Source of the DNA: Patescibacteria group bacterium
GTDB taxonomy: Bacteria > Patescibacteriota > Minisyncoccia > Phycocordibacterales > UBA9973
NCBI GenBank assembly: GCA_038061035.1
Contig: JBBUAC010000023.1
Coordinates: forward strand, 1-37,823
Direction: 5' to 3'
DNA length: 37,823 nt
In this document: piece after piece, positions 1-37,823 of the stretch
How positions within the stretch are numbered: position 1 is the stretch's first letter
Layout: each line of letters starts with the position of its first letter
Program-made: the position numbers and the translations under genes
Notes under the pieces: model-generated
What the model was told of the DNA's origin: nothing
The model's input: the letters and a program-made list of their open reading frames with translations, nothing else
Database searches by the model: none

Positions 1-1202
1 TAAATTCCGAACCACTTTCTTCTATTTTTCCATTTGTTTCTTTTGACCTCACTTCAGACAAAGGAATACTTTATGGAATAAATAGACACAATTCTTCTTT
101 GGTGATTTTTGATAGATTCTCATTAGAAAATTATAATTCGGTTACCTTCGCAAAGTCAGGTTCTGGAAAAAGTTATGCCACAAAATTAGAAATTTTAAGG
201 TCTTTAATGTTTGATATTGATGTTATAGTTATAGATCCAGAAAGAGAATATGAATATTTATCAGAAGCTGTAGGTGGAAGATATTTTAATATTTCTCTTT
301 CATCAGATCACCACATAAATCCATTTGATTTACCAATACCAAGAGAAGATGAAACAGCAGAAGATGTCCTCCGTTCAAATACGATAAACTTGGTAGGACT
401 TTTTAGATTAATGTTAGGAGGCCTCACACCAGAAGAGGATTCTATTGTGGATCGTGCTATTACAGAAACTTATGCAATAAAAGACATTACACCTGATTCT
501 GATTTTTCAAATATTGAACCTCCTCTTTTGTCAGATTTTGAAATGGTATTAGGTGGTATGGATGGATCTGATTCGATAGTGACTCGGCTCGCTAAATTTA
601 CAAAAGGATCTTGGTCAACTTTTATAAACAAACCATCCAATGTTGATATTAATAAAAAATTTATTGTTTTTTCTGTGCGAGATATGGAAGACGAATTAAA
701 GCCAATAGCTATGTATATAGTAATGCATTATATTTGGAACACTATACGCAAAAACTTAAAAAAGCGCCTGTTGGTGGTGGATGAAGCGTGGTGGATGATG
801 AAATCCGAAGACACTGCTTCATTTTTATATTCTATGGCAAAAAGAGGTAGAAAATATTATTTAGGGCTTGCTACAATCACTCAAGACGCAGCAGACTTTA
901 TGAAATCTCCATATGGCATTCCTATAGTCACAAACTCATCTATTCAACTTCTTTTAAAACAATCGCCATCAACAATAGATGTTTTGCAAAAAACATTTAA
1001 TTTAACAGATGAAGAAAAATATTTATTATTGGAGTCTGGTGTGGGAGAGGGGATATTTTTTGCGGGCTTAAAACATGTGGCTATAAAAGTGGTAGCTTCT
1101 TATACAGAAGACCAAATAATAACATCTGACCCTTCACAAATATTATCAATCAAAAAAGCAAAAGAGGATTTAGAGAAAGCAGAAGTAAACACTAGGCGCT
1201 AG
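1..1202 (+). CDS. VirB4/TrbE-like type IV secretion ATPase, C-terminal part (5' end lies upstream of the window)
   Basis: Frame 3 is open from base 3 to the TAG at 1200-1202, so the listed start at 99 is only an internal TTG. Walker A FAKSGSGKSY, Walker B LLVVDEAWWMM, LATITQ motif. Confidence 0.8.
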   Translation, partial: NSEPLSSIFPFVSFDLTSDKGILYGINRHNSSLVIFDRFSLENYNSVTFAKSGSGKSYATKLEILRSLMFDIDVIVIDPEREYEYLSEAVGGRYFNISLSSDHHINPFDLPIPREDETAEDVLRSNTINLVGLFRLMLGGLTPEEDSIVDRAITETYAIKDITPDSDFSNIEPPLLSDFEMVLGGMDGSDSIVTRLAKFTKGSWSTFINKPSNVDINKKFIVFSVRDMEDELKPIAMYIVMHYIWNTIRKNLKKRLLVVDEAWWMMKSEDTASFLYSMAKRGRKYYLGLATITQDAADFMKSPYGIPIVTNSSIQLLLKQSPSTIDVLQKTFNLTDEEKYLLLESGVGEGIFFAGLKHVAIKVVASYTEDQIITSDPSQILSIKKAKEDLEKAEVNTRR

Positions 1203-1223
1203 GCCTTAGGCTCTAGGCGCTAG
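1193..1223. repeat. Tandem heptamer TAGGCNN, about 4.4 copies, overlapping the stop codon of the VirB4-like gene
   Basis: TAGGC begins at 1193, 1200, 1207 and 1214, and TAG at 1221. It is a GC-rich patch in AT-rich surroundings. Confidence 0.7.
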
Positions 1224-1246
1224 TTAAAAATGCTATAATCAAGGTA

Positions 1247-2239
1247 ATGAGAAAAATAAATTTAATTTTAATACTTATACTCAGTTTGATCTCGGTTTTT
1301 ACTCTTTCACCATTTTATACTTTTGCTCAAGTGCAAGATACCGATGTCACATTATCTATTTCCCCAGAATATCCAAGTGCTAAAGAAAATGTAACTGCTA
1401 GTTTGTCTAGTTATGTAATTGATTTAAATAAAGCAAATATCTCTTGGTCACTAAATAATGAAGAGATAGGAAGGGGTATAGGTAAAAAAACAATTTCTTT
1501 TACAATAAATGACCTAGGTCTTGAAACTATTTTAAATGTTAATATAGAAACAACAAATAGACAAAGTATAGATAAAACCATTATTATACCTTCTGGAAAC
1601 ATAGATATGCTTTGGGAAGCGACAGACTCTTATGTTCCTCCTTTTTACAGAGGAAAAGCATTGGTTGCAAGAGAAGGAAAATTTAAAATAGTAGCAATAC
1701 CTTCTATAATATCGCAAAGTGGACAAATAAATCCAAACAATTTATCTTATGCTTGGAAAAAAGATAATAATGGTCAAACAAATTCTTCTGGTTGGGGAAA
1801 AAGTTCTTTTTCATTTAAAAACAGTTATTTAGATATTATAAATAAAATTGAAGTCACTGTGTCAGATATTTCTGGAAATACAAAACTTGCTGGAAGTATA
1901 AACTTACAAACAACACAGCCAAAAATACTTTTTTATAAAAAAGATCCACTGCTTGGTGTGCAAAATCAAAATGCATTGAATAATGATTTTACTGTAGGGA
2001 CTAATGGAGAAACTATCATCGCTATACCTTATTTCTTTTCACCCAAAAATCTTTCTTCCTCAAATCTGACTTGGAATTGGGAAGTAGGAAATTCTAAAAT
2101 AAATACACCAACTCCTAAAAATGAAATAAGAGTAAAAGGAGAAGAGGGGAAGGGTGGTAGAACAAAAATAAAAATAGTTGTGAGTAATATAAAGACCTTA
2201 TTCCAAGAAGCAGTAAAAGAAATAATCGTAAGTTTTTAA
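1247..2239 (+). CDS. Secreted protein of unknown function (signal peptide), in the T4SS-like cluster
   Basis: 330-aa ORF with a hydrophobic N-terminus LILILILSLISVFTLSPFYTFAQ. TGcTATAAT at 1231-1239 lies 7 nt before the ATG. Confidence 0.6.
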   Translation: MRKINLILILILSLISVFTLSPFYTFAQVQDTDVTLSISPEYPSAKENVTASLSSYVIDLNKANISWSLNNEEIGRGIGKKTISFTINDLGLETILNVNIETTNRQSIDKTIIIPSGNIDMLWEATDSYVPPFYRGKALVAREGKFKIVAIPSIISQSGQINPNNLSYAWKKDNNGQTNSSGWGKSSFSFKNSYLDIINKIEVTVSDISGNTKLAGSINLQTTQPKILFYKKDPLLGVQNQNALNNDFTVGTNGETIIAIPYFFSPKNLSSSNLTWNWEVGNSKINTPTPKNEIRVKGEEGKGGRTKIKIVVSNIKTLFQEAVKEIIVSF

Positions 2240-2246
2240 TAAAAAC

Positions 2247-2275
2247 TTGACTTCAGTCTTGTTTTTCTATAGAAT
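2247..2275 (+). promoter_or_regulatory. Sigma70-type promoter of AAA ATPase paralog 1
   Basis: TTGACT (2247-2252), a 17-nt spacer, TAGAAT (2270-2275), then 9 nt to the GTG at 2285. Confidence 0.6.
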
Positions 2276-2284
2276 AACTGTACT

Positions 2285-3421
2285 GTGTATATAAGAATTA
2301 TTAAAAAATCTATAAAAAACCATTTATTTAAGAAAAAAATCATTATTTTATATGGTCCTAGACAAGTTGGCAAAACAACATTAGTTAAAGAATTACTAGA
2401 AGAATTTAATGGCGAAAAATTATATATTTCCTGCGATATCCCATCAAGAAGAGCTTTAATTATAGGTCCAGAACCAGCAATTTTAAAACAAAATTTTGGA
2501 AATGCAAAATTAGTAATTATAGATGAAGCTCAATTGATAGAAAATATTGGAGTAATTTTAAAGGTTTTTGTTGATACTTATCCAGATATACAAATAATAG
2601 CTACTGGTTCAAGCTCTTTTGATCTAGCAAACAAAATTCGTGAACCATTAACGGGTAGAGCGTTTGAGTATATGCTTTATCCACTATCTTATGAAGAAAT
2701 AGCTTCAAAAAATAACTTTACAAAACAAGACCAAGGGGGTTTTCGTATGAGATTTGGCTGGTACCCTGGTATATCGGAATCTATACAAGATGCTACAGAA
2801 CAGCTTGAAATTTTACAAAACAATACTTTATATAAAGATATATTTACTCTTGAACAAATAAAAAAGCCAAAAGTTCTACAAGATATCGTATTGCAATTAG
2901 CATACCGCATCGGTACTGTTATTAGTGTGCAAAACTTGGCTGATGAAATAAAAACAACTCCAAAAACAGTTGAGAGGTATATAGATTTATTAGAGAAAAT
3001 GTTTGTATTAATTCGTATTTATCCATATTCAAGAAATCCTAGTAATGAAAGAAAAAAGGGTTATAAGGTATATTTTATAGATATAGGTATCCGTAATAGT
3101 ATTATTAAAGACCACAAAGCCCTAAACTTACGCAATGATATAGGTGCACTTTTTGAAAATTATTTTATAATGGAAAGAATAAAATATTTATCAAATAATT
3201 TTATTTTTACTAATAAATATTTCTGGCAAAACTATTTACAAGAAGAAGTAGATTATATAGAAGAAAAAGATGGAATACTCACAGCTTTTGAATGTAAATA
3301 TACAGAAAGGTCTAGTAAATCATTGTATTTATTCCAAAATACTTATAAAGAAAGTGTGGTAAAAATAATTAGTCAAAAAAATTATCAAGATTTTATAAAA
3401 AACAATGATATAATAAGTTGA
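2285..3421 (+). CDS. AAA+ ATPase, AAA_14 + DUF4143 architecture (COG1373-like), paralog 1
   Basis: Walker A LYGPRQVGKTTL, Walker B LVIIDEAQ, ATGSSS motif. It resembles the ORF at 19418-20533 along its full length. GTG start, TGA stop. Confidence 0.8.
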   Translation: MYIRIIKKSIKNHLFKKKIIILYGPRQVGKTTLVKELLEEFNGEKLYISCDIPSRRALIIGPEPAILKQNFGNAKLVIIDEAQLIENIGVILKVFVDTYPDIQIIATGSSSFDLANKIREPLTGRAFEYMLYPLSYEEIASKNNFTKQDQGGFRMRFGWYPGISESIQDATEQLEILQNNTLYKDIFTLEQIKKPKVLQDIVLQLAYRIGTVISVQNLADEIKTTPKTVERYIDLLEKMFVLIRIYPYSRNPSNERKKGYKVYFIDIGIRNSIIKDHKALNLRNDIGALFENYFIMERIKYLSNNFIFTNKYFWQNYLQEEVDYIEEKDGILTAFECKYTERSSKSLYLFQNTYKESVVKIISQKNYQDFIKNNDIIS

Positions 3422-3481
3422 TATAAAAAAATAAATGTTAACTTTTTAAAAATCATAAATTTATGAAATGAAAAAATAAAA

Positions 3482-4627
3482 ATGCAAAAAACTTTTTCAA
3501 AAATTTTAATAAGTGTAATAATGATAAGTTTTTTTGTTTTACCTTTTGTTTTTTCCAATACAACCTTTGCGCAAAGTATTTTTGATAATAATGATTTTGA
3601 TCAAAATCAAATAGATACTTCAAAAAAAACACCTACCACAACCAAAAATCCAACAACAAAAGAAGTGGTGCCGTTGCCAACCGCACTAGATAATGACGCA
3701 ACAAAATTTACACCAGAAAACACAAACAAAACATTAGAAGATGTTCAAACTGAATTAAAACTAACCCCTGATAATGCATTAGAACAAAAAAAAGAAACTG
3801 ACACAACATACACACCACTTGCAAAGCTTCCTGGTTTAGGAACATTTGATAGCAAAGAACCGTGCGCACTAGGGAGATATTTAAACATATTAGTAAAAAT
3901 ATTAATAGGTTTTTCTGCAGTTCTCGCTATGGTAATGATAGTTATAGGAGGAATAGAATATATGACAAGCGAGCTTGTGTCTTCTAAAAAAGCAGGTATT
4001 GAGAGAATAACAAATGCAATATTAGGACTTTTAATTGCATTAACTGCATTTCTTATATTAAACACAATAAATCCTAATTTACTAAATGTTTGTTTAGACC
4101 AATTGCCAGAAGCGAGGGTTACAGTATTAGAAGAAGACAGAGAAACTTATTCTGAAGCGTCAAAGGGAGTTTCTTATAATATACCAGAAGGAACAATCGC
4201 TGGTAATTGTACAGAAGGCATAAAAAAAGTAGAAACGTCTTTTACCCCAAAAACCGTTATTTATGTGTGTAAAAGTATTGCTACTAATGTTGAGAAATTA
4301 ATTAATACCGCAGCTCTTAGTTCAATTAAATTATCAGGATGGGGTGCTGTTTCAAAAGAAGGACAAATACAAAAAAGAATAAATAATTGTGGTGGAAATA
4401 CACAATATAATATATATGAAAAACCAAATAAACAATGTCAACCACCAACAGCCCGTCCTGGTACATCAAGACATGAAAGTGGTAAAGCTATTGATTTTTT
4501 ATGTGATGGGGTGTTGATTGGATCTCAAGACAATAAATGTTTTGTTTGGTTAAAAAACAATGCAAGTAAATTTGGACTTAAAAATTATGCTGCTGAACCT
4601 TGGCATTGGTCAACTGATGGAGGATAA
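3482..4627 (+). CDS. Fusion protein: signal peptide, low-complexity linker, VirB2/TrbC-like T4SS pilin module, and C-terminal M15 (VanY/DD-carboxypeptidase fold) peptidoglycan peptidase
   Basis: Two-TM pilin-like core LNILVKILIGFSAVLAMVMIVIGGIEYMTS...ILGLLIALTAFLILNTINP. Zinc-peptidase motifs SRHESGKAIDF and EPWHW lie near the C-terminus. Confidence 0.65.
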   Translation: MQKTFSKILISVIMISFFVLPFVFSNTTFAQSIFDNNDFDQNQIDTSKKTPTTTKNPTTKEVVPLPTALDNDATKFTPENTNKTLEDVQTELKLTPDNALEQKKETDTTYTPLAKLPGLGTFDSKEPCALGRYLNILVKILIGFSAVLAMVMIVIGGIEYMTSELVSSKKAGIERITNAILGLLIALTAFLILNTINPNLLNVCLDQLPEARVTVLEEDRETYSEASKGVSYNIPEGTIAGNCTEGIKKVETSFTPKTVIYVCKSIATNVEKLINTAALSSIKLSGWGAVSKEGQIQKRINNCGGNTQYNIYEKPNKQCQPPTARPGTSRHESGKAIDFLCDGVLIGSQDNKCFVWLKNNASKFGLKNYAAEPWHWSTDGG

Positions 4628-4674
4628 AAAATATAACTATTGACTTTGTATAGCCAATGTAATACACTCATATT

Positions 4675-4959
4675 ATGAATACAATAATGACGGTGCGAAT
4701 AGATAGTAAAATAAAGAGTGAGGCTCAAAAAACTTTTGCAAAAATGGGGTTGGATTTATCTTCTGCTGTTAAATTATTTATGAATCAATCTATCCTTGAA
4801 AAAGGACTTCCTTTCAAGCCTAGAACTGTAAACGGATATACAAAAGAGTTTGAAAACAGAATTCTTAATGAGGACAAACAATTGAGTCGTAATATAAAAA
4901 ATGGTAAATCAAAAGGACATAATTCTATAACAAATCTTTATGCTAAACTAATGAACTAA
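4675..4959 (+). CDS. dinJ: RelB/DinJ family antitoxin
   Basis: N-terminal RHH-like VRIDSKIKSEAQKTFAKMGLDLSSAVKLFMNQSILEKGLPF. The gene ends 3 nt before the toxin gene. Confidence 0.8.
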   Translation: MNTIMTVRIDSKIKSEAQKTFAKMGLDLSSAVKLFMNQSILEKGLPFKPRTVNGYTKEFENRILNEDKQLSRNIKNGKSKGHNSITNLYAKLMN

Positions 4960-4962
4960 AAT

Positions 4963-5232
4963 ATGCTTGTTGTTCACTATACATCATCATACAAACGTTC
5001 GTTTAAAAGATATACGCGTTCTGGAAAGTTTCCGTTAGAAAAACTTACAGAAGTTCTTAATTTTCTAAGAGGGGAAAAGCTATTGCCGAACAAATATCGA
5101 GACCATCAACTGAAAGGAAAGTTAGTAGAATTTAGAGAATGCCATATAGCCCCAGACATCTTACTTATTTATAAAATAGAGGGTAACTATCTAAAACTTA
5201 ATAATTTGGGATCACACGGTGAAACATTTTAA
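4963..5232 (+). CDS. yafQ: YafQ family mRNA interferase toxin
   Basis: KYRDHQLKGKLVEFRECHIAPDILLIYKIEGNYLKLNNLGSHGETF matches the YafQ C-terminal signature. Confidence 0.8.
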   Translation: MLVVHYTSSYKRSFKRYTRSGKFPLEKLTEVLNFLRGEKLLPNKYRDHQLKGKLVEFRECHIAPDILLIYKIEGNYLKLNNLGSHGETF

Positions 5233-5260
5233 ATATAAAGTTTTGTAATTCACAATATAT

Positions 5261-5354
5261 AAATAATTTTTAGTGTATAATATATATAGCTTTTAAATTA
5301 TTAATATATTAAAATATCTTTATTATAAAAAAATAATTTATGTCAAAAAGAAAT
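5261..5354 (+). repeat. Duplicated copy of the promoter and first codons of the gene at 6618
   Basis: Block AAATAATTTTTAGTGTATAATA (5261-5282) equals 6583-6604. Block TTTATGTCAAAAAGAAAT (5337-5354) equals 6615-6632. Confidence 0.8.
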
Positions 5355-5363
5355 CTTATCTTA

Positions 5364-6497
5364 TTAATTTTCCTCTAATTTTTTCAAGTACTTTTCTGCT
5401 TCCCTTATTTCTATTCCATTTACTATCCTTTCTAATCTCAAATTTTTTACGACTTGGATTCCTTTTAATTTATATTTTTGGGCAAAATAGCTCAACGTAT
5501 CCGAAACCTTATTATCACTAAGTTTCACTTCCACTATTTGATCCACAATATTTTCCTCATTATATACAGCAAAGTCAACTTCTTTATTTTCTTTAGTCTT
5601 TAAAAAACCGAGACTGTGCTTTTTCCCTGTTTTATCTGTTTTTATGACTGTGTGTTTATATAAAGCTAGGGCGACTAGATTCTCAAATCGTACCCCTTCA
5701 TTATTAATTACACCATAATCAAAAAAGTAAATCTTTGGTTCTTTTAAAATAGAGCGGTTTATTTTGTGAGTGTATGGTTTTATGATAAATACAATATATA
5801 ATGCTTCTAATATAGCTATATATTTCTTGACTGTAACACTAGAAATACCAACATCTCGTGCGATAGCACTATAAGAGATAGGGGAGCCGACTTTCGTTTT
5901 TAGTAAATCATAAATCAATCTCACAGTATTCACTTTATCTATTTCTTCAAAATCAAGCACGTCTTGTCTAAGCAGAATATCTATATATACACCTCTCCAA
6001 TGATCTGCTATATTTGTATCTTCTGCCAAAAGTGGTTCAGGAAAACCACTTCTTTCTAATAAGGTGTCTAATGACACTTCTTTATACACATTTTGTAATT
6101 CAGCTAAAGTAAAAGGCATCAAATGATGTAGTCTAAATCTACCAGCCATAGAATCTCCTGCATGTCTGTGTGCGTTCATACTAGCACTACCTGTAATCAA
6201 AATATGTAAATCGTCCTTTTTTGTATCAAAAATTCCCTTTAGGTGTGTTTTCCATTTAGGCATTTTATGGATTTCATCAAAAACAAGCAGATCTACATCT
6301 GGCAACCAGTTGTAATTTTTCATAACCTCTTTATGTTCAATATTATCGTAATTCAAATAAAGTGGATTCTTGTATGATTTCATTATTTCCTTGGCTAGCC
6401 ATGTCTTACCTACTTGTCTTGGACCCACAATAAATACCATTTTCTTTTTTAAATCAGACAATACGTTTTCTTTTACTTTTCTTTGTATATTTTTCAT
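5364..6497 (-). CDS. AAA+ ATPase, AAA_14 + DUF4143 (COG1373-like), paralog 2 (divergent subfamily)
   Basis: Walker A VGPRQVGKTWL, Walker B LLVFDEIHK, ITGSAS motif. Confidence 0.8.
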   Translation of the reverse strand: MKNIQRKVKENVLSDLKKKMVFIVGPRQVGKTWLAKEIMKSYKNPLYLNYDNIEHKEVMKNYNWLPDVDLLVFDEIHKMPKWKTHLKGIFDTKKDDLHILITGSASMNAHRHAGDSMAGRFRLHHLMPFTLAELQNVYKEVSLDTLLERSGFPEPLLAEDTNIADHWRGVYIDILLRQDVLDFEEIDKVNTVRLIYDLLKTKVGSPISYSAIARDVGISSVTVKKYIAILEALYIVFIIKPYTHKINRSILKEPKIYFFDYGVINNEGVRFENLVALALYKHTVIKTDKTGKKHSLGFLKTKENKEVDFAVYNEENIVDQIVEVKLSDNKVSDTLSYFAQKYKLKGIQVVKNLRLERIVNGIEIREAEKYLKKLEEN

Positions 6498-6582
6498 ATA
6501 TGACTATTTTATACGATATTTTAAAAAAGTCAAGACTATTTTAAAAAGCTCTTCCTTTTGGTCAAAGAGGTATTTTACTAGA

Positions 6583-6632
6583 AAATAATTTTTAGTGTAT
6601 AATAAATAATAACTTTTATGTCAAAAAGAAAT
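6583..6632 (+). repeat. Resident promoter and start region of gene 6618, partner of the 5261-5354 repeat
   Basis: Extended -10 TGTATAAT at 6596-6603 and ATGTCAAAAAGAAAT at 6618-6632. Both blocks are repeated upstream of the AAA ATPase cassette. Confidence 0.8.
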
Positions 6633-7988
6633 ACAATATTATTTATAATAGTTCTCATAATTCTAACCACTGGTGTTTTGTGGTATTTTTATTTTAACAA
6701 ATCTACAGACACAATAAATACAAACACAAAAACTGAAGGAGAAAATTTTGTATCTAATTTTTTTAATTTTGGAAAAATAAAAACAAAAGAAGTGGAGGAT
6801 GATTCAACGCCGGTAACCGATATTTCAGAAGAAAACGAAGAAACAACAATAGATATTCAAGAAGGGAATTTGTTTAAGATCTCAAGTATGCCCGTCGCTG
6901 GTTTTACTGTTTTTATGAAAGAAAGATTTAAAGAAATTGCAAATCCAAAAGAAATAGAACAAAACAACTTGAAGGCCAACTTGGAGGTCTTGCCTCCAAG
7001 TGAAAAAAAGGTTACTCCGATAGCTCCACTCACTGAGTTTGTTCCTGCTTTGAGGTATGTAGATAAAGCTACTGGTAATATTTATCAGACTTTTACAGAC
7101 CAAATAAATGAGCGTAAATTTTCTAATATGGAAATAGAAGGTATTTATGAAGCTTATTTTGGCAATAATGGAAACACAGTGATATCGCGATATCTTAAAA
7201 GTTCACCTCTTTTAAGTGGAGAAACAATTATTACTTATTCTGGTTCATTACCAAAAGAAATATTAGGAAATGATTCTGTAGTTGAAAATAATATAAGTGG
7301 ATCTTTTTTACCTGAAAATATAATAGATATGAGTATTTCTCCTAACACAACAAAAATGTTTTATTTATTTAATTGGAAAGAGGGCGTGGTTGGCACAACA
7401 GCTTTCTCTAATGGAGATAATAAGAAACAAATTTTTGATTCTAAATATACAGAGTGGCTCACACAATGGCCAAATGAAAATACAATTACAATTACCACAA
7501 AATCTGCGTCTTTTGTACCAGGATTTATGTATATAATTAATCCAAACAATTCGTCTATTGGTTTAAAAAGAATATTAGGTGGAATAAGGGGGCTGACAAC
7601 ACTTACAAGTCCAAATGGAAAGTTAGTTTTATATAGCAATGACACTGTTTCTTTAAATATCTACGATATAGAAACGGGAGAAGCTCAAACCTTGGGTGTA
7701 AAAAGTTTACCTGAAAAATGTGTTTGGGGAATATCTAGTGATGTTATTTATTGTGCTGTGCCTAAATTGATTGATAATTCTTTTTCATATCCAGATTCTT
7801 GGTATCGCGGGGAAGTGTCTTTTTCAGATGATATTTGGAGAATTGATGTCTCACAAGGAAATGCTAAAATAATATTTAATTCAGAAGAAGAAATAGATGG
7901 AGTTAGACTTATGTTAGACCAAAATGAAGACTTTTTATTTTTTATAAATAAAAAAGATTCTTATCTTTGGGGACTAACGTTGGAATAA
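6618..7988 (+). CDS. Membrane-anchored protein of unknown function (N-terminal TM, possibly a beta-propeller-like extracellular part)
   Basis: 456-aa ORF with TM segment ILFIIVLIILTTGVLWYFYF. I recognise no catalytic motif. Confidence 0.55.
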   Translation: MSKRNTILFIIVLIILTTGVLWYFYFNKSTDTINTNTKTEGENFVSNFFNFGKIKTKEVEDDSTPVTDISEENEETTIDIQEGNLFKISSMPVAGFTVFMKERFKEIANPKEIEQNNLKANLEVLPPSEKKVTPIAPLTEFVPALRYVDKATGNIYQTFTDQINERKFSNMEIEGIYEAYFGNNGNTVISRYLKSSPLLSGETIITYSGSLPKEILGNDSVVENNISGSFLPENIIDMSISPNTTKMFYLFNWKEGVVGTTAFSNGDNKKQIFDSKYTEWLTQWPNENTITITTKSASFVPGFMYIINPNNSSIGLKRILGGIRGLTTLTSPNGKLVLYSNDTVSLNIYDIETGEAQTLGVKSLPEKCVWGISSDVIYCAVPKLIDNSFSYPDSWYRGEVSFSDDIWRIDVSQGNAKIIFNSEEEIDGVRLMLDQNEDFLFFINKKDSYLWGLTLE

Positions 7989-8053
7989 TTACAAATTTTC
8001 AATTACGAATTACGAATTTAAATTCATAATTCGTAATTCGTAATTCGTAATTT
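7987..8053. terminator. ATTACGA-heptad palindromic hairpin (family copy 1), a bidirectional terminator between convergent genes
   Basis: ATTACGAATTACGAATTT|AAATTCATAATTCGTAAT is a near-perfect palindrome centred at 8020/8021. Extra AATTCGT units follow, then TTTTT. Confidence 0.7.
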
Positions 8054-8578
8054 TTAATTGTTTCCTATGTATTTAATTATTACCCTACGAGAACGACCGT
8101 ATCCTTCGGATTCGGTTTTTAAATCTGTAGCATTAGAAAGAAATTCATGTACTATTCTCCGTTCGTAAGCCGGCATTGGGTCAATCTCTATATTTGATTT
8201 AAAATAACGAGCTCGTTCCGCCATCATATGCACTATTGCATGAACATTTTCTATTCTTTTTTTCTGAAAACCATTCATATCAATAATAATATTTACGTTT
8301 TCGAATGGGATTTTGTTGTCTGTATTGGGAATTAATTCACTATCTTTGTTTTTTGAAAATATTTTATTTTCTATCATTCTGCGAGCAATGTGATTTAATG
8401 CGAAAAGAGCTTCACCTTCACGATTTAAGAAAAAATGTGGTTCTTTTGTTGTGATTTCAAACCATGTTGTTTTTATTTGATTTTCTTTTTCATCTTCTTT
8501 TACAAGAATCTCATCAAAAACTGTTGTGGTTTTTTCAATTAATTCCTTTATTAAGTTTTCTATTTCTTGTTTTTGCAT
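8054..8578 (-). CDS. khpB: Jag/KhpB RNA-binding protein (KH + R3H domains)
   Basis: C-terminal R3H-type MPAYERRIVHEFLS...SEGYGRSRRVII. Position is directly downstream of yidC. Confidence 0.75.
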   Translation of the reverse strand: MQKQEIENLIKELIEKTTTVFDEILVKEDEKENQIKTTWFEITTKEPHFFLNREGEALFALNHIARRMIENKIFSKNKDSELIPNTDNKIPFENVNIIIDMNGFQKKRIENVHAIVHMMAERARYFKSNIEIDPMPAYERRIVHEFLSNATDLKTESEGYGRSRRVIIKYIGNN

Positions 8579-8597
8579 TTTGTATTATTTTTATTTT

Positions 8598-9353
8598 TCA
8601 ATAAAAGCAACTGTTTTGATGTTTGTTTTTATATCTATTGTTGTTGTGTTTTTTTTTATTAAAATAAATTTGTTGCCCAATTGTAAACATATTACTAACA
8701 ATCCAATATAATGCAACAGCTCCAGATATACTATAAGCGATAAAAGTAACCACAAAAGGGAATACATATTTCATTTGTACTTGCATACTTTTGGCAAAAC
8801 TTTCTTGGAATGAACCGGGTTTAGATCCGTCTTGTGCGGGAGGTTTTGGCATATAATGTGCTTGAAAAAACTGAGACACGCCAGCCAAAACAGCTAAAAC
8901 TAAACTTTTTTGACTTATATCTATTAATCCCAAGAAAATTGTATTAATTTTCTCTGGTGTTTTAATAAAAGAGTAAAGTAAACTACCATCAAAATTTAAT
9001 CCTTTAAAGAAAACATAATAAAGCGCGAATATAAAAGGAATTTGTATTAAGACCAAAAGACAACCAGAAAAAGGGTTTGTTTTGTGTTTTTTATAAAGCT
9101 CAAAGGTTTGTTTTGCTTGTTCTTCTTTATTTGATCCACCTTTTTTAATCTTATTTAATTCTGGAGCAAGTAAATTCATTTTAGCCTGACTTTTAATAGA
9201 AGCACCTGAGAGGGGAAATAACAACACTTTAACCAAAATAGTGAGAAATATAACAGCAATACCGATATCTCCACCAGGGATAATTGAAACTAAAAAAGCC
9301 AAAGCATTAAGTAGTGGCTCATATAAGAAAGTATTCCAAATATAACTAAACAT
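8598..9353 (-). CDS. yidC: YidC/Oxa1 family membrane protein insertase (short form)
   Basis: Multi-TM 251-aa ORF in rnpA-yidD-yidC-jag synteny. TAGAAT lies 6 nt upstream of the ATG. Confidence 0.85.
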   Translation of the reverse strand: MFSYIWNTFLYEPLLNALAFLVSIIPGGDIGIAVIFLTILVKVLLFPLSGASIKSQAKMNLLAPELNKIKKGGSNKEEQAKQTFELYKKHKTNPFSGCLLVLIQIPFIFALYYVFFKGLNFDGSLLYSFIKTPEKINTIFLGLIDISQKSLVLAVLAGVSQFFQAHYMPKPPAQDGSKPGSFQESFAKSMQVQMKYVFPFVVTFIAYSISGAVALYWIVSNMFTIGQQIYFNKKKHNNNRYKNKHQNSCFY

Positions 9354-9380
9354 TTTCTTATTCTATATGAAAATAGATTC

Positions 9381-9438
9381 AATTACAAATTATGAATTTT
9401 GAATTTCAAATTTATTTTTTAATTCGTAATTCGTAATT
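9381..9438. repeat. ATTACGA-heptad hairpin (family copy 2, degenerate left arm) between yidD and yidC
   Basis: Left arm AATTACAAATTATGAATT (9381-9398), right arm AATTCGTAATTCGTAATT (9421-9438). Confidence 0.65.
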
Positions 9439-9450
9439 TGAAATTTTTAA

Positions 9451-9684
9451 TTACTTTAGTGGATCAATATGATTTTTTTGCCACGGATGGCAACGAAGGA
9501 TGCGGAAAAAACCCAAACCAAATCCCTTAAAAGCTCCATATTTTTCAATAGAAATTTTCATATATTCTGAACAAGTAGGATAAAAAACACAGCTTGGTTT
9601 CTTTAAATAACTTAATCTTTTTTGATAAAAATTAATTAATTTTATACTAAATTTTTTTAATAATATTTTTGATTTCATTTTCAA
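9451..9684 (-). CDS. yidD: Membrane protein insertion efficiency factor YidD
   Basis: CVFYPTCSEYMKISIEKYGAFKGFGLGFFRILRCHPW. It overlaps the rnpA 3' end, as is usual. Confidence 0.9.
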   Translation of the reverse strand: MKMKSKILLKKFSIKLINFYQKRLSYLKKPSCVFYPTCSEYMKISIEKYGAFKGFGLGFFRILRCHPWQKNHIDPLK

Positions 9685-9964
9685 GATTTTCTATGTTTTG
9701 TTTTTTAAATATAAAAACACCAATAATTGGAAAAGAGAGTAAGTGAATATTTTTTTCTAATGCTATATAACCACGCCTTCGTAAAGAATTTCTTTGGACA
9801 GCACTTTTACTAACTGTTTTAGGAACAATAAAGGATATTTTGTAATTTTTAATATTTTTATCCTTTAAATATCTAAAAGTAAGGTTTGGTGAATGAATAA
9901 TACTTCCAAATTTAAATATTTGTTGTATTTGCTTACGATCAACTCTGTTTATTTTAGGAAGCAT
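9647..9964 (-). CDS. rnpA: Ribonuclease P protein component
   Basis: 105-aa basic protein between rpmH and yidD, with an SAVQRNSLRRRGY-type RNR-like motif. Confidence 0.85.
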   Translation of the reverse strand: MLPKINRVDRKQIQQIFKFGSIIHSPNLTFRYLKDKNIKNYKISFIVPKTVSKSAVQRNSLRRRGYIALEKNIHLLSFPIIGVFIFKKQNIENLENEIKNIIKKI

Positions 9965-9987
9965 AAAATTAATTAAAAATTATCAAT

Positions 9988-10024
9988 TAAGAATTACGAA
10001 TTAAAGTATAATTCGTAATTCTTA
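9988..10024. repeat. ATTACGA-heptad hairpin (family copy 3) between rpmH and rnpA, overlapping the rpmH stop codon
   Basis: Perfect 15-bp stem TAAGAATTACGAATT (9988-10002) / AATTCGTAATTCTTA (10010-10024) with a 7-nt loop. Confidence 0.8.
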
Positions 10025-10156
10025 CACTGAAAGCTTTTTTCTTCCTTTTCTCCTTCTTTTTACAAGTACTTTTTTGCCTGTTTTAGTTCTAGATCTTACT
10101 AAAAAACCATGTGCTCTGGCTCTTTTTCTTTTTTTAGGTTGATATGTTTGTGACAT
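10022..10156 (-). CDS. rpmH: 50S ribosomal protein L34
   Basis: My own translation gives [44 protein letters not shown] (44 aa). It is too short for the ORF track. Confidence 0.95.
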
Positions 10157-10162
10157 ATTTGT

Positions 10163-10190
10163 AGTATACATTATTTGTGTTTTAAGTCAA
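10163..10190 (-). promoter_or_regulatory. rpmH promoter (leaderless geometry)
   Basis: On the minus strand: TTGACT (10185-10190), a 16-nt spacer, TATACT (10163-10168), then 6 nt to the ATG. Confidence 0.65.
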
Positions 10191-10292
10191 AAAATACTAA
10201 ACTATTTTGTGGTATTATTAACAAGTTATCAACAGACTTATTAAGAAAATAAAACTCTCAATAAAAAATTAAGTATGTATAATTAAAAGAAC

Positions 10293-11636
10293 ATGGATAT
10301 AAAACTACTTTGGAAAAAATGTTTGGATGAAATAGAGATAGGTATATCAAAAGCAAATTTTAGTACTTGGTTTAAAAATACATCAATATTAAAAGAGGAG
10401 ATGGGTGTTGTTTATGTTGGTGTACCAAATGAATTTGTTAGAGATTGGCTTAAAAATAAATATCACAAATTAATAACCAAAACAATAGCACTAGAATATG
10501 AAAATATGCGTGCTGTGGAATATATCATAATAAAAATAGAAGAAGTACAAAAAGAAATTGATTTTAAAAAAGAACCTTATATAAATAAAGAATTACCGTT
10601 GAGAGATTTATATATAAACCCAGAAGACAACTTAAACCCTAGATATCGTTTTAATTCTTTTATTGTTGGGTCTTTTAATGAATTAGCTTATGCTGCGTCT
10701 CAGGCTATCATAGAGTCTCCTGGTACTAAATATAACCCATTCTTTGTATATGGAAGCACAGGGCTTGGTAAAACCCATTTAATACAAGCTGTTGGAAACT
10801 CAATAAAAGAAAAATATGAAAATAAAAAAGTTCACTATATTACACTTGAGAAATTTGCTACTGATTTTGTAAATTCTCTACAAAATAATAAGGCAAACTC
10901 TTTTAAAGAAAAATATCGTAAATATGACCTTTTAATAATAGATGATATTCAATTTATTGGTAAAATGGAAAAAATACAAGAAGAACTTTTTCATACATTT
11001 AATACTTTTTATGAAAACAATAAACAAATTATATTTTCTTCTGATAAACACCCCAATTACATACCAGAACTAGCAGATCGTTTAAGGTCTAGGTTTGCTC
11101 AAGGAATGATAGTTGATGTTTCTGAGCCAGAATATGAGTCTCGTCTTGCAATATTAAAAGTAAAACTAAGAGAACATGATATTGAATTAGAAAAAGAAAT
11201 AATAGAATACATAGCCTCTAGTATAAGGGGTAATATAAGAGAATTAGAGGGGAGTTTAAATAGTATTGTTTGCCAATATAAATTAAAAAACAAACCATTA
11301 TCTTTACTTGATGTTAAAAATACATTAAAAAATAACATTAAACCTAAAAAAAGTGTTGCTATAAAAGACGTTGTAAAAATAGTAAGTGATTATTATAACT
11401 TAGAAGAACCTTCTATTTATGAAAAAACAAGAAGAAAAGAGATAGTTAAAGCAAGACAAATGGTAATGTATATATTGAGAGAGGATTTTAATGTATCTTA
11501 TCCATTAATCGGACAAAAATTAGGGGGAAAAGACCACACAACTGTAATACATTCTTATTTAAAAATACAAAGAGATTTAAAAGTTGATTCTCAGTTATTA
11601 CAAGAATTAGAACAGATACGAATTATGTTTAAATAG
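10293..11636 (+). CDS. dnaA: Chromosomal replication initiator protein DnaA
   Basis: Walker A GSTGLGKTHL, Walker B LLIIDDIQF, and the C-terminal DNA-binding helix GGKDHTTVIHS. Confidence 0.97.
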   Translation: MDIKLLWKKCLDEIEIGISKANFSTWFKNTSILKEEMGVVYVGVPNEFVRDWLKNKYHKLITKTIALEYENMRAVEYIIIKIEEVQKEIDFKKEPYINKELPLRDLYINPEDNLNPRYRFNSFIVGSFNELAYAASQAIIESPGTKYNPFFVYGSTGLGKTHLIQAVGNSIKEKYENKKVHYITLEKFATDFVNSLQNNKANSFKEKYRKYDLLIIDDIQFIGKMEKIQEELFHTFNTFYENNKQIIFSSDKHPNYIPELADRLRSRFAQGMIVDVSEPEYESRLAILKVKLREHDIELEKEIIEYIASSIRGNIRELEGSLNSIVCQYKLKNKPLSLLDVKNTLKNNIKPKKSVAIKDVVKIVSDYYNLEEPSIYEKTRRKEIVKARQMVMYILREDFNVSYPLIGQKLGGKDHTTVIHSYLKIQRDLKVDSQLLQELEQIRIMFK

Positions 11637-11894
11637 TTGTTGATAAGTTGTTAAGATAATTATTAATTAATAGGAATAGTTGTTGATAATTGAAAAGAAT
11701 TTTGTTAATAAAAAAGTATAATGTTTTAAATTTATTTTTTATTTTTTATTTAATAATAAAAAATCAAAAGTTATTATGGTTAAATTAAAAATAAATTATC
11801 AAAATAAGTATTATAAATAAAGGATTCTATCACCTTATCCACTTATTAACAGTTATAATAGTATTAATAGATTAAATATATAAAATATAAACAT
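11637..11894. other. Probable oriC (dnaA-dnaN spacer): DnaA-box variants plus an extremely AT-rich unwinding region
   Basis: TGTTGATAA at 11638-11646 and 11681-11689, each inside the repeated ATAGTTGTTGATAA. TTATCCACT at 11835-11843. The tract at about 11700-11830 is almost pure A/T. Confidence 0.6.
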
Positions 11895-12992
11895 ATGAAA
11901 TTAGAATGTGGAATTGAAAAAATTAAAAATGCTATTTCTCAAGTAGAAAGAATAACTGGTAAGAATTTAACACTACCTGTTTTAAGTTCAATACTTTTAA
12001 TTGCATCAGGGAAATCATTAAAACTTCGTGCTATGAATTTAAGTCTAGGTATTGAAGTTGAAATACCAGCTAAAATTGAAAAAGAAGGAATACTTGCAAT
12101 ATCAGGTCAAGTATTAGCTAGTACTTTCTCTAATATAATTCAGAATGAGAATATTTACTTAGAAGACATCGATGGTAATTTATTAATTAAAACCAAGAAA
12201 AGTAAAATAAAATTAAAAGGTCAACCATATGAAGATTTTCCAACAATACCAAGTGTAACAGGGGAGAATTTTGAAATAGAAATAAAAAAAATAACAGAAG
12301 GAATAAAATCAGTTTATTATAGTGCTTCTCCTTCTAGTATAAAAGCTGAAATATCTAGTGTTTATATGTATTCAAAAGAAGAATATTTAATATTTGTTTC
12401 AACAGATTCTTTTAGATTAGCCGAGAAGAAGATTAAAGTAAAAGGAATTATAGATATAGCTGGAATACTTATACCTTTTAAAAACATACCTGAAATACTA
12501 AGAGTATTTGGAGAAAATTCTGGAAATATGAAAATATGTTTTAATAAAAATCAAATATCATTTTCCTCAGGAGATATTTATTTAACATCAAGGGTTATTG
12601 ACGGTGTTTTTCCAGATTATACACAAATTATTCCAAAAGATTTTAAAACTGAAGCAATATTATTAAAACAAGATTTATTGAATGCATTAAAATTATCAAA
12701 TATTTTTTCTGATAAATTTAATCAATTAAATTTATCGATTAATATAAAAGAAAAAATATTTGAACTTTCTTCTGCAAATAACGATATAGGGGAAAATAAA
12801 ACATATTTAGATGGAGTAATAAATGGTGAAGATATAACACTCGGCTTTAACTATAAATATTTTCTTGATTGTTTTCCTTCTATTACAACAGACAGTATTT
12901 CTATAAAATTAAATGAGACATCTCGCCCTATGGTTATTTCTCCTGTTTCTGATACATCTTTTATTTATTTAATAATGCCAATGAATAGATAA
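11895..12992 (+). CDS. dnaN: DNA polymerase III beta sliding clamp
   Basis: 365 aa, immediately after dnaA, with the typical C-terminal PMVISP...IYLIMPM. Confidence 0.93.
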   Translation: MKLECGIEKIKNAISQVERITGKNLTLPVLSSILLIASGKSLKLRAMNLSLGIEVEIPAKIEKEGILAISGQVLASTFSNIIQNENIYLEDIDGNLLIKTKKSKIKLKGQPYEDFPTIPSVTGENFEIEIKKITEGIKSVYYSASPSSIKAEISSVYMYSKEEYLIFVSTDSFRLAEKKIKVKGIIDIAGILIPFKNIPEILRVFGENSGNMKICFNKNQISFSSGDIYLTSRVIDGVFPDYTQIIPKDFKTEAILLKQDLLNALKLSNIFSDKFNQLNLSINIKEKIFELSSANNDIGENKTYLDGVINGEDITLGFNYKYFLDCFPSITTDSISIKLNETSRPMVISPVSDTSFIYLIMPMNR

Positions 12993-12998
12993 TTATTT

Positions 12999-13256
12999 AT
13001 GATAGAAATTAAAGATTTATTACTTAATTTTAACAAACTACTTTTATCTGAAGAAGTTAAAAAAAACTCAATTATAAATGTTTTAAATCAAATTATTGGA
13101 ATACAAATAAAACCCAAAGACATAGAAATAAAAAACAATATTGTTTATTTAAACATTAAGCCTATTTATAAAAACGAAATTTTTCTCAAAAAAGAAGAAA
13201 TTTTTCTAAGTTTAGAGAAAATTTTAAATAAAAAAACACTAAATCAAATAAGATAA
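12999..13256 (+). CDS. Small hypothetical protein, possibly DUF721/DciA-like
   Basis: 85-aa ORF 6 nt after dnaN. The call rests only on position and weak pattern similarity. Confidence 0.35.
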   Translation: MIEIKDLLLNFNKLLLSEEVKKNSIINVLNQIIGIQIKPKDIEIKNNIVYLNIKPIYKNEIFLKKEEIFLSLEKILNKKTLNQIR

Positions 13257-13257
13257 A

Positions 13258-15777
13258 TTAATTAAAAGAAACATTAAAAGTAGAAATAAATTCACTACGA
13301 TTATAAAGAGTATCGTAAGATATTATTTTAATTTCATTAGTGTTTTTTAAATTATCAAGCTCTCCTGGTGTAAAAGAGAAGTTTATTGGATTATTAGATG
13401 TTCCCACAAAAACATCATTTATAAAAATATCTATTTTTGAAAGTGAATACACACCACGACTCTCAATAAGTAATTCTATTTTTTGGTTTACTGGGTAAAT
13501 GTTTTCAATATTTGGTTCAACAATAGAAACAATAGGTTTATTGTAGTCTGTGTGTATATTGTCATAATCATTTGGTTTTTGAGACCATGTGGTGGTATTG
13601 TATCTTCCACTGTTTTGTGCCCACCAATTTTGTATAGGTATATCCCAATGACTAAATTGTGGATCATTCACGCCACCCTCTGGTGTGGGGTCTAATATAT
13701 TTTTTTTATCAACCCAGTATAAAATACTACGTACATTTGTTATTATTTTTTCCTGTCTAGTTTCAAGTGGTGTATTTTCTGTAGCTAATTTTCCTGATAT
13801 TTTGTCTATTATAAAACTTTCATTTCCTTGCCAACTACCTCTAAGAACAGGTTTTATTTTTTGTTTATCAACTTCTAGGTTTGGTTTTTCAAATTTTTCA
13901 TTTGGTAAATTTTTTAAAGCTTCTTTTATAAATTTATTCCAAATAGGACCAGCAACAGAGCCACCACCTTTTTTCATTGGTTTATTGTCATTGTTTCCAG
14001 CCCACACACCGATAGTAATAGATGATGTATATCCTATAGTCCAAGCATCTTTATTGTTATTTGTTGTTCCAGTTTTAACAGCAACATCATAACCAGAAAT
14101 TAATAATTGAGAATTTGCACCAAAAGTAGGAGTTCGGCTTTTATTGTCTGATAATATGTCTGAAATAGTTAATGCTGTATTTTTAGGTAAAATTTCTTTT
14201 TCATTTAAACTAAATTCTTCTAAAATTTTTCCTTCTGAATTTTCAACTTTCAAAATCCCAGTATATTTATTTCTAATACCATTGTTTGCAAAAACACCAT
14301 AAGCTGAAGTCATATCAAGTAAAGTAACTTCACCACCTCCAATAACAAGAGTTAAACCATACCTACTTACATTTGTTAATGTGCTAATACCCATACTCTC
14401 AGATGTTTTAAATGAATCAGAAAGTCCAGATAGATAAAATAATTTTACAGCAGGTATGTTGATTGATTGTGCTAATGCTTCACGAAGTGTCATAGGACCC
14501 CTGTGTTTTCCATCATAATTTTGTGGCATATAACAATTACTTTGACTATATCCAGGAAGTGCCTTTCCATAAGCGTTACAAGTCATTTGAAATTCTGTAG
14601 GCAGGTCAAACAGCACTGTGTCTGGTGTAAAGCCTTTGTTGAAGGCCGTAGCGTAAATAAAAGGCTTAAAAGAGGAGCCTGGTTGCCTTAGTGCTGTGGT
14701 TACATTATAATTTCCATCTATTTCTTTATCAAAATAATCTCTTGAACCTATCATTGTTAAAATCTGTCCTGTTTTTGGGTTTATTGCCACAACTGCAGCA
14801 TTTTTACCATTCATTGTTTTTTCATTTTCTAAAGCACCTTCTTTTGTAATTTTTTCTCCAATTTCTTGTAATGTGTAATCCAATGTTGTTGTTACTTTTA
14901 ACCCTCCTTTTTCAACTGTTTCAGCGCCATATTTTTCCTCAAGATAATCTTTTATAAAAAAAACAAAATGAGGAGCTTTTATTCCCTTAACTTCTTGTGG
15001 TACAAAAGGCACAATTTCATTTTTTGCTAATTCATATTCTTCTTTTGTTATAAAATTAAGTTCTTTCATTCTAAAAAGTATAAAATTCTTTCTTTCTTCT
15101 AATTTATCTATATTTTTTCCATAAGGAGAAAGAAAAGTTGGAGATTGTGGGATTGCCGCTAAATAAGCAGATTCAACTAAAGAAAGATTTTTTGCAGATT
15201 TATTAAAATATGTTTTAGATGCTTCTTCTATTCCATAAACAACACCACCATAAGGAACTTCATTTAAATATAATTCTAGAATTTTTTCTTTAGGTATAGA
15301 ATTGTCTATTTTTATCGCTAAAACCCACTCTTTTACTTTTCTTACTAATGTTTTTTTGGAATTAAGTAATGTATTTTTTACTAATTGTTGTGTAATAGTA
15401 GAACCACCTTGTGTTTTTCCTATACTGAAAAAATTAGATAAAACAGCACGAACTATTGACCTTATTCTTATTCCTTGGTGATTATAAAAATTAGAATCTT
15501 CTACTGCAACTGTTGCGTTTTTAATATTTACCCCCATATCTATAAATGGAATATTTGTTCTTTTTACATCTTGGTGAATATCATAAAGCAATATCTCACC
15601 AGTACGATCATATATTTTAGTAGAATTTACAACCTTTCTATTGTCAAATGAATTAAAATCTGGAATCTTAAAAGAAGAAACCCAAATAACACCTATTCCA
15701 AACACAAGTATAAAAACACTTGCTCCAAATAAAAATATATTTTTGAAAAACCTCATTTTTTTTGTACCTTTTTTCAT
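13258..15777 (-). CDS. Class A penicillin-binding protein (glycosyltransferase GT51 + transpeptidase)
   Basis: GT51 motifs EDSNFYNHQGI and GGSTITQQ. Transpeptidase motifs GSSFKP (SxxK) and KTGTT. I prefer the start at 15777 (MKKGTKKMRFF) because TGGTATAAT lies 7 nt upstream of it. The longest ORF reaches 15813. Confidence 0.85.
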   Translation of the reverse strand: MKKGTKKMRFFKNIFLFGASVFILVFGIGVIWVSSFKIPDFNSFDNRKVVNSTKIYDRTGEILLYDIHQDVKRTNIPFIDMGVNIKNATVAVEDSNFYNHQGIRIRSIVRAVLSNFFSIGKTQGGSTITQQLVKNTLLNSKKTLVRKVKEWVLAIKIDNSIPKEKILELYLNEVPYGGVVYGIEEASKTYFNKSAKNLSLVESAYLAAIPQSPTFLSPYGKNIDKLEERKNFILFRMKELNFITKEEYELAKNEIVPFVPQEVKGIKAPHFVFFIKDYLEEKYGAETVEKGGLKVTTTLDYTLQEIGEKITKEGALENEKTMNGKNAAVVAINPKTGQILTMIGSRDYFDKEIDGNYNVTTALRQPGSSFKPFIYATAFNKGFTPDTVLFDLPTEFQMTCNAYGKALPGYSQSNCYMPQNYDGKHRGPMTLREALAQSINIPAVKLFYLSGLSDSFKTSESMGISTLTNVSRYGLTLVIGGGEVTLLDMTSAYGVFANNGIRNKYTGILKVENSEGKILEEFSLNEKEILPKNTALTISDILSDNKSRTPTFGANSQLLISGYDVAVKTGTTNNNKDAWTIGYTSSITIGVWAGNNDNKPMKKGGGSVAGPIWNKFIKEALKNLPNEKFEKPNLEVDKQKIKPVLRGSWQGNESFIIDKISGKLATENTPLETRQEKIITNVRSILYWVDKKNILDPTPEGGVNDPQFSHWDIPIQNWWAQNSGRYNTTTWSQKPNDYDNIHTDYNKPIVSIVEPNIENIYPVNQKIELLIESRGVYSLSKIDIFINDVFVGTSNNPINFSFTPGELDNLKNTNEIKIISYDTLYNRSEFISTFNVSFN

Positions 15778-15784
15778 ATTTCTT

Positions 15785-15809
15785 ATTATACCAAACATTA
15801 TGTTATAAT
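15785..15809. promoter_or_regulatory. Back-to-back divergent -10 boxes for the PBP gene and tyrS
   Basis: Minus-strand TATAAT at 15785-15790, 7 nt before the ATG at 15777. Plus-strand TGTTATAAT at 15801-15809, 7 nt before the ATG at 15817. Confidence 0.6.
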
Positions 15810-15816
15810 TCATTTT

Positions 15817-16986
15817 ATGAAAGTTGTTATAGATGAGAAAAAAATAGATGAGATTTTAGATATAGGAATAGAAGATATTTTTATTAAAGAAAATTTAAAG
15901 AAAAAACTTCTTTCTGGAAAAATTCTTCGTGTGAAATTTGGTATTGACCCAACTGGTCCTAAAATACATTTAGGGAGAGCAATACCACTTAGAAAATTAC
16001 GACAATTTCAAGACCTAGGGCATAAGGTTATTTTAATTGTTGGTGATTTTACAGCGACCATAGGAGACCCATCAGACAAGCTTGAAAAACGTCCAATGCT
16101 TACAGAAAAAGAAATAAAACAAAATATGAAATATTATACAAAACAACTTGGTATGATTATTGATTTAAAAAAAGCAGAAATTAAATATAATAGTAAATGG
16201 CTTAAAAAATTAAATTTTAAAGAGATAGCTGAATTATCAGAAAGTTTTTCTTTACAACAAATGTCTGCTAGAAGAAATTTTAAAGATAGAATAGAAAAAA
16301 ACGAAGAAATTTCTCTTCGTGAATTTTTATATCCGCTTATGCAAGGATATGATTCTGTCGCCACAAAGTCAGATGTTGAGATTGGGGGTTTTGACCAACT
16401 TTTTAATTTAAAAGCAGGTAGGATTATTCAAAAACATTACAATATGCCAGAACAAGATATTTTGACAGTTAAAATGCTTGAAGGTGTTGACGGAAGAAAA
16501 ATGTCCACTTCTTGGGATAATATTATTACAATCGTTGATGAACCAAAAGATATGTTTGGGAAAATTATGTCTATAAAAGATGAATTAATTTCTAAATATT
16601 TTTTACTTTGTACAGATATAAAAGAAACAGAAATTCCAAAAAGCGAAAATCCTAGAGATGTAAAAATGAAACTTGCTTATGAAATAGTTAAAATTTATCA
16701 CGGAGAAAAAGAAGCCAAAAAAGCAGAAGAGAATTTTGTAAAAACTTTTCAAAAAAAAGAAATTCCAGAAGAAATGATAGAAATTAAAATAAATAAAAAC
16801 GAAACATTGGTGGATGTTTTAATTAAAGAAAAAATTGTTTTTTCAAAAGGGGATTTCAGGAGGTTGATAGAAGAAGGTGCTATTACAGACTTAGATACAA
16901 ATGAGAAATTAAATAACATAAATATTATAACAAAACACGGTATGCATTTAAAAATAGGGAAGAGAAGATTTGTTAAAATAATCTAA
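15817..16986 (+). CDS. tyrS: Tyrosine--tRNA ligase
   Basis: HIGH-type GPKIHLGR, GDFTATIGDPS, GGFDQLFN, KMSTS, and a C-terminal S4-like domain. Confidence 0.9.
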   Translation: MKVVIDEKKIDEILDIGIEDIFIKENLKKKLLSGKILRVKFGIDPTGPKIHLGRAIPLRKLRQFQDLGHKVILIVGDFTATIGDPSDKLEKRPMLTEKEIKQNMKYYTKQLGMIIDLKKAEIKYNSKWLKKLNFKEIAELSESFSLQQMSARRNFKDRIEKNEEISLREFLYPLMQGYDSVATKSDVEIGGFDQLFNLKAGRIIQKHYNMPEQDILTVKMLEGVDGRKMSTSWDNIITIVDEPKDMFGKIMSIKDELISKYFLLCTDIKETEIPKSENPRDVKMKLAYEIVKIYHGEKEAKKAEENFVKTFQKKEIPEEMIEIKINKNETLVDVLIKEKIVFSKGDFRRLIEEGAITDLDTNEKLNNINIITKHGMHLKIGKRRFVKII

Positions 16987-16993
16987 TTTAAAT

Positions 16994-17027
16994 AAAAAAA
17001 ACGGAAGCAAGGCGTCCGTTTTTTTTA
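16994..17027. terminator. Bidirectional intrinsic terminator
   Basis: A-run, then ACGGAAGC-AAG-GCGTCCGT stem-loop, then T-run. Confidence 0.75.
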
Positions 17028-17031
17028 TTTT

Positions 17032-17184
17032 TTAATGAAACCTGTTGTCTGGGTCTTCCTCTTCTTCTTCAAATTTAAAACTATTATTTATACCATCATC
17101 GTCATCTAATAATAATTCATCGTCTTCATCTTCTACTCCAACACCAAAACCAGAAACATCTTCATCTTCATCATCGTAACTCAT
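17032..17184 (-). CDS. Possible small, highly acidic protein (50 aa)
   Basis: My own translation gives MSYDDEDEDVSGFGVGVEDEDDELLLDDDDGINNSFKFEEEEEDPDNRFH. I found no recognisable promoter or SD. Confidence 0.3.
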   Translation of the reverse strand: MSYDDEDEDVSGFGVGVEDEDDELLLDDDDGINNSFKFEEEEEDPDNRFH

Positions 17185-17303
17185 TTTTTTATCTATAATA
17201 TTAATTAATAATAGATTTTAATTTTTAAAAACGACCATTTTAAAAACCATTTTTAAAAATATATTCTTTTGTATCAAAATATAAAAGTCTTGGCAATAAA
17301 ATA

Positions 17304-17312
17304 TGTGGATAA
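17304..17312. promoter_or_regulatory. Perfect DnaA box TGTGGATAA outside oriC
   Basis: Exact reverse complement of the consensus TTATCCACA. The 14-mer TATGTGGATAACTT also occurs at 20575-20588. Confidence 0.5.
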
Positions 17313-17318
17313 CTTATA

Positions 17319-17813
17319 TTAATATTTTTTTATATATGCAAAAGCAGTTAATGCTATAGCTATCGCGTCTAGTTCATCATCGTTTTTTTGACTTTCTTGT
17401 TGTTTTTTATCGTAATTTAAATCAACTAATTTTTCTACCATTTTTAATATTTGTTTTTTATCTGCTCTACCATAACCAGTAATCGCTATTTTTATTTGAA
17501 GTGGAGATACTTCAAAAATTTTTAGCTGAGAAGAAATTCCTTCGTATATTATCACACCTCTCACCTCTGCTACACGCATTGCTGTTTTCTGATTTGTATT
17601 TAAAAATAAAGTTTCAATAGCGAGTATTTCTGGTTTGTATTTTTTTATTATATTTTTTATTTCTATGCCAATTAAAAATATTCTTTCTTCAAATTTTAAT
17701 TTAGCCGAAGTTTTAAAACATTCAGAAAAAACAACTTTTTCTTTTCCAGAAGTTTTTTCTAAAATTGCTATACCAAGTCTTTCATAACCTGGATCTATTC
17801 CTAAAATTCTCAT
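17319..17813 (-). CDS. ruvC: Holliday junction resolvase RuvC
   Basis: MRILGIDPGYERLGIAILE with catalytic Asp/Glu pattern. TATAAT lies 7 nt upstream of the ATG. Confidence 0.92.
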   Translation of the reverse strand: MRILGIDPGYERLGIAILEKTSGKEKVVFSECFKTSAKLKFEERIFLIGIEIKNIIKKYKPEILAIETLFLNTNQKTAMRVAEVRGVIIYEGISSQLKIFEVSPLQIKIAITGYGRADKKQILKMVEKLVDLNYDKKQQESQKNDDELDAIAIALTAFAYIKKY

Positions 17814-17833
17814 AATAAGAATTATAAATTAAA

Positions 17834-17877
17834 AATTACGAATTACGAATTTAATTTTTAATTCGTAATTGATAATT
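17834..17877. repeat. ATTACGA-heptad hairpin (family copy 4) between yebC and ruvC
   Basis: Left arm AATTACGAATTACGAATT (17834-17851). Right arm AATTCGTAATTGATAATT (17860-17877), with the outer half degenerate. Confidence 0.65.
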
Positions 17878-17889
17878 ACTAATTTGTTT

Positions 17890-18426
17890 TTATTCCGCAT
17901 TAGTAAATACATCTTGCACATCATCGTTGTTTTCTAAGTCATCTACTAGTTTTTCGAGCAATACTAATTCTTCATCAGTCGGGGAGGTGGTTGTTTGTGG
18001 TATCCACACAAGTCCTTCAGGTGATATTTCTTTTTGAAAAGCCCAAACTACGGATCCTATACCAGCCAAGGCTGTACCATTTTCAACTAATATATGTTTT
18101 ACATCTTGAGCAGTTCTGTTTTTATTGTCTGTAAGAGTTTCTATTATTACACCCACTCCTCCTGGCCCATAGGCTTCATACATTATATTTTCCATACTTA
18201 CATTAGAATATGTTGCTTTTTTCACCGCTCTTTCAATAATCTCTTTCGGCATATTTACTTTTTTTGCTTTTTCTATAGCACTACGAAGTCCTGGAGAATC
18301 TTTACCACCTGAGAGCCTAGCTTCCACAGATATATATTTTACTAATTTAGAAAAAATCTTACTTTTTTTAGCATCAGTAATTCCTTTTTTATGTTTTATT
18401 TGCGACCAACGATTATGACCAGACAT
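17890..18426 (-). CDS. yebC: YebC/PmpR family DNA-binding regulator (short form)
   Basis: MSGHNRWSQIKHKKG...NRT motif. ATG at 18426 is preferred over the upstream GTG at 18447. Confidence 0.85.
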   Translation of the reverse strand: MSGHNRWSQIKHKKGITDAKKSKIFSKLVKYISVEARLSGGKDSPGLRSAIEKAKKVNMPKEIIERAVKKATYSNVSMENIMYEAYGPGGVGVIIETLTDNKNRTAQDVKHILVENGTALAGIGSVVWAFQKEISPEGLVWIPQTTTSPTDEELVLLEKLVDDLENNDDVQDVFTNAE

Positions 18427-18616
18427 TTTTAGATAAATCTTCCACACCAGTAAGTTCCCAAGAATCCATCTCGTATTTCAAATCGATGCGGTCTTTAATT
18501 CTTTTCATATAATAGAGAACTGAATTGAGTATTAAATCATTTGTTGAAATACCCAAACTGATTGAAACTTGTTTAATTTCTTTTTTAATTTTTTGAGGTA
18601 TAATCAATGTAGTCAT
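18413..18616 (-). CDS. Small ribbon-helix-helix-like protein, overlapping the yebC start by 14 nt
   Basis: N-terminal IIPQKIKKEIKQVSISLGISTNDLILNSVLYYMKRI. TGATACAAT lies 6 nt upstream of the ATG. Confidence 0.45.
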   Translation of the reverse strand: MTTLIIPQKIKKEIKQVSISLGISTNDLILNSVLYYMKRIKDRIDLKYEMDSWELTGVEDLSKNVWS

Positions 18617-18742
18617 ATTTGTATTGTATCATAACGCAATAAAAAATAACAACAAATTCATTTAAGGAATTTATTAACGAATAGTATAATAAAGATAATA
18701 TAGTAATTGTTTATTCTTTTATAAATTTGATATACTTAAAAT

Positions 18743-19387
18743 ATGCAACCTAATAAAGATTTTCAACCCGTATGCACAGGAATACTTTTTAGTAGAGAAA
18801 TAGATAATAAAGATTTACTTGATGGTCTTGTGGATTTATCAAACAGAGGTTTTTTGACTATTTCTGATGAAAGTAATGAAGGTAACTAAAATAAAGTTGT
18901 AAGAGTTAAAGTAATTAGAAATATAAATTATTATGAAGCTGATAGAAATCTTGATCGAATTTTACTTGAATTGTTTTTAGGGGGTGATAAATCTGTATTT
19001 CTCGGAAAAGAGTTTAGTTTTAATGAAAGAATTAAATATAATCGTAGAAATAAAAAACATTACAAAAAACTTCATAAAGAAGCATTACATCAATTGGTTC
19101 TTCGGGGATATTTAAATATAGATTTACCCTTACCACTTAACACACCTTATTTTGGGGATGTGATTATGGGTATTTTTTTTATAGGTTTATTACTAATAGT
19201 TTTTGGTATAGGTATGTCTATCTTATTAGAAGATACCTTTTATATAATATTACTATTTCCTGGTTTTGTATTATCTTTAATAAGTACTATTTTTATTTAT
19301 TTAGGTACCAAAACAAATTATCCCTTAACTCAAAAAGGTCAAGAATTTATTAATGAGCTTAAAAATAAAAATATAAACAGTGCCTAG
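18743..19387 (+). pseudogene. Remnant of a DUF2207-like membrane protein gene: C-terminal half only, interrupted by an in-frame TAA
   Basis: The ATG at 18743 and the ORF at 18971-19387 are in the same frame, separated by TAA at 18887-18889. The joined translation ...DLLDGLVDLSNRGFLTISDESNEGN*NKVVRVKV...ILLELFLGG... followed by two TM segments fits the DUF2207 C-terminal pattern. Confidence 0.5.
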
Positions 19388-19417
19388 ACAGCGGCTTAGG
19401 CGCTGTGAATTTTTTAT
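19388..19417 (+). terminator. GC-rich hairpin terminator
   Basis: ACAGCG-GCTTAGG-CGCTGT followed by GAATTTTTTATTT. Confidence 0.65.
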
Positions 19418-20533
19418 TTAAGTGTTTAATATATCTGTTATGTTTTTTGAAGTTATCAAAGTGACAGGAGTATCTGGATATGCATTTTTCCAGGCACGGG
19501 TTTTGATTGAAGTTTCACTCCACTTACATTCAAAAGCTTCTAATTTTTCATATGTTTCTTCTACTAAATCAATCTCACTGCCATCTTTGGTTCGCCAAAA
19601 ATATGGACGAGTATGGTTACCTGATTTTTGATATTGTTTTATTCTTTCACTTATAAAAAAGTTTTCAAACAAAGACCCCTTATCATGTCTTTTGTCTAAA
19701 GAATTAAAATTATCAAGAAGAGCATTTTTTATTCCAGTATCATAAAAGAATATTTTTTCAAATCTAGTAACTTCATTACGTTTGTTTTTAGAAAGTGGCG
19801 GAAGTCTAAATATTATAAATGCTTGTTCTAATATTTTTATATATTGCATAATTGTTTGTCTGCTAACTTCCAATTTTTGAGCTATCTCATTATACGAAAC
19901 TTGGTTACCTGATTGTAAAGCAAGTAATCTAACTAATTTTTCTAAAATAATTGGCTTTCTAACTGTATCTATTTTTAAAATATCTCTAAAAAGATAATCA
20001 TTTGCAATAATTTTTAAATCAAAAGAGGGGTTTGTTGAAGAGATGATTCCAGGATACATTCCATACAATATTCTTTGTTCTAAAAGTCTCTTAGATTCCA
20101 ATTCACCAACAGTGTTTGAGTATTCTTGATATGAAATTGGATAAAGCATAAATGGTATATTCCTACCAGTTAAAGGTTCTAAAATTTTATTTGCCAACTC
20201 AAAAGAAGAAGAACCTGTAGCTATTATTTTTATTTCTGGATAAGTGTCGTGAAGAAGTTTTAAAGAAAGACCGATATTTTCCACTCTTTGGGCTTCATCA
20301 AGTACTACAAAAGTAGCATTTTTTATAAAAGCTTTCATTGCAGAAGAGGTTTTATTTGAAAAAGCTTCACGAATATCAGGTTCATCACACGAAAGGTAAA
20401 GACCATTGTGTTCTTTGATAATTTCTTTTACAAGTGTTGTTTTGCCAACTTGTCTAGCTCCATAGAGTATGGTAATTCTCGGGTCATTTAAAGATTCAAT
20501 TATTTTATTTTTTAACCATCTTTTTATAAGCAT
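19418..20533 (-). CDS. AAA+ ATPase, AAA_14 + DUF4143 (COG1373-like), paralog 3
   Basis: Walker A LYGARQVGKTTL, Walker B FVVLDEAQ, ATGSSS motif. TATAAT (20541-20546 on the plus strand as ATTATA) lies 7 nt upstream of the ATG. Confidence 0.85.
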   Translation of the reverse strand: MLIKRWLKNKIIESLNDPRITILYGARQVGKTTLVKEIIKEHNGLYLSCDEPDIREAFSNKTSSAMKAFIKNATFVVLDEAQRVENIGLSLKLLHDTYPEIKIIATGSSSFELANKILEPLTGRNIPFMLYPISYQEYSNTVGELESKRLLEQRILYGMYPGIISSTNPSFDLKIIANDYLFRDILKIDTVRKPIILEKLVRLLALQSGNQVSYNEIAQKLEVSRQTIMQYIKILEQAFIIFRLPPLSKNKRNEVTRFEKIFFYDTGIKNALLDNFNSLDKRHDKGSLFENFFISERIKQYQKSGNHTRPYFWRTKDGSEIDLVEETYEKLEAFECKWSETSIKTRAWKNAYPDTPVTLITSKNITDILNT

Positions 20534-20576
20534 ACTTATTATTATATGCCTAAAAAAGCAATTGTAAATCCAATTA

Positions 20577-20585
20577 TGTGGATAA
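20577..20585. promoter_or_regulatory. Perfect DnaA box TGTGGATAA outside oriC
   Basis: Exact consensus, with the same flanks as the box at 17304-17312. Confidence 0.5.
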
Positions 20586-20624
20586 CTTTTTTAGTTTTTC
20601 TTTTTATAATTTTTAACTTTATAA

Positions 20625-20702
20625 TTAATCTTTTTCAATTCCTAAATGTTCATAGGCTTTATTTGTAGCAATGCGTTCGCGGGCGGTGAGTTCGGGAAGC
20701 GG
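20625..20702 (-). pseudogene. Orphan fragment encoding a RuvB C-terminus
   Basis: The minus strand translates to PLPELTARERIATNKAYEHLGIEKD*. Compare the intact RuvB end TPRGRMATQKAYEHLGFDLPEN*. Nucleotide similarity to 21331-21400 is roughly 75% by eye. Confidence 0.7.
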
Positions 20703-20704
20703 GG

Positions 20705-20959
20705 TTATTGGTCGGTGTATTGATGAAGAACTGAGGTCACAAGTGTCTGATATGGTATACCTTTTTCTACTGCGCGGACTTTAAGCTTCGCAAGGTCACG
20801 CAAAGATAGGCGGATATTGATATTTTTGGTTTTGTCGAGTGTGGATTTAGCAATTGACTGGAATCTTTTTAATTCACTTTTTGGCCTAGTAATCATTTTG
20901 TCATTTTCAATCGCGCTTAATATTTCTTCTTCTTCTTTTGTTAGTTCATAGTATTTCAT
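20705..20959 (-). CDS. brnA: BrnA family antitoxin
   Basis: C-terminal INIRLSLRDLAKLKVRAVEKGIPYQTLVTSVLHQY. Confidence 0.8.
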   Translation of the reverse strand: MKYYELTKEEEEILSAIENDKMITRPKSELKRFQSIAKSTLDKTKNINIRLSLRDLAKLKVRAVEKGIPYQTLVTSVLHQYTDQ

Positions 20960-20960
20960 A

Positions 20961-21245
20961 TTATTTTTTCTTTTTATTAATAATAAATTTTTTCGTCATT
21001 TTTCTGCTTGGGATAATTGTTTTCAAAAATATTTTTTCGTCGTCTTCTACAAAAGGAACAATATAAGCGTATTCTCTTATCTCGACAATAAGGACGCTTT
21101 GTGAAGGATATCTTGTCTTGTTTGGATGATCAGATATCTCAATCGTACTACCATTTTGGATTGCTAGGACAACTTCTTCAAATCCTACATTTCGTTCTGC
21201 TTTGAGTTTATCATTTTTTTCAATATTCCAATCAAAATACTTCAT
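20961..21245 (-). CDS. brnT: BrnT family (DUF497/COG2929) toxin
   Basis: YFDWNIEKNDKLKAERNVGFEEVV N-terminal signature. The toxin precedes the antitoxin with a 1-nt gap. TATACT lies 6 nt upstream of the ATG. Confidence 0.7.
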   Translation of the reverse strand: MKYFDWNIEKNDKLKAERNVGFEEVVLAIQNGSTIEISDHPNKTRYPSQSVLIVEIREYAYIVPFVEDDEKIFLKTIIPSRKMTKKFIINKKKK

Positions 21246-21327
21246 ACTTAGAGTATATACAAATGATATTATATGTCAATAACTGCTATAGATAGCAGTA
21301 TCATAGTCTTCTTTATTAAAAAATGTT

Positions 21328-22332
21328 TTAGTTTTCCGGAAGATCAAATCCCAAATGCTCATATGCTTTTTGTGTAGCCATACGTCCACGAGGTGTACGC
21401 TCCAAAAGACCGAGTTGTATTAAATATGGTTCTGTCACTTCTTCTATGGTTGCTTCTTCTTCTGAAGTTGCGGCACTAATTGTTTTTAAACCAACAGGGC
21501 CACCGTTAAATTTTTCAATAAGTATTTCTAAAAATTTTCTGTCTGAAGAATTTAAACCAATTTCATCAATAGCGAGCATAGTAAGTGCTTCTCCTACTGT
21601 TTTTTTGTCTAAATTCTTTTTATGTACTTGTGCAAAATCTCGTACTCTTTTTAAAAAATAATTTGCCATACGAGGAGTAAACCTACTTCTTTTTGCTATT
21701 TCTTCTAGTGCATCTTCTTCTAATTTTGTTTCAAGCAATTTACTTGATCTTTGTATTATTTTTCCAATTTCTTCATTTGAATAAAATTCTAAACGAAAAA
21801 CTCCACCTGAGAATCGCGAACGAAGAGGGGATGAGACCAATGCTACACGAGTCGTCGCAGCTATTAGTGTAAAAGGTGGAAGATCGAGTTGTATTGTTCT
21901 GGCAGAAGGACCTTTTCCTATTATGATATCCAATACACCGGATTCCATTGCTGGATACAATATTTCTTCAACCATTTTATTTAATCTATGAATTTCATCT
22001 ATAAATAAAATATTACCACTTGAGAGATTTGTGAGAATAGATGCGAGGTCACCTACTTTTTCAATAGCAGGTCCTGAAGTTATTTTCATTTGTCTTCCTG
22101 TTTCATTTGCTATAAGGTGCGCTAATGTTGTTTTTCCTAATCCAGGTGGCCCATAAAAAAGTATGTGTTCAGGAATATGCCCACGCTCCTTGGCTGCCAA
22201 AAGAAGTATTTTAACATTGTCTTTTATGTGTTTTTGGCCAACATATTCATCCCATTTAGTAGGACGAAGGGTTTGATCTAAGTAGGTATCACCAACACCA
22301 TTTTGATTTTTTTTGTTTTGTTTACTTGACAT
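21328..22332 (-). CDS. ruvB: Holliday junction branch migration helicase RuvB
   Basis: Walker A GPPGLGKTTLA, Walker B LFIDEIHRL, arginine finger region. Confidence 0.97.
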   Translation of the reverse strand: MSSKQNKKNQNGVGDTYLDQTLRPTKWDEYVGQKHIKDNVKILLLAAKERGHIPEHILFYGPPGLGKTTLAHLIANETGRQMKITSGPAIEKVGDLASILTNLSSGNILFIDEIHRLNKMVEEILYPAMESGVLDIIIGKGPSARTIQLDLPPFTLIAATTRVALVSSPLRSRFSGGVFRLEFYSNEEIGKIIQRSSKLLETKLEEDALEEIAKRSRFTPRMANYFLKRVRDFAQVHKKNLDKKTVGEALTMLAIDEIGLNSSDRKFLEILIEKFNGGPVGLKTISAATSEEEATIEEVTEPYLIQLGLLERTPRGRMATQKAYEHLGFDLPEN

Positions 22333-22366
22333 TGTTTCTAATATATGCTACATTATAAAAGCTATG

Positions 22367-22384
22367 TTATCAACAGTATCCACA
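22367..22384. promoter_or_regulatory. Tandem DnaA-box-like pair upstream of ruvB
   Basis: TTATCAACA (22367-22375) is directly followed by GTATCCACA (22376-22384). Each has one mismatch to TTATCCACA. Confidence 0.4.
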
Positions 22385-22426
22385 TTATAACATTTGCTTG
22401 TTCTTTTATATAGGTATAATTAAAAG

Positions 22427-22581
22427 AGAGAAGGCATTAATCTCTAAGCAATCAGCCATCGGTTATATATATTTGCGTAGGACGCTCTGGTTTTTTTTAA
22501 AATACTGGGTCTATCCTTCAAAAATTTATTACTTTCTGGGCTTAGCCCTAAAAGGATTGTTTAGAGATTAATGCTTTTTTT
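22427..22581 (+). ncRNA. Candidate structured small RNA of about 150 nt, class unknown
   Basis: TTGCTT/TATAAT-like promoter, with the -10 at 22415-22420. A 20-bp closing helix pairs 22434-22453 with 22555-22574 (one G-U pair). T7 follows immediately. There is no downstream plus-strand gene. Confidence 0.4.
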
Positions 22582-22613
22582 GTGCCTCTACGGCACATCC
22601 GCCGAAGAGGCGG
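22581..22613. repeat. Two adjacent GC-rich mini-hairpins
   Basis: TGTGCC-TCTAC-GGCACA (22581-22597) and CCGCC-GAAGA-GGCGG (22599-22613). The string CGCCGAAG..GGCGGAAC recurs at 25584-25598 in tsaE. Confidence 0.65.
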
Positions 22614-22617
22614 AACT

Positions 22618-23277
22618 TCATTTTATTTTATATTTTTCATAATTTAAACAAAAATTTTTACCACCTTTTTTAAAATCATTATAAGCTTCATCTATGATTT
22701 CCAGCACTTCGTTTGAATTTTTTACATAAAAAGCCAACTTATAATCATCTTCTTTTAAATATTCTTTAGCCAAAAGTTCATCTTTTATCCAACGAAGAAG
22801 TCCTTCCCACTCATCTCCTATTAGTATTATAGGAATATCACATATATGATGCACCTGGACTAATTGCCAAGTATAAAATAACTCAAGAAGAGTTCCAAGT
22901 CCGCCGGGCTCTACAATAACTGCATTTGATAAAAGCATAAACTCATCTAATCTTCGGGAAAAAATATTAAGTTTTTTTCTGTACTCAACGCCTTCATTGA
23001 ATTTTTGGTTCCAAGGTAAGTTAATTCCTATTCCTACAGAATATGCATTACTTCCACTTATGGTGGTGCCTATGACATGCCCTTCATTTGCCGCCTTCAT
23101 TAGTCCTGGTCCGCCACCTGTCAAGACATCTATTCCTCTTTCTCCAAGCATAGCGGCCAAATGCTTCACTCTCCTATAAGTGTCATCTTCTTCTTCTATT
23201 TTTGAACTTCCAAATATAGCTACTCTAAAGTGATTATTTTTATTTTTTTTAAATTCTTTAAAATTTTCTGGATCCAT
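22618..23277 (-). CDS. LOG family (TIGR00730) nucleotide phosphoribohydrolase-like protein
   Basis: GGGPGLMKAANEG and PGGLGTLLELF motifs. Confidence 0.85.
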   Translation of the reverse strand: MDPENFKEFKKNKNNHFRVAIFGSSKIEEEDDTYRRVKHLAAMLGERGIDVLTGGGPGLMKAANEGHVIGTTISGSNAYSVGIGINLPWNQKFNEGVEYRKKLNIFSRRLDEFMLLSNAVIVEPGGLGTLLELFYTWQLVQVHHICDIPIILIGDEWEGLLRWIKDELLAKEYLKEDDYKLAFYVKNSNEVLEIIDEAYNDFKKGGKNFCLNYEKYKIK

Positions 23278-23289
23278 AATTTTTATTAA

Positions 23290-24996
23290 TTATTCCTCAA
23301 ATAAATCAACCACGCTTTGTACTTCTTCAAAAGAAGTAATACCGTTTAATATTTTTACCACACCATCTTGTCTCATAGAAAGTATTCCTTGTGTTTTTGC
23401 CACTTTTTTTATTTCACGCTCACTTGGATTTTCTGATATTATTTTTTCAATAGCCTCGTCGGTTTTTATTGCTTCAAAAATTCCAATTCTGCCTTTATAT
23501 CCAGTCATATTACATTTTTCACAACCAATGTGCATAAATAATTTCAAAGAATTTTCCACAGTATTTTTATTTATATTGTATTTTTCAAGATTTTTTCCTT
23601 CTTCTTCCACTCCTTTTATAATTAATTTTATTACATCCATTTCTTTTTCATCTGCTTCTTTTTCTATTTTACAATATACGCAAAGCTTACGTACTAATCT
23701 TTGAGCGATAGACAATGACAATGCTGAGACCATTATTTTAGGATTAATACTAAGGTCTATTAATCGTGGTATAACACCAGCTGCGTTATTTGTGTGTAAT
23801 GTGGAAAAAACCAAGTGCCCAGTCAAAGCTGATTGTATCGCAACTTTTGCTGTTTCAGCGTCACGAATTTCTCCTACCATAATTACATCTGGGTCTTGAC
23901 GCAACGCAGCACGTAATCCATCCAGAAATCCATAATCTCTCCTCGCTTCTGTTTGGGTTTGTGTTATCCCTTCTAAACGATATTCAACAGGGTCTTCAAT
24001 GGTTATGATATTTATATCTGGAGAATATATTTTTTTTAGGAATGCATATAAAGTAGTAGTTTTTCCACTTCCTGTTGGTCCTGTTACTAAAATCAATCCA
24101 TTGGGTTTTGATATTTCTTCTTCTATAATAGAAAAAAGATATGGTTCAATTCCTATACTATTTAATTCTATTTGTATAGATTTTGGGTCCAATATTCTCA
24201 TAACAATAGATTCACCATATGATCCTGGAATAAGGGAAGTACGAATACTTATTTCATCACCACCTTCTGTAATACTAAAACGACCATCTTGAGGTTTTTT
24301 TGATGTTAATTTCATTCCAGAGAGAAGTTTTATTCGTGAATTGAGTAAATTATATGTATCAATATCAAAAGACTCCACATCTTGAAGAATTCCATCTAAT
24401 CTAAGTCGAAGTCTTCCTTTGTCCTTTTCTGGTTCTATGTGCACATCTGATGCATTTATGGCTATAGCTCCGGCCAATATTATTTCAAGTAAACGAGAAA
24501 TCTTATGAGCCTTTTTTTCCTCTAATGCTTTTTTAATAAGTTTTGAAATGTCTTGCATTTGATTTATGTTTTTTGCAGTATCGCGAAGTATTTCGGCTTC
24601 TATGTCGAGTCCTCCGACCTTTGAACTTTCTGCCATGGAAAGTTCTTTATATCTATCCCATACTTTTTCTATACTTCCCATAGATGTCATATAAAAAATA
24701 GGGTCTAAACTTTTTCTTTCCATTTCATCTTTTAATTTAGAAATTAATTCTGGGGTGGGAGAGCGAAGTGCAATATAAATATTTTTACCACTTAATTTAA
24801 AAGGAGCGATTTTCATATTACGCGCATCGTTTTCCGATATAGCTCGAAGTGCTTCATTGTCTATACCTAGATTATATAAATTTACATAAGGAAGATCGTA
24901 TTTTGATTCAGCTAAAAATTTCACCAATTGTTCTTCTTCCAACTTATGCAAATCGTCTAATTGTTTATTTTGTTTTTCTTCATCAAAGTCGGACAT
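23290..24996 (-). CDS. pilB: GspE/PilB family secretion/type IV pilus assembly ATPase
   Basis: Walker A GPTGSGKTTTLY, Asp box, Walker B VIMVGEIRD, His box LVFSTLHTN, and tetracysteine CVYC...CEKC. TATAAT lies 7 nt upstream of the ATG. Confidence 0.9.
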   Translation of the reverse strand: MSDFDEEKQNKQLDDLHKLEEEQLVKFLAESKYDLPYVNLYNLGIDNEALRAISENDARNMKIAPFKLSGKNIYIALRSPTPELISKLKDEMERKSLDPIFYMTSMGSIEKVWDRYKELSMAESSKVGGLDIEAEILRDTAKNINQMQDISKLIKKALEEKKAHKISRLLEIILAGAIAINASDVHIEPEKDKGRLRLRLDGILQDVESFDIDTYNLLNSRIKLLSGMKLTSKKPQDGRFSITEGGDEISIRTSLIPGSYGESIVMRILDPKSIQIELNSIGIEPYLFSIIEEEISKPNGLILVTGPTGSGKTTTLYAFLKKIYSPDINIITIEDPVEYRLEGITQTQTEARRDYGFLDGLRAALRQDPDVIMVGEIRDAETAKVAIQSALTGHLVFSTLHTNNAAGVIPRLIDLSINPKIMVSALSLSIAQRLVRKLCVYCKIEKEADEKEMDVIKLIIKGVEEEGKNLEKYNINKNTVENSLKLFMHIGCEKCNMTGYKGRIGIFEAIKTDEAIEKIISENPSEREIKKVAKTQGILSMRQDGVVKILNGITSFEEVQSVVDLFEE

Positions 24997-25136
24997 AATA
25001 TAGATTATATCTTATTTTATCTTTTTAACCAAAACCAAACAAGCTTGTGTTAGTTGATCTGTTGGTAAAAAAATACTTCTGTTGTTAATTAATTGTAAAC
25101 AACTAGTAGTATGGTTTTTTATGTTAGTATTTAAAA

Positions 25137-25643
25137 ATGGGAAAGATAATGCAAAAAGTTTCAAAAAACACTAAAGACACAGAAAAAATTGCGCAAGATT
25201 TTTTAAAACACCTTATGTCAAAGGGAACCTTTGACACTGCTTGTGTGGTCGGCTTGTCGGGGGATTTAGGAACAGGGAAGACTACATTTACTCAATTTAT
25301 TGCTAAAAATTTAGGAATAAAAACAAAAGTAAAAAGTCCGACATTTGTGATAATGAAGCGGTACACCCTCACCCCAACCCTCTCCCGAAGGGAGAGGGGG
25401 CATAGATACAAAAATCTCTTTCACATCGACGCCTACAGATTAAAAAATGAAAAAGAATTATTACACCTTGGTTGGGAAGAAATTGTTTCAAATCCAGAAA
25501 ATTTAATTTTTATAGAATGGCCAGAAAATATTAAAAAAGCTATGCCAAAAAAATATCACAAAGTATTTATAAAACACTTGCCTCGCCGAAGCGGAACGAA
25601 GGCGGGCACAAAAGAAGGACACAGAAAGTTTAGAATAAAATAA
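25137..25643 (+). CDS. tsaE: tRNA t6A37 biosynthesis ATPase TsaE, with an internal insertion and a C-terminal extension
   Basis: GLSGDLGTGKTTFTQ, SPTF, HIDAYRL motifs. The insert TLTPTLSRRERGHR and the tail LPRRSGTKAGTKEGHRKFRIK coincide with GC-rich hairpins. Confidence 0.85.
   Translation: MGKIMQKVSKNTKDTEKIAQDFLKHLMSKGTFDTACVVGLSGDLGTGKTTFTQFIAKNLGIKTKVKSPTFVIMKRYTLTPTLSRRERGHRYKNLFHIDAYRLKNEKELLHLGWEEIVSNPENLIFIEWPENIKKAMPKKYHKVFIKHLPRRSGTKAGTKEGHRKFRIK
25378..25398. repeat. GC-rich perfect hairpin inside the tsaE coding sequence
   Basis: CCCTCTCCC-GAA-GGGAGAGGG (9-bp stem) within a GC-rich patch at about 25363-25402. Confidence 0.85.
25579..25608. repeat. GC-rich hairpin in the 3' end of tsaE
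   Basis: TGCC(T)CGCC ... GGCGGGCA is 8 bp with one bulge. It shares CGCCGAAG.CGGAAC with 22600-22616. Confidence 0.6.
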
Positions 25644-25741
25644 TATAAACATATTTTTAAATAGCAATAACATACGATCGTATCTTATTGCTAAAATAAG
25701 GTGTAATAATTTTTTATCTAAAAATGCTATAATTTAATAAT

Positions 25742-28180
25742 ATGCAAGAAAAATTAGAAAAACCAAAACTACTAGTTTTACTTGACGCCCACGCAATAAT
25801 CCATCGGGCATATCATGCATTGCCTGACTTTTTATCTTCAAAAGGAGAGCCAACTGGTGCATTATATGGATTGGCGTCTATGTTGATGAAAATTATTACA
25901 GATTTGAAGCCAGATTACATAGTAGCTTGTTATGATTTACCACAAAAAACTTTTCGTCACGAAGCGTATAAAGAATATAAAAAAGGCAGAGCAAAAGCAG
26001 ACGAAGCATTAGTTTTGCAATTAATAAATTCTCGTCAAATTTTTGAAGCATTTGATATACCCATTTATGATGCGTTAGGGTTTGAGGCAGACGATGTATT
26101 AGGAACAATCGTGAAGAAAATGAAAAATAATAAGAGTATAAATATAATCATTGCATCAGGAGATATGGATACAATGCAATTGGTAGATGATAAAAAAGTA
26201 CAAGTATATACATTAAAAAAGGGAATAAATGACACCATTTTATATGATGAAAAAAAAATGATAGAACGATTTGGTTTTAAGCCAGAATTTTTACCAGATT
26301 ATAAAGGACTTCGCGGTGATTCATCAGACAATATCATAGGAATAAAAGGAATAGGAGAGAAAACAGCAACGACCTTGATAATAGAATTTGGAACTATTGA
26401 AGAAATGTATAAACAATTACGAACTAAGAATTACGAATTACGATTTAAAAATATTGGCATATCTCCAAGAATTTTAGAATTACTTAAAAATAACGAAGAA
26501 GAAGCTTTATTTTCAAAAACATTGGCAAAGATACGAACAGATGCACCTGTTGATTTTAAATTACCAGAGAAAACTTTTTGGGAAAATGCAGATTTAAAAA
26601 AAGTTGAAGAAATGTTTGTTAAATTTGAATTTAGAAGCTTATTGACTCGTTTAAAAAATTTTTTTGGAAATAATAATTCGAATTTACAGACATATGTTCT
26701 CCAGAATTCGCATTCTGTCTTGGAAGAGCAAGGTTTTTCTGGTCGTAGCGAAGATTCTTCCGAACATATCTCTGTAAATTCTGCGAAGTTTCAAGAAACG
26801 GCCATTGCGTTGTGGCTTATAAATTCCGAAATTACAAATCCTAAATTAGAAGATATTTTATCTTTTTCTAAAACAAATTCTTTTGAAGAAGCGAAAGAAT
26901 ATATTTTTGAAAAATTAAAAAATGATAAATTAGATAAGGTTTATAAAGAAATAGAATATCCTATTATTCCTATAGTAAAAAATATGGAAGATATTGGGAT
27001 TTTGATAGATAAAAAATATTTTGAAAATTTATCAAAAGAATATCATAAAGAATTGGATAAATTAACTCTCAAAATATATAAAATAGCAGGAACAGAGTTT
27101 AATATAAACTCACCAAAACAATTAGGAGAAGTTTTATTTGAAAAAATGGGAATACGTTCTGGTAAAAAAAGAGGAGCTAGTGGTAATTTATCAACTAAGA
27201 TTTCTGTATTGGAGGAATTAGAAGAAGAAAATCCAATTATTACTGAGATTATAAATTATAGAGAATTGCAGAAATTACTTTCTACTTATATTGATGTAAT
27301 CCCCAAAATGGTTTCTGATGATGGAAGATTGCATGCTAAATTTTTACAAAATGGAACAAGTACTGGCAGGTTTTCTTCACAAGACCCAAATTTACAAAAT
27401 TTGCCGATTAAAAGCGATCTTGGAAAAAGAATTAGATATGGATTTATTGCAAAAAATGGCTATAAACTCGCATCTTTTGATTATAGTCAAATAGAACTTC
27501 GTGTTGCAGCTATGCTCTCGGGAGATAAAAAAATGACACAAATATTTTGTGATAAAAAAGATATTCACTCTGGGGTGGCGTCTTTTGTTTTTAATGTTCC
27601 TCTTGAAAAAATAGACAGTGAAATGCGTCGCTCTGCTAAGGTAATAAACTTTGGCATTATTTATGGTATGGGTGTGTCTTCTTTGCGTAAAAGTCTAGGT
27701 GGTACACGGCCAGAGGCGCAAAAGTTTTATGATAATTATTTTAATCAATTTTCTGGTGTGGCAGATTATTTAAATAATGTAAAAGAATTTGCTACTAAGA
27801 ATTTATATACTGAGACTTTATTTGGCAGAAAAAGATATTTTGCTAATATAAATTCCAGAATTCCATTTTTAAAAAACATGGCAGAGCGTACTGCCACAAA
27901 TGCACCCATACAAGGTACAGCGGCGGATATAATAAAGCTTGCGATTTTATACGCAAATGAAGATCTAAAGAAAGAGAATTTGTTGTCTGATGCAAATCTC
28001 GTATTAGTAATTCATGATGAATTGGTTTATGAAATAAAAGAAGATATATTAGAAAGTGCTGAAAAAATAATTAAAAATGCAATGGAAGGAGTTCTGGAAA
28101 GGTCTTATATACATTACAAAAATGATATTCCCCTTACAGTGTATTCTGGTTCTGGAGATAATTTTGGAGAGGTAAAATAA
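25742..28180 (+). CDS. polA: DNA polymerase I (5' nuclease + polymerase domains; the 3'-5' exonuclease region is vestigial)
   Basis: 5'-nuclease GFEADDVLGT and GIKGIGEKTA. Polymerase motifs DYSQIELR, RRSAKVINFGIIYG, VIHDELV. Confidence 0.95.
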   Translation: MQEKLEKPKLLVLLDAHAIIHRAYHALPDFLSSKGEPTGALYGLASMLMKIITDLKPDYIVACYDLPQKTFRHEAYKEYKKGRAKADEALVLQLINSRQIFEAFDIPIYDALGFEADDVLGTIVKKMKNNKSINIIIASGDMDTMQLVDDKKVQVYTLKKGINDTILYDEKKMIERFGFKPEFLPDYKGLRGDSSDNIIGIKGIGEKTATTLIIEFGTIEEMYKQLRTKNYELRFKNIGISPRILELLKNNEEEALFSKTLAKIRTDAPVDFKLPEKTFWENADLKKVEEMFVKFEFRSLLTRLKNFFGNNNSNLQTYVLQNSHSVLEEQGFSGRSEDSSEHISVNSAKFQETAIALWLINSEITNPKLEDILSFSKTNSFEEAKEYIFEKLKNDKLDKVYKEIEYPIIPIVKNMEDIGILIDKKYFENLSKEYHKELDKLTLKIYKIAGTEFNINSPKQLGEVLFEKMGIRSGKKRGASGNLSTKISVLEELEEENPIITEIINYRELQKLLSTYIDVIPKMVSDDGRLHAKFLQNGTSTGRFSSQDPNLQNLPIKSDLGKRIRYGFIAKNGYKLASFDYSQIELRVAAMLSGDKKMTQIFCDKKDIHSGVASFVFNVPLEKIDSEMRRSAKVINFGIIYGMGVSSLRKSLGGTRPEAQKFYDNYFNQFSGVADYLNNVKEFATKNLYTETLFGRKRYFANINSRIPFLKNMAERTATNAPIQGTAADIIKLAILYANEDLKKENLLSDANLVLVIHDELVYEIKEDILESAEKIIKNAMEGVLERSYIHYKNDIPLTVYSGSGDNFGEVK
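26415..26446 (+). repeat. ATTACGA-heptad repeat half-element inside polA coding sequence
   Basis: AATTACGAACTAAGAATTACGAATTACGATTT. The 15-mer TAAGAATTACGAATT (26425-26439) is identical to 9988-10002. It encodes RTKNYELRF. Confidence 0.7.
26680..26781 (+). repeat. 102-nt palindromic element in frame inside polA
   Basis: GAATTTACAGACATATGTTC (26680-26699) against the reverse complement of 26762-26781 (GAATTTACAGAGATATGTTC) matches 19/20. There is further imperfect inner pairing. The length is 34 codons. Confidence 0.75.
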
Positions 28181-28203
28181 ATACCTTATGGTATAATATA
28201 TAT

Positions 28204-28668
28204 ATGGAAAATGAGATAAATAAAACAAATACTGTGCATCATACATTGGCACATTCATATATTGTTTATTTTTTAATATTAATTATAGGTATTTCTTTGG
28301 ATTTATTTTTTCCTATTAAGATTTTTCACAACTCTTTTGCATTACCTTTTGGTTTCATATTCTTATTACTTGCTACACTTATTGTTCTTTGGGCACAGAA
28401 AAGTTCTAGAGATTTATTAAAAAAAGAAAATGTTACAAAAGAACATTTTTGTCGAGGACCGTATTGCTATACTAGGACACCCACACATTGGGGCTTACTC
28501 TTCCTCGCACTTGGACTCGGTTTTATATTAAACGCCTTTTTTGTAATTGTTTTTAGTTTGTTTTCTTTTATTATTACAAAAATTACCCTTGTGAAAAAGC
28601 AAGAGAAATTTCTTGAAAATAAATACGGCGCTCCATATATGGAATATAAAAAAACAGTGAGATTTTAA
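28204..28668 (+). CDS. Membrane methyltransferase of the ICMT/PEMT-like family
   Basis: Multi-TM protein with GPYCYTRTPTHWGLLFLALG, which resembles the GPY..RHP.Y motif. Confidence 0.65.
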   Translation: MENEINKTNTVHHTLAHSYIVYFLILIIGISLDLFFPIKIFHNSFALPFGFIFLLLATLIVLWAQKSSRDLLKKENVTKEHFCRGPYCYTRTPTHWGLLFLALGLGFILNAFFVIVFSLFSFIITKITLVKKQEKFLENKYGAPYMEYKKTVRF

Positions 28669-28818
28669 TAATATGAATTACAAAACTCTTTCTTGGTATA
28701 AGTTTTTGATAGACGCACATAAAAATCTGCTGATTTTTTGTTATGCTCGGCTCGCCAGCCTGTGCAATGTCTCTCAAAAACTATACCTGCGACGAGTTTT
28801 ATAATTCATTATTTAATT

Positions 28819-29466
28819 ATGATATATCTATTTGCGGGAGATGATACAAAAAGGAAAGTTTTAAATTATGAGAAATTTTTAGAATCTCTAGATAGTAATA
28901 TAGAGGTTTTTTTTATAAATAAAAAAGATTTTGACAATGAGCAAATTGAGAGTTTTTATTCAGGAGAGGGATTGTTTTTTTCTAAATGTGCAGTAATTTT
29001 TTCTGATGTTTTAGAAAAAGAAGAAATATTAAATTTTATATTGGAAAAATTAAATTTTTTAGGTGAATCAAATAATATATTTGTTTTTTTAGAAAATAAA
29101 CTAGATAAAACAATAATAGATGATTTTAAAAAAGCAAGAGCAGAACTAAATATTTTTGAATTATCAAAAGAAAAAAAAGAAAAATTTAATAATTTTTTAT
29201 TAGCAAATGCTTTTGGAGATAAAGATAAATTAAACCTTTGGATTTATTTTAGGCAAGCTATAGACAAAGGTGTAGGAATGGAAGAGCTTACAGGAGTTCT
29301 CCATTGGAAAATAAAAGATATGATTTTAAAGAAAAATTTTAGAAAATATTCTAAAATAGAATTGCAAAACATAGCAAACAAACTTTCTTATTTATTACCT
29401 GAAGCGAGAAAAAATGGATATGATGCGGAATCTGTTTTTGAACAGTTTTTATTGGAGATTTTTTAA
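28819..29466 (+). CDS. Possible DNA polymerase III delta subunit (HolA-like)
   Basis: MIYLFAGDD start typical of HolA, with a helical C-terminus. The ORF-track start at 28738 adds an implausible N-terminal extension. Confidence 0.45.
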   Translation: MIYLFAGDDTKRKVLNYEKFLESLDSNIEVFFINKKDFDNEQIESFYSGEGLFFSKCAVIFSDVLEKEEILNFILEKLNFLGESNNIFVFLENKLDKTIIDDFKKARAELNIFELSKEKKEKFNNFLLANAFGDKDKLNLWIYFRQAIDKGVGMEELTGVLHWKIKDMILKKNFRKYSKIELQNIANKLSYLLPEARKNGYDAESVFEQFLLEIF

Positions 29467-29470
29467 AAAA

Positions 29471-29671
29471 TTATTCTTTATCTTTATCTTTATTTTTATC
29501 TAAATCCTTTACAGCTTTTTTTAAGTCTTCTTTCCATTCTTCAAATATTTTTTTTACTTCTTCTAAACCTTTATCATCATCAGAAAAAAACCTTTCTTTT
29601 TTTTGGGGAAAAACAGTTTCATTATATTTTTTTTCTTCTTCCTTTCTTGATTTTGGTTCTTTTTCTGTCAT
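29471..29671 (-). CDS. Small Lys/Glu-rich hypothetical protein
   Basis: 66-aa low-complexity charged ORF downstream of tRNA-Lys. Confidence 0.35.
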   Translation of the reverse strand: MTEKEPKSRKEEEKKYNETVFPQKKERFFSDDDKGLEEVKKIFEEWKEDLKKAVKDLDKNKDKDKE

Positions 29672-29717
29672 AAAATTTATATTTAATTAATAATAAAAAT
29701 AACACACATTACTTCCT

Positions 29718-29790
29718 GTCCGCTCGGTAGGAATCGAACCTACGACCATCTCCTTAAAAGGGAGCTGCTCTACCGACTGAGCTACGAGCG
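29718..29790 (-). tRNA. tRNA-Lys (anticodon UUU)
   Basis: Hand-folded cloverleaf: acceptor CCGCTCG/CGAGCGG, D arm GCTC-AGTCGGTA-GAGC, anticodon loop CTTTTAA, T arm GTAGG-TTCGATT-CCTAC. No CCA is encoded. Confidence 0.85.
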
Positions 29791-29847
29791 GATATATTTA
29801 TTTAACCGAAAGAACAAATCTCGTGAATAATCTATTGAAGCCGCTAC

Positions 29848-29865
29848 AACTGAGCTACGAGCGGA
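29848..29865 (-). repeat. Duplicated 18-nt fragment of the tRNA-Lys 5' part
   Basis: ACTGAGCTACGAGCGGAT is identical to 29775-29792. The surrounding sequence does not fold as a tRNA. Confidence 0.75.
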
Positions 29866-29932
29866 TTATAATAACAAATTTAAATATATAGCAAATATAC
29901 TTTAAAATCAAGAAAGATGTTAAAATAAAAAT

Positions 29933-30067
29933 ATGCTAGCAGTAAATAAACCACTTGTATATTTATTGATTATCACAATTATAGGTTCATTTTTTGCTTT
30001 TAGAATTATCACAAAAGCATACAATGTATATGATGATAATTATTATTTAGAAACTTATGGTAAATAA
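29933..30067 (+). CDS. Possible 44-aa single-TM peptide
   Basis: My own translation gives MLAVNKPLVYLLIITIIGSFFAFRIITKAYNVYDDNYYLETYGK. It overlaps the trmH-like start. Confidence 0.3.
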   Translation: MLAVNKPLVYLLIITIIGSFFAFRIITKAYNVYDDNYYLETYGK

Positions 30068-30545
30068 GTTTTTAAAAGAAAATATTGTAATACTTCATAA
30101 TATACGAAGTATAGAAAATGTTGGTGCAATGTTTCGTACTTGTGACGCTGTAGGTATAGATAAAATATATTTATCTGGATACACTCCGACACCACTTGAT
30201 AGATTTGGCAGAAAAAGAAAAGATTTAGCAAAGTCTGCACTAGGGGCAGAGGAATTTGTGCCATGGGAGCAGAAGAAAAATTTTTTTTCTTTAATAAAAA
30301 AACTTAAAATACAGGGTTTTAATATTATAGGGATAGAGCAAGATAAAAATTCTGTGAATTATAAAAAATTAAATTTTAAATTAAAAGATAAAAATGTTTT
30401 TATTGTTGGGTCAGAAGTTACAGGTATATCAAAAAATATTTTAACAAAGTGTAGTGTTATAGTTGAGATACCAATGAAAGGTAAAAAAGAATCTCTTAAT
30501 GTATCTGTAGCACTGGGTGTAGTTTTATTTTCTAGTATAATATAA
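30057..30545 (+). CDS. SpoU/TrmH family RNA 2'-O-methyltransferase
   Basis: NIRSIENVGAMFRTCDAVG, GSEVTGIS, IPMKGKKESLNVSVALGVVLF (SPOUT knot motifs). Confidence 0.85.
   Translation: MVNKFLKENIVILHNIRSIENVGAMFRTCDAVGIDKIYLSGYTPTPLDRFGRKRKDLAKSALGAEEFVPWEQKKNFFSLIKKLKIQGFNIIGIEQDKNSVNYKKLNFKLKDKNVFIVGSEVTGISKNILTKCSVIVEIPMKGKKESLNVSVALGVVLFSSII
30487..30536 (+). repeat. 50-bp direct repeat, left copy (3' end of the trmH-like gene)
   Basis: AAGAATCTCTTAATGTATCTGTAGCACTGGGTGTAGTTTTATTTTCTAGT is identical to 37663-37712. Confidence 0.95.
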
Positions 30546-30550
30546 AGATT

Positions 30551-33436
30551 ATGTTTCTTTTGTTAAAAAAGACATTGAAATTTGTAATTATAATTATTAT
30601 AGTCATTTTCACCTTTTCTGGATCAATTTTTATATCAGCATTTTTTGCACAGTTTATTATCAATATGCAAAATGTGGATATTACACTCGGTTCACTTGAG
30701 AGTTCAGATACTGAATTCACAGTTTCTTTTGCTCCATCTTCTGGTGTAAATAATGAGTCATATCGTATCACTGCATTTTCTAATTGTAATCAAAATGAAT
30801 ATGATGATTTTGGAAATTGTATTGATCTTGTTCCTAATTTATGCCCATATCTTTCTCTCCAGCCAAAGAACGAAGAGATAACAGAAATTGGTTTTACTCA
30901 AAACTTATCTGATTTTCAAGCCACGGGTCAATTAAATAATCCTGATGATGAAATTGATATATGGAATCTCTCAATTAAATCCCCGTGTTTTGAAGGAGAA
31001 TGCCCCACCGATTATGATGAATTTCAAAATGGTGCTCCGTTGCCACAAATACTTAAAAACCAAACCTTTAAATGCGTTCTTTCTGTAGAAACAAGTGACA
31101 TTCCCGAACTTGTTAAAAATTATTTAGAAAAAAATATTATTTATGCAGATGATTTTATAAATTCTCTTGAGGTGTCGGCAATATTTACAGGAGAACTTCC
31201 AGGTTGTATCACTGATTGTTTTTCAAATGTTTTATTTTTGCCTGGGATGATGGGGTCAAAACTTTATGAAGCAGGACTTGATTGTGATGATGTATTTGTA
31301 GGAAATGAATGTGGAGATAAAACTATATGGGTTTCTATATTTGATAATTTACAAAAAAAGCTTTCGCTTGATGCACTAGGAAAAAGTATTAACAACCTTT
31401 TTACTAAAAATGATACCCAATATGACGGGGGAAATGAAATGGGTATTATAGACGAGATAGGTGTTTTTAATATTTATAAATCTTTTATTTCTGATTTAAA
31501 GAAGTGGAAAGAAGAGGAAAAAATAATAGAGGACTATGCTTTTATTCCGTATGACTGGAGATTGTCGCTAGAAGATATTATTTCAAATGGAAAAGTTTTA
31601 GAAGAAAATCTTTCATATACAAATTCTCAAAATTTTGAAGAATCATTTATTTTAAAAAAATTAGAAGAACTTCAAAAAACTTCCAAATCAGGCAAGGTCA
31701 CTATTCTAGCTCACTCTAATGGTGGTTTAGTGACTAAAGCATTGATGCAAAAATTAAAAGATACAAACAATCCTCTCTATGAAAAAATAGACAAAATTAT
31801 TTTTGTAGCTGTGCCTCAAGTTGGAACACCAGAAGCATTTGTGAGTTTGCTTCATGGAGTAAAAGTTGGCAAGGGATTTGTAATGAATGCTGACATGGCT
31901 CGCAACTTGGCTGAAAATATGCCGACAATTTATAATTTACTTCCTTCAGAGAATTATTTTACCAATCTTCAAATTCCATTTACTTTAGATAAACTAATAT
32001 CGTTTCAAGATAAAGAAATATTTAAAAAAGAAATATCTAAATATGATTTAATGATAGATAATTATTCAGAACTTAAAGCATATATTTTAGGAAAAGAAGA
32101 AAGAGACAAACCATCATTTGAAGATACAAGGAATCCAAATATTGGTAACTCTTTTTTATATGATCAAGCACAAGCCGTGCATCAAATATTGGATAATTGG
32201 CAACCATCATCAGAAACTAAAGTTATACAAATAGCTGGTTGGGGAGAGGAAACTATAGCAAGCATAGAATACAAAGAATATATTACTAGAGAATGTAAGG
32301 ATGGTATTTGCGGACCAAGTTCAAAAATTTCTTATAAAATTAAAAAAGTCATTGACGGCGACGGAACTGTTGTTGTCCCCAGTACTCTTTTTATGTCTCC
32401 ATCAGAAAACATTGAGAGATGGTGGGTGGATTTGAAAGAAATTAATCGTGGTAAATTAAGAAAATATAATCATAAAGACATTTTAGAAATCCCAAACTTA
32501 AGAGATTTTATTAAATCTAAAACAAAAGATGAAGTTTTGTTTATTGATTCAGAAAATATTGTTTTAAACAATAATTTAAATCTTAAATCAAGTAAATCTC
32601 GTCTCCACTTTCAACTCCACTCACCGTTATACCTTGGAATAATTGATAATGAAGGAAGATATACAGGTATTGACCCAATTACAAAAGAAATAAAGGAAGA
32701 AATTCCAGATGTTACATATCAACAAATAGGCGAAGTACAATTTCTTTCTATTTCATATGGATTAGAATATACATTAAAACTTCAAGGTTATACTGAAGGT
32801 AGTTTTTCTTTAGATATAGACAAACAAGAAGGGAATGAAATAACAGAGTCTGCTTCATTTCAAGGTATTCCATCAGACTCTAATACTTTAGCTACTTTAG
32901 CAATAGATACAAATTTCAAAGTAGGAGATTCTGTATTAAATATTGATAATAATGGAGATAAAACAACTGACATTACTTTAATAGCTATATTAAATGGGAC
33001 AACATTATACGAAGAGTCAAAAGAATTATCATCTAAATCAATAATTTATTCTGGAAATTCCCAAGAAAATCCATCTGCGTCCGGAGCAGTAAATATATTT
33101 ATGATTGCACAAAATAATAAAACAGATAATATTGTGTATGAAGAAAATATAGAGCAAATAAAAAATCAAATAGAGAAAAAAGAAGAAGTTTCTGAAATAA
33201 ATATAGTAAATAATAAAATTAAAAAGAATAATTTTAAACCAAAGATAGAAGTTGCAAAAAATATAGAAGATAATTTAAAAACACCACAAAAAACAGAAGT
33301 AGAATCAAAAAATGAAGTTTTTCCACTTCAAGCTTCAGTGGTAGAATTTAACACAAATAATTCAGCAAAATTGCCAATAATTATTGTTTCTTTGTTTTTA
33401 GTCGGTATTATTATTTTTAAATTTATTAAGGTATAA
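30551..33436 (+). CDS. Large cell-surface protein with an LCAT/PGAP1-like alpha/beta-hydrolase (lipase/acyltransferase) domain
   Basis: N-terminal and C-terminal TM segments and a Cys-rich N-terminal region. FLPGMMGSKLYE, nucleophile elbow ILAHSNGGL, DGDGTVVVP, and a later NHKDIL as candidate His. Confidence 0.6.
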   Translation: MFLLLKKTLKFVIIIIIVIFTFSGSIFISAFFAQFIINMQNVDITLGSLESSDTEFTVSFAPSSGVNNESYRITAFSNCNQNEYDDFGNCIDLVPNLCPYLSLQPKNEEITEIGFTQNLSDFQATGQLNNPDDEIDIWNLSIKSPCFEGECPTDYDEFQNGAPLPQILKNQTFKCVLSVETSDIPELVKNYLEKNIIYADDFINSLEVSAIFTGELPGCITDCFSNVLFLPGMMGSKLYEAGLDCDDVFVGNECGDKTIWVSIFDNLQKKLSLDALGKSINNLFTKNDTQYDGGNEMGIIDEIGVFNIYKSFISDLKKWKEEEKIIEDYAFIPYDWRLSLEDIISNGKVLEENLSYTNSQNFEESFILKKLEELQKTSKSGKVTILAHSNGGLVTKALMQKLKDTNNPLYEKIDKIIFVAVPQVGTPEAFVSLLHGVKVGKGFVMNADMARNLAENMPTIYNLLPSENYFTNLQIPFTLDKLISFQDKEIFKKEISKYDLMIDNYSELKAYILGKEERDKPSFEDTRNPNIGNSFLYDQAQAVHQILDNWQPSSETKVIQIAGWGEETIASIEYKEYITRECKDGICGPSSKISYKIKKVIDGDGTVVVPSTLFMSPSENIERWWVDLKEINRGKLRKYNHKDILEIPNLRDFIKSKTKDEVLFIDSENIVLNNNLNLKSSKSRLHFQLHSPLYLGIIDNEGRYTGIDPITKEIKEEIPDVTYQQIGEVQFLSISYGLEYTLKLQGYTEGSFSLDIDKQEGNEITESASFQGIPSDSNTLATLAIDTNFKVGDSVLNIDNNGDKTTDITLIAILNGTTLYEESKELSSKSIIYSGNSQENPSASGAVNIFMIAQNNKTDNIVYEENIEQIKNQIEKKEEVSEINIVNNKIKKNNFKPKIEVAKNIEDNLKTPQKTEVESKNEVFPLQASVVEFNTNNSAKLPIIIVSLFLVGIIIFKFIKV

Positions 33437-33445
33437 TATATTTAT

Positions 33446-33859
33446 ATGAATAAAATTATTGAGTGGTTTACAAGAAAGAAATTAATTATAGTAAGTATAT
33501 TATCATTGATATTATTATTTTTAATTGAAGTAGATAATGTAACTCATTTTTTATGTAAATTAAAAAATTATAAGTGTTATGATTTATTTGATTTTATTTT
33601 TTTGATACTTCTTTTTTTTGTATTATTATCAATACCAATTTTATTAACTTTTATTTTTAAAAATAAAGATATTTTTGATTTTTGGAAAAAAACTTTATTT
33701 ATCTATTTTTTTATTTATCTATTTTTTATTATATTAGTTCCTTGGAATTGGGGAGATGTATATTTACCAATATATAAAGGAACTGTTGCATTAGCTTTAA
33801 ATATTTTATTTTTAATTTTCTCTATTATTTTTATTATTTATAAATCCATCAAAAAATAA
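33446..33859 (+). CDS. Polytopic membrane protein of unknown function
   Basis: 137 aa with about 4 hydrophobic segments. TATAAT lies 8 nt upstream of the ATG. Confidence 0.5.
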   Translation: MNKIIEWFTRKKLIIVSILSLILLFLIEVDNVTHFLCKLKNYKCYDLFDFIFLILLFFVLLSIPILLTFIFKNKDIFDFWKKTLFIYFFIYLFFIILVPWNWGDVYLPIYKGTVALALNILFLIFSIIFIIYKSIKK

Positions 33860-33887
33860 GTCATTTTTGTGCTAGAATAGGATTTAT

Positions 33888-36800
33888 ATGAAAGATTACT
33901 TACAAGAAATTCAAAAATATTTTTATGATGAAAACAGCTCTGAACATTCATATCGGACTTCTTTTGAAAATTATTTAAAAGAAATTTTTCCAAAAGAAAA
34001 AGGTTATTTTACACAACAAGACCAAAGAGCTATAAATGGAAATAAACCTGATTTTATTATATTTAAAAATAAAGTTCCCTTACTTTATATAGAAGTTAAA
34101 AAAGTTGGGGAAGATTTAGATAAAATTGAAAAATCTGATCAAGCTGATAGATACTTCGGTTACAGCAACTTGATAATTAGCGATTACGTTAATTTTAGGT
34201 TTTTTAGAAATGGGCAGAAATACAATGAAGAAATTTCTCTCGGAGATATAGATAAAAACGGAAGATATATAAAAATAAAAAATGAAAACTCTGATTATTT
34301 AATAAAAACAATTTTAGATTTTGTTTCTTCTAATAAAGAACCAATTAAGAGTGGAGTACATCTTGCAAAAATAATGGGAGGAATAGCAAAGCGTGTTAGG
34401 TCTAATGTATTAGAAATGCTTTTTTCTAAATCAGAGCGTTATATAGAATTGTTTAAAATAAGGGATGTTGTGAAAGAGAATTTGATTTCAAGTCTTGACG
34501 ATAATTCTTTTGCAGATATGTATGCGCAGACTTTAGTTTATGGTCTTTTTTCAGCTCGATATAATGATACAACACTTAATAATTTTTCCCGTATTGAAGC
34601 TCGGGAACTTATACCAAAAACAAATCCATTTTTAAGATCTTTCTTTGACCATATTGCAGGAAATACTTTTCCAGAAAGACTACGATTTATTGTTGATGAA
34701 TTATGTGAAGTTTTTACTCATGCCCATGTGCATAATCTTATGCATGAGTATTTTAAAAAAGAAAGTTTGTTTGGAGAAGTATATGAAAGTCCTGATCCAG
34801 TTATTCATTTTTATGAAGATTTCTTGCGTGAATATGATGTAAAAAAGAAAATGGAAATGGGAGTTTTCTACACACCTCGTCCAGTAGTACAATTTATTGT
34901 TCGCGCGGTGGATAGTATTTTAAAAAGTGAATTTAATCTTTTAAAAGGTTTGGCTGATAAAACCAAAATACAAATAGAAAGAAAAGAAATAGATAAAAAG
35001 GGAAAAACAATTAAGATTCAAAAAGAATATCACAAAGTTCAAATTCTTGATGTGGCTACAGGCACAGGAACATTCTTAAATGAAGTCATTAAACATATTT
35101 ATAAAGATTTTATTGGTCAAGAGGGTCATTGGCCATCATATGTAGAAGATAATCTTTTGCCAAGATTGCATGGTTTTGAGCTGATGATGGCTTCTTATAC
35201 TATTGCTCATTTGAAATTAGGTATGACACTTCAGGACACAAAGGCTGGGGAATTAAAAACTCGTTTGGGGGTATATCTTACAAATACACTTGAAGCTTCG
35301 GTGGACTATGCAAATCAAGGTACTTTATTTGGTTTAATGGATAGTATCGCTCAAGAAAGTAAAAGTGCTTCAAAGATAAAATCAGAATACCCCATTATGT
35401 GTGTAATTGGGAATCCACCATATAGTGGTGTTTCTCAAAATAAAATTTATACCGACAATAATGTTTATAAAGTAGAGATAGGAGGCAAACAAAAACTTCA
35501 AGAAAGAAAACATTGGTTGGATGATGATTATGTTAAATTTATTCGCTTTGCTGAAAGTCTAATAGAGAAAAATGAGGAGGGAATTATTGGAATGATTACT
35601 GCTCATGGATATATTGATAACCCTACATTTCGGGGAATGCGATGGCACTTGAGAAACACTTTTGACAAAATTTACATTCTAGATTTACATGGAAATAGTA
35701 ATAAGGGGGAAATAAGCCCTGATGGATCAAAAGACGGTAATATTTTTGATATTAAAACCGGTGTAGCTATAATTTTAGGAATTAAAAATTCTAACATTAA
35801 AAATAAAAAATTGGCACAAGTTTTAAAAGCAGATTTCTATGGAATTCGTGCAGAAAAATTTAAAAAATTGGATATTTCAAATATTGATAAAATAGATTGG
35901 ACAAAACTACCAGAAAATACAGATTTATGGGTTCTTGAAGGAGTGGGTAAAACTGAATATAAAAAAGGGTTTTCTGTCGCTGAGCTGTTTCCCAAAAATA
36001 CAACAGGAATTGTAACTGGAATAGATAAATTATCCATTTTTTACACAAAGGATGAATTAGAAAAAATAACGAAATCTATCCTAAATTCAAATAATCCCTA
36101 TGTAGAATTTAATATTAAGGATGGAAGAAAATATAAAAAAGAAGAAAGATTAAAAGAATTAAAAGAAGCATCAGAAGATAAACCGACTTTAATTTCTTAT
36201 AGGTCTTTTGATGATAGGTGGATGTATTATACAAAAGGATCAGAAGTTTGGATTAATTCTCCAAGATTTGAGATAATGCAAAATTTTATAAATAAAGATA
36301 ACTTAGGATTAATTGTTTGTAAGCAAGTAAAAAGTGGAGATTCATGGCAACATTTAAGTATCTCTAAAAATATAATTGAATCGTCTTTCATTTCTAATAA
36401 AACTGGAGAAATAAATTCTAGTTTACCTCTGTATTTATATACAGAACAAGGAGAAAAGATTCCAAACTTAAACAAAGAAATTTGCGAGAAAATAAATGAG
36501 GAAGCAGGAGAAACAACGCCAGAAAATATTCTGGATTATATATACGCAGTTTTACATTCACCTAAATATCGAGAAACCTATAAAGAATTTTTGAAAATAG
36601 ATTTTCCTCGTGTGCCATATCCGACTGACAAAAAAGAATTTGAAAGATTAATTAAACTTGGAGAAAAATTAAGAAATCTGCATTTAATGATTGACCCAGA
36701 TTGTGAAAGATTTATTACAAAATATTCTGTAGCGGGTGGTAATTTTGTGGAAAAAGTAAAATACGAAAATGGTAATGTTTATATAAATACTACTCAAAAT

Positions 36801-36977
36801 TTTAAAGGTGTTCCAGAAATTGTTTGGAATTTTTATATTGGAGGTTATCAACCTACACAAAAATATCTAAAAGATAGAAAAGGAAAACAACTAAATAGTG
36901 ATGAAATAGAACATTATCAGAAAATAATTAAAGTTTTATTTGAGACTAATAAGATAATGAAGGAGATAGATAAATAA
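33888..36977 (+). CDS. Single-chain Type IIG/IIL (MmeI-like) restriction-modification enzyme
   Basis: N-terminal PD-ExK candidate KPDFIIF...YIEVKK. MTase motif I ILDVATGTGTFL, motif IV GNPPYSG. The C-terminal target-recognition/Type ISP-like region includes YIYAVLHSPKYRETYKEFLKIDFPRVPYP. Confidence 0.8.
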   Translation: MKDYLQEIQKYFYDENSSEHSYRTSFENYLKEIFPKEKGYFTQQDQRAINGNKPDFIIFKNKVPLLYIEVKKVGEDLDKIEKSDQADRYFGYSNLIISDYVNFRFFRNGQKYNEEISLGDIDKNGRYIKIKNENSDYLIKTILDFVSSNKEPIKSGVHLAKIMGGIAKRVRSNVLEMLFSKSERYIELFKIRDVVKENLISSLDDNSFADMYAQTLVYGLFSARYNDTTLNNFSRIEARELIPKTNPFLRSFFDHIAGNTFPERLRFIVDELCEVFTHAHVHNLMHEYFKKESLFGEVYESPDPVIHFYEDFLREYDVKKKMEMGVFYTPRPVVQFIVRAVDSILKSEFNLLKGLADKTKIQIERKEIDKKGKTIKIQKEYHKVQILDVATGTGTFLNEVIKHIYKDFIGQEGHWPSYVEDNLLPRLHGFELMMASYTIAHLKLGMTLQDTKAGELKTRLGVYLTNTLEASVDYANQGTLFGLMDSIAQESKSASKIKSEYPIMCVIGNPPYSGVSQNKIYTDNNVYKVEIGGKQKLQERKHWLDDDYVKFIRFAESLIEKNEEGIIGMITAHGYIDNPTFRGMRWHLRNTFDKIYILDLHGNSNKGEISPDGSKDGNIFDIKTGVAIILGIKNSNIKNKKLAQVLKADFYGIRAEKFKKLDISNIDKIDWTKLPENTDLWVLEGVGKTEYKKGFSVAELFPKNTTGIVTGIDKLSIFYTKDELEKITKSILNSNNPYVEFNIKDGRKYKKEERLKELKEASEDKPTLISYRSFDDRWMYYTKGSEVWINSPRFEIMQNFINKDNLGLIVCKQVKSGDSWQHLSISKNIIESSFISNKTGEINSSLPLYLYTEQGEKIPNLNKEICEKINEEAGETTPENILDYIYAVLHSPKYRETYKEFLKIDFPRVPYPTDKKEFERLIKLGEKLRNLHLMIDPDCERFITKYSVAGGNFVEKVKYENGNVYINTTQNFKGVPEIVWNFYIGGYQPTQKYLKDRKGKQLNSDEIEHYQKIIKVLFETNKIMKEIDK

Positions 36978-37020
36978 TATTTTTAGTTGATTAGTTATTT
37001 TTTTAGTATAATATACACAT

Positions 37021-37242
37021 ATGACAAGAATGGCATTTGATTCAATTTTTATAAGAAATTCAGATGGTACATTAGAACCTCGCCAAGTTGTTCGAATTGG
37101 TGGTGTCACAATGGGACCAGGTGTTAAATTTGGAGAAGGAGTATCTTTTGGCGGAATTGATCTTACAAAGTTTTTAGGAAGAGCTTTTGAAGTTCAAACT
37201 GATAATGGAGTTCTTGTAATAACTGGTATTTATGGACAATAA
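37021..37242 (+). CDS. Small hypothetical protein (73 aa, Gly/Val-rich)
   Basis: TATAAT at 37007-37012 lies 8 nt upstream of the ATG. It overlaps the next ORF by 11 nt. Confidence 0.45.
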   Translation: MTRMAFDSIFIRNSDGTLEPRQVVRIGGVTMGPGVKFGEGVSFGGIDLTKFLGRAFEVQTDNGVLVITGIYGQ

Positions 37243-37585
37243 AAATAAACAATCAGAAAATATAATAAAAATAGCGGATCCTCAATTTGAAGGAAAAGAG
37301 ATATTACAGCATGGGATAAGGCAAATTTTAGGTCAGTTAAGAGATATAAAAAAGACATTTAATTATATATTAACTTCTGTAATTGTTGTTTTAGCTTTAG
37401 GATTTATAACTCTTTTATTTATGGTTGCGACCATGATGATTGATAGCTGGAATTTTAATTCTACTATTTATAAAGAGAACAAAGTTTTAGAAGTAAATTC
37501 TAAAATAATTCAGAATAATTCTAATGAACAACAGGATATAAATAAACGTTTAGATAAAATAGAATTTTTATTAAAAATACGATAA
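37232..37585 (+). CDS. Small membrane protein (117 aa, one TM plus a C-terminal coiled-coil-like part)
   Basis: TM segment ILTSVIVVLALGFITLLFMVATMMI. It appears translationally coupled to the 73-aa ORF. Confidence 0.45.
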   Translation: MDNKNKQSENIIKIADPQFEGKEILQHGIRQILGQLRDIKKTFNYILTSVIVVLALGFITLLFMVATMMIDSWNFNSTIYKENKVLEVNSKIIQNNSNEQQDINKRLDKIEFLLKIR

Positions 37586-37662
37586 GTGCGGAGTATTAAT
37601 GATACTACATATAAAGTAACTATAGTTAAAATAGTGTAGTAAGGACGGTTCCTGCTATAACT

Positions 37663-37712
37663 AAGAATCTCTTAATGTATCTGTAGCACTGGGTGTAGTT
37701 TTATTTTCTAGT
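37663..37712 (+). repeat. 50-bp direct repeat, right copy (orphan 3' end of the trmH-like gene)
   Basis: Identical to 30487-30536, and continues TTA TAA in the same frame. Confidence 0.95.
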
Positions 37713-37720
37713 TTATAAAA

Positions 37721-37752
37721 AACTTACAGAAATACAAACTTTTCTGTAAGTT
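37721..37752 (+). terminator. Intrinsic terminator following the orphan trmH 3' end
   Basis: 12-bp stem AACTTACAGAAA / TTTCTGTAAGTT with an 8-nt loop, then a T-rich tail. Confidence 0.75.
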
Positions 37753-37768
37753 TTGTAATTTAAAACTT

Positions 37769-37823
37769 TTACCAATAAATTTCCCCTGTGCCAACTGGTG
37801 GAAGTGGTTTTATATAAGGTCCG
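37769..37823 (-). CDS. 3' end of an unidentified minus-strand gene that continues beyond the window
   Basis: The minus strand reads ...GPYIKPLPPVGTGEIYW* with a TAA at 37769-37771. Confidence 0.3.
   Translation of the reverse strand, partial: GPYIKPLPPVGTGEIYW

Follow-up and report, generated by a model that had tools for sequence, protein, structure and literature searches.

Insertion with long target duplication is attributed to Nobusato et al. (2000) in the account of Furuta, Abe and Kobayashi (2010; PMC2853133), and in that account long target duplications around restriction genes often extend across start or stop codons and are found mostly in competent species. Homology-facilitated illegitimate recombination during natural transformation has been summarised elsewhere (PMC3240628), sequential displacement of gene ends has been described for the T6SS effector/immunity genes of Vibrio cholerae (PMC5361080), and Saccharibacteria, which also belong to the Patescibacteria, are naturally competent (PMC10633639, PMC10187176). 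DUF4143 has been placed among the PD-(D/E)XK nucleases, its function being unknown (PMC3424549). Proteins with AAA_14 and DUF4143 are a listed anti-phage candidate and rank with the most common accessory genes of bacteria and archaea that still lack an explanation. In the window (the whole 37,823-nt stretch of DNA that was analysed), a gene of this family, ATPase2, together with its own promoter is a 1.2-kb one-gene accessory cassette, at approximately 5370-6582, situated 10 codons into the conserved gene g6618.

The host is an ultra-small groundwater bacterium with a 461-kb genome. g6618 (6618..7988, + strand) encodes a conserved membrane-anchored protein of 456 aa within a T4SS-like cluster; its neighbours are jag, yidC and dnaA, its position is conserved, and homologs were present in 38 of 41 related genomes. 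No Pfam or NCBIfam family matched it, and the exact protein is not on record. The preliminary description had proposed that an uninterrupted junction be sought in relatives, and the order TraG/VirB4, orf1247, pilin, g6618, jag, yidC was indeed kept in 15 of 15 same-genus relatives, in which none of the three ATPases of the window and no RelB/YafQ were found. Each of these cassette-free genomes has a single g6618 start, 10-20 nt past the upstream gene, and the closest shows 58% g6618 protein identity and is too diverged for a base-level empty site. The RelB antitoxin (4675-4959, + strand; Pfam RelB, 3.7e-10) and YafQ toxin (4963-5232, + strand; Pfam YafQ_toxin, 2.7e-26) form a lineage-specific cassette (4675..5232) between the pilin/VanY gene and g6618; this junction is an insertion hotspot, at which RelB/YafQ arrived by a separate event. 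The same structure was present in 13 independent assemblies, an agreement that rules out an assembly artefact, and there was no within-species empty site, since the insert is present in every one of the 13 contigs on which that exact YafQ is encoded. Contig L096, considered as a variant junction, turned out to be 99.6% identical to this sequence and to have an ORF called wrongly.

Two blocks of sequence recur, in the same order, on the two sides of the cassette, and the proposal that the promoter and start of g6618 are present twice is borne out by them. Block A, the 22-mer AAATAATTTTTAGTGTATAATA, occurs at 5261-5282 and again at 6583-6604 and lengthens to 26 nt with 25/26 positions identical (5261-5286 versus 6583-6608); block B, the start block TTTATGTCAAAAAGAAAT, is identical at 18/18 positions (5337-5354 versus 6615-6632). 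Sequence shuffles gave 0.00 expected matches for block A, and the whole 461-kb assembly held no third copy of block A at up to 3 mismatches or of block B at up to 1 mismatch. The uniqueness of the block pair rules out, within this genome, a common promoter motif, which the preliminary description had named as a finding that would speak against it. Block A was absent from all 15 cassette-free relatives; an exact scan of metagenomes with the 22-mer returned promoter-like sequence in eight unrelated contigs and no relative with an empty site.

In copy 1, block A (5261..5286, + strand) has a -10 TATAAT at 5276-5281 without a good -35, and the promoter scan made no call there; the spacer between the blocks (5287..5336, + strand) is 50 nt long versus 6 nt in copy 2, and the distance from block A to the ATG is longer by 44 nt. 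Block B and the displaced 5' end of g6618 occupy 5337..5378 (+ strand), with the ATG at 5340, MSKRNLILLI encoded to 5369 and a stop at 5376-5378; read directly, 5340-5378 is ATG TCA AAA AGA AAT CTT ATC TTA TTA ATT TTC CTC TAA, the 12 codons running into the ATPase stop that had been reported. Codon 9 of this remnant overlaps the ATPase2 stop at 5364-5366, the last codon and stop of ATPase2 fall within it, and ATPase2 ends in LEEN where its orthologs end in LEE. Homology of the remnant to genuine g6618 starts extends through codon 10 (5369), so the gene start is duplicated as claimed, with the duplicated unit now defined as 5261-5369 versus 6583-6647 (109 nt and 65 nt long, a 44-nt indel apart). 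Copy 2 (6583..6647, + strand) comprises block A, block B and functional g6618 codons 1-10. Similarity between the copies is uneven: blocks A and B together are identical at 43/44 positions, yet codons 6-10 differ at 6/15 bases. The remnant start has 28/30 identity to g6618 of the relative L017 and is nearer than the functional copy to the genus consensus for the g6618 start, and the functional start, MSKRNTILFI, is more like the closest relative than the remnant is.

Between the copies, ATPase2 (5364..6497, - strand; 377 aa) is the only ORF, accompanied by an 85-nt promoter region, and the description of the 1.2-kb interval as holding the minus-strand ATPase gene and its promoter alone, a compact single-gene cassette a few codons into g6618, is upheld both by this content and by the 15/15 relatives without an ATPase at that site. 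The protein comprises an AAA+ ATPase, a lid, a winged helix and a PD-(D/E)xK nuclease; it matches Pfam AAA_14 (1.4e-26, 93.4 bits, cut-off 27) and DUF4143 (1.5e-22, 80.4 bits, cut-off 28.1) and, over residues 1-356, the PADLOC family PDC-S01 (PDLC04789, 6.5e-53). Across 46 sequences there is no variation at G30, K31 and T32, D74 and E75, D308, E323 or K325, and the predicted Walker A/B and PD-(D/E)xK catalytic residues are intact in ATPase2; in its AlphaFold model (pLDDT 90.8) the invariant residues fall in the P-loop and in a C-terminal core of alpha-beta-beta-beta-alpha-beta order. No solved structure matched in sequence at E <= 0.01, and the AAA+ part shows likeness to MuB and TnsC, two transposition ATPases, as well as to many other proteins. 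A Pfam domain search of the unit detected no transposase, recombinase or other mobility gene, and there are no terminal inverted repeats at its ends. In all likelihood the cargo acts by itself as an NTP-dependent nuclease, one that belongs to the defence-candidate family PDC-S01. That listing agrees with the suggested link to defence at the level of a candidate, which is also the PADLOC status, and we found no experiment on phage protection by AAA_14/DUF4143 proteins in the literature searched.

The cassette promoter/operator (6498..6582, - strand) has, by promoter scan, a -35 TTGACT at 6533-6528 and a -10 TAAAAT at 6511-6506. The element AATAGTCTTGACT encloses this -35 and is invariant in an alignment of five ATPase2-group promoters, and a second ATAGTC stands immediately 5' of the ATG. 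The promoter looks autoregulated, and the winged helix of ATPase2 most likely represses its own leaderless promoter. The outer end of the cassette (6574-6579, TTTACT on the + strand) provides the -35 of the g6618 promoter, for which the scan called TTTACT-18-TATAAT (10/12), with the -10 at 6598-6603.

A second lineage, represented by contig L093, carries an ATPase 85% identical to ATPase2 at the same gene. Its g6618 remnant of about 32 codons lies 19 nt after the stop of the upstream gene, as the g6618 start does in cassette-free relatives; it is in native context without a promoter block, and the same promoter block is found only beside the functional gene, adjoining the cassette. From this arrangement the promoter block was probably not part of the plain target. 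When copy 1 was aligned with the L093 remnant over 52 columns, about 25 nt 5' of the ATG among them, 5318-5339 of the window (the end of the spacer, running on into block B) was similar to the native intergenic DNA 5' of that remnant. The promoter-side junction is common to the two lineages and the 3' junction varies, lying at codon 10 directly at the stop in the window versus about codon 32 with a 60-nt filler in L093. Divergence between them is lower in the cassette (pS 0.54, dS 0.95) than in the flanks (pS 0.62-0.75, dS 1.3 to >2.3), which indicates that the cassette is younger than its flanks.

Paralogs had also been reported at 2285-3421 and 19418-20533, and domain matches confirm them: all three window paralogs gave full-length HMM matches to PDC-S01 and to AAA_14 with DUF4143, and their mutual identity is merely 26-42%. 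ATPase1 (2285..3421, + strand) lies between orf1247 and the pilin/VanY gene and has its own TTGACT-17-TAGAAT promoter; ATPase3 (19418..20533, - strand) is within a block of about 2.9 kb inserted between ruvB and yebC, and three of five relatives have RuvB next to YebC, with no YebC match in the other two. The gene order of relatives places both in lineage-specific insertions. The accompanying statement that all three adjoin toxin-antitoxin pairs or decayed genes stands for the pairs in two cases out of three, and no decayed neighbours were found. Flank repeats were not above background for ATPase1 and ATPase3; a 74%-identical relative of ATPase1 sits behind rpmB in another genome, flanked by a 134-nt repeat. 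As a control, the flanks of the genome's ORFs of at least 250 aa (n = 161, 160 besides ATPase2) were scored, and ATPase2, at 27, was the only one to score at least 24.

In the genus, 6-7 of 22 family loci lie between flank repeats of 32-134 nt, as do 4 of 26 in the order, in which 50 of 401 genomes have the family. The upstream repeat copy ends 26-112 nt before the ATPase start codon, the downstream copy begins 0-48 nt past the stop or inside the end of the ORF, and the intact target gene lies on the promoter side of the ATPase in 7/7 resolvable cases. Ten cassette boundaries revealed no shared end motif or inverted repeats besides the promoter/operator, and no shared target sequence among the sites. 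Cassettes that are 62-85% identical are located at the g6618 start, at an M23 gene end and in a clpP upstream region, with unrelated repeats, and the end of secY has been hit by two ATPases just 46% identical. In six pairs of repeat copies there were 27 synonymous versus 9 non-synonymous codon differences (P = 1e-11 versus neutral decay; P = 1.5e-6 versus decay of the remnant only). This bias rules out in-situ duplication followed by neutral decay, and the mainly synonymous differences imply that the two copies come from different alleles.

Comparable scars surround other genes in the window. A displaced RuvB C-terminal remnant (20635..20676, - strand) lies directly after brnA, and the BrnT/BrnA cassette (20705-21245) is bracketed by this remnant and the functional ruvB end (21344-21385); remnant and functional end read RIATNKAYEHLGI and RMATQKAYEHLGF, differing synonymously at 4 codons and non-synonymously at 3. 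A 65-nt direct repeat, with its left copy at the end of the SpoU/TrmH gene (30482..30546, + strand) and its right copy at 37658-37722, brackets an islet of 7.1 kb that encodes a Type ISP restriction-modification enzyme. The insertion pattern is thus not specific to the ATPase.

We suggest that the event at g6618 was probably an insertion with long target duplication that arose by homology-anchored gene-end displacement after uptake of DNA. Cassette and adjoining gene end would have been taken up together from a related genome; the incoming DNA would have recombined homologously inside the target gene, on the promoter side of the cassette, and its other end would have been joined illegitimately at or just past the ATPase stop, that is, by homology-facilitated illegitimate recombination. 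Host recombination would have driven the insertion, with the ATPase as cargo. The resident g6618 start (5261-5369) would have been displaced as a dead remnant beside the 3' end of the ATPase, and the intact start (6583-6647), with its -35 from the cassette end, would keep g6618 working. The lineage may be competent, by analogy with other Patescibacteria. A single donor-recipient event is insufficient without gene conversion or a second event, given 43/44 identity in blocks A and B but 6/15 differences in codons 6-10, and the greater closeness of the functional start than of the remnant to the closest relative runs counter to what displacement in its simplest form predicts. With 10/10 cases lying within 0-48 nt of the stop, the 3' boundary is tighter than random illegitimate joints would be and may mark a defined element end.

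Four alternatives were weighed. One supposes that recombination between the repeats excises a circle of cassette plus one repeat; after transfer, one crossover would insert the circle at the homologous gene end in another host and leave chimeric repeats. It accounts for copies with allelic, synonymous-type differences, for how nearly identical blocks A and B are, since they would have been crossover regions, and for the re-use of genes (g6618 in two lineages, and the secY end), and a "virus-like cycle" has been hypothesised for restriction units (PMC2853133); we nevertheless regard it as unlikely, as a circle carrying its junctions would keep them, whereas the window and L093 have different 3' junctions, and 18-26 nt of homology is short for a RecA crossover. 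Quite unlikely, in our view, is self-mobilisation, in which the AAA+/winged-helix/PD-(D/E)xK protein makes staggered or distant cuts near gene ends and drives its own insertion or homing, the repeats being target-site duplications. The intact ATPase site and nuclease motif (D308, E323, K325), the MuB- and TnsC-like AAA+ part, the repeats at about 20% of family loci and the tight unit boundaries before the start and after the stop would fit it, and double-strand breakage has been suggested as a common property behind such insertions (Furuta 2010, PMC2853133). It is opposed by the same scars around BrnTA and the 7-kb islet, which do not contain this ATPase, by mostly synonymous copy differences that a fresh duplication could not produce, by repeats of variable length at targets unrelated in sequence, by the lack of terminal inverted repeats or a shared end motif apart from the promoter, and by paralog identities too low for recent intragenomic copying. 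A transposon-like staggered cut is less likely than gene-end displacement, and a simple transposon-style target duplication by the cassette itself is not sustained by the synonymous differences at other loci and the scars without an ATPase. The bolder claim that AAA_14/DUF4143 is the engine of a recombinase-less selfish element, breaking DNA near conserved gene ends and being copied in with a replacement end, is a long shot.

It is very improbable that the repeats are att sites used by a site-specific recombinase encoded outside the unit: integrative elements do typically have direct repeats at gene ends, but the unit has no recombinase, ten cassette junctions share no conserved core, and repeat sequence and length differ with the target even among the close cassettes at the g6618 start, M23 end and clpP upstream region. 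Chance likeness of AT-rich promoter and start sequences, or an artefact of assembly, is scarcely credible. The promoter-like matches to block A in eight unrelated metagenome contigs would favour chance; two blocks in the same order around one gene, each pair unique in the genome, homology to g6618 orthologs that runs on through codon 10, the agreement of 13 independent assemblies and the recurrence of the pattern at other loci argue against both.

With gene-end displacement as the preferred reading, the family acquires a route of entry, namely as self-promoted one-gene cassettes that dock at conserved gene ends and bring a replacement end, and such entry would account for its patchy spread through the order. 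The footprint matches that of restriction genes and offers a signature by which recent gene flow could be traced in ultra-small bacteria that have not been cultured. Donor/recipient displacement and true target duplication are told apart by the synonymous-difference test, which is applicable to old unexplained cases among restriction genes. Were the ATPase itself the engine, this very common family of "defence candidates" would consist of homing-type mobile genes of a new class, spread through bacteria and archaea alike.

The closest precedent is the insertion of restriction units with long target duplications (PMC2853133), which also involves a small unit without transposase or integrase between unique direct repeats of >30 bp; there too the repeat is of variable length. 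In the restriction units the repeat equals a single-copy sequence in relatives and often spans a start or stop codon, so that the neighbouring gene survives, and the cargo includes solitary nuclease genes (mcrA). In contrast, the cargo here is an AAA_14/DUF4143 protein with a predicted restriction-endonuclease-like fold and no methyltransferase, which is not a demonstrated restriction enzyme; the repeat copies of the family bear allelic (synonymous) differences; the cassette side adds promoter elements for the displaced gene; and comparison is with relatives of at most 58% g6618 protein identity, with no nucleotide-level empty site. Homology-facilitated illegitimate recombination and the V. 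cholerae T6SS loci resemble the displacement proposed for g6618 in having one homologous and one illegitimate end and a resident end orphaned downstream, and arrays and re-use of the same site follow in V. cholerae; the known arrays displace 3' ends, whereas at g6618 a 5' end with its promoter was displaced, and unlike the transformation systems the g6618 case is deduced from sequence. The family entry (PDC-S01, AAA_14 with DUF4143, COG1373 "predicted AAA+ ATPase") is silent on mobility. The unit differs from classical DNA transposons and insertion sequences in having no inverted repeats, no short duplication of fixed length and no transposase domain, and from integrase-type elements in having neither a recombinase nor an att core common to related cassettes. 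As regards free-standing homing endonuclease genes, whose nuclease cuts alleles lacking the gene so that repair copies it in, ATPase2 has a predicted nuclease fold, and the family's sites have no target sequence in common. At icd in E. coli, prophage e14 likewise supplies a new end for the gene and leaves the old one behind as a displaced pseudo-end. It uses an integrase and a fixed att site; cassettes of the ATPase2 type have no recombinase, and their targets vary. AAA_14/DUF4143 is thus a new cargo, other than a restriction-modification unit, of a known mode of insertion.

The start of g6618 (6618-7988, plus strand), the gene for a conserved 456-aa membrane-anchored protein, is present twice with its promoter, as the preliminary description had stated: block A (5261-5286 and 6583-6608) is identical at 25 of 26 positions and block B (5337-5354 and 6615-6632) at 18 of 18. 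Neither block recurs in the 461-kb genome, so the repeat is not a common promoter motif there. Between the copies lie, again as first described, only the minus-strand ORF of the AAA_14/DUF4143 gene ATPase2 (5364-6497) and 85 nt of upstream DNA. The upstream copy, in which the distance from block A to the ATG is longer by 44 nt, retains true g6618 start sequence as far as codon 10 (MSKRNLILLI; compared with 15 orthologous starts, genus consensus MSKRN[LFI]ILLII) and matches the start of one relative at 28/30, which places the cassette-remnant junction at ~5369/5370, exactly at the ATPase2 stop; the frame extends one codon into the remnant, ending ...LEEN* as opposed to ...LEE* in orthologs. In the best promoter call for g6618 (6574-6603, plus strand), the cassette end contributes the -35 box, TTTACT, and block A the -10 box; the remnant copy lacks a -35 box comparable to it. 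Block A alone is a promoter-like sequence able to recur, since its 22-mer is found in unrelated metagenome contigs (L054/L055, L050-L052, and others); in one unrelated metagenome contig it directly follows TTGACAG, forming a complete promoter.

The synteny comparison bears out an insertion: the order TraG/VirB4, orf1247, pilin, g6618, jag, yidC, dnaA, dnaN, PBP1 is kept uninterrupted in 15 same-genus genomes, all of which lack ATPase2, its paralog ATPase1 (2285-3421, plus strand), and the RelB/YafQ toxin-antitoxin cassette (4675-5232, plus strand) in this region, and in which g6618 starts 10 to 20 nt behind the upstream gene and is not preceded by block A. The adjacency of dnaA, dnaN, yidC, and jag to the T4SS-like cluster is a layout described for Patescibacteria (PMC12102498). 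An identical local structure is found in 13 independent assemblies, and the ATPase2 locus is a real, well-defined insertion scar. The window is an entire 37.8-kb contig of a genome bin of 461 kb (29% G+C, 86% complete); its sequence also occurs in groundwater assemblies, and its relatives carry the labels Nomurabacteria or Paceibacterota. A scar of this kind whose cargo is a toxin-antitoxin pair also lies in the window: the minus-strand BrnT/BrnA bracket, which consists of a displaced RuvB C-terminal remnant (RIATNKAYEHLGI) and the functional ruvB 3' end (20635-20676 and 21344-21385). The genes ruvB and yebC are separated here by BrnTA, ATPase3 (19418-20533, minus strand), and one more ORF; in three of five relatives the two genes are immediate neighbors, and in the other two the stretch from ruvB to ruvC gave no yebC match. 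A 65-nt direct repeat of a SpoU/TrmH gene end (30482-30546 and 37658-37722; 59/65) brackets a 7.1-kb islet encoding an LCAT-like lipase and a 1,029-aa Type ISP restriction-modification enzyme.

ATPase2 matches AAA_14, DUF4143, and PADLOC PDC-S01; DUF4143 is classified among the PD-(D/E)XK nucleases, with unknown function (PMC3424549), and none of the papers found to mention it deals with mobility. The structure model (pLDDT 90.8) comprises an AAA+ domain, a lid, a winged helix, and a C-terminal alpha-beta-beta-beta-alpha-beta core; its N-terminal part superposes on RuvB, Orc1/Cdc6, MuB, TnsC, and STAND ATPases, and D308, E323, and K325 are invariant in the family alignment. In five aligned ATPase2-group promoters (window 6498-6545, minus strand; L093 5870-6000; L097 355-401; L049 6177-6225; L048 8683-8730), AATAGTCTTGACT is invariant, occurring twice in L093; a second ATAGTC immediately precedes the ATG, and the -10 box lies ~8 to 10 nt ahead of it. 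The winged helix of the protein itself probably uses the shared boxes as its operator, and from these sequences we infer autoregulation and a leaderless mRNA.

The three window paralogs were acquired separately, because they are only 26 to 42% identical; the family is patchily distributed, occurring in 14 of the 151 genus genomes and in 50 of the 401 from the order. When the 260 nt upstream of each family ORF in hand were aligned against the 260 nt downstream, strong direct repeats emerged at 6 to 7 of 22 genus loci (32 to 134 nt; the count depends on one 24-nt palindromic pair) and at 4 of 26 loci in the order (62 to 121 nt), and in a control on 161 long ORFs of this genome only ATPase2 reached a flank score of at least 24. 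The repeats are ends of neighboring genes (M23 peptidase, secY twice, rpmB plus terminator, and others), and the intact target lies on the ATPase promoter side in 7/7. The upstream copy ends 26 to 112 nt ahead of the ATPase start and the downstream copy begins 0 to 48 nt past the stop or inside the ORF, so that two family ATPases end in SecY residues, their frames continuing into the remnant (...IKKVDAQISMREY*). These two (in ATPase orientation, L033 of G043, 1425-1456 and 2641-2672; L040 of G088, 1377-1435 and 2585-2643) sit at one and the same position in the 3' end of secY and are only 46% identical, SecY itself being 83% identical, which points either to a hotspot or to replacement of one cassette by another within an existing bracket. 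A third site for the ATPase2 subgroup is the clpP upstream region, where a short contig (L097, 1-401) carries a 78%-identical relative, divergent and 88 nt upstream of clpP. Many DUF4143 genes in related bins lie no more than ~1 kb from a contig end, a position to be expected if strain-variable insertions cause breaks in the assemblies.

A groundwater contig, L093, carries an 85%-identical ATPase at the same gene, g6618. Its promoter side is shared with the window and its 3' joint differs, because L093 has a 60-nt filler between remnant and ATPase stop, a longer remnant (~32 codons, with an internal stop), and a block-A-like promoter (TTTAGTGTATAATAAATAA) only beside the functional gene; its remnant, which has no block A, lies 19 nt past the upstream gene's stop, like cassette-free relatives. 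The L093 cassette is younger than its flanks (pS of 0.54 versus 0.62 to 0.75 for dnaA, rnpA, yidD, yidC, jag, and g6618). The otherwise AT-rich spacers by the L093 cassette contain GC-rich hairpin-like inserts (5775-5850 and 7137-7195; ccccctagcccccttatcaggggg; accgtcgggtgt twice).

The preliminary description had proposed a single-gene cassette inserted into g6618 with duplication or repair of the target. The insertion stands on the 15 relatives without it, but a fresh duplication followed by decay is rejected by the codon differences over coding ends in six repeat pairs, 27 synonymous versus 9 nonsynonymous (expectation under random change, 21.5% synonymous; P = 1e-11, or 1.5e-6 with decay of the remnant only). 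Because these differences are mostly synonymous, each copy was coding DNA as it evolved, and the two did so in separate lineages. The evidence favors host-driven displacement of a gene end by homology-facilitated illegitimate recombination (PMC3240628), in which incoming DNA would be anchored by homology inside the target gene and its far end joined illegitimately, a course that fits the codon bias, the L093 comparison, the secY sites, and the BrnTA and islet scars together. Natural competence has been shown for Saccharibacteria (PMC10633639), and only by analogy do we infer that this lineage may be competent.

Three features of the window sit less easily with displacement: blocks A and B are nearly identical, yet 6 of the 15 bases in codons 6 to 10 differ; the g6618 start of the closest relative is more like the functional start than like the remnant; and in copy 1 the intergenic DNA immediately ahead of the ATG is native-like, with block A farther upstream by YafQ. 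The simplest history would nest two events at a hotspot, one bringing RelB/YafQ and the other the ATPase cassette, both associated with block A; alternatively, the repeat copies may have undergone gene conversion. A defined element end keeps some plausibility, given how tight the 3' boundary is in ten cases. The displacement proposed for the ATPase2 locus resembles that described for T6SS effector genes (PMC5361080). The closest known kind of event is the "insertion with long target duplication" of restriction genes, which, as Nobusato (2000) is cited in Furuta (2010) (PMC2853133), involves unique repeats of >30 bp that span start or stop codons, no mobility gene, and competent hosts; the AAA_14/DUF4143 ATPase is a new cargo family for this known, mechanistically open insertion mode.

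Follow-up and report, generated by a model that had tools for sequence, protein, structure and literature searches.

Promoter -10 boxes next to start codons and missing Shine-Dalgarno motifs point to leaderless mRNAs in a groundwater Patescibacteria genome

In the genome described here, TATAAT-like promoter hexamers lie directly in front of many start codons and Shine-Dalgarno (SD) motifs are practically absent. Because the hexamers of first genes place initiation at or near the start codon, about half to two thirds of the transcription-unit-first genes are, judging from the sequence, very probably transcribed into leaderless mRNAs. The host is a groundwater bacterium with a tiny genome that belongs to the Patescibacteria (class Paceibacteria, Candidatus Nomurabacteria group). 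Start-site statistics were based on 39 starts in the window, i.e. the whole analysed stretch of 37,823 nucleotides, and on 441 starts genome-wide, using crude, ORF-based gene calls. The host assembly is 86% complete and its own 16S rRNA was not assembled; the 16S was thus read from relatives.

Position and promoter character of the hexamers

A first-pass annotation of the window had assigned a TATAAT-like hexamer with a defined spacer to 19 starts, and a TAnnnT hexamer was indeed located at the exact spacer in all 19 (Table 1). The hexamer types were TATAAT (13), TAGAAT (3), TATACT (2), TACAAT (1) and TATATT (1). The extended TGn is canonical at 7 of the 19 starts (1247, 15817, 25742, 28204, 33888, 15777 and 18616). 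The accompanying description needs some correction. The starts were called operon-initial, and all carry their boxes, but those at 28204, 30551, 33446 and 33888 are situated 5-28 nt behind a gene on the same strand. Likewise, the box had been attributed to every operon-initial start examined, whereas the first genes at 3482, 9964, 29671, 30057 and 6618 have none at 6-9 nt; in the case of 6618 the box, TGTATAAT, is found 14 nt upstream and therefore outside this range. The start at 25137, also included in Table 1, carries a box and was absent from the earlier list.

Table 1. Promoter boxes and adjoining start codons in the window, with the divergent PBP and tyrS genes (spacers in nt are from hexamer to start codon; -35 spacings in bp)
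Feature	Positions	Strand
TGC-TATAAT, 7 nt, ATG 1247	1231..1249	+
-35 TTGACT, 17 bp, TAGAAT, 9 nt, GTG 2285	2247..2287	+
TAGAAT, 6 nt, ATG 9353	9351..9365	-
-35 TTGACT, 16 bp, TATACT, 6 nt, ATG 10156 (rpmH, 44 aa)	10154..10190	-
TATAAT, 9 nt, ATG 10293	10278..10295	+
Class A penicillin-binding protein (PBP) gene, start 15777 (MKKGTKKMRFF...)	13258..15777	-
PBP extended -10, TGG + TATAAT (hexamer 15785-15790), 7 nt, ATG 15777	15785..15793	-
tyrS extended -10, TGT + TATAAT (hexamer 15804-15809), 7 nt, ATG	15801..15809	+
tyrS, tyrosyl-tRNA synthetase, 389 aa; ATG 15817 is the putative transcript 5' end	15817..16986	+
TATAAT, 7 nt, ATG 17813	17811..17826	-
TGA-TACAAT, 6 nt, ATG 18616	18614..18631	-
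-35 TTTACA, 16 bp, TATAAT, 7 nt, ATG 20533	20531..20568	-
-35 TTGACA, 16 bp, TATACT, 6 nt, ATG 21245	21243..21279	-
TATATT, 7 nt, ATG 22332	22330..22345	-
TATAAT, 7 nt, ATG 24996	24994..25009	-
TGT-TAGTAT, 6 nt, ATG 25137	25122..25139	+
TGC-TATAAT, 8 nt, ATG 25742 (polA)	25725..25744	+
TGG-TATAAT, 6 nt, ATG 28204; same-strand gene ends 23 nt upstream	28189..28206	+
TATAAT, 9 nt, ATG 30551; box within 3' end of upstream gene (gap 5 nt)	30536..30553	+
TATAAT, 8 nt, ATG 33446; box overlaps stop codon of upstream gene (gap 9 nt)	33432..33448	+
TGC-TAGAAT, 9 nt, ATG 33888; chance AGGA in spacer	33870..33890	+
TATAAT, 8 nt, ATG 37021	37007..37023	+

The spacing between hexamer and start codon, on whose enrichment over the AT-rich background the first-pass annotation had made its leaderless reading depend, is strongly enriched. 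With a background of about 6.5% per start for a TAnnnT-type hexamer in a 4-nt spacer window, boxes were found at 19 of 39 starts in the window (P = 5e-13) and at 116 of 441 genome-wide (P = 8e-39). Among the 270 genes that are separated from the gene before them by 40 nt or more, exact TATAAT stands at spacers 6, 7, 8 and 9 in 19, 9, 6 and 7 cases, respectively, and at other spacers in 0-2. A de novo comparison of 6-mers in -20..-1 ranks TATAAT first (17.7% vs 1.7%, P = 2e-34). The signal also appears independently of gene calls: an ATG that starts an ORF of 60 aa or more follows TGnTATAAT after 6-9 nt at 28 of 86 sites, with a spacer of exactly 6 in 16 of these 28 and counts of 0-2 at other spacers. 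In the same test the control hexamers TATTAT, AATAAT, TTTAAT and ATTATA gave a flat spacer profile. Overall, 41-65% of confident first genes carry a box at 6-9 nt, compared to 3-5% of decoys, and as a rough figure 50-65% of them follow the pattern; in the window, about 22 of 29 transcription-unit-first genes do so. A box at this distance is missing from 35-50% of first genes, a figure that depends on the crude ORF-based gene calls.

The hexamers can be assigned to sigma-70-type promoters as their -10 elements, often of the extended kind, with TG one base upstream and a weak or dispensable -35. When 150 sites were aligned on the hexamer, an extended -10 TG emerged at -15/-14 (T 56%, G 49%), together with a TTG at -23..-21 from the hexamer, equivalent to a 17-bp -35 spacing. 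This TTG constitutes the entire -35 signal, and the enrichment of TTGACA-like matches is confined to spacings of 16-18 bp. TG and TTG at these positions identify the hexamer as a sigma-70 promoter and not as a ribosome site. Furthermore, box frequency decreases with the upstream gap, from 31-34% (at least 40 nt) to 22% (15-39 nt), 14% (0-14 nt) and 7% (overlapping genes). As generic -35/-10 and terminator scans gave matches no commoner than in shuffles of AT-rich DNA, single sites weigh little and only the ensemble counts.

Shine-Dalgarno motifs, the 16S tail and related genomes

The statement that no GGAGG/AGGA-type motif precedes any gene is correct for GGAGG, found in 0 of 393 upstream regions, but 2 of the 39 window starts have GGAG, GAGG or AGGA in -20..-1: an AGGA 5 nt before 33888, overlooked in the first pass, and another motif 16 nt before 23277. 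Genome-wide, SD 4-mers in -16..-5 are rarer before starts than in an upstream control window (1.1% vs 3.4%), and an SD spacer peak is missing in every gene class. Internal genes with short gaps mostly have neither box nor SD, and the bases just upstream of internal starts are rich in A (50-59%) and poor in G (2-10%). No riboswitch or leader RNA families were found in the window. The four consecutive islet genes at 30551, 33446, 33888 and 37021 have one box each; a dissolution of operons into single-gene leaderless units is nevertheless not supported as a general rule, given that the genome-wide distribution of same-strand gaps is no different from that of anti-SD-bearing comparators.

The first-pass annotation had proposed an inspection of the 16S 3' end, and in the relatives the anti-SD is gone. 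In all 9 same-order relatives whose 16S assembly includes the 3' end (five belong to the same genus), a GGA(W)TAATTC-like tail replaces GGATCACCTCC, and this replacement tail, GGA(W)TAATTCAATTTGAA, is itself conserved across the order. The anti-SD was not displaced behind an insertion, as the 1.5 kb that follow helix 45 hold no CACCTCCTT-like sequence. The anti-SD is also missing in one other order of the class, and 29 of 30 other Patescibacteria keep it. Judging from the five same-genus genomes, the tail of the host, whose 16S is not assembled, probably likewise carries no anti-SD.

Regarding the proteins of initiation, none of 5 genomes, i.e. the host (86% complete) and four others at 94-100%, gave a match to uL1 (PF00687), with a control search matching 14 of 14. 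bS21 was not found either, and is likewise missing from 8 of 14 control genomes. A loss of IF3 or S1 as an adaptation to leaderless messages was discarded because both are encoded, S1 with four domains. A replacement 'SD' pairing with the new 16S tail was also rejected for lack of support: compared to the whole genome, AATTAA and TAATTA are overrepresented near starts, but they have no positional peak, and the enrichment is no more than the composition of AT-rich junctions. GAATT, TGAAT, AATTAT and other words of this kind do not peak at any position before starts, nor do GGAAT, GGAATT and GAATTG in the genomes G156 and G139.

Comparison between genomes links the boxes to the state of the 16S tail. 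The genome G007, whose 16S tail is known, has the same -10 signature, and its orthologues share the box with those of the host (odds ratio 3.3, P = 4e-4), at the equivalent residue in 25 of 32 shared cases. In a same-order relative at 53% GC, TGnTAnnnT stands at spacer 6 31 times versus about 1. The anti-SD-bearing Patescibacteria genome G052 shows SD peaks and, like G139, which is also a comparator of similar AT content, no -10 spacer peak. Across the five genomes compared, the box pattern tracks anti-SD loss.

Leaderless initiation, competing readings and known systems

Taken together, the -10 boxes near starts, the lack of SD motifs and the 16S loss in relatives make it probable that the 5' end of many messages is the AUG itself. 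Extended TGnTAnnnT boxes would need little or no -35, and RNA polymerase would initiate on the A of the start codon or 1-3 nt before it. With the modal spacer of 6 nt the usual +1, the 7th nucleotide after the hexamer, falls on the A of ATG, and with spacers of 8-9 nt a fixed 7-nt discriminator would give leaders of 1-3 nt. Initiation on or next to the start codon would thus produce mRNAs that have no 5' leader, and ribosome and initiator tRNA could recognize the 5'-terminal AUG directly, with no need for SD pairing. Direct recognition of a 5' AUG is an established route for bacterial leaderless mRNAs. The first-pass claim of mostly leaderless mRNAs is therefore supported, as a probable reading, for about 50-65% of confident first genes, but does not extend to all genes.

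The lineage may go beyond the classical leaderless-rich bacteria, with a 16S 3' tail devoid of CCUCC and no SD before any gene class, internal genes included. Because SD motifs are absent also before tightly linked internal genes, an SD-independent start route is needed there; ribosomes could re-initiate behind the upstream stop codon, or they could enter at the junction itself, an unstructured stretch rich in A and poor in G. We lean slightly towards the broader proposal that the whole Paceibacteria order (Candidatus Nomurabacteria group) has dropped the SD/anti-SD interaction, with the leaderless AUG as default and the internal third of genes started independently of SD by re-initiation or A-rich entry. 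If true, the order would be the free-standing bacterial lineage whose way of starting translation comes closest to that of mitochondria and haloarchaea, and the conserved 16S replacement tail GGAWTAATTCAATTTGAA would serve some other role.

Real promoters could also be combined with very short leaders on most mRNAs, if transcription started a few to about 10 bases upstream of the start codon and the ribosome, instead of strictly recognizing a 5' AUG, used a 5' end that is unstructured and rich in A and U. Sites with spacers of 8-9 nt are frequent (44 of 150 aligned sites), there are exceptions such as 6618, a four-domain S1 is available, and the base composition at internal starts implies that a route of unstructured entry must exist anyway. 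We nonetheless consider such leaders unlikely as the general rule, because the mode lies at spacer 6 (71 of 150 sites, and the majority of the TGnTATAAT cases), so that the canonical +1 coincides with the A of the start codon. In addition, box-bearing starts are ATG in 114 of 119 cases with T at -1 in 70%, and T at -1 followed by A at +1 is the usual pyrimidine-purine start preference.

Less probable still is that the hexamer is no promoter but a non-SD ribosome-binding or enhancer motif on leadered mRNAs in the style of GeneMarkS-2 group B, perhaps recognized by S1 or the changed 16S tail. Bacteroidota, the type of this group, keep the anti-SD. The host resembles them in its lack of SD pairing and in the A-rich, G-poor region before starts, and the order-conserved tail, the enrichment of AATTAA (complement of the tail's UUAAUU) before internal genes against the whole-genome background and the minority of short-gap genes that also carry the hexamer would be in line with such a motif. 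However, TATAAT and the tail are not complementary, AATTAA and related words do not peak, and the relative at 53% GC still displays TGnTAnnnT. Moreover, the single non-SD motif of group B stands before all genes including internal ones and therefore cannot be a promoter, whereas the host hexamer is depleted before tightly linked genes, is not found at first and internal genes alike, and is accompanied by an extended -10 TG and by a TTG at the 17-bp -35 spacing.

Finally, a mere by-product of AT-rich intergenic DNA and free choice of start codons is hardly credible, even though exact TATAAT occurs 1114 times in 461 kb, generic promoter matches stay at shuffle level and the longest-ORF start can differ from the chosen one (15813 vs 15777), since it is refuted by the genome-wide P value, by the sharp gene-call-free spacer peak that control hexamers of the same composition lack, by the absence of this peak in G139 and G052 at similar AT and its presence at 53% GC, and by boxes that are conserved across species while spacers vary.

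The preferred leaderless reading has precedents. In GeneMarkS-2 group C, represented by the TA-led leaderless genes of Actinobacteria and Deinococcus-Thermus, a Pribnow box lies 6-8 nt before operon-first starts (Lomsadze et al. 2018, PMC6028130; Zheng et al. 2011, PMC3160421); 25-50% of operons are predicted to be leaderless, the other genes are SD-led and the 16S anti-SD is kept (PMC6028130; PMC3160421). The host is similar in the position of the box at first genes (6-9 nt, where about 6-10 nt is expected), in its scarcity at internal genes, in an inferred start at the start codon and in a leaderless share of the same order or higher. It differs in that no gene class shows SD, so that the dual model with SD at the remaining genes does not hold genome-wide, in that the 16S of relatives carries no anti-SD, and in its AT-rich extended -10 promoters. 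Neither Patescibacteria nor the class Paceibacteria is named in the text of the group C paper (PMC6028130).

Among bacteria the anti-SD is seldom lost. About half of the Parcubacteria have lost it, so that SD helices are presumably not formed (Tsurumaki et al. 2022, PMC9297842). With same-genus and same-order 16S that lack CCTCCT and with uL1 not found, the host genus fits this anti-SD-less, uL1-less Parcubacteria subgroup. That study concerned the ribosome side, with mRNA starts, promoters and leaderless transcription outside its scope, and left open how translation starts in anti-SD-less cells (PMC9297842); promoter-adjacent starts and the lack of SD even inside operons now supply the pattern on the mRNA side. 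Systems dominated by leaderless messages are known from haloarchaea (Haloferax volcanii, PMC3986360) and mammalian mitochondria (PMC11775629). These are alike in the leaderless majority of transcripts and in initiation that does not use SD pairing, but belong to another domain or an organelle, with other promoters (archaeal TATA at about -26) and other initiation factors. The leaderless layout is thus a known gene layout and not a new mechanism, in a lineage for which full-text literature searches found no paper in which CPR, Patescibacteria or Parcubacteria are connected with leaderless mRNAs. The start of internal cistrons without SD could be studied here in a natural setting, and genes from these genomes will have to be given ribosome-binding sites when they are expressed in a foreign host.

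The divergent PBP/tyrS module

The genes for PBP and tyrS start back to back, with start codons 40 bp apart and, as already annotated in the first pass, 13 bp between their -10 hexamers. For PBP the ATG of the longest ORF at 15813 was rejected as start: tblastn alignments of relatives reach residue 1-2 of the protein starting at 15777, and together with the -10 box 7 nt away this sets the start at 15777. Gene finders that rely on SD motifs will misplace starts in these genomes, PBP being an example.

The two extended -10 boxes probably form a compact 39-bp two-way leaderless promoter for the divergent genes. Bidirectional promoters of the class attributed to Warman and colleagues reportedly arise from -10 symmetry, with overlapping hexamers and starts about 18 bp apart. 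The PBP/tyrS module is alike in its divergent transcription from one very short AT-rich spacer; in contrast, its opposite-strand hexamers do not overlap, and the putative start points lie 40 bp apart.

The back-to-back module is conserved in seven other species. In the 8-species alignment TG, TA.AAT and ATG are invariant for the tyrS box and the columns AT.ATA..CA for the PBP box, so that boxes are conserved and spacers variable. In the relatives the N-terminus of the tyrS product, MKV(I/V)(I/T)DEKKIDE, is kept from residue 1.

Position and identity of the -10 hexamer

Genes of the 461-kb assembly (48 contigs, completeness 86%, ~30% GC), in which the window is the complete 37.8-kb contig C23, were called as simple longest ORFs, giving a crude, ORF-based set of 461 genes. 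In public genomes the closest tyrS loci share no more than 75% amino-acid identity and come from MAGs assigned to Candidatus Nomurabacteria or Paceibacterota. In the window, a single tRNA was the sole Rfam match, and the same search returned no riboswitch or leader element.

The first-pass annotation had placed a TATAAT-like box 6-9 nt upstream of 19 listed starts. The 48 nt upstream of each were printed, and TAnnnT was present at exactly the claimed distance in 19/19 (13 TATAAT, 3 TAGAAT, 2 TATACT, 1 TACAAT, 1 TATATT). The extended TGn, described as frequent, occurred in canonical form at 7 of them. Good -35 elements were found at 16-17 bp for starts 2285 and 10156 (TTGACT), 21245 (TTGACA) and 20533 (TTTACA). 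The description of the listed starts as operon-initial was only partly correct: 28204, 30551, 33446 and 33888 trail a same-strand gene by 5-28 nt, so that their boxes lie within or against that upstream gene. First genes without a box at 6-9 nt were 3482, 9964, 29671, 30057 and 6618; the last is an exception in that TGTATAAT lies 14 nt ahead of its ATG, which points to a short leader. Starts 30551, 33446, 33888 and 37021 belong to consecutive same-strand genes, each with its own box 8-9 nt from the ATG, and this gene run thus shares the presumed leaderless design of the core genes. The context gTATAATATA is common to three of its four boxes.

Exact TATAAT occurs 1114 times in the genome and a generic -35/-10 scan gave matches no more numerous than in shuffles. 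Individual box sites are therefore weak evidence; it is the spacing that is far from chance. In the 270 genes preceded by a gap of 40 nt or more, exact TATAAT was found at spacers of 6/7/8/9 nt in 19/9/6/7 cases, and at every remaining spacer from 0 to 30 in 0-2 cases each. Genome-wide, a hexamer with at most one mismatch was located 6-9 nt from 116/441 starts vs ~28 in equal-width control windows (P = 8e-39), an enrichment over the AT-rich background; in the window alone this was the case for 19/39 starts (P = 5e-13). The result did not depend on gene calls: from the genome's 86 TGnTATAAT sites, an ATG with an open frame of 60 aa or more followed at 6/7/8/9 nt in 16/5/5/2 cases and at other spacers in 0-2, and four control hexamers of like composition showed no spacer peak. 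De novo, TATAAT was the top enriched 6-mer in -20..-1 (17.7% vs 1.7%, P = 2e-34).

To describe the box itself, 150 sites were aligned on the hexamer. The extended -10 positions were T in 56% and G in 49%, with a G background of about 13%, and positions -23..-21 showed T/T/G in 52%/56%/34%, which corresponds to a -35 TTG separated by the canonical 17 bp. TTGACA, allowing one mismatch, was found 15 times at 16-18 bp vs 2-4 times at control spacings. The box also became rarer with decreasing upstream gap, from 31-34% (at least 40 nt) to 22% (15-39 nt), 14% (0-14 nt) and 7% (overlapping genes). The TG, the 17-bp TTG and this thinning at short gaps together argue for a sigma-70 promoter and not a ribosome-binding site. 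At the modal spacer of 6 nt, the A of the ATG is the 7th base after the hexamer, the usual initiation point. Box-bearing starts have T at -1 in 70%, and use ATG in 114/119 cases vs 255/328 among the other calls.

The proposal that mRNAs are mostly leaderless appears reasonable for transcription units and not for all genes. When confident first genes were restricted to those encoding 250 aa or more, the box was found at the longest-ORF start in 41-55%, rising to 50-65% when every ATG up to codon 30 was admitted (decoy ATGs 3-5%). Where a same-strand gene ended less than 15 nt upstream, the value was 10-23%.

The divergent PBP/tyrS promoters

The class A penicillin-binding protein gene (PBP) and tyrS are read divergently from back-to-back boxes, whose hexamers are separated by 13 bp as originally noted. 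The PBP start was set at 15777 and not at the longest-ORF ATG, on the evidence of tblastn alignments to relatives, which extend to residue 1-2 counted from 15777. The longest ORF begins 36 nt farther upstream and would overlap both the promoter and the start of tyrS; starts of this kind are likely to be misannotated by SD-based or longest-ORF gene callers.

Features by position (window coordinates unless a contig is named)
Feature	Position	Strand	Context
tyrS extended -10, TGT-TATAAT	15801-15809	+	7 nt, then ATG 15817
PBP extended -10, TGG-TATAAT	15785-15793	-	7 nt, then ATG 15777
PBP longest ORF	13258-15813	-	
Gene 6618 upstream region	6583-6632		
Gene run 30551-37021	30536-37023		
AGCCTA site	about 1203-1227		
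Putative SD-led gene, contig C10	ATG 696 of strand read	+	
Putative SD-led gene, contig C46	8505	-	
Putative SD-led gene, contig C24	441	+	

The divergent order was found in about 20 relatives. When seven species whose spacer is about as short were aligned, AT.ATA..CA (minus-strand TGnTAT.AT), TG.TA.AAT and ATG proved invariant and the spacers variable. Upstream of tyrS alone, TGnTAnAAT was present at 6-9 nt in about a dozen species. Together the two boxes would form a 39-bp two-way promoter. Two polymerases bound there would have overlapping footprints, and PBP and tyrS would hence probably compete for occupancy.

Shine-Dalgarno signal and the 16S rRNA tail

The reported absence of SD motifs was true of GGAGG, found in 0/393 upstream regions genome-wide, and not entirely so of shorter words, since an SD-like 4-mer lies within 20 nt upstream of 2/39 window starts, though of no others. 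One of these two, AGGA 5 nt ahead of 33888, overlooked at first, is a chance match. G content in -12..-1 is only 5-10%, and SD words followed by ATG showed coding 3-base periodicity only, with no spacer peak. Elsewhere in the genome, two or three genes (on C10, C46 and C24) combine a promoter, a short leader and AAGGAG/GAGGAG 5-6 nt from the ATG; these may be SD-led despite the anti-SD loss of the lineage.

As the genome's own 16S is absent from the assembly, its tail was inferred from relatives. The anti-SD is lost in 5 same-genus and 4 other same-order genomes, whose 16S ends read ...GCTGCTCGTGGA(T/A)TAATTCAATTTG, or CAATTCC or TTCTTCC, in place of the usual bacterial GGATCACCTCCTTA; no displaced anti-SD was found within 1.5 kb downstream. 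Elsewhere in the class, one genome from another order has lost it and another genome keeps it, and in the rest of the phylum CCTCC is kept in 29 of the best-scoring 30 16S genes. The replacement tail GGA(W)TAATTCAATTTGAA is conserved across genera of the order (16S loci L002-L009 of relatives; no copy in the window), suggesting a constraint on the new 3' tail, be it processing or another pairing.

Anti-SD loss in Parcubacteria is already published: Tsurumaki et al. 2022 detected the motif in only 48% of Parcubacteria, with anti-SD-lacking lineages overlapping the uL1-lacking group, and are silent on leaderless mRNAs (PMC9297842). The anti-SD loss and uL1 absence (found in 0/5 genomes searched) seen here match that Parcubacteria subgroup (PMC9297842). 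A search for bS21 found none; four-domain S1 and IF3 are both encoded.

Five genomes were then scored with identical scripts for the box at 6-9 nt, TGnTAnnnT and SD 4-mers in -16..-5, each vs control.

Start-codon context in five genomes (observed vs control)
Genome	Relation and 16S tail	Box	TGnTAnnnT	SD
This genome	own 16S not assembled	26% vs 7%	16% vs 0.5%	1.1% vs 3.4%
G007	same genus, tail known, anti-SD lost	22% vs 6%		4.8% vs 7.4%
G156	same order, 53% GC	15% vs 0.6%	peak of 31 at spacer 6	no peak
G139	same class, anti-SD kept	11% vs 7%		6.6% vs 1.9%
G052	same phylum, anti-SD kept	4% vs 8%		12.5% vs 6.9%

The comparison, which includes some related genomes and is not a statistical test, indicates that among these five the -10-at-start layout goes with anti-SD loss. 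In the case of G052, GGAGG and AGGAG peak at 4-8 nt. In the case of G007, a box was found genome-wide in 32/66 orthologues of genes that have one here vs 25/113 of the remaining orthologues (odds ratio 3.3, P = 4e-4), and 25/32 shared boxes fall at the equivalent aligned residue. G156 (loci L161-L178) keeps the TGnTAnnnT-6-ATG layout at its higher GC content, vs about 30% here, and its 16S tail is half-degraded (GGATCAATTCC).

Probable initiation route and known systems

GeneMarkS-2 group C is defined by a Pribnow box located 6-8 nt ahead of the starts of first genes (PMC6028130), as are the TA-led genes reported by Zheng et al. 2011 (PMC3160421). Most descriptions of both concern Actinobacteria and Deinococcus-Thermus. 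Our genome resembles these in the box near first-gene starts, but there the remaining genes use SD, a feature that was looked for and not found here. Full-text literature searches returned no paper tying a leaderless layout to anti-SD loss, or describing leaderless mRNAs in CPR bacteria.

In the most likely mechanism, extended -10 promoters adjoining the start codon would let RNA polymerase initiate on or just before the A of the AUG, and the 5'-terminal AUG would be bound directly by ribosome and initiator tRNA, like in established bacterial leaderless initiation. An SD helix would be impossible owing to the loss of its rRNA partner. Internal cistrons lack an SD and, in most cases, a box as well (upstream A 50-59%, G 2-10%), and must consequently use an SD-independent route. 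Two candidates are that ribosomes re-initiate once past the nearby stop codon or that they enter at a junction free of structure.

Additionally, the GC-rich word AGCCTA (context ctaggccttaggctctaggcgctag) was found within 20 nt upstream of 11/277 first genes (P about 1e-13), abutting the -10 box directly, at one site in the window and in 10 other upstream regions of the genome. It resembles a GC-rich hairpin or repeat that is dispersed beside promoters.

Follow-up and report, generated by a model that had tools for sequence, protein, structure and literature searches.

At rhs, CDI and T6SS effector-immunity loci, orphaned gene ends are known from C-terminal (3'-end) displacement (Kirchberger 2017, PMC5361080). 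As cited in that paper, Jackson 2009 ascribed 3'-end displacement to homology-facilitated illegitimate recombination, and this process has been proposed to leave orphaned 3' ends at T6SS and rhs loci (PMC5361080). Restriction-modification units have been described to insert with long target duplication (Furuta 2010, PMC2853133; Nobusato 2000, as cited in PMC2853133), with near-identical repeats in the defining papers (e.g., 44/46 or 417/423) and 93-100% identity in published cases (PMC2853133). A further step of "release and re-invasion" was proposed by Furuta et al. 2010 and is said never to have been observed (PMC2853133). As regards routes of DNA uptake, experiments have demonstrated that Saccharibacteria can be naturally competent (PMC10633639).

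Here we describe a toxin-antitoxin cassette behind ruvB in a window of 37,823 nucleotides, which is the whole stretch of DNA that was analyzed (Patescibacteria group bacterium, assembly GCA_038061035.1, contig JBBUAC010000023.1). To our knowledge, little has been documented of how toxin-antitoxin and other small defence or addiction cassettes move when they bring no recombinase. The gap is most acute for the ultra-small Patescibacteria, in which genome change is attributed mainly to DNA uptake. The locus offers a clean, dated footprint of such movement: a cassette flanked by two ruvB ends whose histories as working genes were demonstrably separate.

The cassette and the second ruvB end

The preliminary description of this DNA had a brnTA cassette lying between two ends of ruvB, one intact and the other diverged; both the layout (Table 1) and the 70% DNA identity of the two ends bear this out. 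The insert measures 0.6 kb and contains brnT and brnA only, which form a putative BrnT/BrnA-type type II toxin-antitoxin pair. The toxin reached 31.3 bits over the full profile of Pfam BrnT_toxin (PF04365), below the cut-off of 34.5, and the antitoxin 30.4 bits against CopG_antitoxin (PF12441), above the cut-off of 28. The two genes are an adjacent toxin-first bicistron with 1 nt from the brnT stop to the brnA start, the same pairing is found in homologous loci, and brnA is of full length, ending in TDQ as its relatives do (TDQT, TDRV).

Table 1. Features of the ruvB locus, in the order in which the minus strand is read
Feature	Position	Strand	Remarks
ruvB, intact	21328..22332	-	334 aa; ends ...LLERTPRGRMATQKAYEHLGFDLPEN and stop; Pfam RuvB_N 9.8e-70, AAA_lid_4, RuvB_C 8.1e-27
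Resident ruvB tail	21328..21408	-	Homologous to the vestige (66-nt core 21343-21408), then LPEN and stop; from alignments
Spacer, ruvB stop to cassette	21284..21327	-	Holds palindrome CTGCTATCTATAGCAG (about 21282-21297) just upstream of the -35 box
Predicted brnT promoter	21252..21279	-	TTGACA-16-TATACT; 11/12 consensus positions; left border of conserved cassette
brnT-like toxin gene	20961..21245	-	94 aa; PF04365 E=2.6e-7
brnA-like CopG/RHH antitoxin gene	20705..20959	-	84 aa; PF12441 E=6.8e-7
Junction filler	20701..20704	-	CCCC, brnA stop to start of ruvB homology; ungapped comparison with relatives' ruvB
Orphan ruvB tail (vestige)	20625..20700	-	76 nt, i.e. 25 codons and TAA; without start codon
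AT-rich spacer, vestige stop to ATPase module	20589..20624	-	36 nt; similarity to G044 ATPase paralogue ends at 20587
AAA_14/DUF4143/HTH ATPase gene	19418..20588	-	Pfam; own predicted promoter 20541-20568; upstream motif TTATCCACA at 20575-20588
Decayed DUF2207 C-terminal domain gene, two pieces	18743..19387	+	PF20990 profile positions 9-52 and 140-205
Orphan ORF	18413..18616	-	67 aa; overlaps yebC start; no homologue in relatives' loci
yebC	17890..18428	-	yebC or ruvC directly after ruvB in most relatives

Homologues of brnT (51-74% identical) lie in other contexts, brnA has 320 homologues of which the best non-self one is 80% identical, and related brnTA cassettes occupy unrelated contexts. 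A 76%-identical brnA was found downstream of ruvB in another genus member (L068), and a related cassette (69-71%) adjoins a tyrosine recombinase gene in L074. The brnT promoter is kept in five related cassettes, with similarity ending about 5 nt upstream of the -35 box, and the spacer between ruvB and the cassette did not resemble the DNA that flanks other brnTA cassettes.

The relatives supply the ruvB loci without the cassette for which the preliminary description had called: none of about 54 has brnTA or a second tail behind ruvB, one tail being present in each, and in 31/54 the next core gene (yebC or ruvC) starts at most 150 nt from the ruvB stop. The brnTA insert behind ruvB thus appears to be specific to this lineage. 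The same arrangement was recovered on more than 10 contigs from several groundwater samples at 99.1-100% identity and is fixed in the groundwater population; exact-protein look-ups returned this arrangement and no other. The site downstream of ruvB is variable across the genus. On the far side of the locus, the ATPase gene is a sporadic multi-copy accessory module (21/212 genus genomes, with 8 matches in G044), and its DNA similarity to the G044 paralogue takes in the upstream motif TTATCCACA.

The second ruvB end, hereafter the vestige, lies 0.63 kb downstream of the intact one and adjoins the brnA stop codon. The joint reads TAA+CCCC+GCTT, with ruvB homology beginning at about 20700 in the ungapped comparison with relatives, and from 20700 to 20625 the minus strand translates as (P)LPELTARERIATNKAYEHLGIEKD followed by a stop, in a frame that differs from that of brnA. 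Its kinship with the RuvB C-terminus, claimed at the outset from inspection of the letters, proved significant. Queried with tblastn, the vestige matched the end of RuvB in the same window (64% over 22 aa, E=3.5e-5) and RuvB ends in all relatives examined, at up to 82% protein identity. Queried with blastn against 212 genus genomes, the vestige region matched ruvB 3' ends (up to 85% over 59 nt, E=2.9e-12), and the top 16 matches were placed at RuvB ORF ends in the correct register. The pair of ruvB tail and vestige also came up (E=1.6e-4) in a tail scan that took in the genome's 415 ORFs. The sole Pfam family matched was RuvB_C (PF05491; profile positions 57-71 of 72, E=0.07), and the vestige ends with a stop codon at the place homologous to the RuvB stop. 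The fragment is short and the Pfam E-value is by itself weak, as would be expected if an AT-rich intergenic stretch resembled RuvB by chance; this reading, to which we give practically no credence, is refuted by the tblastn and in-register blastn matches and by the 18/22 residues shared with the tails of two relatives, G214 and G023, in addition to the homologous stop.

The vestige corresponds to a clade-type tail, LLERTARGRIATNKAYEHLGFE..., except for L>P, R>L, G>E and F>I, four substitutions that are inactivating. The conserved R-T-x-R-G-R of RuvB reads L-T-A-R-E-R. It contains no in-frame ATG, GTG or TTG, and its 25 codons cover the RuvB_C domain incompletely. To judge from these features, it is a dead, non-coding pseudogene fragment that spans the final 25 codons of what was once a RuvB gene. 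A search for function in the vestige returned no terminator, no ORF and no fold beyond that of shuffled sequences (z=+1.5), no Rfam family was found across the window except one tRNA, and the vestige sequence is unchanged in the strain variant L115.

The 5' part of the fragment and the adjacent 3' half of brnA are indeed GC-rich, as had been noticed: the 150 nt at 20650-20799 have 0.48 GC, in the top 0.36% of such segments in a genome of 30.2% GC. As a sign of foreign origin, this richness holds for brnA only, whose GC3 is 0.29-0.37 versus a genome mean of 0.18, the 3' half (0.37) being in the top 2.3% of the genome. This suggests import of the cassette. In the vestige, the GC-rich 5' part is the ERT(A/P)RGR codon run and carries no foreign signal, because the same run is similarly GC-rich in the resident end (0.44 vs 0.41) and in the relatives. 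An inserted hairpin repeat or foreign DNA as the source of this segment was rejected on the same grounds.

Divergence and clade signature of the two ruvB ends

The identity of about 75% first reported for the two ends is matched by the mean column identity of a MAFFT alignment (75%); in the codon-aligned core it falls to 70% (46/66), with 64% at the protein level. Their longest exact match is about 6 nt, and no identical core is common to them. The differences comprise Sd=10 of S=15.3 synonymous and Nd=10 of N=50.7 non-synonymous sites, which gives a saturated pS of 0.65 and a pN/pS of 0.30, as compared with 0.20 for pairs of functional ruvB genes. Third codon positions differ at 13/22, as saturated as between species. 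Since the differences are mainly synonymous, most of the divergence arose while both tails belonged to working genes. When duplication in place with one neutral copy was simulated under a simple codon model, Sd of at least 10 with Nd of at most 10 was obtained in at most 0.3% of runs, and in 0.1-2.4% of runs across variants of omega, kappa and ancestor. Because the in-place model reproduces the pattern so seldom, one end is taken to have come from another lineage, which both alternatives of the preliminary description presuppose. The two ruvB ends are thus heterologous, the vestige being no recent copy of the resident end, and the proposal that the scar marks recombination at the ruvB 3' end is upheld. 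Trees and AU tests on the 66-nt tails (p=0.39, 0.15 and 0.12) have no power; the two tails as sisters were not rejected (p=0.39), 66 nt offering little phylogenetic power.

In the tree of PilB, encoded by a gene that flanks the locus, (G000,G044) had a support of 97 and was sister (94) to (G198,(G023,G214)). The RuvB tails of the clade so defined read [TS]ARGRIATNKAYEHLGF[ED] with a short end, and G023 also has K at the fourth residue. The 18/22 positions that the vestige shares with G214 and G023 leave four mismatches to G214, all at family-invariant residues. Vestige similarity was higher to the own clade than to others in protein (0.78 vs 0.64, p=0.0008) and DNA (p=0.03), in a test built on four related, non-independent genomes, while the resident tail had no own-clade preference (Mann-Whitney p=0.46-0.61); against G044 alone, both scored 0.73. 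The vestige is also closer to the orthologues of other species (80% DNA) than to the resident end (70%). We conclude that the vestige bears the signature of its own clade and that the resident tail does not.

The core of the resident RuvB (aa 65-300) has G044 as tied-closest relative (90.7%), and therefore the mismatch with the own clade is limited to the tail. A seemingly more distant position of the G044 RuvB was due to a mis-extended 5' end and gave way to the tie on equal columns. The resident-type tail (TPRGRMATQ...LPEN) ends seven codons before that of the most similar relatives (...LPEN vs ...LPENLQKKLI). A remnant of the long tail (LQKKLI) was sought upstream of yebC and downstream of the vestige, and only chance-level matches in AT-rich DNA were obtained. 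In a collection of 5.8 billion proteins, no RuvB more than 90% identical and no BrnA more than 80% identical was found outside the same population. No breakpoint in ruvB was visible in sliding-window DNA identity, shared rare nucleotides or DNA trees, because the DNA signal is saturated across the genus; the PilB control had the same saturation, and the RuvB protein tree was a polytomy.

Origin of the arrangement

We favour, with moderate confidence, the reading that foreign DNA with a ruvB 3' part and brnTA was recombined in, anchored by ruvB homology, and displaced the lineage's own tail downstream. This was one of two alternatives raised in the preliminary description, and the PilB tree and clade signature speak for it, as they identify the vestige with the old tail of this lineage. 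For the direction of the event, for the route of uptake and for how the joint was made, we infer the following. The vestige would be the former ruvB 3' end of this lineage, of the type ...TARGRIATNKAYEHLGFE.... DNA of another genus member, comprising a ruvB 3' part and a self-promoted brnT-brnA, would have entered the cell, plausibly by natural transformation, and would have been integrated by the host RecA, with one side crossing over within ruvB by homology and the other joining illegitimately a few bases past the brnA stop, about 75 nt before the ruvB stop of the recipient. Such a process would be homology-facilitated illegitimate recombination, i.e., "3'-end displacement"; a single crossover of a circular copy with a ruvB tail would lead to the same picture. 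The ruvB gene would have stayed intact with its imported tail, the addictive toxin-antitoxin pair would have become fixed, and the old tail, stranded downstream, would have lost its function and taken on four inactivating substitutions since. RecA, ComEC, DprA and PilB are present in the genome. The seven-codon-shorter end of the resident tail is not predicted by this model.

The heterologous tails would also fit if the vestige were the foreign piece, that is, if a fragment of a related genome running from a ruvB 3' end into the AAA_14/DUF4143 ATPase had been inserted illegitimately behind a pre-existing brnTA, with the resident ruvB wholly native. The sporadic, multi-copy ATPase module has its best homologue (67%) in the closest relative, G044, so that it and the vestige could have come from one clade-level donor; only 36 nt lie between the two, and the resident RuvB core looks native. 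However, none of 11 ATPase paralogue loci examined in relatives adjoins ruvB or a piece of it, illegitimate insertion would have had to occur twice, separately, at one spot, and the native tail would have had to diverge at each of the four clade-signature positions, all of which the imported piece retained. We regard this origin as rather unlikely. Still more so, and in our view highly improbable, is site-specific integration, in which an integrase island with an attP mimicking the ruvB 3' end supplied a replacement end and later lost most of its content, including the integrase. The order of gene end, island and second gene end is the classic attL/attR picture, and the related brnTA in L074 (69-71%) lies beside a tyrosine recombinase gene, but the longest exact match of about 6 nt provides no identical core and the second tail adjoins the brnA stop, with no room for att flanks. 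Neither Phage_integrase (PF00589) nor Resolvase (PF00239) was matched in the assembly, which is 86% complete, so that a recombinase could sit in the missing part; the same profiles had matches in 14 and 12 of 14 control genomes. The earlier suggestion that an element had targeted the ruvB 3' end needs correction in that no self-mobile element is visible, there being neither such a match nor an identical core; the assembly has four such scars with no integrase or resolvase gene found.

These scars bear on the remaining alternative, in which brnTA was inserted behind ruvB with duplication of the last ~75 nt in place, the downstream copy decayed and the resident tail was possibly later subjected to allelic replacement. 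Three more accessory inserts of this genome lie between the tail of a gene and a repeat of that tail. The genes are trmH (91% over 65 nt, including a core of 50 nt that is perfect), one that is csaA-like (~90%) and one that is pyk-like (~83%). Long target duplication is known from restriction-modification units, for the most part in species that are competent (PMC2853133), and the AU test (p=0.39) allows sister tails. Against it, the synonymous excess was reached in only 0.1-2.4% of simulations, the vestige is nearer to orthologues of other species (80% DNA) than to its supposed sister (70%), 13/22 third positions differ even though brnA GC3 still departs from that of the genome, and published repeats are near-identical (e.g., 44/46). 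An origin of the ruvB scar by this mode is accordingly unlikely in our judgement. The diverged tail pairs have pN/pS values of 0.30 (ruvB), 0.21 (pyk-like) and 0.16 (csaA-like), and this functional-gene divergence in three pairs points to inter-lineage transfer and not to duplication in place; comparison of the pyk-like tail with relatives was too divergent (~50%). Tentatively, accessory units such as toxin-antitoxin pairs, an HUH-type gene and a restriction islet might spread between species as "tail hitch-hikers". Each unit would be carried along with the terminal 50-160 nt of a conserved host gene and inserted by the host RecA where that gene ends. The gene would go on working with the tail that it had received, and its former tail would be left stranded. 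If true, tail hitch-hiking would be the "release and re-invasion" step of Furuta et al. 2010 (PMC2853133).

Comparison with known systems

The comparison of synonymous and non-synonymous changes separates an imported replacement end from a target duplication in place and is applicable to the many similar scars that are coming to light. For annotation, the locus is a caution: the 76 nt amount to a pseudogene fragment, and an essential repair gene may carry a chimeric 3' end.

With described BrnT/BrnA systems the cassette shares the toxin-first bicistron, a sigma-70-type promoter of its own, a toxin of the small RNase-type fold family, an RHH/CopG antitoxin and a patchy distribution consistent with horizontal spread; it differs in that its toxin scores just under the Pfam cut-off. 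Integrase islands and CIME-like elements at gene 3' ends also keep the gene intact through a replacement 3' end and have a partial second end at the far border, whereas here no integrase was found in the island or the assembly, no identical core exists and the insert is only 0.6 kb long.

With long target duplication, the locus has in common a small accessory unit without mobility genes behind a gene, direct repeats longer than 30 bp (here 66-76 nt), a single copy at the empty site of relatives and a host with competence genes. It differs in its passenger, a toxin-antitoxin pair, and in that the ruvB repeats are only 70% identical and diverged under purifying selection; the other three scars of the genome (83-100% identical) fit this class better than the ruvB scar does.

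In 3'-end displacement, a module enters by recombination in the upstream, conserved part of a gene and brings a new 3' end with one or more downstream genes; the old 3' end is pushed downstream and keeps its orientation. The ends are heterologous, and the process does without a dedicated recombinase. All of this is shared with the favoured reading of the ruvB locus. Unlike the described cases, the gene here is a housekeeping DNA-repair helicase with a conserved and not a polymorphic tail, the passenger is a type II toxin-antitoxin pair in place of a toxin tip and immunity gene, and there is one displaced end without a cognate partner gene and without an array, no second ruvB fragment having been found in the window or in relatives. 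The ruvB scar is a footprint of a known type, and one that recurs in this genome.

The orphan ruvB end and its surroundings

The homology to the RuvB C-terminus claimed in the preliminary description for the fragment behind the brnT (toxin-like) and brnA (CopG antitoxin-like) cassette was borne out by tblastn, blastn, a tail scan and Pfam. By tblastn the fragment is 64% identical over 22 aa to the RuvB end of the window and 59-82% to the RuvB ends of every relative, and by blastn against 212 genomes of the genus the region matched ruvB 3' ends, with positions confirmed; identity reached 85% over 59 nt (E=2.9e-12). A blind scan that used the C-terminal 35 residues of each of the 415 ORFs in the source genome, G000, recovered the pair, and RuvB_C was the sole Pfam family matched, at the correct profile positions. 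The fragment has no start codon and reads L-T-A-R-E-R at the conserved motif R-T-x-R-G-R; neither a terminator nor a structure exceeding shuffled controls was detected in it. It is thus a dead RuvB remnant (hereafter, the vestige).

Features of the ruvB locus and of comparable gene-tail repeats in the source genome
Feature	Position	Strand	Remarks
pilB	23290-24996	-	window
LOG-family gene	22618-23277	-	window
ruvB	21328-22332	-	window
brnT	20961-21245	-	window
brnA	20705-20959	-	window
Filler CCCC	between brnA and vestige	-	window; four bases
Vestige	20700-20625	-	76 bases; reads (P)LPELTARERIATNKAYEHLGIEKD*; frame differs from that of brnA
AT-rich spacer	between vestige and ATPase gene	-	window; 36 bases
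AAA_14/DUF4143 ATPase gene	19418-20588	-	window; own promoter
Decayed DUF2207 gene	18743-19387	+	beyond ATPase gene, before 67-codon ORF
67-codon orphan ORF	between decayed DUF2207 gene and yebC	-	window
yebC, then ruvC	after 67-codon orphan ORF	-	window
trmH tail repeat	30482-30546 and 37658-37722		window
pyk-like gene	C30:2387-3193	-	contig outside window; whole scar C30:1544-3193
Orphan tail of pyk-like gene	C30:1544-1630		last 28 codons
csaA-like gene, ORF and tail copy	C33:8975-10395		contig outside window

The source assembly, from a member of the Patescibacteria, is 461 kb, 86% complete and 30% GC. Since the identical arrangement, at 99.1-100% identity, occurs on more than ten contigs of several groundwater metagenome samples, it is real and fixed in the population. 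In one strain variant (L115) likeness to the window ends at 22420, and a rve-type transposase gene lies upstream instead. Another (L060, 98-99% identical, low contig coverage) has about 130 extra bases in ruvB at window ~21625-21649, so that two ORFs of 306 and 83 aa are called; these bases may be a short-repeat insertion or an assembly error. The LOG-ruvB spacer (22333-22617, 285 nt) is conserved at the DNA level with the congeneric genomes G044 and G214 (74-78%), contains an inverted repeat with arms of 23 nt (22431-22453 and 22555-22577) that are 91% complementary, and matched no Rfam family.

Within the ruvB-yebC insert, two adjoining ORFs that match DUF2207_C positions 9-52 and 140-205 are one decayed gene. 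The window carries three AAA_14/DUF4143/HTH ATPase paralogues (2285-3421, 5364-6497 and 19418-20533; 29-42% mutual identity) of a family found in only 21 of the 212 genomes, yet with eight matches in G044. The motif AAGTTATCCACATA, with a perfect DnaA-box core, occurs at 17302-17315 and 20575-20588, directly past the stop codon of ruvC in most members of the genus and ~45-55 nt upstream of AAA_14/DUF4143 ATPase paralogues, the one in G044 included; it resembles a conserved element with a regulatory or boundary role more than it does origin boxes.

Ancestry of the two ruvB ends

The two ends are divergent, as had been proposed, at a measured DNA identity of 70% (46/66) instead of about 75%, and the resident end of the intact gene is less similar to the vestige than are orthologues in other species, which reach 80% over these 66 nt. 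The pair shows 10 synonymous differences per 15.3 sites and 10 non-synonymous per 50.7 (pS 0.65, pN 0.20, ratio 0.30); functional ruvB tails have a mean pN/pS of 0.20 over 1128 pairs. If one copy of an in-place duplicate drifted neutrally, non-synonymous changes would be expected to dominate. Simulated in-place duplications combined 10 or more synonymous with 10 or fewer non-synonymous differences in no more than 0.3% of runs at any divergence, and in 0.1-2.4% of runs when resident constraint, transition bias and ancestor were varied. Given the synonymous excess and its rarity in the simulations, the bulk of the divergence dates from a time when both tails were in working genes. By this codon evidence the tails stem from different lineages, a separation that a 66-nt tree is without power to confirm (AU test on sister tails, p=0.39).

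In the tree of the flanking PilB, the source genome groups with G044 (support 97), sister (94) to G198, G023 and G214 of the same genus; for the LOG gene G044 is by far the closest, at 84% versus at most 66% in the others. The RuvB tails of these other clade members read [TS]ARGRIATNKAYEHLGF[ED] and have a short end, G023 also having K at the fourth residue. The vestige equals the tails of G214 and G023 at 18 of 22 positions each, and the four residues in which it departs from G214 (L>P, R>L, G>E, F>I) are all invariant ones, as expected of decay following loss of function. Preferential similarity of the vestige to the PilB-defined clade (protein p=0.0008, DNA p=0.03) was obtained with four genomes that are kin to each other. 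The resident tail (TPRGRMATQ...FDLPEN*) has no clade preference (p=0.46-0.61) and resembles tails of other subgroups, the resident RuvB core (aa 65-300) is tied-closest to G044 (90.7%), and against G044 alone vestige and resident tail score 0.73 each. No crossover point was seen within ruvB, where DNA saturation hides any, and no donor or empty site was found in databases. We infer, as the simplest reading, that the body of ruvB is native and its present tail imported, the native tail being stranded behind an imported cassette.

The downstream site and the cassette

The comparison of ruvB loci called for in the preliminary description covered ~54 relatives: yebC or ruvC is the next gene after ruvB, at a gap of up to 150 nt in 31 and 150-1275 nt in 17, and neither brnTA nor a second ruvB end is present there in any of them. 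The site downstream of ruvB is a hotspot. In G044 a Fic-family gene (HPFxDGNGR motif) lies between ruvB and yebC, and a metagenome contig from another member of the genus (L068) carries an IS30-like transposase, ruvB, a convergent Fic gene, a 5'-truncated brnT and an intact brnA 76% identical to that of the window, with no second ruvB end. The ruvB of G044, the closest relative (L052/L047), lacks codons 30-64, the P-loop start included, through a true deletion (pseudogene) or else a fault in the assembly. Similarity between the window and related brnTA cassettes elsewhere is confined to the region that runs from the -35 box to the stop codon of brnA, which defines the cassette as ~21283-20705.

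The GC peak described earlier is present (0.48 at 20650-20799, top 0.36% of windows), and its brnA part fits import. The GC of the vestige was ruled out as a sign of foreign origin, because what makes its 5' part GC-rich is the ERT(A/P)RGR codon run, which is equally GC-rich in the resident end (0.44 versus 0.41) and in relatives. GC3 is 0.37 in the 3' half of brnA (genome mean 0.18; 0.37 is reached by only 2.3% of coding windows) and 0.24 in brnT, and the closest brnTA cassettes sit on contigs of 36-42% GC. The brnA values fit imported DNA that has yet to ameliorate.

Integration and comparable scars

The proposed recombination at the ruvB 3' end, with the cassette between an intact and a diverged end, is supported in substance, the tails being heterologous. 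No tyrosine or serine recombinase was detectable in the 86% complete assembly, which does carry genes for RecA, ComEC, DprA and the type IV pilus, and Saccharibacteria have been demonstrated to be naturally competent (PMC10633639). We therefore favour an integration of taken-up DNA that was anchored by homology. One end of the incoming DNA would recombine within ruvB and the other would join illegitimately just past the stop codon of brnA, a position at which selection would preserve an intact antitoxin; the same picture would result from a single crossover with a circular copy that bore one tail. Once installed, the addictive pair would resist loss.

Other gene tails recur in the genome. The trmH tail repeat (65 nt, direct, 91% identical, perfect 50-nt core) brackets a 7.1-kb accessory islet, and a genome scan found the architecture of gene, accessory insert and second tail twice more. 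Behind the pyk-like gene, a scar of the ruvB type, come a PIN-domain toxin gene (PF01850) and a small ORF, located upstream on the opposite strand (a PIN/VapC-type pair), and then the orphan tail of the pyk-like gene (~83% DNA identity, pN/pS 0.21). Behind the csaA-like tRNA-binding gene (PF01588) come an ORF of 247 aa, IS200/RAYT-like by its PNHFHLY motif, a fragment of which had no Pfam match, and a tail copy of ~160 nt (~90% identical, pN/pS 0.16); identity is ~75% over the first 60 nt and ~96% over the remainder, a step that suggests a crossover within the repeat. Both tail pairs differ mostly at synonymous sites. In a PilM-like gene (C3:3597-4882), the last 17 codons recur exactly 102 nt downstream in the same orientation.

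Insertion with long target duplication is a published class (PMC2853133) that covers the near-identical tail repeats, whereas the ruvB ends lack such near-identity and are better fitted by 3'-end displacement. The ruvB vestige belongs to a known kind of recombination scar. The favoured route amounts to homology-facilitated illegitimate recombination, the process proposed to have orphaned 3' ends of genes in T6SS and rhs loci (PMC5361080). Distinctive of the ruvB scar are the essential repair gene as target, a host genome with competence genes and no detectable integrase, and the codon-level evidence for heterologous ends.

Follow-up and report, generated by a model that had tools for sequence, protein, structure and literature searches.

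The tsaE gene of a Patescibacteria genome fragment probably carries two independent, in-frame insertions of palindromic repeat DNA, relics of selfish or mutationally generated hairpins that the gene has tolerated. The whole stretch of DNA that was analysed, hereafter the window, is a 37.8-kb fragment from a Nomurabacteria-like member of the Patescibacteria with a GC content of 28.6%, in keeping with the surroundings of about 70% A+T given in the preliminary description. The open reading frame at 25137-25643 encodes TsaE (Pfam PF02367, E = 1.5e-32), and the start of a 99%-identical database protein (P0001) lies at the ATG at 25149, giving 164 aa. TsaE acts within a complex that modifies tRNA (t6A pathway). 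The nearest of the 4795 TsaE homologues belonged to Candidatus Nomurabacteria and other Patescibacteria, and the gene order pilB-like, tsaE, polA was common to the window and loci L004, L086 and L090. A scan of a genome collection with tsaE detected, among the matches listed, only distant relatives with at most 52% identity. The features discussed below are:

tsaE coding sequence: 25137 to 25643, plus strand, from the open reading frame list, 168 aa counted from the first ATG
Element 1: 25366 to 25398, minus strand, 33-nt motif of BoxC/PIT/TMECO type, assigned by pattern fit and similarity to E. coli
Element 1 hairpin: 25378 to 25398, plus strand, perfect 9-bp stem CCCTCTCCC / GGGAGAGGG with loop GAA
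Element 2: 25578 to 25607, plus strand, 30-nt in-frame insert TTGCCTCGCCGAAGCGGAACGAAGGCGGGC encoding LPRRSGTKAG

Sequence, folding and reading frame of the two elements

Element 1, read on the minus strand from 25398 down to 25366, consists of CCCTCTCCC TTC GGGAGAGGG TTG GGGTGAGGG and then T (as an oligonucleotide, CCCTCTCCCTTCGGGAGAGGGTTGGGGTGAGGGT). It occupies tsaE codons 77-88 in frame; the coding strand reads (T)LTPTLSRRER(G), the 33 nt corresponding to TLTPTLSRRER within the TsaE stretch TLTPTLSRRERG. The perfect 9-bp stem CCCTCTCCC-GAA-GGGAGAGGG reported earlier at 25378-25398 is present and folds at -19.8 kcal/mol, a value reached in 7 of 200 dinucleotide shuffles because C-runs and G-runs pair whatever their order. 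The third block, CCCTCACCC (25366-25374), is unpaired in the simple fold, and the minus-strand G-runs GGG-AGA-GGG-TT-GGGG-TGA-GGG match a G4 motif by inspection. Five of the six frames of element 1 are free of stop codons, as read from the sequence. TsaE is about 8-11 residues longer at this site than in insert-free relatives, and in alignments with solved TsaE structures the gap was 9 residues for 9zw5 and 11 for 5np9, which agrees with the estimate of about 11 extra residues made beforehand.

The stem of element 2 joins 25579-25587 to 25601-25608 by 8 pairs with one bulged T, and the hairpin at 25579-25608 (TGCCtCGCC...GGCGGGCA) folds at -13.2 kcal/mol. None of its six frames has a stop codon on reading of the sequence. 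The preliminary description placed this second GC hairpin under an Arg/Gly/Lys-rich C-terminal tail not expected in TsaE; the hairpin exists, but the tail is conserved and the insert is internal. The extra sequence at the C site is LPRRSGTKAG alone, and the tail TKEGHRKF(K/R)IK (TKEGHRKFRIK in the window protein, downstream of the element 2 peptide) is kept in relatives and forms the last beta-strand.

Element 2 had also been grouped with an intergenic hairpin pair at 22581-22613 as one dispersed family, on account of a shared string. The string is there (CGCCGAA and GCGGAAC with a 3-nt gap), but its local alignment score was reached by roughly 3% of pairs in each of two controls, shuffled pairs and random hairpin pairs of matching composition, figures that precede correction for the roughly ten comparable GC islands in the window. 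Element 2 is a single copy within the window, and no copy was detected outside its tsaE codon position in 2.16 Mb of loci or in viral contigs. L004 has the pair of 22581-22613 in the syntenic position, differing by one compensatory change, and the pair looks like ordinary gene-end hairpins. The chance-level similarity, the confinement of element 2 to tsaE and the synteny of the pair led us to reject a kinship and, with it, the proposed family.

A terminator scan gave no plus-strand site in tsaE. Antisense sites at 25601-25581 and 25592-25580 overlap element 2, and a further antisense site lies inside the gene at 25237-25215. An identity of the elements as intrinsic terminators was rejected because the predicted sites are only antisense and inside a gene.

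The lengths of both inserts (33 and 30 nt) are divisible by three, and in a tblastn search of 86 loci each locus that matched tsaE gave a single HSP in a single frame, as the earlier claim of insertion without loss of frame had implied. Translational bypass or splicing of the inserts was rejected, since a single frame was found at all loci with a tsaE match and no insert contained a stop. An AlphaFold2 model of TsaE (mean pLDDT 84.8) placed insert 1 between strands 73-77 and 93-98, with a mean pLDDT of 59 for residues 81-90, and insert 2 between strands 141-147 and 163-167, with pLDDT below 50 for residues 155-159. Both inserts fall in turns between beta-strands that are of low confidence in this model, consistent with a location in surface loops. 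Insert 1 is absent from the solved TsaE structures, whose alignments stop at or before residue 148, ahead of the insert 2 region.

Turnover among relatives and hairpins in other genes

Comparison of 48 proteins and 58 loci in two alignments indicated at the sequence level that both segments are lineage-specific insertions and not ancestral TsaE sequence, because close relatives are without one or both of them. Neither insert was present in P0007, P0033, P0034 and P0043; P0008/L004 and P0017/L090 had a C-site hairpin only, and P0006/L005 had a mid-site element only. Element 2 was absent from 26 of the 48 relatives, and at that codon position other relatives had hairpins that differ from it but share the outer stem. 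In its minimal form, in L215, the C site is a perfect 16-nt palindrome, CTGCCTGCGCAGGCAG; in other lineages this outer stem encloses as much as 18 nt. When empty, the mid site is an AT-rich quasi-palindrome (e.g., ATGTTAAAACAT and AAAATTTT), and an N-terminal insert in L215 has a protein-level duplication, VSKN..ISNG, on its flanks. On a weak neighbour-joining tree, Fitch counting required no fewer than 19 changes for the mid site and no fewer than 13 for the C site.

Many further hairpin families occupy both tsaE insert sites across relatives, and 24 of the 36 unique tsaE inserts folded better than 95% of same-length segments from their own locus. The insert peptides differ completely among relatives, and the same DNA element was found in several frames (TLTPTLS, SPQPLS and PHPASP). 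The tsaE gene with both inserts was independently assembled in at least three further data sets, L001 (ENA), L002 and L003 (Logan), and also in L292 and L293. No presence/absence polymorphism was seen among the near-identical strains L001-L003 and L292, and there was no sign of recent mobility among them. The sequence of P0002 was diverged over the first ~120 nt and identical thereafter, which supports spread by recombination. In P0003, both elements had decayed towards AT and lost their pairing and the gene was retained, which supports neutral decay.

In relatives that retain them, the DNA of both elements was conserved above the surrounding gene. Element 2 and its counterpart in L090 were 94% identical at the nucleotide level vs. 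74% outside the element (third positions, 10 of 11 vs. 55%), and all 25 bases of element 1 compared with L005 were identical. One stem pair of element 2 runs G-C, G-U and A-U across relatives, which hints at a constraint on nucleic-acid structure or a recent transfer and not at pure neutrality.

GC-rich hairpins were also detected in other genes. In 0.5 Mb of related AT-rich loci, 42 GC-rich perfect hairpins lay inside open reading frames vs. about 5 in block shuffles, and outside tsaE 22 hairpins of this class were observed vs. 5.8 in codon shuffles. Hairpin families of the relatives occur intergenically and in frame in tsaE, polA, uvrB and a P-type ATPase gene. The core KNFLADKTKPVPAGENF was found in polA, in tsaE and at one intergenic site; the LPRGSAQRARG family occurs in tsaE and, in another frame, in polA of L281; and the L088 family has three copies within 9.7 kb, one of them inside polA. 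The inverted repeats that flank the KNFLAD family differ from copy to copy. Scans of viral contigs for the KNFLAD and LPRGSAQRARG cores gave no match, and no Rfam family covered element 1 or element 2. No target-site duplication or terminal repeat was identified, nor any transposase in Pfam scans of a few window open reading frames, and no direct repeats flank either element in the sequence. In the window, the open reading frames at 30551-33436 and 33888-36977 were rejected as uvrB and uvrA, as Pfam gave an LCAT-like hydrolase and a Type ISP restriction enzyme, respectively.

Relationship to known repeat systems

Element 1 was an exact match, in a regex scan, to the published TMECO pattern CCCTCNCCC N3-6 GGGNGAGGG N3 GGGNGAGGG[GTC-], and by sequence criteria it belongs to the very widely dispersed BoxC/PIT/TMECO family. 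BoxC/PIT/TMECO, a 33-37-nt repeat of C-block, G-block and G-block, has been described in E. coli and numerous further bacteria (Holder et al., 2015, PMC4666352; Kaplan et al., 2016, PMC5100583). In vitro, oligonucleotides of the motif adopt hairpin, intrastrand triplex or G-quadruplex structures (PMC4666352; PMC5100583). Of 5426 complete E. coli genomes, 5403 had matches in a blastn search with 25362-25404; the median was 16 such places in a genome, and the best places were 90-92% identical over 38-40 nt. The left arm and hairpin of element 1 were also present in more than 120 viral or prophage contigs, and contigs with the motif span 36-72% GC.

Among related loci, strict copies of element 1 were detected only in L005, and the strict pattern was otherwise absent from the sampled Patescibacteria DNA by regex scan. 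L005 carries element 1 at the same tsaE site with a G variant of the C-block, the commonest E. coli type; this mismatch form, CCCTCGCCC with GGGAGAGGG, is the dominant one in E. coli. A second BoxC copy in L005 lies at an N-terminal tsaE site in another frame (SPQPLS vs. TLTPTLS). Pairs of units occur in E. coli, and L005 likewise has, by eye, an adjacent second three-block unit in the opposite orientation.

Element 1 fits the BoxC pattern of E. coli base for base, but its location and host differ. The E. coli copies were described as "always located intergenically," flanking open reading frames with none inside (PMC4666352; PMC5100583), whereas element 1 is in frame within tsaE. Intergenic location characterises the family in one species and does not enter into its sequence definition. 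The host of element 1 is not a proteobacterium or cyanobacterium but a member of the Patescibacteria with 28.6% GC, and one copy was seen in the 37.8-kb window. To our knowledge, neither a function nor a spreading mechanism has been assigned to BoxC/PIT/TMECO in thirty years.

The inserts had been likened to the Rickettsia palindromic elements (RPE), which are palindromes of about 150 bp that lie in frame in unrelated housekeeping genes and are tolerated as an extra peptide (PMC10969869). The comparison is apt for behaviour, as hairpins of the relatives are both intergenic and in frame, the frame is kept and loop sites are used, and many genes are hit in relatives. It does not hold for size, the elements here measuring 30-33 nt and up to about 90 nt in relatives. 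The RPE comprise ten Rickettsia-specific families, each with a conserved peptide, whereas the elements here are read in several frames and element 1 is a cross-phylum motif. The resemblance is an analogy of behaviour and not membership, a distinction drawn from size and published description.

GC clusters of yeast mitochondria (e.g., GC42) are likewise GC-rich palindromes in a very AT-rich genome (PMC4478555). Their stems are conserved above the synonymous rate, units merge and shuffle, and homologous recombination of the flanks transfers them (PMC4478555). Nested hairpins, DNA conservation and the recombinant P0002 are parallels among the elements described here. The GC clusters are an organelle system with putative target-site duplications; the elements here have none that we found and bear no sequence relation to them. 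The REP and BIME sequences mobilised by RAYT transposases are also short (20-40 bp), GC-rich, imperfect palindromes with many dispersed copies. REPs are extragenic and most sort into superfamilies with a GTAG or CGTC tag at one end (PMC3733652); unlike them, elements 1 and 2 are intragenic and, on inspection, lack GTAG or CGTC at either end. A literature search covering mainly open-access journals found no account of palindromes inserted in frame in genes of the candidate phyla radiation.

Origin of the inserts and alternative explanations

In the preferred reading, that of tolerated hairpin DNA, each insert sits in the turn of a TsaE beta-hairpin, and element 2 is a plain GC hairpin, one of a series of nested palindromes at one tsaE codon position across many relatives. 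Both would be translated, as TLTPTLSRRER and LPRRSGTKAG, and tolerated because their lengths are multiples of three, their frames are mostly stop-free and the loops are exposed. We infer that they are translated and nearly neutral for TsaE; they are most likely not adaptive protein features. The most likely route, to which we give roughly an even chance, would be copy-and-paste at AT-rich quasi-palindromic or hairpin-prone sites, after which homologous recombination would have spread the inserts.

The best surviving alternative, which we consider unlikely, is that the hairpins are kept for a role as nucleic acid, namely polymerase or ribosome pausing, mRNA stabilisation, a triplex or G4 switch in the template strand, or a signal for recombination or replication. 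Under it, the peptide would be a by-product. The high identity of element 2 to L090 and of element 1 to L005 is what such a role would leave, as are the covarying stem pair of element 2, the retention of the C-site outer stem in many lineages with a variable interior, and the near-identity of the BoxC sequence across phyla; the published formation of triplex and G4 or hairpin structures in vitro points the same way. The inserts are, however, missing altogether in many close relatives, unrelated hairpins occupy the same sites, and P0003 kept the gene after both elements lost their pairing. The covariation is of one pair in few sequences, and PIT elements had no effect as promoter or terminator or on polymerase in the in vivo tests that the triplex paper cites.

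A less probable alternative still is that element 2 and the series of hairpins at the C site arose and lengthened in place from a short palindrome, through template switching or fold-back synthesis and without a mobile element. Growth in place would account for the lack of any element 2 copy outside tsaE in the 2.16 Mb of loci and the viral contigs, although nothing nearby is an obvious template for the GC-rich interior of element 2. The 16-nt palindrome of L215 (CTGCCTGCGCAGGCAG), with the same outer stem elsewhere around interiors of up to 18 nt, and the AT-rich quasi-palindrome already present at the empty mid site would be suitable starting points, and the copy-specific inverted flanks of the KNFLAD family are what fold-back copying would yield. 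Growth in place cannot account for element 1, given its 90% identity to a repeat found in other phyla, or for the identical cores in different genes.

That the extra residues are adaptive Arg/Gly-rich loops that aid partner or tRNA binding, with palindromy incidental, appears very unlikely. The peptides are basic and Gly-rich, TsaE belongs to a tRNA-modifying complex and inserts recur at the same two loops, but it is the DNA palindrome that recurs and not the peptide: peptides are wholly different among relatives, one DNA element is read in different frames, and the same DNA families are also intergenic. Model confidence is low at both loops and many relatives have no inserts. An assembly or sequencing artefact, such as a chimera with E. 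coli-like DNA, is suggested by the 90% identity of element 1 to an E. coli repeat but is almost certainly not the explanation, given the independent assemblies L001, L002, L003, L292 and L293 with both inserts, the diverged versions in relatives and the frame kept by the inserts.

Under the preferred reading of tolerated insertions, short GC hairpin repeats can settle in protein loops, and the many families at two codon positions make the tsaE hot spots a compact natural system for palindrome insertion, nesting and loss. That a distant, AT-rich and ultra-small bacterium has a BoxC copy in frame in a gene of an essential pathway would mean that the element is not inherently intergenic and that BoxC, or the process making it, reaches far beyond the Proteobacteria. 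More tentatively, and with rather less than an even chance in our estimate, Patescibacteria of the Nomurabacteria or Paceibacteria type may harbour diverse, undescribed, very short hairpin elements, including canonical BoxC, that lie in frame in housekeeping genes at beta-turn hot spots, nest at hairpin tips and have copy-specific inverted flanks. If true, this would point to hairpin-targeted or fold-back insertion without a dedicated transposase, a bacterial counterpart of the mitochondrial GC clusters. Part of the length variation of small proteins in Patescibacteria would come from hairpin DNA and not from adaptation at the protein level, which would bear on annotation, alignments, phylogenies and structure prediction. 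Gene by gene, comparison of the window with L004 gave no further clear hairpin insert except a 21-nt GC-rich extra segment in the PBP gene.

Inserts in TsaE

The GC content of the window is 28.6%, and the nearest relatives of its genes are found in Candidatus Nomurabacteria and other Patescibacteria. Its tsaE gene is flanked by a pilB-like ATPase gene and polA, in the same order as in the related contigs L004, L086 and L090, and contains two GC-rich hairpins:

25137-25643, plus strand: tsaE, Pfam PF02367 (TsaE), E = 1.5e-32
25378-25398: hairpin of element 1, perfect 9-bp stem, fold energy -19.8 kcal/mol
25579-25608: hairpin of element 2, 8 pairs and one bulge, fold energy -13.2 kcal/mol

The first hairpin was present exactly as reported in the preliminary description, and the second was also recovered. 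Dinucleotide shuffles nearly matched the fold energy in 7 of 200 cases for each hairpin; because shuffled GC-rich stretches fold nearly equally well, local fold energy alone is weak evidence and the argument rests on comparative data.

Alignments of 48 close TsaE relatives (protein) and 58 loci (DNA level) revealed five places where length varies: two N-terminal places, a mid site (MKRY/KNLFH), a C site (I-x-H/TKEGHRKF) and the C-terminal end. The window TsaE carries inserts at two of the five, the mid site and the C site. At the mid site the window has TLTPTLSRRERG and insert-free relatives have about seven residues, e.g., LKHKNF; at the C site the window has LPRRSGTKAG and 26 of the 48 relatives have nothing. 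The sequence directly after the C-site insert, TKEGHRKF(K/R)IK, is conserved and forms the last beta-strand of the structural model, so what had been taken for an unexpected C-terminal tail is an internal 10-residue insert.

Both inserts were present in some close relatives and absent from others, which bears out the proposal that they had been inserted, and their presence did not follow overall similarity to the window TsaE. Neither insert is found in P0007 (77% identical in the alignment); P0006 (75%) carries an element at the mid site alone and P0017 (68%) at the C site alone. On a neighbour-joining tree, Fitch counting put the minimum number of state changes at 19 for the mid site and 13 for the C site; these are rough figures because the tree, built on 144 columns, is weak. 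Solved TsaE structures are gapped at the mid site, and because none of them aligns with the window protein beyond residue 148, the C-site insert is not reached. Both tsaE hairpins are insertions, and the comparison shows that turnover at these hot spots is high.

An AlphaFold2 model on the TsaE alignment (mean pLDDT 84.8, pTM 0.82) placed the mid-site insert (residues 78-92) between strands 73-77 and 93-98, with a mean pLDDT of 59 for residues 81-90, and the C-site insert (residues 148-157) between strands 141-147 and 163-167, with pLDDT below 50 at 155-159. Both inserts thus fall in predicted loops between beta-strands. An insert-free TsaE query was compared by tblastn with 86 loci gathered independently of gene calls; every locus with a match gave one HSP in one frame, and no frame breaks or stop codons were detected in the tsaE inserts of the matched loci. 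By direct reading, five of six frames of element 1 and all six of element 2 are stop-free. TAA, TAG and TGA are hardly possible in GC-rich hairpins, so a length of 3n is nearly the sole condition for survival in an open reading frame. As far as the model goes, these results show two in-frame palindromic insertions located in loops of TsaE.

Element 1 and the BoxC repeat

The TMECO repeat, formerly named BoxC and PIT, is defined as CCCTCNCCC N3-6 GGGNGAGGG N3 GGGNGAGGG[GTC-] and has 3610 occurrences in 262 proteobacterial genomes (Holder et al. 2015, PMC4666352). A unit with two 3-nt loops is 33 nt long. The minus strand of the window reads CCCTCTCCC TTC GGGAGAGGG TTG GGGTGAGGG T at element 1 (25366-25398) and matched the TMECO pattern exactly. 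Blastn of 25362-25404 matched 5403 of 5426 complete E. coli genomes at a median of 16 places per genome, the best places being 90-92% identical over about 40 nt. When viral contigs were scanned for the left arm CTCACCCYAACCCTCTCC, at least 120 matched; among the matches listed, GC content ranged from 36% to 72% and nearly all had the layout of the window, an 18-mer, a short loop and then GGGAGAGGG. Judged by sequence, these matches show element 1 to be a member of the BoxC/TMECO family.

Element 1 shares its sequence with this family but is intragenic and in a different host, whereas TMECO in E. coli is intergenic without exception (Holder et al. 2015, PMC4666352; Kaplan et al. 2016, PMC5100583). 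The repeat is associated with local genome instability (Holder et al. 2015, PMC4666352); neither paper reports a connection with transposons, phages or plasmids, or a demonstrated function (PMC4666352, PMC5100583). What the present analysis mainly adds is the identification of the first hairpin with a motif already named and known across phyla, here in a setting not reported before.

In locus L005, which encodes P0006, element 1 occurs at the identical site and in the identical frame, and its first 25 bases are those of the window although the genes are only 75% identical overall. Its C-block is of the G type that is most frequent in E. coli (CCCTCGCCC with GGGAGAGGG). By eye, a second three-block unit in opposite orientation follows this copy; inverted pairs of TMECO units have been described for E. 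coli (PMC4666352, PMC5100583). A further copy lies at an N-terminal site of the same tsaE in another frame (SPQPLS..WRG). In P0003 (L294, 74% alignment identity) the copy, TLAPIRTRWERRNK, has decayed towards AT and no longer pairs. Element 1 is therefore intact in some lineages and decaying in others. The tsaE of P0002 (L292 486-983, compared with window 25149-25643) is strongly diverged over its first ~120 nt and virtually identical over the remainder, a pattern that indicates a recombinant allele and intragenic recombination between related strains. Element 1 either was in tsaE before the lineages split or was transferred between lineages by recombination.

Element 2 and the hairpin families at tsaE

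The sequence of element 2 (30-33 nt) was found at the equal codon position in L090/L219, L088/L212 and partly L218, and P0003 has a divergent version; it was found nowhere else in 2.16 Mb of loci or in the viral contigs scanned. At one stem position the window pairs G with C, L090 and L218 pair G with U, and L088 pairs A with U. Element 2 is 94% identical to that of L090, with 10 of 11 third positions the same, compared with 74% identity and 55% of third positions for the rest of tsaE. This greater likeness suggests constraint on DNA or RNA, or later common descent than that of the whole gene. The C site of relatives holds a graded hairpin series with a common outer stem, YTRCC...GGYA.

Hairpins of the C-site series
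L215: perfect 16-nt palindrome CTGCCTGCGCAGGCAG
L086: CCTGCCT-accggca-AGGCAGG
L004: 18-nt interior
Window type: interior CGCCGAAGCGGAACGAAGGCG

Such a series may reflect either repeated insertion into the palindrome tip or in-place growth by template switching.

The preliminary description had joined element 2 and the intergenic hairpins at 22581-22613 into one family through a shared string. The two have CGCCGAA and GCGGAAC in common with a 3-nt gap between, and an equal local alignment score was reached by ~3% of mononucleotide-shuffled pairs and ~3% of same-composition random hairpin pairs, a figure for one pair when roughly ten GC islands of the window are available for pairing. The intergenic pair (~22581-22614) consists of two adjacent GC hairpins immediately beyond the 3' end of a LOG-family gene (22618-23277, minus strand), with no U-run after it on the strand of that gene. 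It is kept in synteny in L004, where one stem pair has changed in a compensatory way (C-G to U-A) and another is broken; blastn-short and pattern scans detected no further copies. The proposed kinship was rejected, and the pair was treated as ordinary gene-end hairpins unrelated to element 2. In the nearby spacer upstream of ruvB (22551-22575), a 23-nt block, AAAGGATTGTTTAGAGATTA[AG]TG, hardly varies among four syntenic loci and may be a regulatory site or small RNA.

Almost all inserts at the tsaE hot spots are hairpins; when unique inserts of at least 6 residues (n = 36) were compared with equal-length segments of their own locus, 24 folded better than 95% of the segments.

Insert families at tsaE
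BoxC-like three-block motifs, in all three frames: TLTPTLS, PHPASP..RGRG, SPQPSP..RRGG
LPLPRGSAQRARG family: CTCCCCCTgccaAGGGGGAGtgcccaaagggcGAGGGGGT
KNFLADKTKPVPAGENF family
VGHLGSLVSN family
AT-rich perfect palindromes: 19-bp stem in L255, 20-bp stem in L278

Many hairpin families converge on tsaE in these bacteria, making it a hot spot, and sister families are shown to be dispersed between coding and non-coding sites. The KNFLAD core occurs in L090 polA, at an L090 intergenic site and in L217; the LPRGSAQRARG family also occurs in L281 polA, in another frame; the VGH family lies downstream of L088 polA and within a P-type ATPase gene; and uvrB of L086 contains three consecutive hairpins. 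Within 9.7 kb of the Nomurabacteria contig L088 there are three copies of one family (two intergenic, one in frame in polA), and its copy at L088 4313-4355 is 43/43 identical to L007 3026-3068, which belongs to a cluster of non-coding hairpins in another MAG, of 45% GC. Outside tsaE, a survey of 48 AT-rich loci gave 22 GC-rich perfect hairpins (stem at least 8 bp) within open reading frames of 150 aa or more, against a codon-shuffle mean of 5.8 (range 2-10). In terms of density, hairpins of this kind still lie mostly between genes (53 per 100 kb versus 9 per 100 kb coding).

Copies of the KNFLADKTKPVPAGENF family (L090 12155-12202 and 16160-16202, L223 313-355, L227 760-800, L217 182-223) have a conserved GC-rich core of ~42 nt, and the stem of each is extended by a flanking 13-20-bp inverted repeat peculiar to that copy. 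The arrangement resembles the outcome of insertion into the centre of a palindrome, or of one flank having been copied in inverse orientation. At L215 3190-3270 (also P0048 and P0063), the N-terminal tsaE insert TRPVRDREGSQRVF lies between a protein-level direct duplication, VSKN ... ISNG, which may be a target-site duplication.

Arrival, persistence and the wider window

The inserts would be translated and nearly neutral for TsaE, and would owe their persistence to exposure, a length of 3n and the lack of stop codons. The most likely route of arrival is a copying process that targets AT-rich sites prone to form hairpins; AAAATTTT and ATGTTAAAACAT are present in the empty mid site. Homologous recombination would then carry them between strains. 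Selection on the hairpins at the nucleic-acid level is a possible alternative, compatible with this reading, for which both the excess DNA conservation of the elements and the constancy of BoxC across phyla leave room.

In behaviour, the whole phenomenon matches the Rickettsia palindromic elements (review PMC10969869), but differences in size, families and host exclude it from that group. In genome ecology it resembles yeast mitochondrial GC clusters, which are likewise GC-rich palindromes in an AT-rich genome, with conserved stems, merging units and transfer via flank recombination (PMC4478555). A GTAG or CGTC tag is described for most REP elements (PMC3733652); the tsaE inserts, in contrast, have no such tag and are not extragenic. 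Within the part of the literature that was covered, no publication describing inserts of this kind in the candidate phyla radiation was found. The original observation is real except for the "tail" and the shared string: in-frame hairpin elements in tsaE stand in substance as stop-free insertions in loops, and the particular family link falls. They are of moderate interest as a variant of known phenomena, with the BoxC motif in a new setting and host.

Other features of the window were recorded as follows:

1195-1220: GC-rich gene-end hairpin between genes 99-1202 and 1247-2239; looks like a terminator
19380-19405: GC-rich gene-end hairpin between convergent genes 18971-19387 and 19418-20533; looks like a terminator
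6980-7000: perfect hairpin CTTGGAGG-tcttg-CCTCCAAG, in frame (ANLEVLPPSEK) in a 456-aa protein without a Pfam match; may be another in-frame insert
13670-13690, minus strand: 21-nt GC-rich stretch (DPTPEGGV) in a penicillin-binding-protein gene, weakly palindromic (C-run then G-run) and extra relative to L004 in antisense-frame comparison only; may be a decayed element
7984-8062, 9988-10024 and 17817-17894: AT-rich repeats of TTACGAA / AATTACG units forming long inverted repeats, e.g., perfect 16-nt arms TAAGAATTACGAATTA / TAATTCGTAATTCTTA; they appear to be a distinct dispersed family within the window
33888-36977: Type ISP restriction-modification enzyme (Type_ISP_C, E = 2.4e-74)
20961-21245: BrnT-like toxin gene
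20665-20706: GC-rich island directly downstream of the BrnT-like toxin gene, possibly inside the antitoxin partner gene

Follow-up and report, generated by a model that had tools for sequence, protein, structure and literature searches.

An in-frame palindrome in polA of a Patescibacteria group bacterium is one copy of a dispersed, probably selfish or neutral, repeat family

The window, by which we mean the whole 37,823-nt stretch of DNA that was analysed, carries the polA gene of a Patescibacteria group bacterium, and inside this gene lies a palindrome made up of a conserved centre and two outer arms:

25742 to 28180, forward strand: the host gene polA, an uninterrupted open reading frame of 812 aa coding for DNA polymerase I, identified from its Pfam domains and by alignment with Taq Pol I
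26680 to 26781, forward strand: the whole palindrome, 102 nt or 34 codons (aa 313-346), which translates as SNLQTYVLQNSHSVLEEQGFSGRSEDSSEHISVN(S)
26680 to 26693, forward strand: left outer arm, copy-specific, the complement of 26768-26781
26694 to 26767, forward strand: the conserved class A core of 74 nt, ATGTTCTCC...GGAAGAGCAAG...GTAGCGAAGATTCTTCCGAACAT, the part common to all other copies
26768 to 26781, forward strand: right outer arm, copy-specific, with GTAAATTC (codons V-N-S) as its last 8 nt

Pfam recognises 5'-nuclease domains (aa 11-276) and a DNA_pol_A domain (aa 425-810) in the polymerase, and in the alignment with Taq Pol I aa 8-302 correspond to Taq 10-283 and aa 395-786 to Taq 424-812. 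Between the two aligned blocks there are 92 aa, or 58 if the insert is left out, against about 140 aa of vestigial 3'-5' exonuclease domain in Taq; the exonuclease region has shrunk to a short tether between the 5'-nuclease and the polymerase parts, and the palindrome is situated within it. A first, sequence-only reading had placed the palindrome in a linker replacing this domain, and both comparisons agree with that, just as its 102 nt are indeed 34 codons that leave the reading frame uninterrupted. Four PolA sequences of 812 aa with the same insert fall in one 90%-identity cluster and are recorded on several contigs. AlphaFold2 gives residues 310-343 a pLDDT below 50 and no secondary structure, between helices at 298-311 and 347-360, and the 34-residue insert is predicted to be a disordered, hydrophilic and exposed loop. 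As it lies in a flexible tether, keeps the frame and forms a disordered loop, the enzyme can be expected to tolerate it.

The palindrome was originally noticed as a 20-nt inverted repeat (26680-26699 and 26762-26781, 19/20 matching) enclosing 62 nt that pair with themselves, and both observations stand after a new examination. The arm sequence has two matches in the window where 0.01 would be expected, a number that none of 100 shuffles reached, and an inverted-repeat search extends the arms to 28 nt with 86% complementarity (26680-26707 and 26754-26781). Folding of the segment, which had been proposed as a check, gives -36.2 kcal/mol as RNA (z = -4.27, 0/200 shuffles equally good) and -19.6 kcal/mol as DNA (z = -4.91), in both cases well beyond what shuffled sequences give, and the inner 62 nt take part in the pairing. 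The element is also richer in GC than its surroundings, as had been remarked, with 0.41 at 26700-26799 against 0.17-0.30 in the flanks and 0.286 in the whole window. A GC-island scan of the window is too unspecific for detecting elements, and AT-rich genomes are generally rich in weak inverted repeats.

The 20-nt terminal repeat had been taken as the repeated part of the element, and in this the sequence-only reading was mistaken. What is conserved is the central 74 nt, while the outer 14 nt of each arm are specific to each copy, so that a search with the 20-mer is uninformative and would wrongly suggest that the element is unique. Such a search finds no further arm copies in the window, yet the 74-nt core recurs in related genomes, and rarely between genes. 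Our survey covered ±10 kb around polA in each genome, in species-representative loci of related Nomurabacteria-type genomes, together with metagenomes, and the core was sought with blastn and nhmmer. The window and the species-representative loci gave 38 copies and the metagenome scan more than 40, after about two thirds of the 120 metagenome pattern matches listed had been discarded by the core profile as chance. There are at least 75 distinct copies of the core, at seven or more gene sites; 72 of the 75 are inside long open reading frames and three are intergenic. The frame is open and free of stop codons in all 72, and 70 of them have the same orientation and phase, encoding xALRRSHSILEGQxxSGxSEYSSEH, with the other two inverted. 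The core search found class A in polA, uvrA (two sites), uvrB (two sites), uvrC and the gene of the CCA-adding enzyme, and a protein search, exhaustive over representatives but with its sensitivity blunted by 50% clustering, added KsgA and a GATase. Another candidate from the protein search, P0126, was rejected as an unrelated repeat protein. A profile of the core columns, taken from the alignment of 38 copies with the window copy among them, matches the window at 26694-26767 and nowhere else up to an E value of 10; there is a single class A copy in these 37.8 kb, and no uvr genes adjoin polA there. Phage and plasmid collections and viral contigs held no true match to the core (the single viral hit was not recognised by the core profile), and Rfam 15 gave nothing at gathering score, only weak hits with E values of 1.8 and 7.6.

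An alignment of PolA from relatives, another check that had been proposed, shows at about 75-80% identity either the same element, a different hairpin, or a short linker without any hairpin. The linker varies from 45 to 88 aa across orthologues, and class A occupies it in 20 of 78 species, the others having hairpins of classes B-F or none. In uvrB, an empty site 1 measures 18-24 aa and a filled one 50 aa. Linker lengths in uvrC, filled versus empty, are too variable for fixing the insertion boundaries there. Alignments of this kind show class A in frame at a few permissive hot spots, present in some orthologues and absent from others. Since the species are almost equidistant in the PolA tree (0.20-0.27), the order of gains and losses is not resolved by it. 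The peptides EFSRVLGSP... and ...ENRGPEKTLL of other PolA sequences were considered as class A read in another frame or strand and rejected, as they are classes C and B at the DNA level; the only genuinely inverted class A core among the PolA peptides so suspected is SLRNDQKELALPG... (L052). Perfect-stem hairpin sites as such number 95 in 421 kb of polA and uvrABC against about 20 in 820 kb of other open reading frames of the same loci, an enrichment of about 10-fold. An apparent hairpin excess in a penicillin-binding protein gene in the de novo census was an artefact of a masked N run in one locus (L045).

Core copies at different sites within one genome are on average more alike (identity 0.836) than copies from different genomes (0.785, whether at the same site or not), and the closest within-genome pairs are uvrB-uvrC in L066 (0.98), polA-uvrB in L024 (0.97) and polA-uvrA in L001 (0.95). 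Identities of up to 98% within a genome point to copying that is ongoing or recent. The core is conserved as nucleotides and not as peptide: entropy is 0.54, 0.52 and 0.52 bits at codon positions 1, 2 and 3, without codon periodicity, and core identity is 0.79 compared with 0.40 at the four-fold sites of flanking uvrB codons. Both inverted copies (L052 and L157) retain the DNA sequence while encoding an unrelated peptide, and in the CCA enzyme a variant with a 75-nt core switches frame half-way through. The core is not made of one unit followed by its inverted copy. Its consensus includes the tetranucleotides CGTC (alignment columns 38-41, where the window copy has CAGA) and GTAG (columns 81-84), and two mutually complementary conserved blocks, GGAAGGG and CTCCTCC, lie in predicted loops.

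Outside the core the situation is the opposite. The closing stem is lengthened by about 11-16 bp that vary from copy to copy, and only its inner 6-9 bp are common to the copies; entropy in the outer arm columns is 1.63 bits, against 1.67-1.73 beyond the stem. Still, these columns are paired in about 85-95% of the copies with all four pair types represented, compensatory changes occur in 28 of 28 outer pairs and in none of the inner helices, and the covariation score of the arms is 0.461 against 0.144 in shuffles (0/500 reach it) and 0.09-0.18 in slid controls. The consensus outer helix has 18 covarying pairs, and RNAalifold on the 38 related copies recovers the same helix (alignment columns 16-34 and 99-117), ending exactly at window positions 26680 and 26781. 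Covariation of this extent shows that the pairing of the copy-specific arms is maintained. At uvrB site 1 the right arm consists of the native PDFL codons and in each species the left arm follows the synonymous variants of that species; in L066 the uvrC copy, a young one, has acquired a perfect site-specific extension of 11 bp. In polA, GTAAATTC aligns with the motif [VI][DN]xxKLQE, which precedes the next PolA segment in orthologue linkers, and the right arm end therefore looks like native polA sequence; the left outer arm is probably an inverted copy of the right-hand sequence. The most common palindrome length is exactly 102 nt at four different sites. There is no terminal repeat common to the copies in the 38-copy alignment, and no sign of a target-site duplication, the flanking direct matches (counted without a shuffle control) having a length of 0 in 21 copies, 1 in 14 and 2 in three.

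We think it probable that class A is a dispersed, low-copy family of selfish or neutral palindromic repeats, translated in frame within repair and further housekeeping genes of ultrasmall, Nomurabacteria-type Patescibacteria. By analogy with Rickettsia palindromic elements (RPEs) and intragenic REPs, it most likely has no host function. The open frame suggests that the polA insert is translated, and read-through is favoured since all 72 copies embedded in open reading frames are open; translational bypass, or removal of an intervening sequence from the mRNA, is disfavoured by the same lack of stops in 72 of 72. From sequence relationships among the copies we infer that class A is mobile, and no master copy or excision footprint was seen among the copies surveyed. 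The core could spread in a copy-and-paste manner by template switching while DNA is synthesised, after which the new strand would snap back on the hairpin and copy some of the adjacent native sequence in inverted form, which would give the copy-specific arm, and intrastrand conversion might later keep the arms matched. Selection would spare only insertions at permissive loops, in the open and hydrophilic phase.

This explanation has its difficulties. The conservation of the core between species, well beyond that of neutral sites, could equally mean that the sequence has a function at the level of the host. A purely selfish model would not lead one to expect so strong a concentration in polA and uvrABC, and this counts against it. 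Snapping back does not explain the 102-nt length mode at four sites, and if one arm is native nothing guarantees that the net insertion is divisible by three, which also speaks against the model that we favour.

RPEs are the closest parallel. According to the account of Ogata et al. 2000 given in PMC10969869, they are about 100-150 bp long, form several families, each encoding a recurrent peptide, and lie in frame within housekeeping genes that are unrelated to one another; they are viewed there as selfish DNA tolerated in surface loops (PMC10969869). Class A resembles RPEs, as that account describes them, in being a short palindromic repeat of a reduced, AT-rich genome, with several families and host reading frames that stay open. 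The likeness is in the way of working, in another phylum, and we claim no sequence homology to RPE-1 to RPE-10. The RPE consensus spans the whole element and about half of the RPEs are intragenic, whereas in class A only the central 74 nt are shared, the outer stem being copy-specific and covarying, and 72 of 75 copies are intragenic. RPE arms are also reported to decay (PMC6649704), while many class A arms are perfect. The second parallel concerns the choice of genes. REPs tagged with GTAG or CGTC are found inside uvrA, uvrB, uvrC, uvrD, DNA polymerase I and similar genes in several phyla, a genome often has no tagged genes apart from these replication and repair genes, and the bias is unexplained (Di Nocera et al. 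2013, PMC3733652). Class A shows the same gene bias and has both tetranucleotides in its consensus. REP units are however 20-40 nt long with a conserved stem, mainly extragenic and high in copy number, and class A has an asymmetric 74-nt core that is not a dimer of REP units, is almost exclusively intragenic and is low in copy number.

The sequence-only reading had called the element MITE- or RPE-like. The second half of this, an RPE-like insertion tolerated in frame, is supported; the first is not. Bacterial MITEs such as Correia, ERIC and the Coxiella QMITEs, which are occasionally fused in frame to host genes (PMC10969869, PMC5896051), are likewise short, non-coding, hairpin-forming and multi-copy, but class A has neither terminal inverted repeats common to all copies nor direct target-site duplications, and is for that reason RPE-like or intragenic-REP-like rather than a classical MITE. 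Mitochondrial genes of Nematomorpha contain long, near-perfect coding inverted repeats for which template switching or repeat conversion has been proposed (PMC6649704). There too the arms are apparently kept identical actively, with gains and losses between species, but those palindromes form no repeat family and have no conserved core in common, and both of their arms encode conserved protein, whereas one arm of class A is usually in inserted, unconstrained sequence. GC clusters and byp elements of yeast mitochondria are palindromic mobile inserts, GC-richer than the reduced, AT-rich genomes around them and in some cases located in coding regions; byps are skipped by ribosomal bypassing, so their frame need not be kept. 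These elements are organellar, and the bacterial class A has an open frame in every copy embedded in a reading frame.

A less probable variant of the favoured explanation, which we put forward tentatively, is that class A consists of self-extending hairpins, with a template-switched core and a snap-back 'inverted target-site duplication' kept perfect by conversion, and that the bias to polA and uvrABC reflects a functional link to excision repair or Pol I and not simple tolerance. If this is true, such spread would be a previously undescribed mode, and the elements could originate in the course of that pathway, make use of it or modulate it.

It is doubtful that class A is instead a co-opted cis-acting hairpin, in RNA or DNA, of polA, uvrA, uvrB, uvrC and cca, serving as an entry site for RNase III or another nuclease, or as a protein-binding site, that tunes the expression of excision repair without a classical SOS operator. 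Conservation at all codon positions, the complementary blocks in the loops, the compensatory changes in the stem and the roughly 10-fold enrichment would all fit, and unrelated intragenic REPs in other phyla have the same gene bias (PMC3733652). But many species have no hairpin, or one of an unrelated class, at the same sites, both orientations occur, the hosts include KsgA and a GATase, the inner helices are without compensatory changes, Rfam has no match, and the window genome has a single class A copy in 37.8 kb, with no uvr genes beside polA.

Equally unlikely to our minds is a non-autonomous transposon (MITE or REPIN) moved by a RAYT or an IS200/IS605-type tyrosine (HUH) transposase that is encoded elsewhere and acts on single-stranded hairpins. 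Transposases of this kind leave no target-site duplication, which agrees with our result, the family is multi-copy with near-identical copies within genomes, its core could serve as a recognition site, and CGTC and GTAG are the tags of the two REP superfamilies (PMC3733652). A match of tetranucleotides is however weak evidence, and the window copy lacks CGTC. The copies have no terminal repeats in common, only three of 75 are extragenic, in REPs and REPINs it is the arms that are conserved and the loop that varies, the opposite of class A, and no transposase gene was noticed within the ±10 kb loci.

It is very improbable that selection has favoured the 34 residues as a protein module, adding a functional loop or an interaction motif to PolA and the Uvr proteins, with the palindrome being incidental, even though the insert is hydrophilic and exposed and 70 copies encode the motif SHSILEGQ..SG.SEYSSEH in a single phase. 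Conservation is no weaker at third codon positions than at first and second, the peptide is lost in the inverted copies and through the frame shift in the CCA enzyme, other hairpin classes put unrelated peptides at the same sites and some orthologues have none, and structure prediction gives disorder. An inverted repeat unrelated to any other sequence, whether it arose by chance, evolved on the spot in a variable linker or is an artefact of assembly, as the arm's uniqueness in the window and the abundance of weak inverted repeats in AT-rich genomes could suggest, is refuted by the 75 or more related copies on independent contigs from many samples; the identical insert in the four clustered PolA sequences and the fold z-scores of -4.3 and -4.9 speak against it too.

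A search of the literature for selfish DNA inside protein-coding genes of the Candidate Phyla Radiation (CPR) found no report, and the present family would extend this phenomenon, described in Rickettsia and a few proteobacteria, to these organisms. Several hairpin families that exist side by side appear to have replaced one another repeatedly at the same permissive loops of PolA, UvrA, UvrB and UvrC, and it is unusual for bacterial repeats that a conserved core is combined with stem extensions that differ between copies, covary and are often made of native coding sequence. The bias to excision-repair genes and Pol I reproduces an observation from other phyla that is still without explanation, and as this clade offers numerous species and independent sites, comparative genomics can be used there to test the old question. 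From a practical point of view, inserts of this kind inflate or distort protein alignments, mimic lineage-specific 'domains' and can break CPR assemblies or gene calls. For the polA copy described here, one example of a tryptic peptide that would span the insert is SEDSSEHISVNSAK.

The palindrome in the polA gene of the window is real, and it is one copy of a repeat family, class A, which we could show to be dispersed, recently copied and conserved at the nucleotide level, lying in frame at permissive loops and with the pairing of its arms maintained.

25742-28180, + strand: DNA polymerase I ORF, 812 aa, uninterrupted
PolA aa 11-276: 5'-nuclease domains (domain search)
PolA aa 425-810: polymerase domain (domain search)
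26680-26781, + strand: imperfect palindrome of 102 nt (inverted repeat and fold)

The element takes up exactly 34 codons (aa 313-346), and the core profile finds it as the only class A copy in the window. Its outer 20 nt are paired at 19 of 20 positions, with 2 matches in the window against 0.01 expected, and in an inverted-repeat search the arms reach 28 nt, with 86% complementarity. GC content is 0.41; the flanks have 0.17-0.30 and the window 0.286. RNA folding, proposed as a check in the sequence-only reading, gives -36.2 kcal/mol (z -4.27) and DNA folding -19.6 kcal/mol (z -4.91), better than every shuffle. The descriptive claims of that reading, i.e. inverted repeat, self-pairing, preserved frame, raised GC and position in the linker, all hold in repeat searches, folds, GC content, ORF and domain alignment. 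The best solved relative is Taq Pol I (PolA 8-302 corresponds to Taq 10-283, and 395-786 to Taq 424-812), an alignment that places the start of the insert 11 residues past the 5'-nuclease end, within a stretch of 92 aa whose Taq counterpart is a vestigial exonuclease domain of about 140 aa. AlphaFold2, run with a 45-sequence alignment, gives residues 310-343 a pLDDT of 21-26 and zero secondary structure, with confident helices at 298-311 and 347-360 flanking the insert. The identical insert is found in four 812-aa PolA sequences of a 90%-identity cluster.

The closest PolA proteins (73-82% identity, 789-841 aa) come from Nomurabacteria/Paceibacteria-type Patescibacteria. In an alignment of 120 relatives, the comparison that had been suggested from the sequence, many have a homologous peptide, xALRRSHSILEGQDxSGSSEYSSEH, at the insert position, others have unrelated peptides and some almost nothing. 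We took polA with 10 kb on either side from 80 species-representative genomes and extracted the DNA of the linker, bounded by the motifs FEFRSL and IALWLINS. Linker length varies from 45 to 88 aa and the long linkers have a strong hairpin fold in every case; at least six hairpin sequence families occupy this single site in different species.

Hairpin families at the polA linker
Class A (window type): 20 of 78 species, one of these with an inverted core
Class B: ESFGAGLAGVGDPENRGPEKTLL
Class C: EFSxVLGSPGP.TPARPFENSL
Class D: TSPPAPLLTGEGGQ.PGEV
Class E and class F: further hairpin families

The species are almost equidistant in PolA and the classes are patchy among them; short, AT-rich and unstructured linkers are found in, for instance, L025, L081, L058 and L039 (Lnnn denotes a locus from a relative's genome or metagenome, and Lnnn_number the copy at that position). 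One linker has half a class A core left (L053:5849-6016), another has class C adjoining the right half of class B (L036:10853-11095), and in a third class D comes after a left half of class B (L023:3529-3714), which shows that one element has been replaced by another at the same site. In the closest relative, L204 (82% aa identity), the core is class A, but the arms, GCGAAGAATCATACTC and GAGTATGATTCTTCGC, are quite unlike those of the window copy.

The polA linker inserts match 88 other places beyond the linker in the same loci. The 74-nt class A core, which spans 26694-26767 in the window, was found at 40 places when the genome loci are counted together with the window, and a degenerate-pattern scan of metagenome contigs gave at least 41 further loci, each confirmed by the core profile; the remaining pattern matches lack this confirmation and are chance, as the information content of the pattern predicts. 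At least 75 distinct copies are left after removal of duplicates, and among those listed 70 lie in long ORFs in a single orientation and a single reading phase, 2 more are also in long ORFs but have an inverted core, and 3 are intergenic. The strong bias in phase and orientation would be explained by selection: the phase used is hydrophilic and has no stops, and each of the other forward phases is hydrophobic (MLSVVRTLSWKGK...) or contains a stop.

Host sites of class A
polA: linker
uvrB: two sites, YFP^DFLTIIDESH (site 1) and VRPVSE^YPGQIQDF (site 2)
uvrA: two sites
uvrC: one site
CCA-adding enzyme gene (cca): HD domain

An exhaustive peptide-profile search of 1.8 billion representative proteins added two hosts, a KsgA-type rRNA methyltransferase and the C-terminus of a class I glutamine amidotransferase. 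The inverted cores (L052:10914-10987 in polA, L157:5519-5593 in cca) leave the ORFs intact and encode a different peptide, SLRNDQKELALPGRGANDGEQ, and are consistent with a flip that could have come from arm-to-arm recombination. The cca copies of L095, L116, L119, L145, L153, L161 and L200 have a 75-nt core, whose extra base shifts the frame half-way (ALRRSHTILEGQDQKLSQRILLRA...) before it is regained further on.

It is the centre of the element that is conserved, and not the ends. When 38 copies are aligned without gaps (A1), entropy is low over columns 30-103, and 11 positions there do not vary; the 14 columns that flank this core on each side have an entropy of 1.63 bits, almost that of the columns beyond the stem (1.67-1.73 bits), and yet they pair. 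All 28 outer pairs tested have changes on both sides, most positions with all four Watson-Crick types, and the covariation score of the outer arms is 0.461, against 0.144 for shuffles (0 of 500 reach the observed score) and 0.09-0.18 for slid partners. An independent RNAalifold run places a helix at columns 16-34/99-117, the span of which ends at window 26680 and 26781, and compensatory changes are seen in 18 of the 25 pairs predicted for it. TCGC/GCGA and CTTG/CAAG, the inner helices, do not vary at all and so say nothing for or against pairing. Palindrome length varies from 84 to 108 nt with a mode of 102 nt; exactly 102 nt are seen in the window, L001_17260, L008, L024_15356, L031_1723, L046_15305 and L066_19179, at four gene sites (polA, uvrA, uvrB, uvrC) and with differing arm sequences; a ceiling on stem length of around 20 bp may lie behind this. 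A conserved purine block, TGGAAGGG (columns 57-64, window about 26721-26728), is complementary to a conserved block, CTCCTCCG (columns 91-98, window about 26755-26762), and the two look like Shine-Dalgarno and anti-Shine-Dalgarno sequences. RNAalifold favours their pairing over the local hairpin, a pairing without covariation support because the changes are G-C to G-U only.

A terminal repeat common to the 38 aligned class A copies was looked for and not found, and the same goes for a flanking direct duplication. The family thereby fails the definition of a MITE, with its shared terminal repeats and target-site duplication, and that alternative of the sequence-only reading is not borne out. 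The other, an RPE-like insertion in frame, was essentially right: the family is dispersed and palindromic, and there are orthologues without the insert. Class A works like the RPEs of Rickettsia and like intragenic REPs, but does not follow the REP/REPIN pattern, as its location is not extragenic and the core is conserved rather than the arms.

Core variability is equal across codon positions 1, 2 and 3 (0.54, 0.52 and 0.52 bits), and at uvrB site 1 in nine class A species the inner core identity is 0.79, against 0.40 at four-fold degenerate sites in the flanking 100 codons; together this means constraint, or youth, at the level of the nucleotides and not of the peptide. The unrelated peptide of the inverted copies, the midway frame switch of the 75-nt cca variant and the core identities agree with this. 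Core identity between genomes is 0.785, at the same site or not, and between different sites within a genome it is on average 0.836 and up to 0.95-0.98, so that copies resemble their genome-mates and not their positional orthologues, which indicates that copying or conversion among them is ongoing.

The origin of the arms is clearest at uvrB site 1, where empty alleles read LSYFP(P)DFLT... (18-24 aa) and filled alleles LSYFPH-xKNxEx-[core]-xxPDFLT... (50 aa). Native PDFL codons make up the right arm, CCTGATTTTTT, and the left arm is their reverse complement; L055 has other synonymous codons, CCGGATTTTCTT, and its left arm mirrors them, AAGAAAATCCGG. The native arm sequence is YPGQI at uvrB site 2 (L036) and GEF in uvrA (L001). 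In the window, orthologues have the motif [VI][DN]xxKLQE opposite the last 8 nt of the right arm, GTAAATTC (V-N-S), which are presumably native polA sequence. In L066 the uvrC and uvrB cores are 98% identical, the identity stops 3 nt beyond the core and each copy has its own extension (a perfect 11 bp in uvrC, decayed in uvrB), which gives a transferred unit of about 76-80 nt. The site-specific arm arises at insertion or soon after.

We infer that the element is selfish or neutral DNA and that its translation product is a disordered loop. With less confidence, it would spread when DNA synthesis switches template to or from a resident copy; the new strand would then snap back, prime on the hairpin and copy the adjacent native sequence inverted, and intrastrand conversion would later keep the arms matched. 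This last step, quasi-palindrome correction, has been invoked for the coding palindromes of Nematomorpha (PMC6649704). The native arm is the downstream one at the sites where this can be judged, and the host genes are co-oriented with dnaA and dnaN, which, speculatively, would fit lagging-strand events.

A de novo census of perfect stems (at least 12 bp, loop 3-110 nt) within ORFs of at least 150 aa in 81 loci gave, with nested hits merged, 41 sites in polA, 23 in uvrB, 12 in uvrA and 19 in uvrC, i.e. 95 in 421 kb, against about 20 raw, unmerged sites in 820 kb of all other ORFs. These include 2 genuine sites in the penicillin-binding protein, 3 in the type II secretion ATPase, 1 in TyrRS and none in RuvB. 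An excess in the penicillin-binding protein came from about 70 false "hairpins" in a masked N run (L045:2393-2491), and was gone once nested hits were merged. The bias is roughly ten-fold (merged against unmerged sites), with exceptions: cca, ksgA and a GATase host copies as well. Unrelated GTAG/CGTC REPs have the same preference in Opitutus, Rickettsia, Thioalkalivibrio and Thauera, with uvrABCD, recBCD, Pol I and dnaE2 as hosts, a pattern that the authors left unexplained (Di Nocera et al., PMC3733652). The plainest account would be that these are large, short-term-dispensable proteins with flexible loops in organisms under strong drift; a mechanistic or regulatory link is possible. The interest lies in an architecture in which the core is conserved and each copy has arms of its own, in multiple hairpin families that compete for the same hot spots in frame, and in a repair-gene bias that recurs across phyla. 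No match to the family was found in Rfam or in phage and plasmid collections, and no description of such elements in Patescibacteria in the literature searched.

Several other features of the window deserve mention. The tsaE ORF (25137-25643) has two more small GC-rich inserts in frame, at 25367-25405 (TLTPTLSRRERGH) and 25580-25609 (LPRRSGTKAG), both missing from TsaE of L204; the former, which includes the hairpin CCCTCTCCCGAAGGGAGAGGG, is similar to the left-hand portion of class D. The heptamer AATTACG is repeated in runs at 8001-8059, 9381-9445, 9985-10024, 17827-17877 and 26415-26446, as palindromes in four intergenic regions and as a direct run within polA (peptide KNYELRF), 230 nt upstream of the element; AATTACGAATTACGAATT has 16 matches in the window with at most 2 mismatches, against 0.02 expected. 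The spacer from ruvB to a LOG-family (lysine decarboxylase-like) gene contains a segment of 147 nt (22431-22577) with 23-nt inverted repeats at its ends, 91% complementary, and after it a terminator-like hairpin (22580-22600). The segment has no match in Rfam; it could be a small RNA that has escaped annotation, or one more repeat. Relatives have uvrB-uvrA-uvrC after polA; at 30551-36977 the window instead has genes for a 961-aa LCAT-like lipase and a Type ISP restriction-modification protein, which suggests a rearranged or inserted island.

Follow-up and report, generated by a model that had tools for sequence, protein, structure and literature searches.

Accessory gene gain and exchange are poorly understood in Patescibacteria, whose tiny genomes hold few recognisable mobile-element genes. 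In one Patescibacteria group bacterium from groundwater (UBA9973; assembly GCA_038061035.1), the gene trmH is followed by a segment of accessory genes, at the far end of which the tail of trmH occurs a second time. This raises the question of how the segment entered the gene and whether a recombinase took part. In this study, we analysed the whole contig JBBUAC010000023.1 (37,823 nt, hereafter the window) together with contigs of conspecific strains and the corresponding locus of 80 related species.

The initial annotation had reported perfect 50-bp direct repeats around a segment of about 7.1 kb, and both copies were recovered: positions 30487-30536 and 37663-37712 match exactly over 50 nt (Table 1). 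In 100 dinucleotide-preserving shuffles of the window no such match arose, even at three mismatches. With two mismatches tolerated (AA at 30485-86 vs CT at 37661-62), the repeat extends to 55 nt (30482-30536 vs 37658-37712), which was perhaps the original length of the duplicated target stretch. Outside both borders, the two sides are no more alike than shuffled sequence. Among the 25 longest of 101 inverted-repeat pairs none joins the ends of the insert, and none of the pairs listed lies inside the 50-nt repeat. The GC content is 27.9% in the insert and 28.8% in the remaining contig.

Table 1. Features of the trmH locus, with positions in the window.
Feature	Position	Strand	Remarks
trmH, SpoU/TrmH RNA 2'-O-methyltransferase, 162 aa	30057..30545	+	PF00588, E 1.9e-34
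Left copy of the 50-nt direct repeat	30487..30536	+	encodes KESLNVSVALGVVLFSS, a conserved C-terminal stretch of TrmH
Inserted segment, 7,126 bp	30537..37662	+	five genes, all in trmH direction
LCAT-like alpha/beta hydrolase, 961 aa	30551..33436	+	PF02450, E 3.7e-14
Hydrophobic membrane protein, 137 aa	33446..33859	+	conserved partner of the LCAT-like gene; no Pfam family
Type IIG restriction-modification enzyme, 1,029 aa, single polypeptide	33888..36977	+	PADLOC REase_MTase_IIG, E 1.2e-254
73-aa protein	37021..37242	+	first gene of overlapping pair; all-beta predicted, low confidence
117-aa protein	37232..37585	+	11-nt overlap with 73-aa gene; distantly XhlA-like
Right arm of the insert	37586..37662		non-coding; not conserved with the 73/117-aa pair in other genomes
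Right repeat copy (37663-37712) with TTA TAA	37663..37718	+	original trmH 3' end as relic, now non-coding
14-bp AT-rich hairpin, 8-nt loop	37719..37754		-15.7 kcal/mol; between convergent genes
47-aa ORF, 3' end	37769..37823	-	runs past the window edge

A false join through a repeat could also produce such a structure, and contigs of several assemblies do end near the locus (positions 29774, 33781-33835 and 37823, and within the repeat). However, 13 contigs agree on the left junction and 5 on the right one. They stem from separate samples and assemblers, a single contig of 11.3 kb (L001/L098) runs through both junctions, and at 50 nt the repeat falls short of the apparent k (55). A chimera at the junctions, which had been named as the finding that would refute the islet, is therefore excluded in practice, and the chance that the locus is an assembly artefact is negligible.

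The two repeat copies give trmH two different ends. Inserted DNA supplies the present gene with its final two codons and stop (ATA ATA TAA, 30537-30545), as had been proposed, and the gene product ends in FSSII, while the right copy reads on to FSSL and a stop (TTA TAA, 37713-37718) and is directly preceded by an in-frame TAA at 37658-37660. An alignment of the C-termini of 20 TrmH homologues showed K-E-S-L-N-V-S-V-A to be invariant; in total, 7,458 homologues were found, the closest outside the own species being 83% identical. The hairpin behind the right copy, which a GC-based terminator scan misses, probably served originally as a bidirectional terminator for trmH and for the opposing unit of the 47-aa ORF and ruvA; longer contigs (L001/L098, L097) carry ruvA (-) and then rpsT (+) beyond this ORF. 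The right copy together with this hairpin is the former end of the gene, as had been suggested earlier. A -10 box for the first cargo gene, said to be created by the left junction, was not borne out: the promoter scan gave no promoter there, and promoter-like matches in the AT-rich window DNA occur at background rate (59 found vs 51.8 expected).

In 67 of the 80 related species, ruvA lies convergently 0.9-5.7 kb after trmH, compared with 7.4 kb here, and in the nearest relatives trmH faces fpg and ruvA, which are followed by rpsT in trmH direction. The trmH flanks of the 80 species representatives contain no homologue of the LCAT-like or the Type IIG gene, and all have a single trmH tail (second tail in 0/80); TrmH of the species compared is at most 83% identical to that of the window. 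Since the setting is conserved and both the cargo and the second tail are absent from relatives, the segment is a lineage-specific insertion into an otherwise conserved junction of trmH and convergent ruvA, as the proposed insertion into the 3' end of trmH had implied. Empty sites, which the initial annotation had named as a check, were seen in other species only, and the data searched contained no conspecific one; the exact empty-site TrmH (ending in FSSL) was absent from a collection of 15 billion proteins.

The earlier statement that no integrase, transposase or relaxase lies between the repeats agreed with Pfam searches of the insert, including alternative-frame ORFs of at least 60 aa, and held for every ORF of at least 90 aa on the 37.8-kb contig. 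Several classes of mobile elements were compared with the locus. A DDE transposon or composite IS was rejected in view of the missing transposase, the lack of an end-to-end inverted repeat among the 25 longest of 101 pairs, and the 50-nt duplication. IMEX elements are Xer-dependent and use 28-bp XerC/XerD sites at the chromosomal dif site in the terminus region; this class was rejected as well, the locus being situated about 20 kb from dnaA/dnaN and rnpA/yidC and hence near the origin (resemblance to dif was judged by eye only). A prophage or phage satellite was rejected because PHROG matches were weak and partial: the restriction-modification enzyme had three that covered only short parts of it (best E 1.6e-6), and the 117-aa protein had two of marginal quality. 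IMG/VR contained no relatives of the repeat or of the LCAT-like, 73-aa and 117-aa genes, and the 73-aa protein had no match in GenBank phages. The sole hint at a phage is the distant XhlA likeness of the 117-aa family.

Phage 21 and e14, prophages with their own integrase, integrate into icd. They likewise bring in a substitute 3' end that keeps the target intact and leave the displaced end downstream; the islet differs from them in having neither phage genes nor matches in viral collections. Another comparison is offered by integrase-less remnants of integrative elements, among them the cis-mobilizable elements (CIMEs) catalogued in ICEberg 2.0 (PMC6323972). They share with the islet the attL/attR-like direct repeats where a housekeeping protein gene ends, the absence of recombination and transfer genes, and defence cargo. 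Should the islet be a decayed or non-autonomous island of this kind, the repeats would be attL and attR of a tyrosine or serine recombinase that was lost or acts in trans. Among integrative elements, those of the ICESt1/ICESt3 family occupy the fda 3' end in Streptococcus thermophilus. The targeted gene end, the replacement end brought by the element, the sharply bordered direct repeats and their overlap with a strongly conserved coding motif, such as is typically used for attachment, are all in line with a decayed or non-autonomous island, and on the far left of the 37.8-kb contig T4SS-like genes hint at conjugative elements in the genome. However, neither the islet nor the contig has an integrase, and the 80 related species gave no cognate integrase-bearing element, no trmH-tail repeat and no other use of the site. 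No recombinase was present in the long trmH-ruvA intervals sampled; their genes were ordinary ones (fpg, a Mur ligase, a TrmB-type regulator and a patatin-like gene). The repeat is also longer than typical cores and shows no evident dyad-symmetric core of att type. The "classic attL/attR" reading of the initial annotation gained no specific support, as the geometry fits a recombinase-free long target duplication equally well, and we consider an integrase-type island a serious but rather doubtful explanation.

The annotation of the cargo as an LCAT-like hydrolase, a membrane protein, a restriction-modification enzyme and a small coupled pair was borne out by Pfam and PADLOC. The LCAT-like protein has hydrophobic N- and C-terminal segments, as judged by eye. 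The Type IIG enzyme combines a nuclease, a gamma-class methyltransferase and a Type ISP-like specificity domain (PF18135, Type_ISP_C, E 2.4e-74; PF02384, N6_Mtase; HSDR_N weak); of its description as "MmeI-like", the restriction-modification enzyme stood, while true MmeI domains remained under the Pfam cut-off. For the 73-aa protein (AF2 pLDDT 54), homologues fall into 266 representative clusters at E<=1e-3. The 117-aa protein, predicted by AF2 as one helix over residues 17-116 (pLDDT 79) and with a hydrophobic stretch in its middle (by eye), has ten homologues, three of which match PF10779 XhlA (best E 1.2e-7).

By sequence comparison, this cargo is a mosaic of at least three modules of separate history: the LCAT/137-aa pair, the Type IIG gene and the 73/117-aa pair were each found apart in other genomes. 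The first was also seen in L123, a distant contig (34% identity), and the last also adjoins other restriction-modification systems, a 73-aa copy (92% identical) being located 3' of an MmeI gene in L031. In other genomes the modules move independently of each other and without integrases, which speaks against an integrase-type island. The cargo is also not the coherent unit first described, since its modules occur separately and the islet is structurally polymorphic among conspecific strains.

A process that leaves the same geometry was reported for restriction-modification units by Furuta, Abe and Kobayashi (2010) under the name "insertion with long target duplication", with H. pylori as the first case (PMC2853133). 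It was defined by R and M functions inside an insert of less than 20 kb, a duplication longer than 30 bp, the absence of mobility genes in or beside the insert, and a repeated sequence that occurs just once where the site of a related genome is uninterrupted (PMC2853133). In H. influenzae, 46-bp repeats overlap the 3' end of a gene, and in T. thermophilus a 47/47-bp repeat surrounds inserted DNA with a Type IIG gene in it (PMC2853133). The present locus resembles these cases: the Type IIG enzyme provides R and M functions inside 7,126 bp, the repeat of 50 nt overlaps a gene 3' end and is close to the T. thermophilus repeat in length, and no transposase, integrase or other mobility gene was found in or beside the insert. 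It differs in that the restriction-modification gene is one of three modules and missing in some strains, in a possible circle or tandem junction (see below), in the single copy at the uninterrupted site, which was seen across species only, with TrmH at most 83% identical, and in its host, the survey having been made without Patescibacteria (CPR).

Taken together, we see about an even chance that the locus is a non-autonomous accessory islet, in which one event inserted 7,126 bp and duplicated the last 50 nt of its target by host recombination, as in this class. We know of no demonstration of the molecular mechanism of long target duplication; the first description in H. pylori is reportedly that of Nobusato et al. 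2000. The repeat would have arisen when a circular copy of the segment, bearing the trmH tail, underwent a single (Campbell-type) crossover with chromosomal trmH, and host homologous recombination over 50-55 nt of identity, not a dedicated integrase, would have carried this out. Within the species, the islet would spread by ordinary homologous replacement through its flanks. Against long target duplication it can be held that a site-specific integrase would leave an equal geometry and could be encoded elsewhere in the genome, and that close Type IIG homologues (79-89% identical) stand alone amid unrelated housekeeping genes at other loci, with no flanking long repeats.

The order of intact gene, cargo and orphan tail would also result from homology-facilitated illegitimate recombination during natural transformation, with the donor DNA anchored in trmH and its far end joined 50 nt before the recipient stop. 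The microhomology of just 3 nt (TAA) at the right junction, beside the two mismatches, fits this scheme, and reported long target duplications are mostly from naturally competent species. It requires, however, a donor with cargo already fused 6 nt before the trmH end, and thus a second unexplained event in the same 56 nt, and it gives no reason to expect perfect identity with an abrupt end at AGT in both copies. We therefore regard this origin as very unlikely.

Conspecific strains diverge on the right side of the 137-aa gene. In haplotypes B (L002) and C (L122), the left junction and the LCAT/137-aa pair are present, but the restriction-modification gene, the 73/117-aa pair and the right repeat are missing, and assemblies break at the boundary between the 137-aa and the restriction-modification gene. 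The C-terminal half of the LCAT-like protein is hypervariable between strains: in L004, the gene is 99-100% identical to the window up to about position 32200 and 43-74% thereafter, its 137-aa allele is 46% identical, and the LCAT-like gene of L122 is 79% identical. As the right repeat is missing in haplotypes B and C, the duplication may belong to the acquisition of the right-hand module alone, a point against a single insertion with long target duplication. In a two-step origin, with no mobility of the block as a whole, the LCAT/137-aa pair would be a long-standing resident, and the orphan tail and hairpin would have come later with the restriction-modification and 73/117-aa module by recombination with a different strain. 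The conservation of the LCAT/137-aa pair in a distant genome and the assembly breaks at its border are consistent with this order. Nevertheless, it requires a donor with the restriction-modification module inside trmH, the LCAT-like gene follows trmH in none of the relatives, and a single insertion with later replacement of the right part is more parsimonious, so that we give the two-step origin little credence.

Contig L103 (1,187 bp, 2.65x) carries the 117-aa gene, the right arm, the repeat and the 5' end of the LCAT-like gene in this order and thus links the right end of the islet to its left end through the repeat. This junction could stem from a circle or a tandem copy. The present repeats would permit RecA-type looping-out or tandem amplification, the latter being known for units with long target duplication, and either process would explain it. 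A mis-join is possible because L103 is a single contig of 2.65x and the repeat in its strain (55 nt) equals the apparent k of the assembler, as seen in the 55-nt overlap of L006 and L097. The junction also resembles attP, as expected for an integrase-type island; however, L103 has AA where the right junction of the window has CT and is therefore not a simple excision product of the window arrangement. A recombinase-free cycle in a living CPR population, in which circles or tandem copies form via the 50-55-nt repeats and re-enter at the trmH tail by homologous crossover, is in our view improbable, if conceivable.

Restriction-modification systems on predicted islands have been described for Patescibacteria from the same type of habitat, with horizontal transfer mostly between Patescibacteria (PMC12455944). 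The islands were predicted by IslandViewer4 on concatenated contigs, and the main text of that study does not use the terms "direct repeats", "integrase" or "recombinase" (PMC12455944). The right arm of the islet described here had no Rfam match.

The recombinase-less insertion at trmH is real but of a kind already described. The locus provides a clean case, at base-pair resolution, of defence and surface genes added without an element-encoded recombinase, in which the target gene was kept intact and which is now polymorphic in one groundwater population. For restriction-modification units a virus-like life cycle has been proposed, the "release" step of which is without experimental support (PMC2853133). 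If the circular or tandem junction is real, repeat-driven release of such units could be tested with existing read data, and a recombinase-free cycle, if true, would be the first natural evidence for this step; otherwise, the islet adds a further example of a phenomenon described between 2000 and 2010 in other bacteria.

On this complete 37,823-bp contig, which belongs to a Patescibacteria genome assembled from Hainich groundwater metagenomes, the exact 50-bp direct repeats reported in the initial annotation at the 3′ end of trmH were confirmed by a repeat search and an exact-pattern search, and none of 100 dinucleotide-preserving shuffles gave a comparable match. The repeat continues leftward for 3 nt (TAA) past two mismatches (AA at 30485-86 versus CT at 37661-62). 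Local alignments of the flanks past the repeat borders stayed at the level of shuffled sequences; therefore, both borders are sharp, and a longer decayed trmH fragment flanking the repeat was ruled out. The left copy encodes KESLNVSVALGVVLFSS, a near-invariant stretch among TrmH homologues, and trmH then ends with ATA ATA TAA. An in-frame TAA precedes the right copy, from which the frame continues to TTA TAA. The strong terminator described in the initial annotation was found as a hairpin, with a size of 14 bp rather than 12 bp; it is genuine but AT-rich and was therefore missed by a GC-based terminator scan. Past the hairpin lies the 3′ end of a convergent 47-aa ORF, and longer contigs add ruvA (minus strand) and then rpsT (plus strand).

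Features of the trmH locus and the insert (window coordinates)
Feature	Position	Direction	Support or remarks
SpoU/TrmH gene (trmH), 162 aa	30057-30545		PF00588, E 1.9e-34; 3′ end formed by left repeat copy
Left repeat copy, 50 nt	30487-30536		
Insert, 7,126 bp	30537-37662		
LCAT-like hydrolase, 961 aa	in insert	as trmH	PF02450, E 3.7e-14
Hydrophobic protein, 137 aa	in insert	as trmH	
Type IIG restriction-modification enzyme, 1,029 aa		as trmH	PADLOC E 1.2e-254; Type_ISP_C E 2.4e-74
Overlapping genes, 73 aa and 117 aa	37021-37585	as trmH	
Right repeat copy, 50 nt	37663-37712		
Hairpin, 14 bp	37719-37754		-15.7 kcal/mol; directly after TTA TAA of right copy

Thirteen contigs, obtained from three wells (H52, H51, H32), from two Logan assemblies and from another NCBI genome, agree in every base of the left junction; at the right junction five contigs agree, and a single 11.3-kb contig (L001/L098) crosses both. 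Thereby, an assembly artefact was ruled out in practice. The Logan contigs terminate inside the repeat, at a forced branch point of the k=31 graph. The window and two other contigs (L002, L100) share the exact end base 37823, inside the 47-aa ORF and 111 nt past the right repeat; L001 and L097 continue beyond it. The shared end is probably another strain-level branch point. Tandem 73-nt units, each including ~20 nt from the tRNA 5′ end, are located directly upstream of tRNA-Lys(UUU) (29718-29791, minus strand), with 1.3 copies in the window (29774-29866) and one more in contigs L002 (4395-4558), L003 and L016. Four contigs begin exactly at 29774, and therefore this repeat region is an assembly break point.

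For comparison with relatives, 80 loci were obtained by a scan in which each species was represented by one genome. The closest TrmH proteins outside the species are 83% and 79% identical, and trmH is followed there by fpg and ruvA, both in the opposite direction, and by rpsT in trmH direction. A convergent ruvA was located 0.9-5.7 kb past trmH in 67 of the 80 loci, compared to 7.4 kb at the present locus. None of the 80 loci carried an LCAT-like or Type IIG homologue within 10 kb of trmH, and when each trmH tail was searched by blastn-short in the locus it came from, no second tail copy was found in the 80 species, only terminator-like inverted matches. The conserved order of trmH and ruvA, the lack of cargo homologues and the single tails in relatives show that the 7,126 bp is an insertion specific to this lineage. 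The right repeat copy together with the hairpin is the old trmH gene end, as had been supposed from the sequence and is borne out by the trmH and ruvA comparison. The proposed search for an empty site (trmH ending in ...FSSL and running straight into the hairpin and ruvA) gave uninterrupted loci in other species, namely those with a near ruvA, and none within the species; the exact empty-site protein had no match in a collection of 15 billion proteins.

The longer trmH-ruvA intervals sampled among the relatives contain fpg, a Mur ligase, a TrmB regulator and a patatin-like gene, and no defence or mobile genes. Since these are ordinary genes, trmH-ruvA was rejected as a general hotspot. In one related species (contig L042, 10540-11340), a patatin-like phospholipase gene (PF01734) lies directly past trmH on the same strand, the position taken by the LCAT-like lipid hydrolase in the window. 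Also, a conserved intergenic element of ~100 nt just past trmH was seen in relatives (L011, 2580-2690; L013, ~10490-10590; L018, ~4600-4700); it includes a hairpin, CTGGCGAAGCTTCGCCAG, as well as the string GCGAACTGCTCGTCG, has no Rfam match and is absent from the window.

[quoted passage not shown] No recombinase, transposase or relaxase was matched by any ORF of the insert, including alternative-frame ORFs of at least 60 aa, or by any contig ORF of at least 90 aa, so that the absence of mobility genes first noted between the repeats was extended to the contig. A terminal inverted repeat of the insert was not present among the 25 longest of 101 pairs listed, viral relatives were not found, with only weak, partial PHROG matches, and the repeat sequence is absent from viral contigs. 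Identities as IMEX/dif element, transposon or prophage were each rejected on the criteria of the class. No structured RNA was matched by Rfam in the arms, the single Rfam hit being tRNA-Lys. Structure prediction reached pLDDT 54 for the 73-aa protein and gave a single long helix for the 117-aa protein, neither of which merits a fold search. The -10 box thought to be created by the left junction was not upheld, as the scan reported no promoter ending there and promoter-like sites in the AT-rich region occur at chance level (59 found versus 51.8 ± 6.0 expected). With a gap of 5 nt and no terminator between trmH and the LCAT-like gene, transcription of the latter by read-through from trmH would be the simpler explanation.

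Around the origin region (rnpA, yidC, dnaA at 10293, dnaN), further accessory genes were observed (99-6497 and 19418-21245), encoding a TraG-like P-loop ATPase, a T4SS-pilin and VanY domain protein, a RelB antitoxin, a BrnT toxin and three AAA_14/DUF4143 ATPase paralogues (2285-3421, 5364-6497, 19418-20533). No relaxase or integrase was seen among them.

Intact gene, insert and orphan tail are the arrangement that a single crossover between the chromosome and a tail-carrying circle would produce. The attL/attR-like signature pointed out initially stands as geometry, but geometry alone does not identify the enzyme responsible and is silent on a site-specific integrase as the cause. Host homologous recombination on 50-55 nt of identity would carry out the insertion without a dedicated recombinase. 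A recombinase-free class of insertions was named 'insertion with long target duplication' by Kobayashi's group. It is defined by a repeat of >30 bp, the absence of mobility genes and an insert of <20 kb with R and M functions; among the published examples are 46-bp repeats over a gene 3′ end, and a 47-bp repeat that flanks an insertion including a Type IIG gene (PMC2853133). All these operational criteria apply to the islet, with restriction-modification inside its 7,126-bp insert, a 50-nt repeat and no mobility gene. We give a long target duplication formed by host homologous recombination over 50-55 nt an even chance of being the origin of the islet. It is favoured because the contig encodes no recombinase, the trmH-tail site is not used by any of the 80 related species, and the cargo modules move elsewhere without integrases. 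The same observations, from the searched contig ORFs, the 80 related species and the modules mobile elsewhere, speak against a CIME-like att-site island whose integrase was lost or acts in trans, which appears rather unlikely. The preference for long target duplication over such an island is moderate, because the recombinase search covers this contig and a conspecific empty site was not found. Two other origins, homology-facilitated illegitimate recombination and one in two steps, are each considered improbable.

The cargo had been regarded as coherent, which is not supported, given the separate recurrence of its modules in other genomes and the polymorphism of the locus within the species; a search for the same cargo at other loci flanked by a trans-acting integrase had also been proposed, and the modules move elsewhere without integrases. 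The nearest Type IIG homologues (79-89% identical) are single genes amid housekeeping genes at unrelated locations, with no other cargo genes beside them, and no flanking long repeats were detected around the closest ones or around other loci with the 73-aa and 117-aa genes (73/117 pair). Plasmid matches are distant and include, of the cargo, the Type IIG gene alone. The LCAT-like gene and its 137-aa partner were found paired in a distant contig. In contig L031 (Nomurabacteria RIFCSPLOWO2_12_FULL_40_42), the 73/117 pair (16605-16911) directly follows a true MmeI gene, with ~91% nucleotide identity beginning exactly at the 73-aa ATG, and the 117-aa homologue is cut after ~35 codons by an IS30-like element (16911-17940, minus strand; HTH_38 and rve, 338 aa). 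The pair adjoins an M.C5/R.HinP1I/Vsr system in contigs L110-L115, followed in L111 by an HTH/SocA-Panacea gene, and stands alone in L116 (9274-9808). It thus recurs with three restriction-modification systems, counting Type IIG in the window, and once alone; the two genes may form a module that is selfish or associated with defence. The 73-aa family comprises 266 representative clusters, and the 117-aa family is distantly XhlA-like. The non-coding right arm is not conserved with the pair elsewhere and does not travel with it. To find the islet elsewhere, metagenome contigs, among them some of the Hainich assemblies, were scanned for exact copies of the right arm together with the repeat, and no hit was obtained.

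Within the species, contig L004 is 99-100% identical to the window up to about 32200 and 43-74% thereafter, with only 46% identity for its 137-aa allele; L016 diverges at 33186. Across otherwise near-identical strains (L004, L016, L122), the LCAT-like protein is hypervariable in its C-terminal half, as is the 137-aa membrane protein (32200-33859), a pattern suggestive of allele replacement or of diversifying selection on a part exposed at the surface. In haplotype B (L002), the 137-aa gene is followed by ~250 unrelated bp and the 47-aa ORF, and the restriction-modification gene, the 73/117 pair, the right repeat and the hairpin are missing. AAAAAGGTGTCAGGA occurs three times in the haplotype B stretch (L002, 8551-8810), where a short ORF on the minus strand (MKLFLSAMKK...) was also recognised by eye. 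Haplotype C (L122, 1384-1548) has a different sequence again right of the 137-aa gene, and this stretch carries no restriction-modification gene, 73/117 pair or right repeat copy. A simple deletion between the repeat copies does not account for haplotype B or C.

Restriction-modification units with long target duplication are known to amplify via their repeats. Contig L103 (sample H51_01um_R3, ERZ1292643; 1,187 bp, 2.65x coverage) contains, in this order, the end of the 73-aa gene, the 117-aa gene, the right arm, the repeat, ATAATATAAAGATT and the first 165 LCAT-like codons, which is the junction expected from an excised circle or a second tandem copy. Just left of the repeat it has AA instead of CT; this combination with the right arm is unique among the contigs compared, and therefore real reads with that sequence must exist. 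The AA variant lengthens the repeat to 55 nt in this strain, which equals the implied assembler k (55-nt overlap of contigs L006 and L097); therefore, the assembler could have left the repeat by the wrong exit. On balance, the L103 junction may about equally well be real or not.

Islands bearing restriction-modification genes in groundwater Patescibacteria were reported earlier in general terms (PMC12455944), and recombinase-less insertions with long target duplication are already established in other phyla. The islet is a well-resolved further case from a phylum for which comparable detail is seldom available, and it adds population-level polymorphism and one candidate junction contig. If real, the L103 junction could open the proposed 'release' step to testing.
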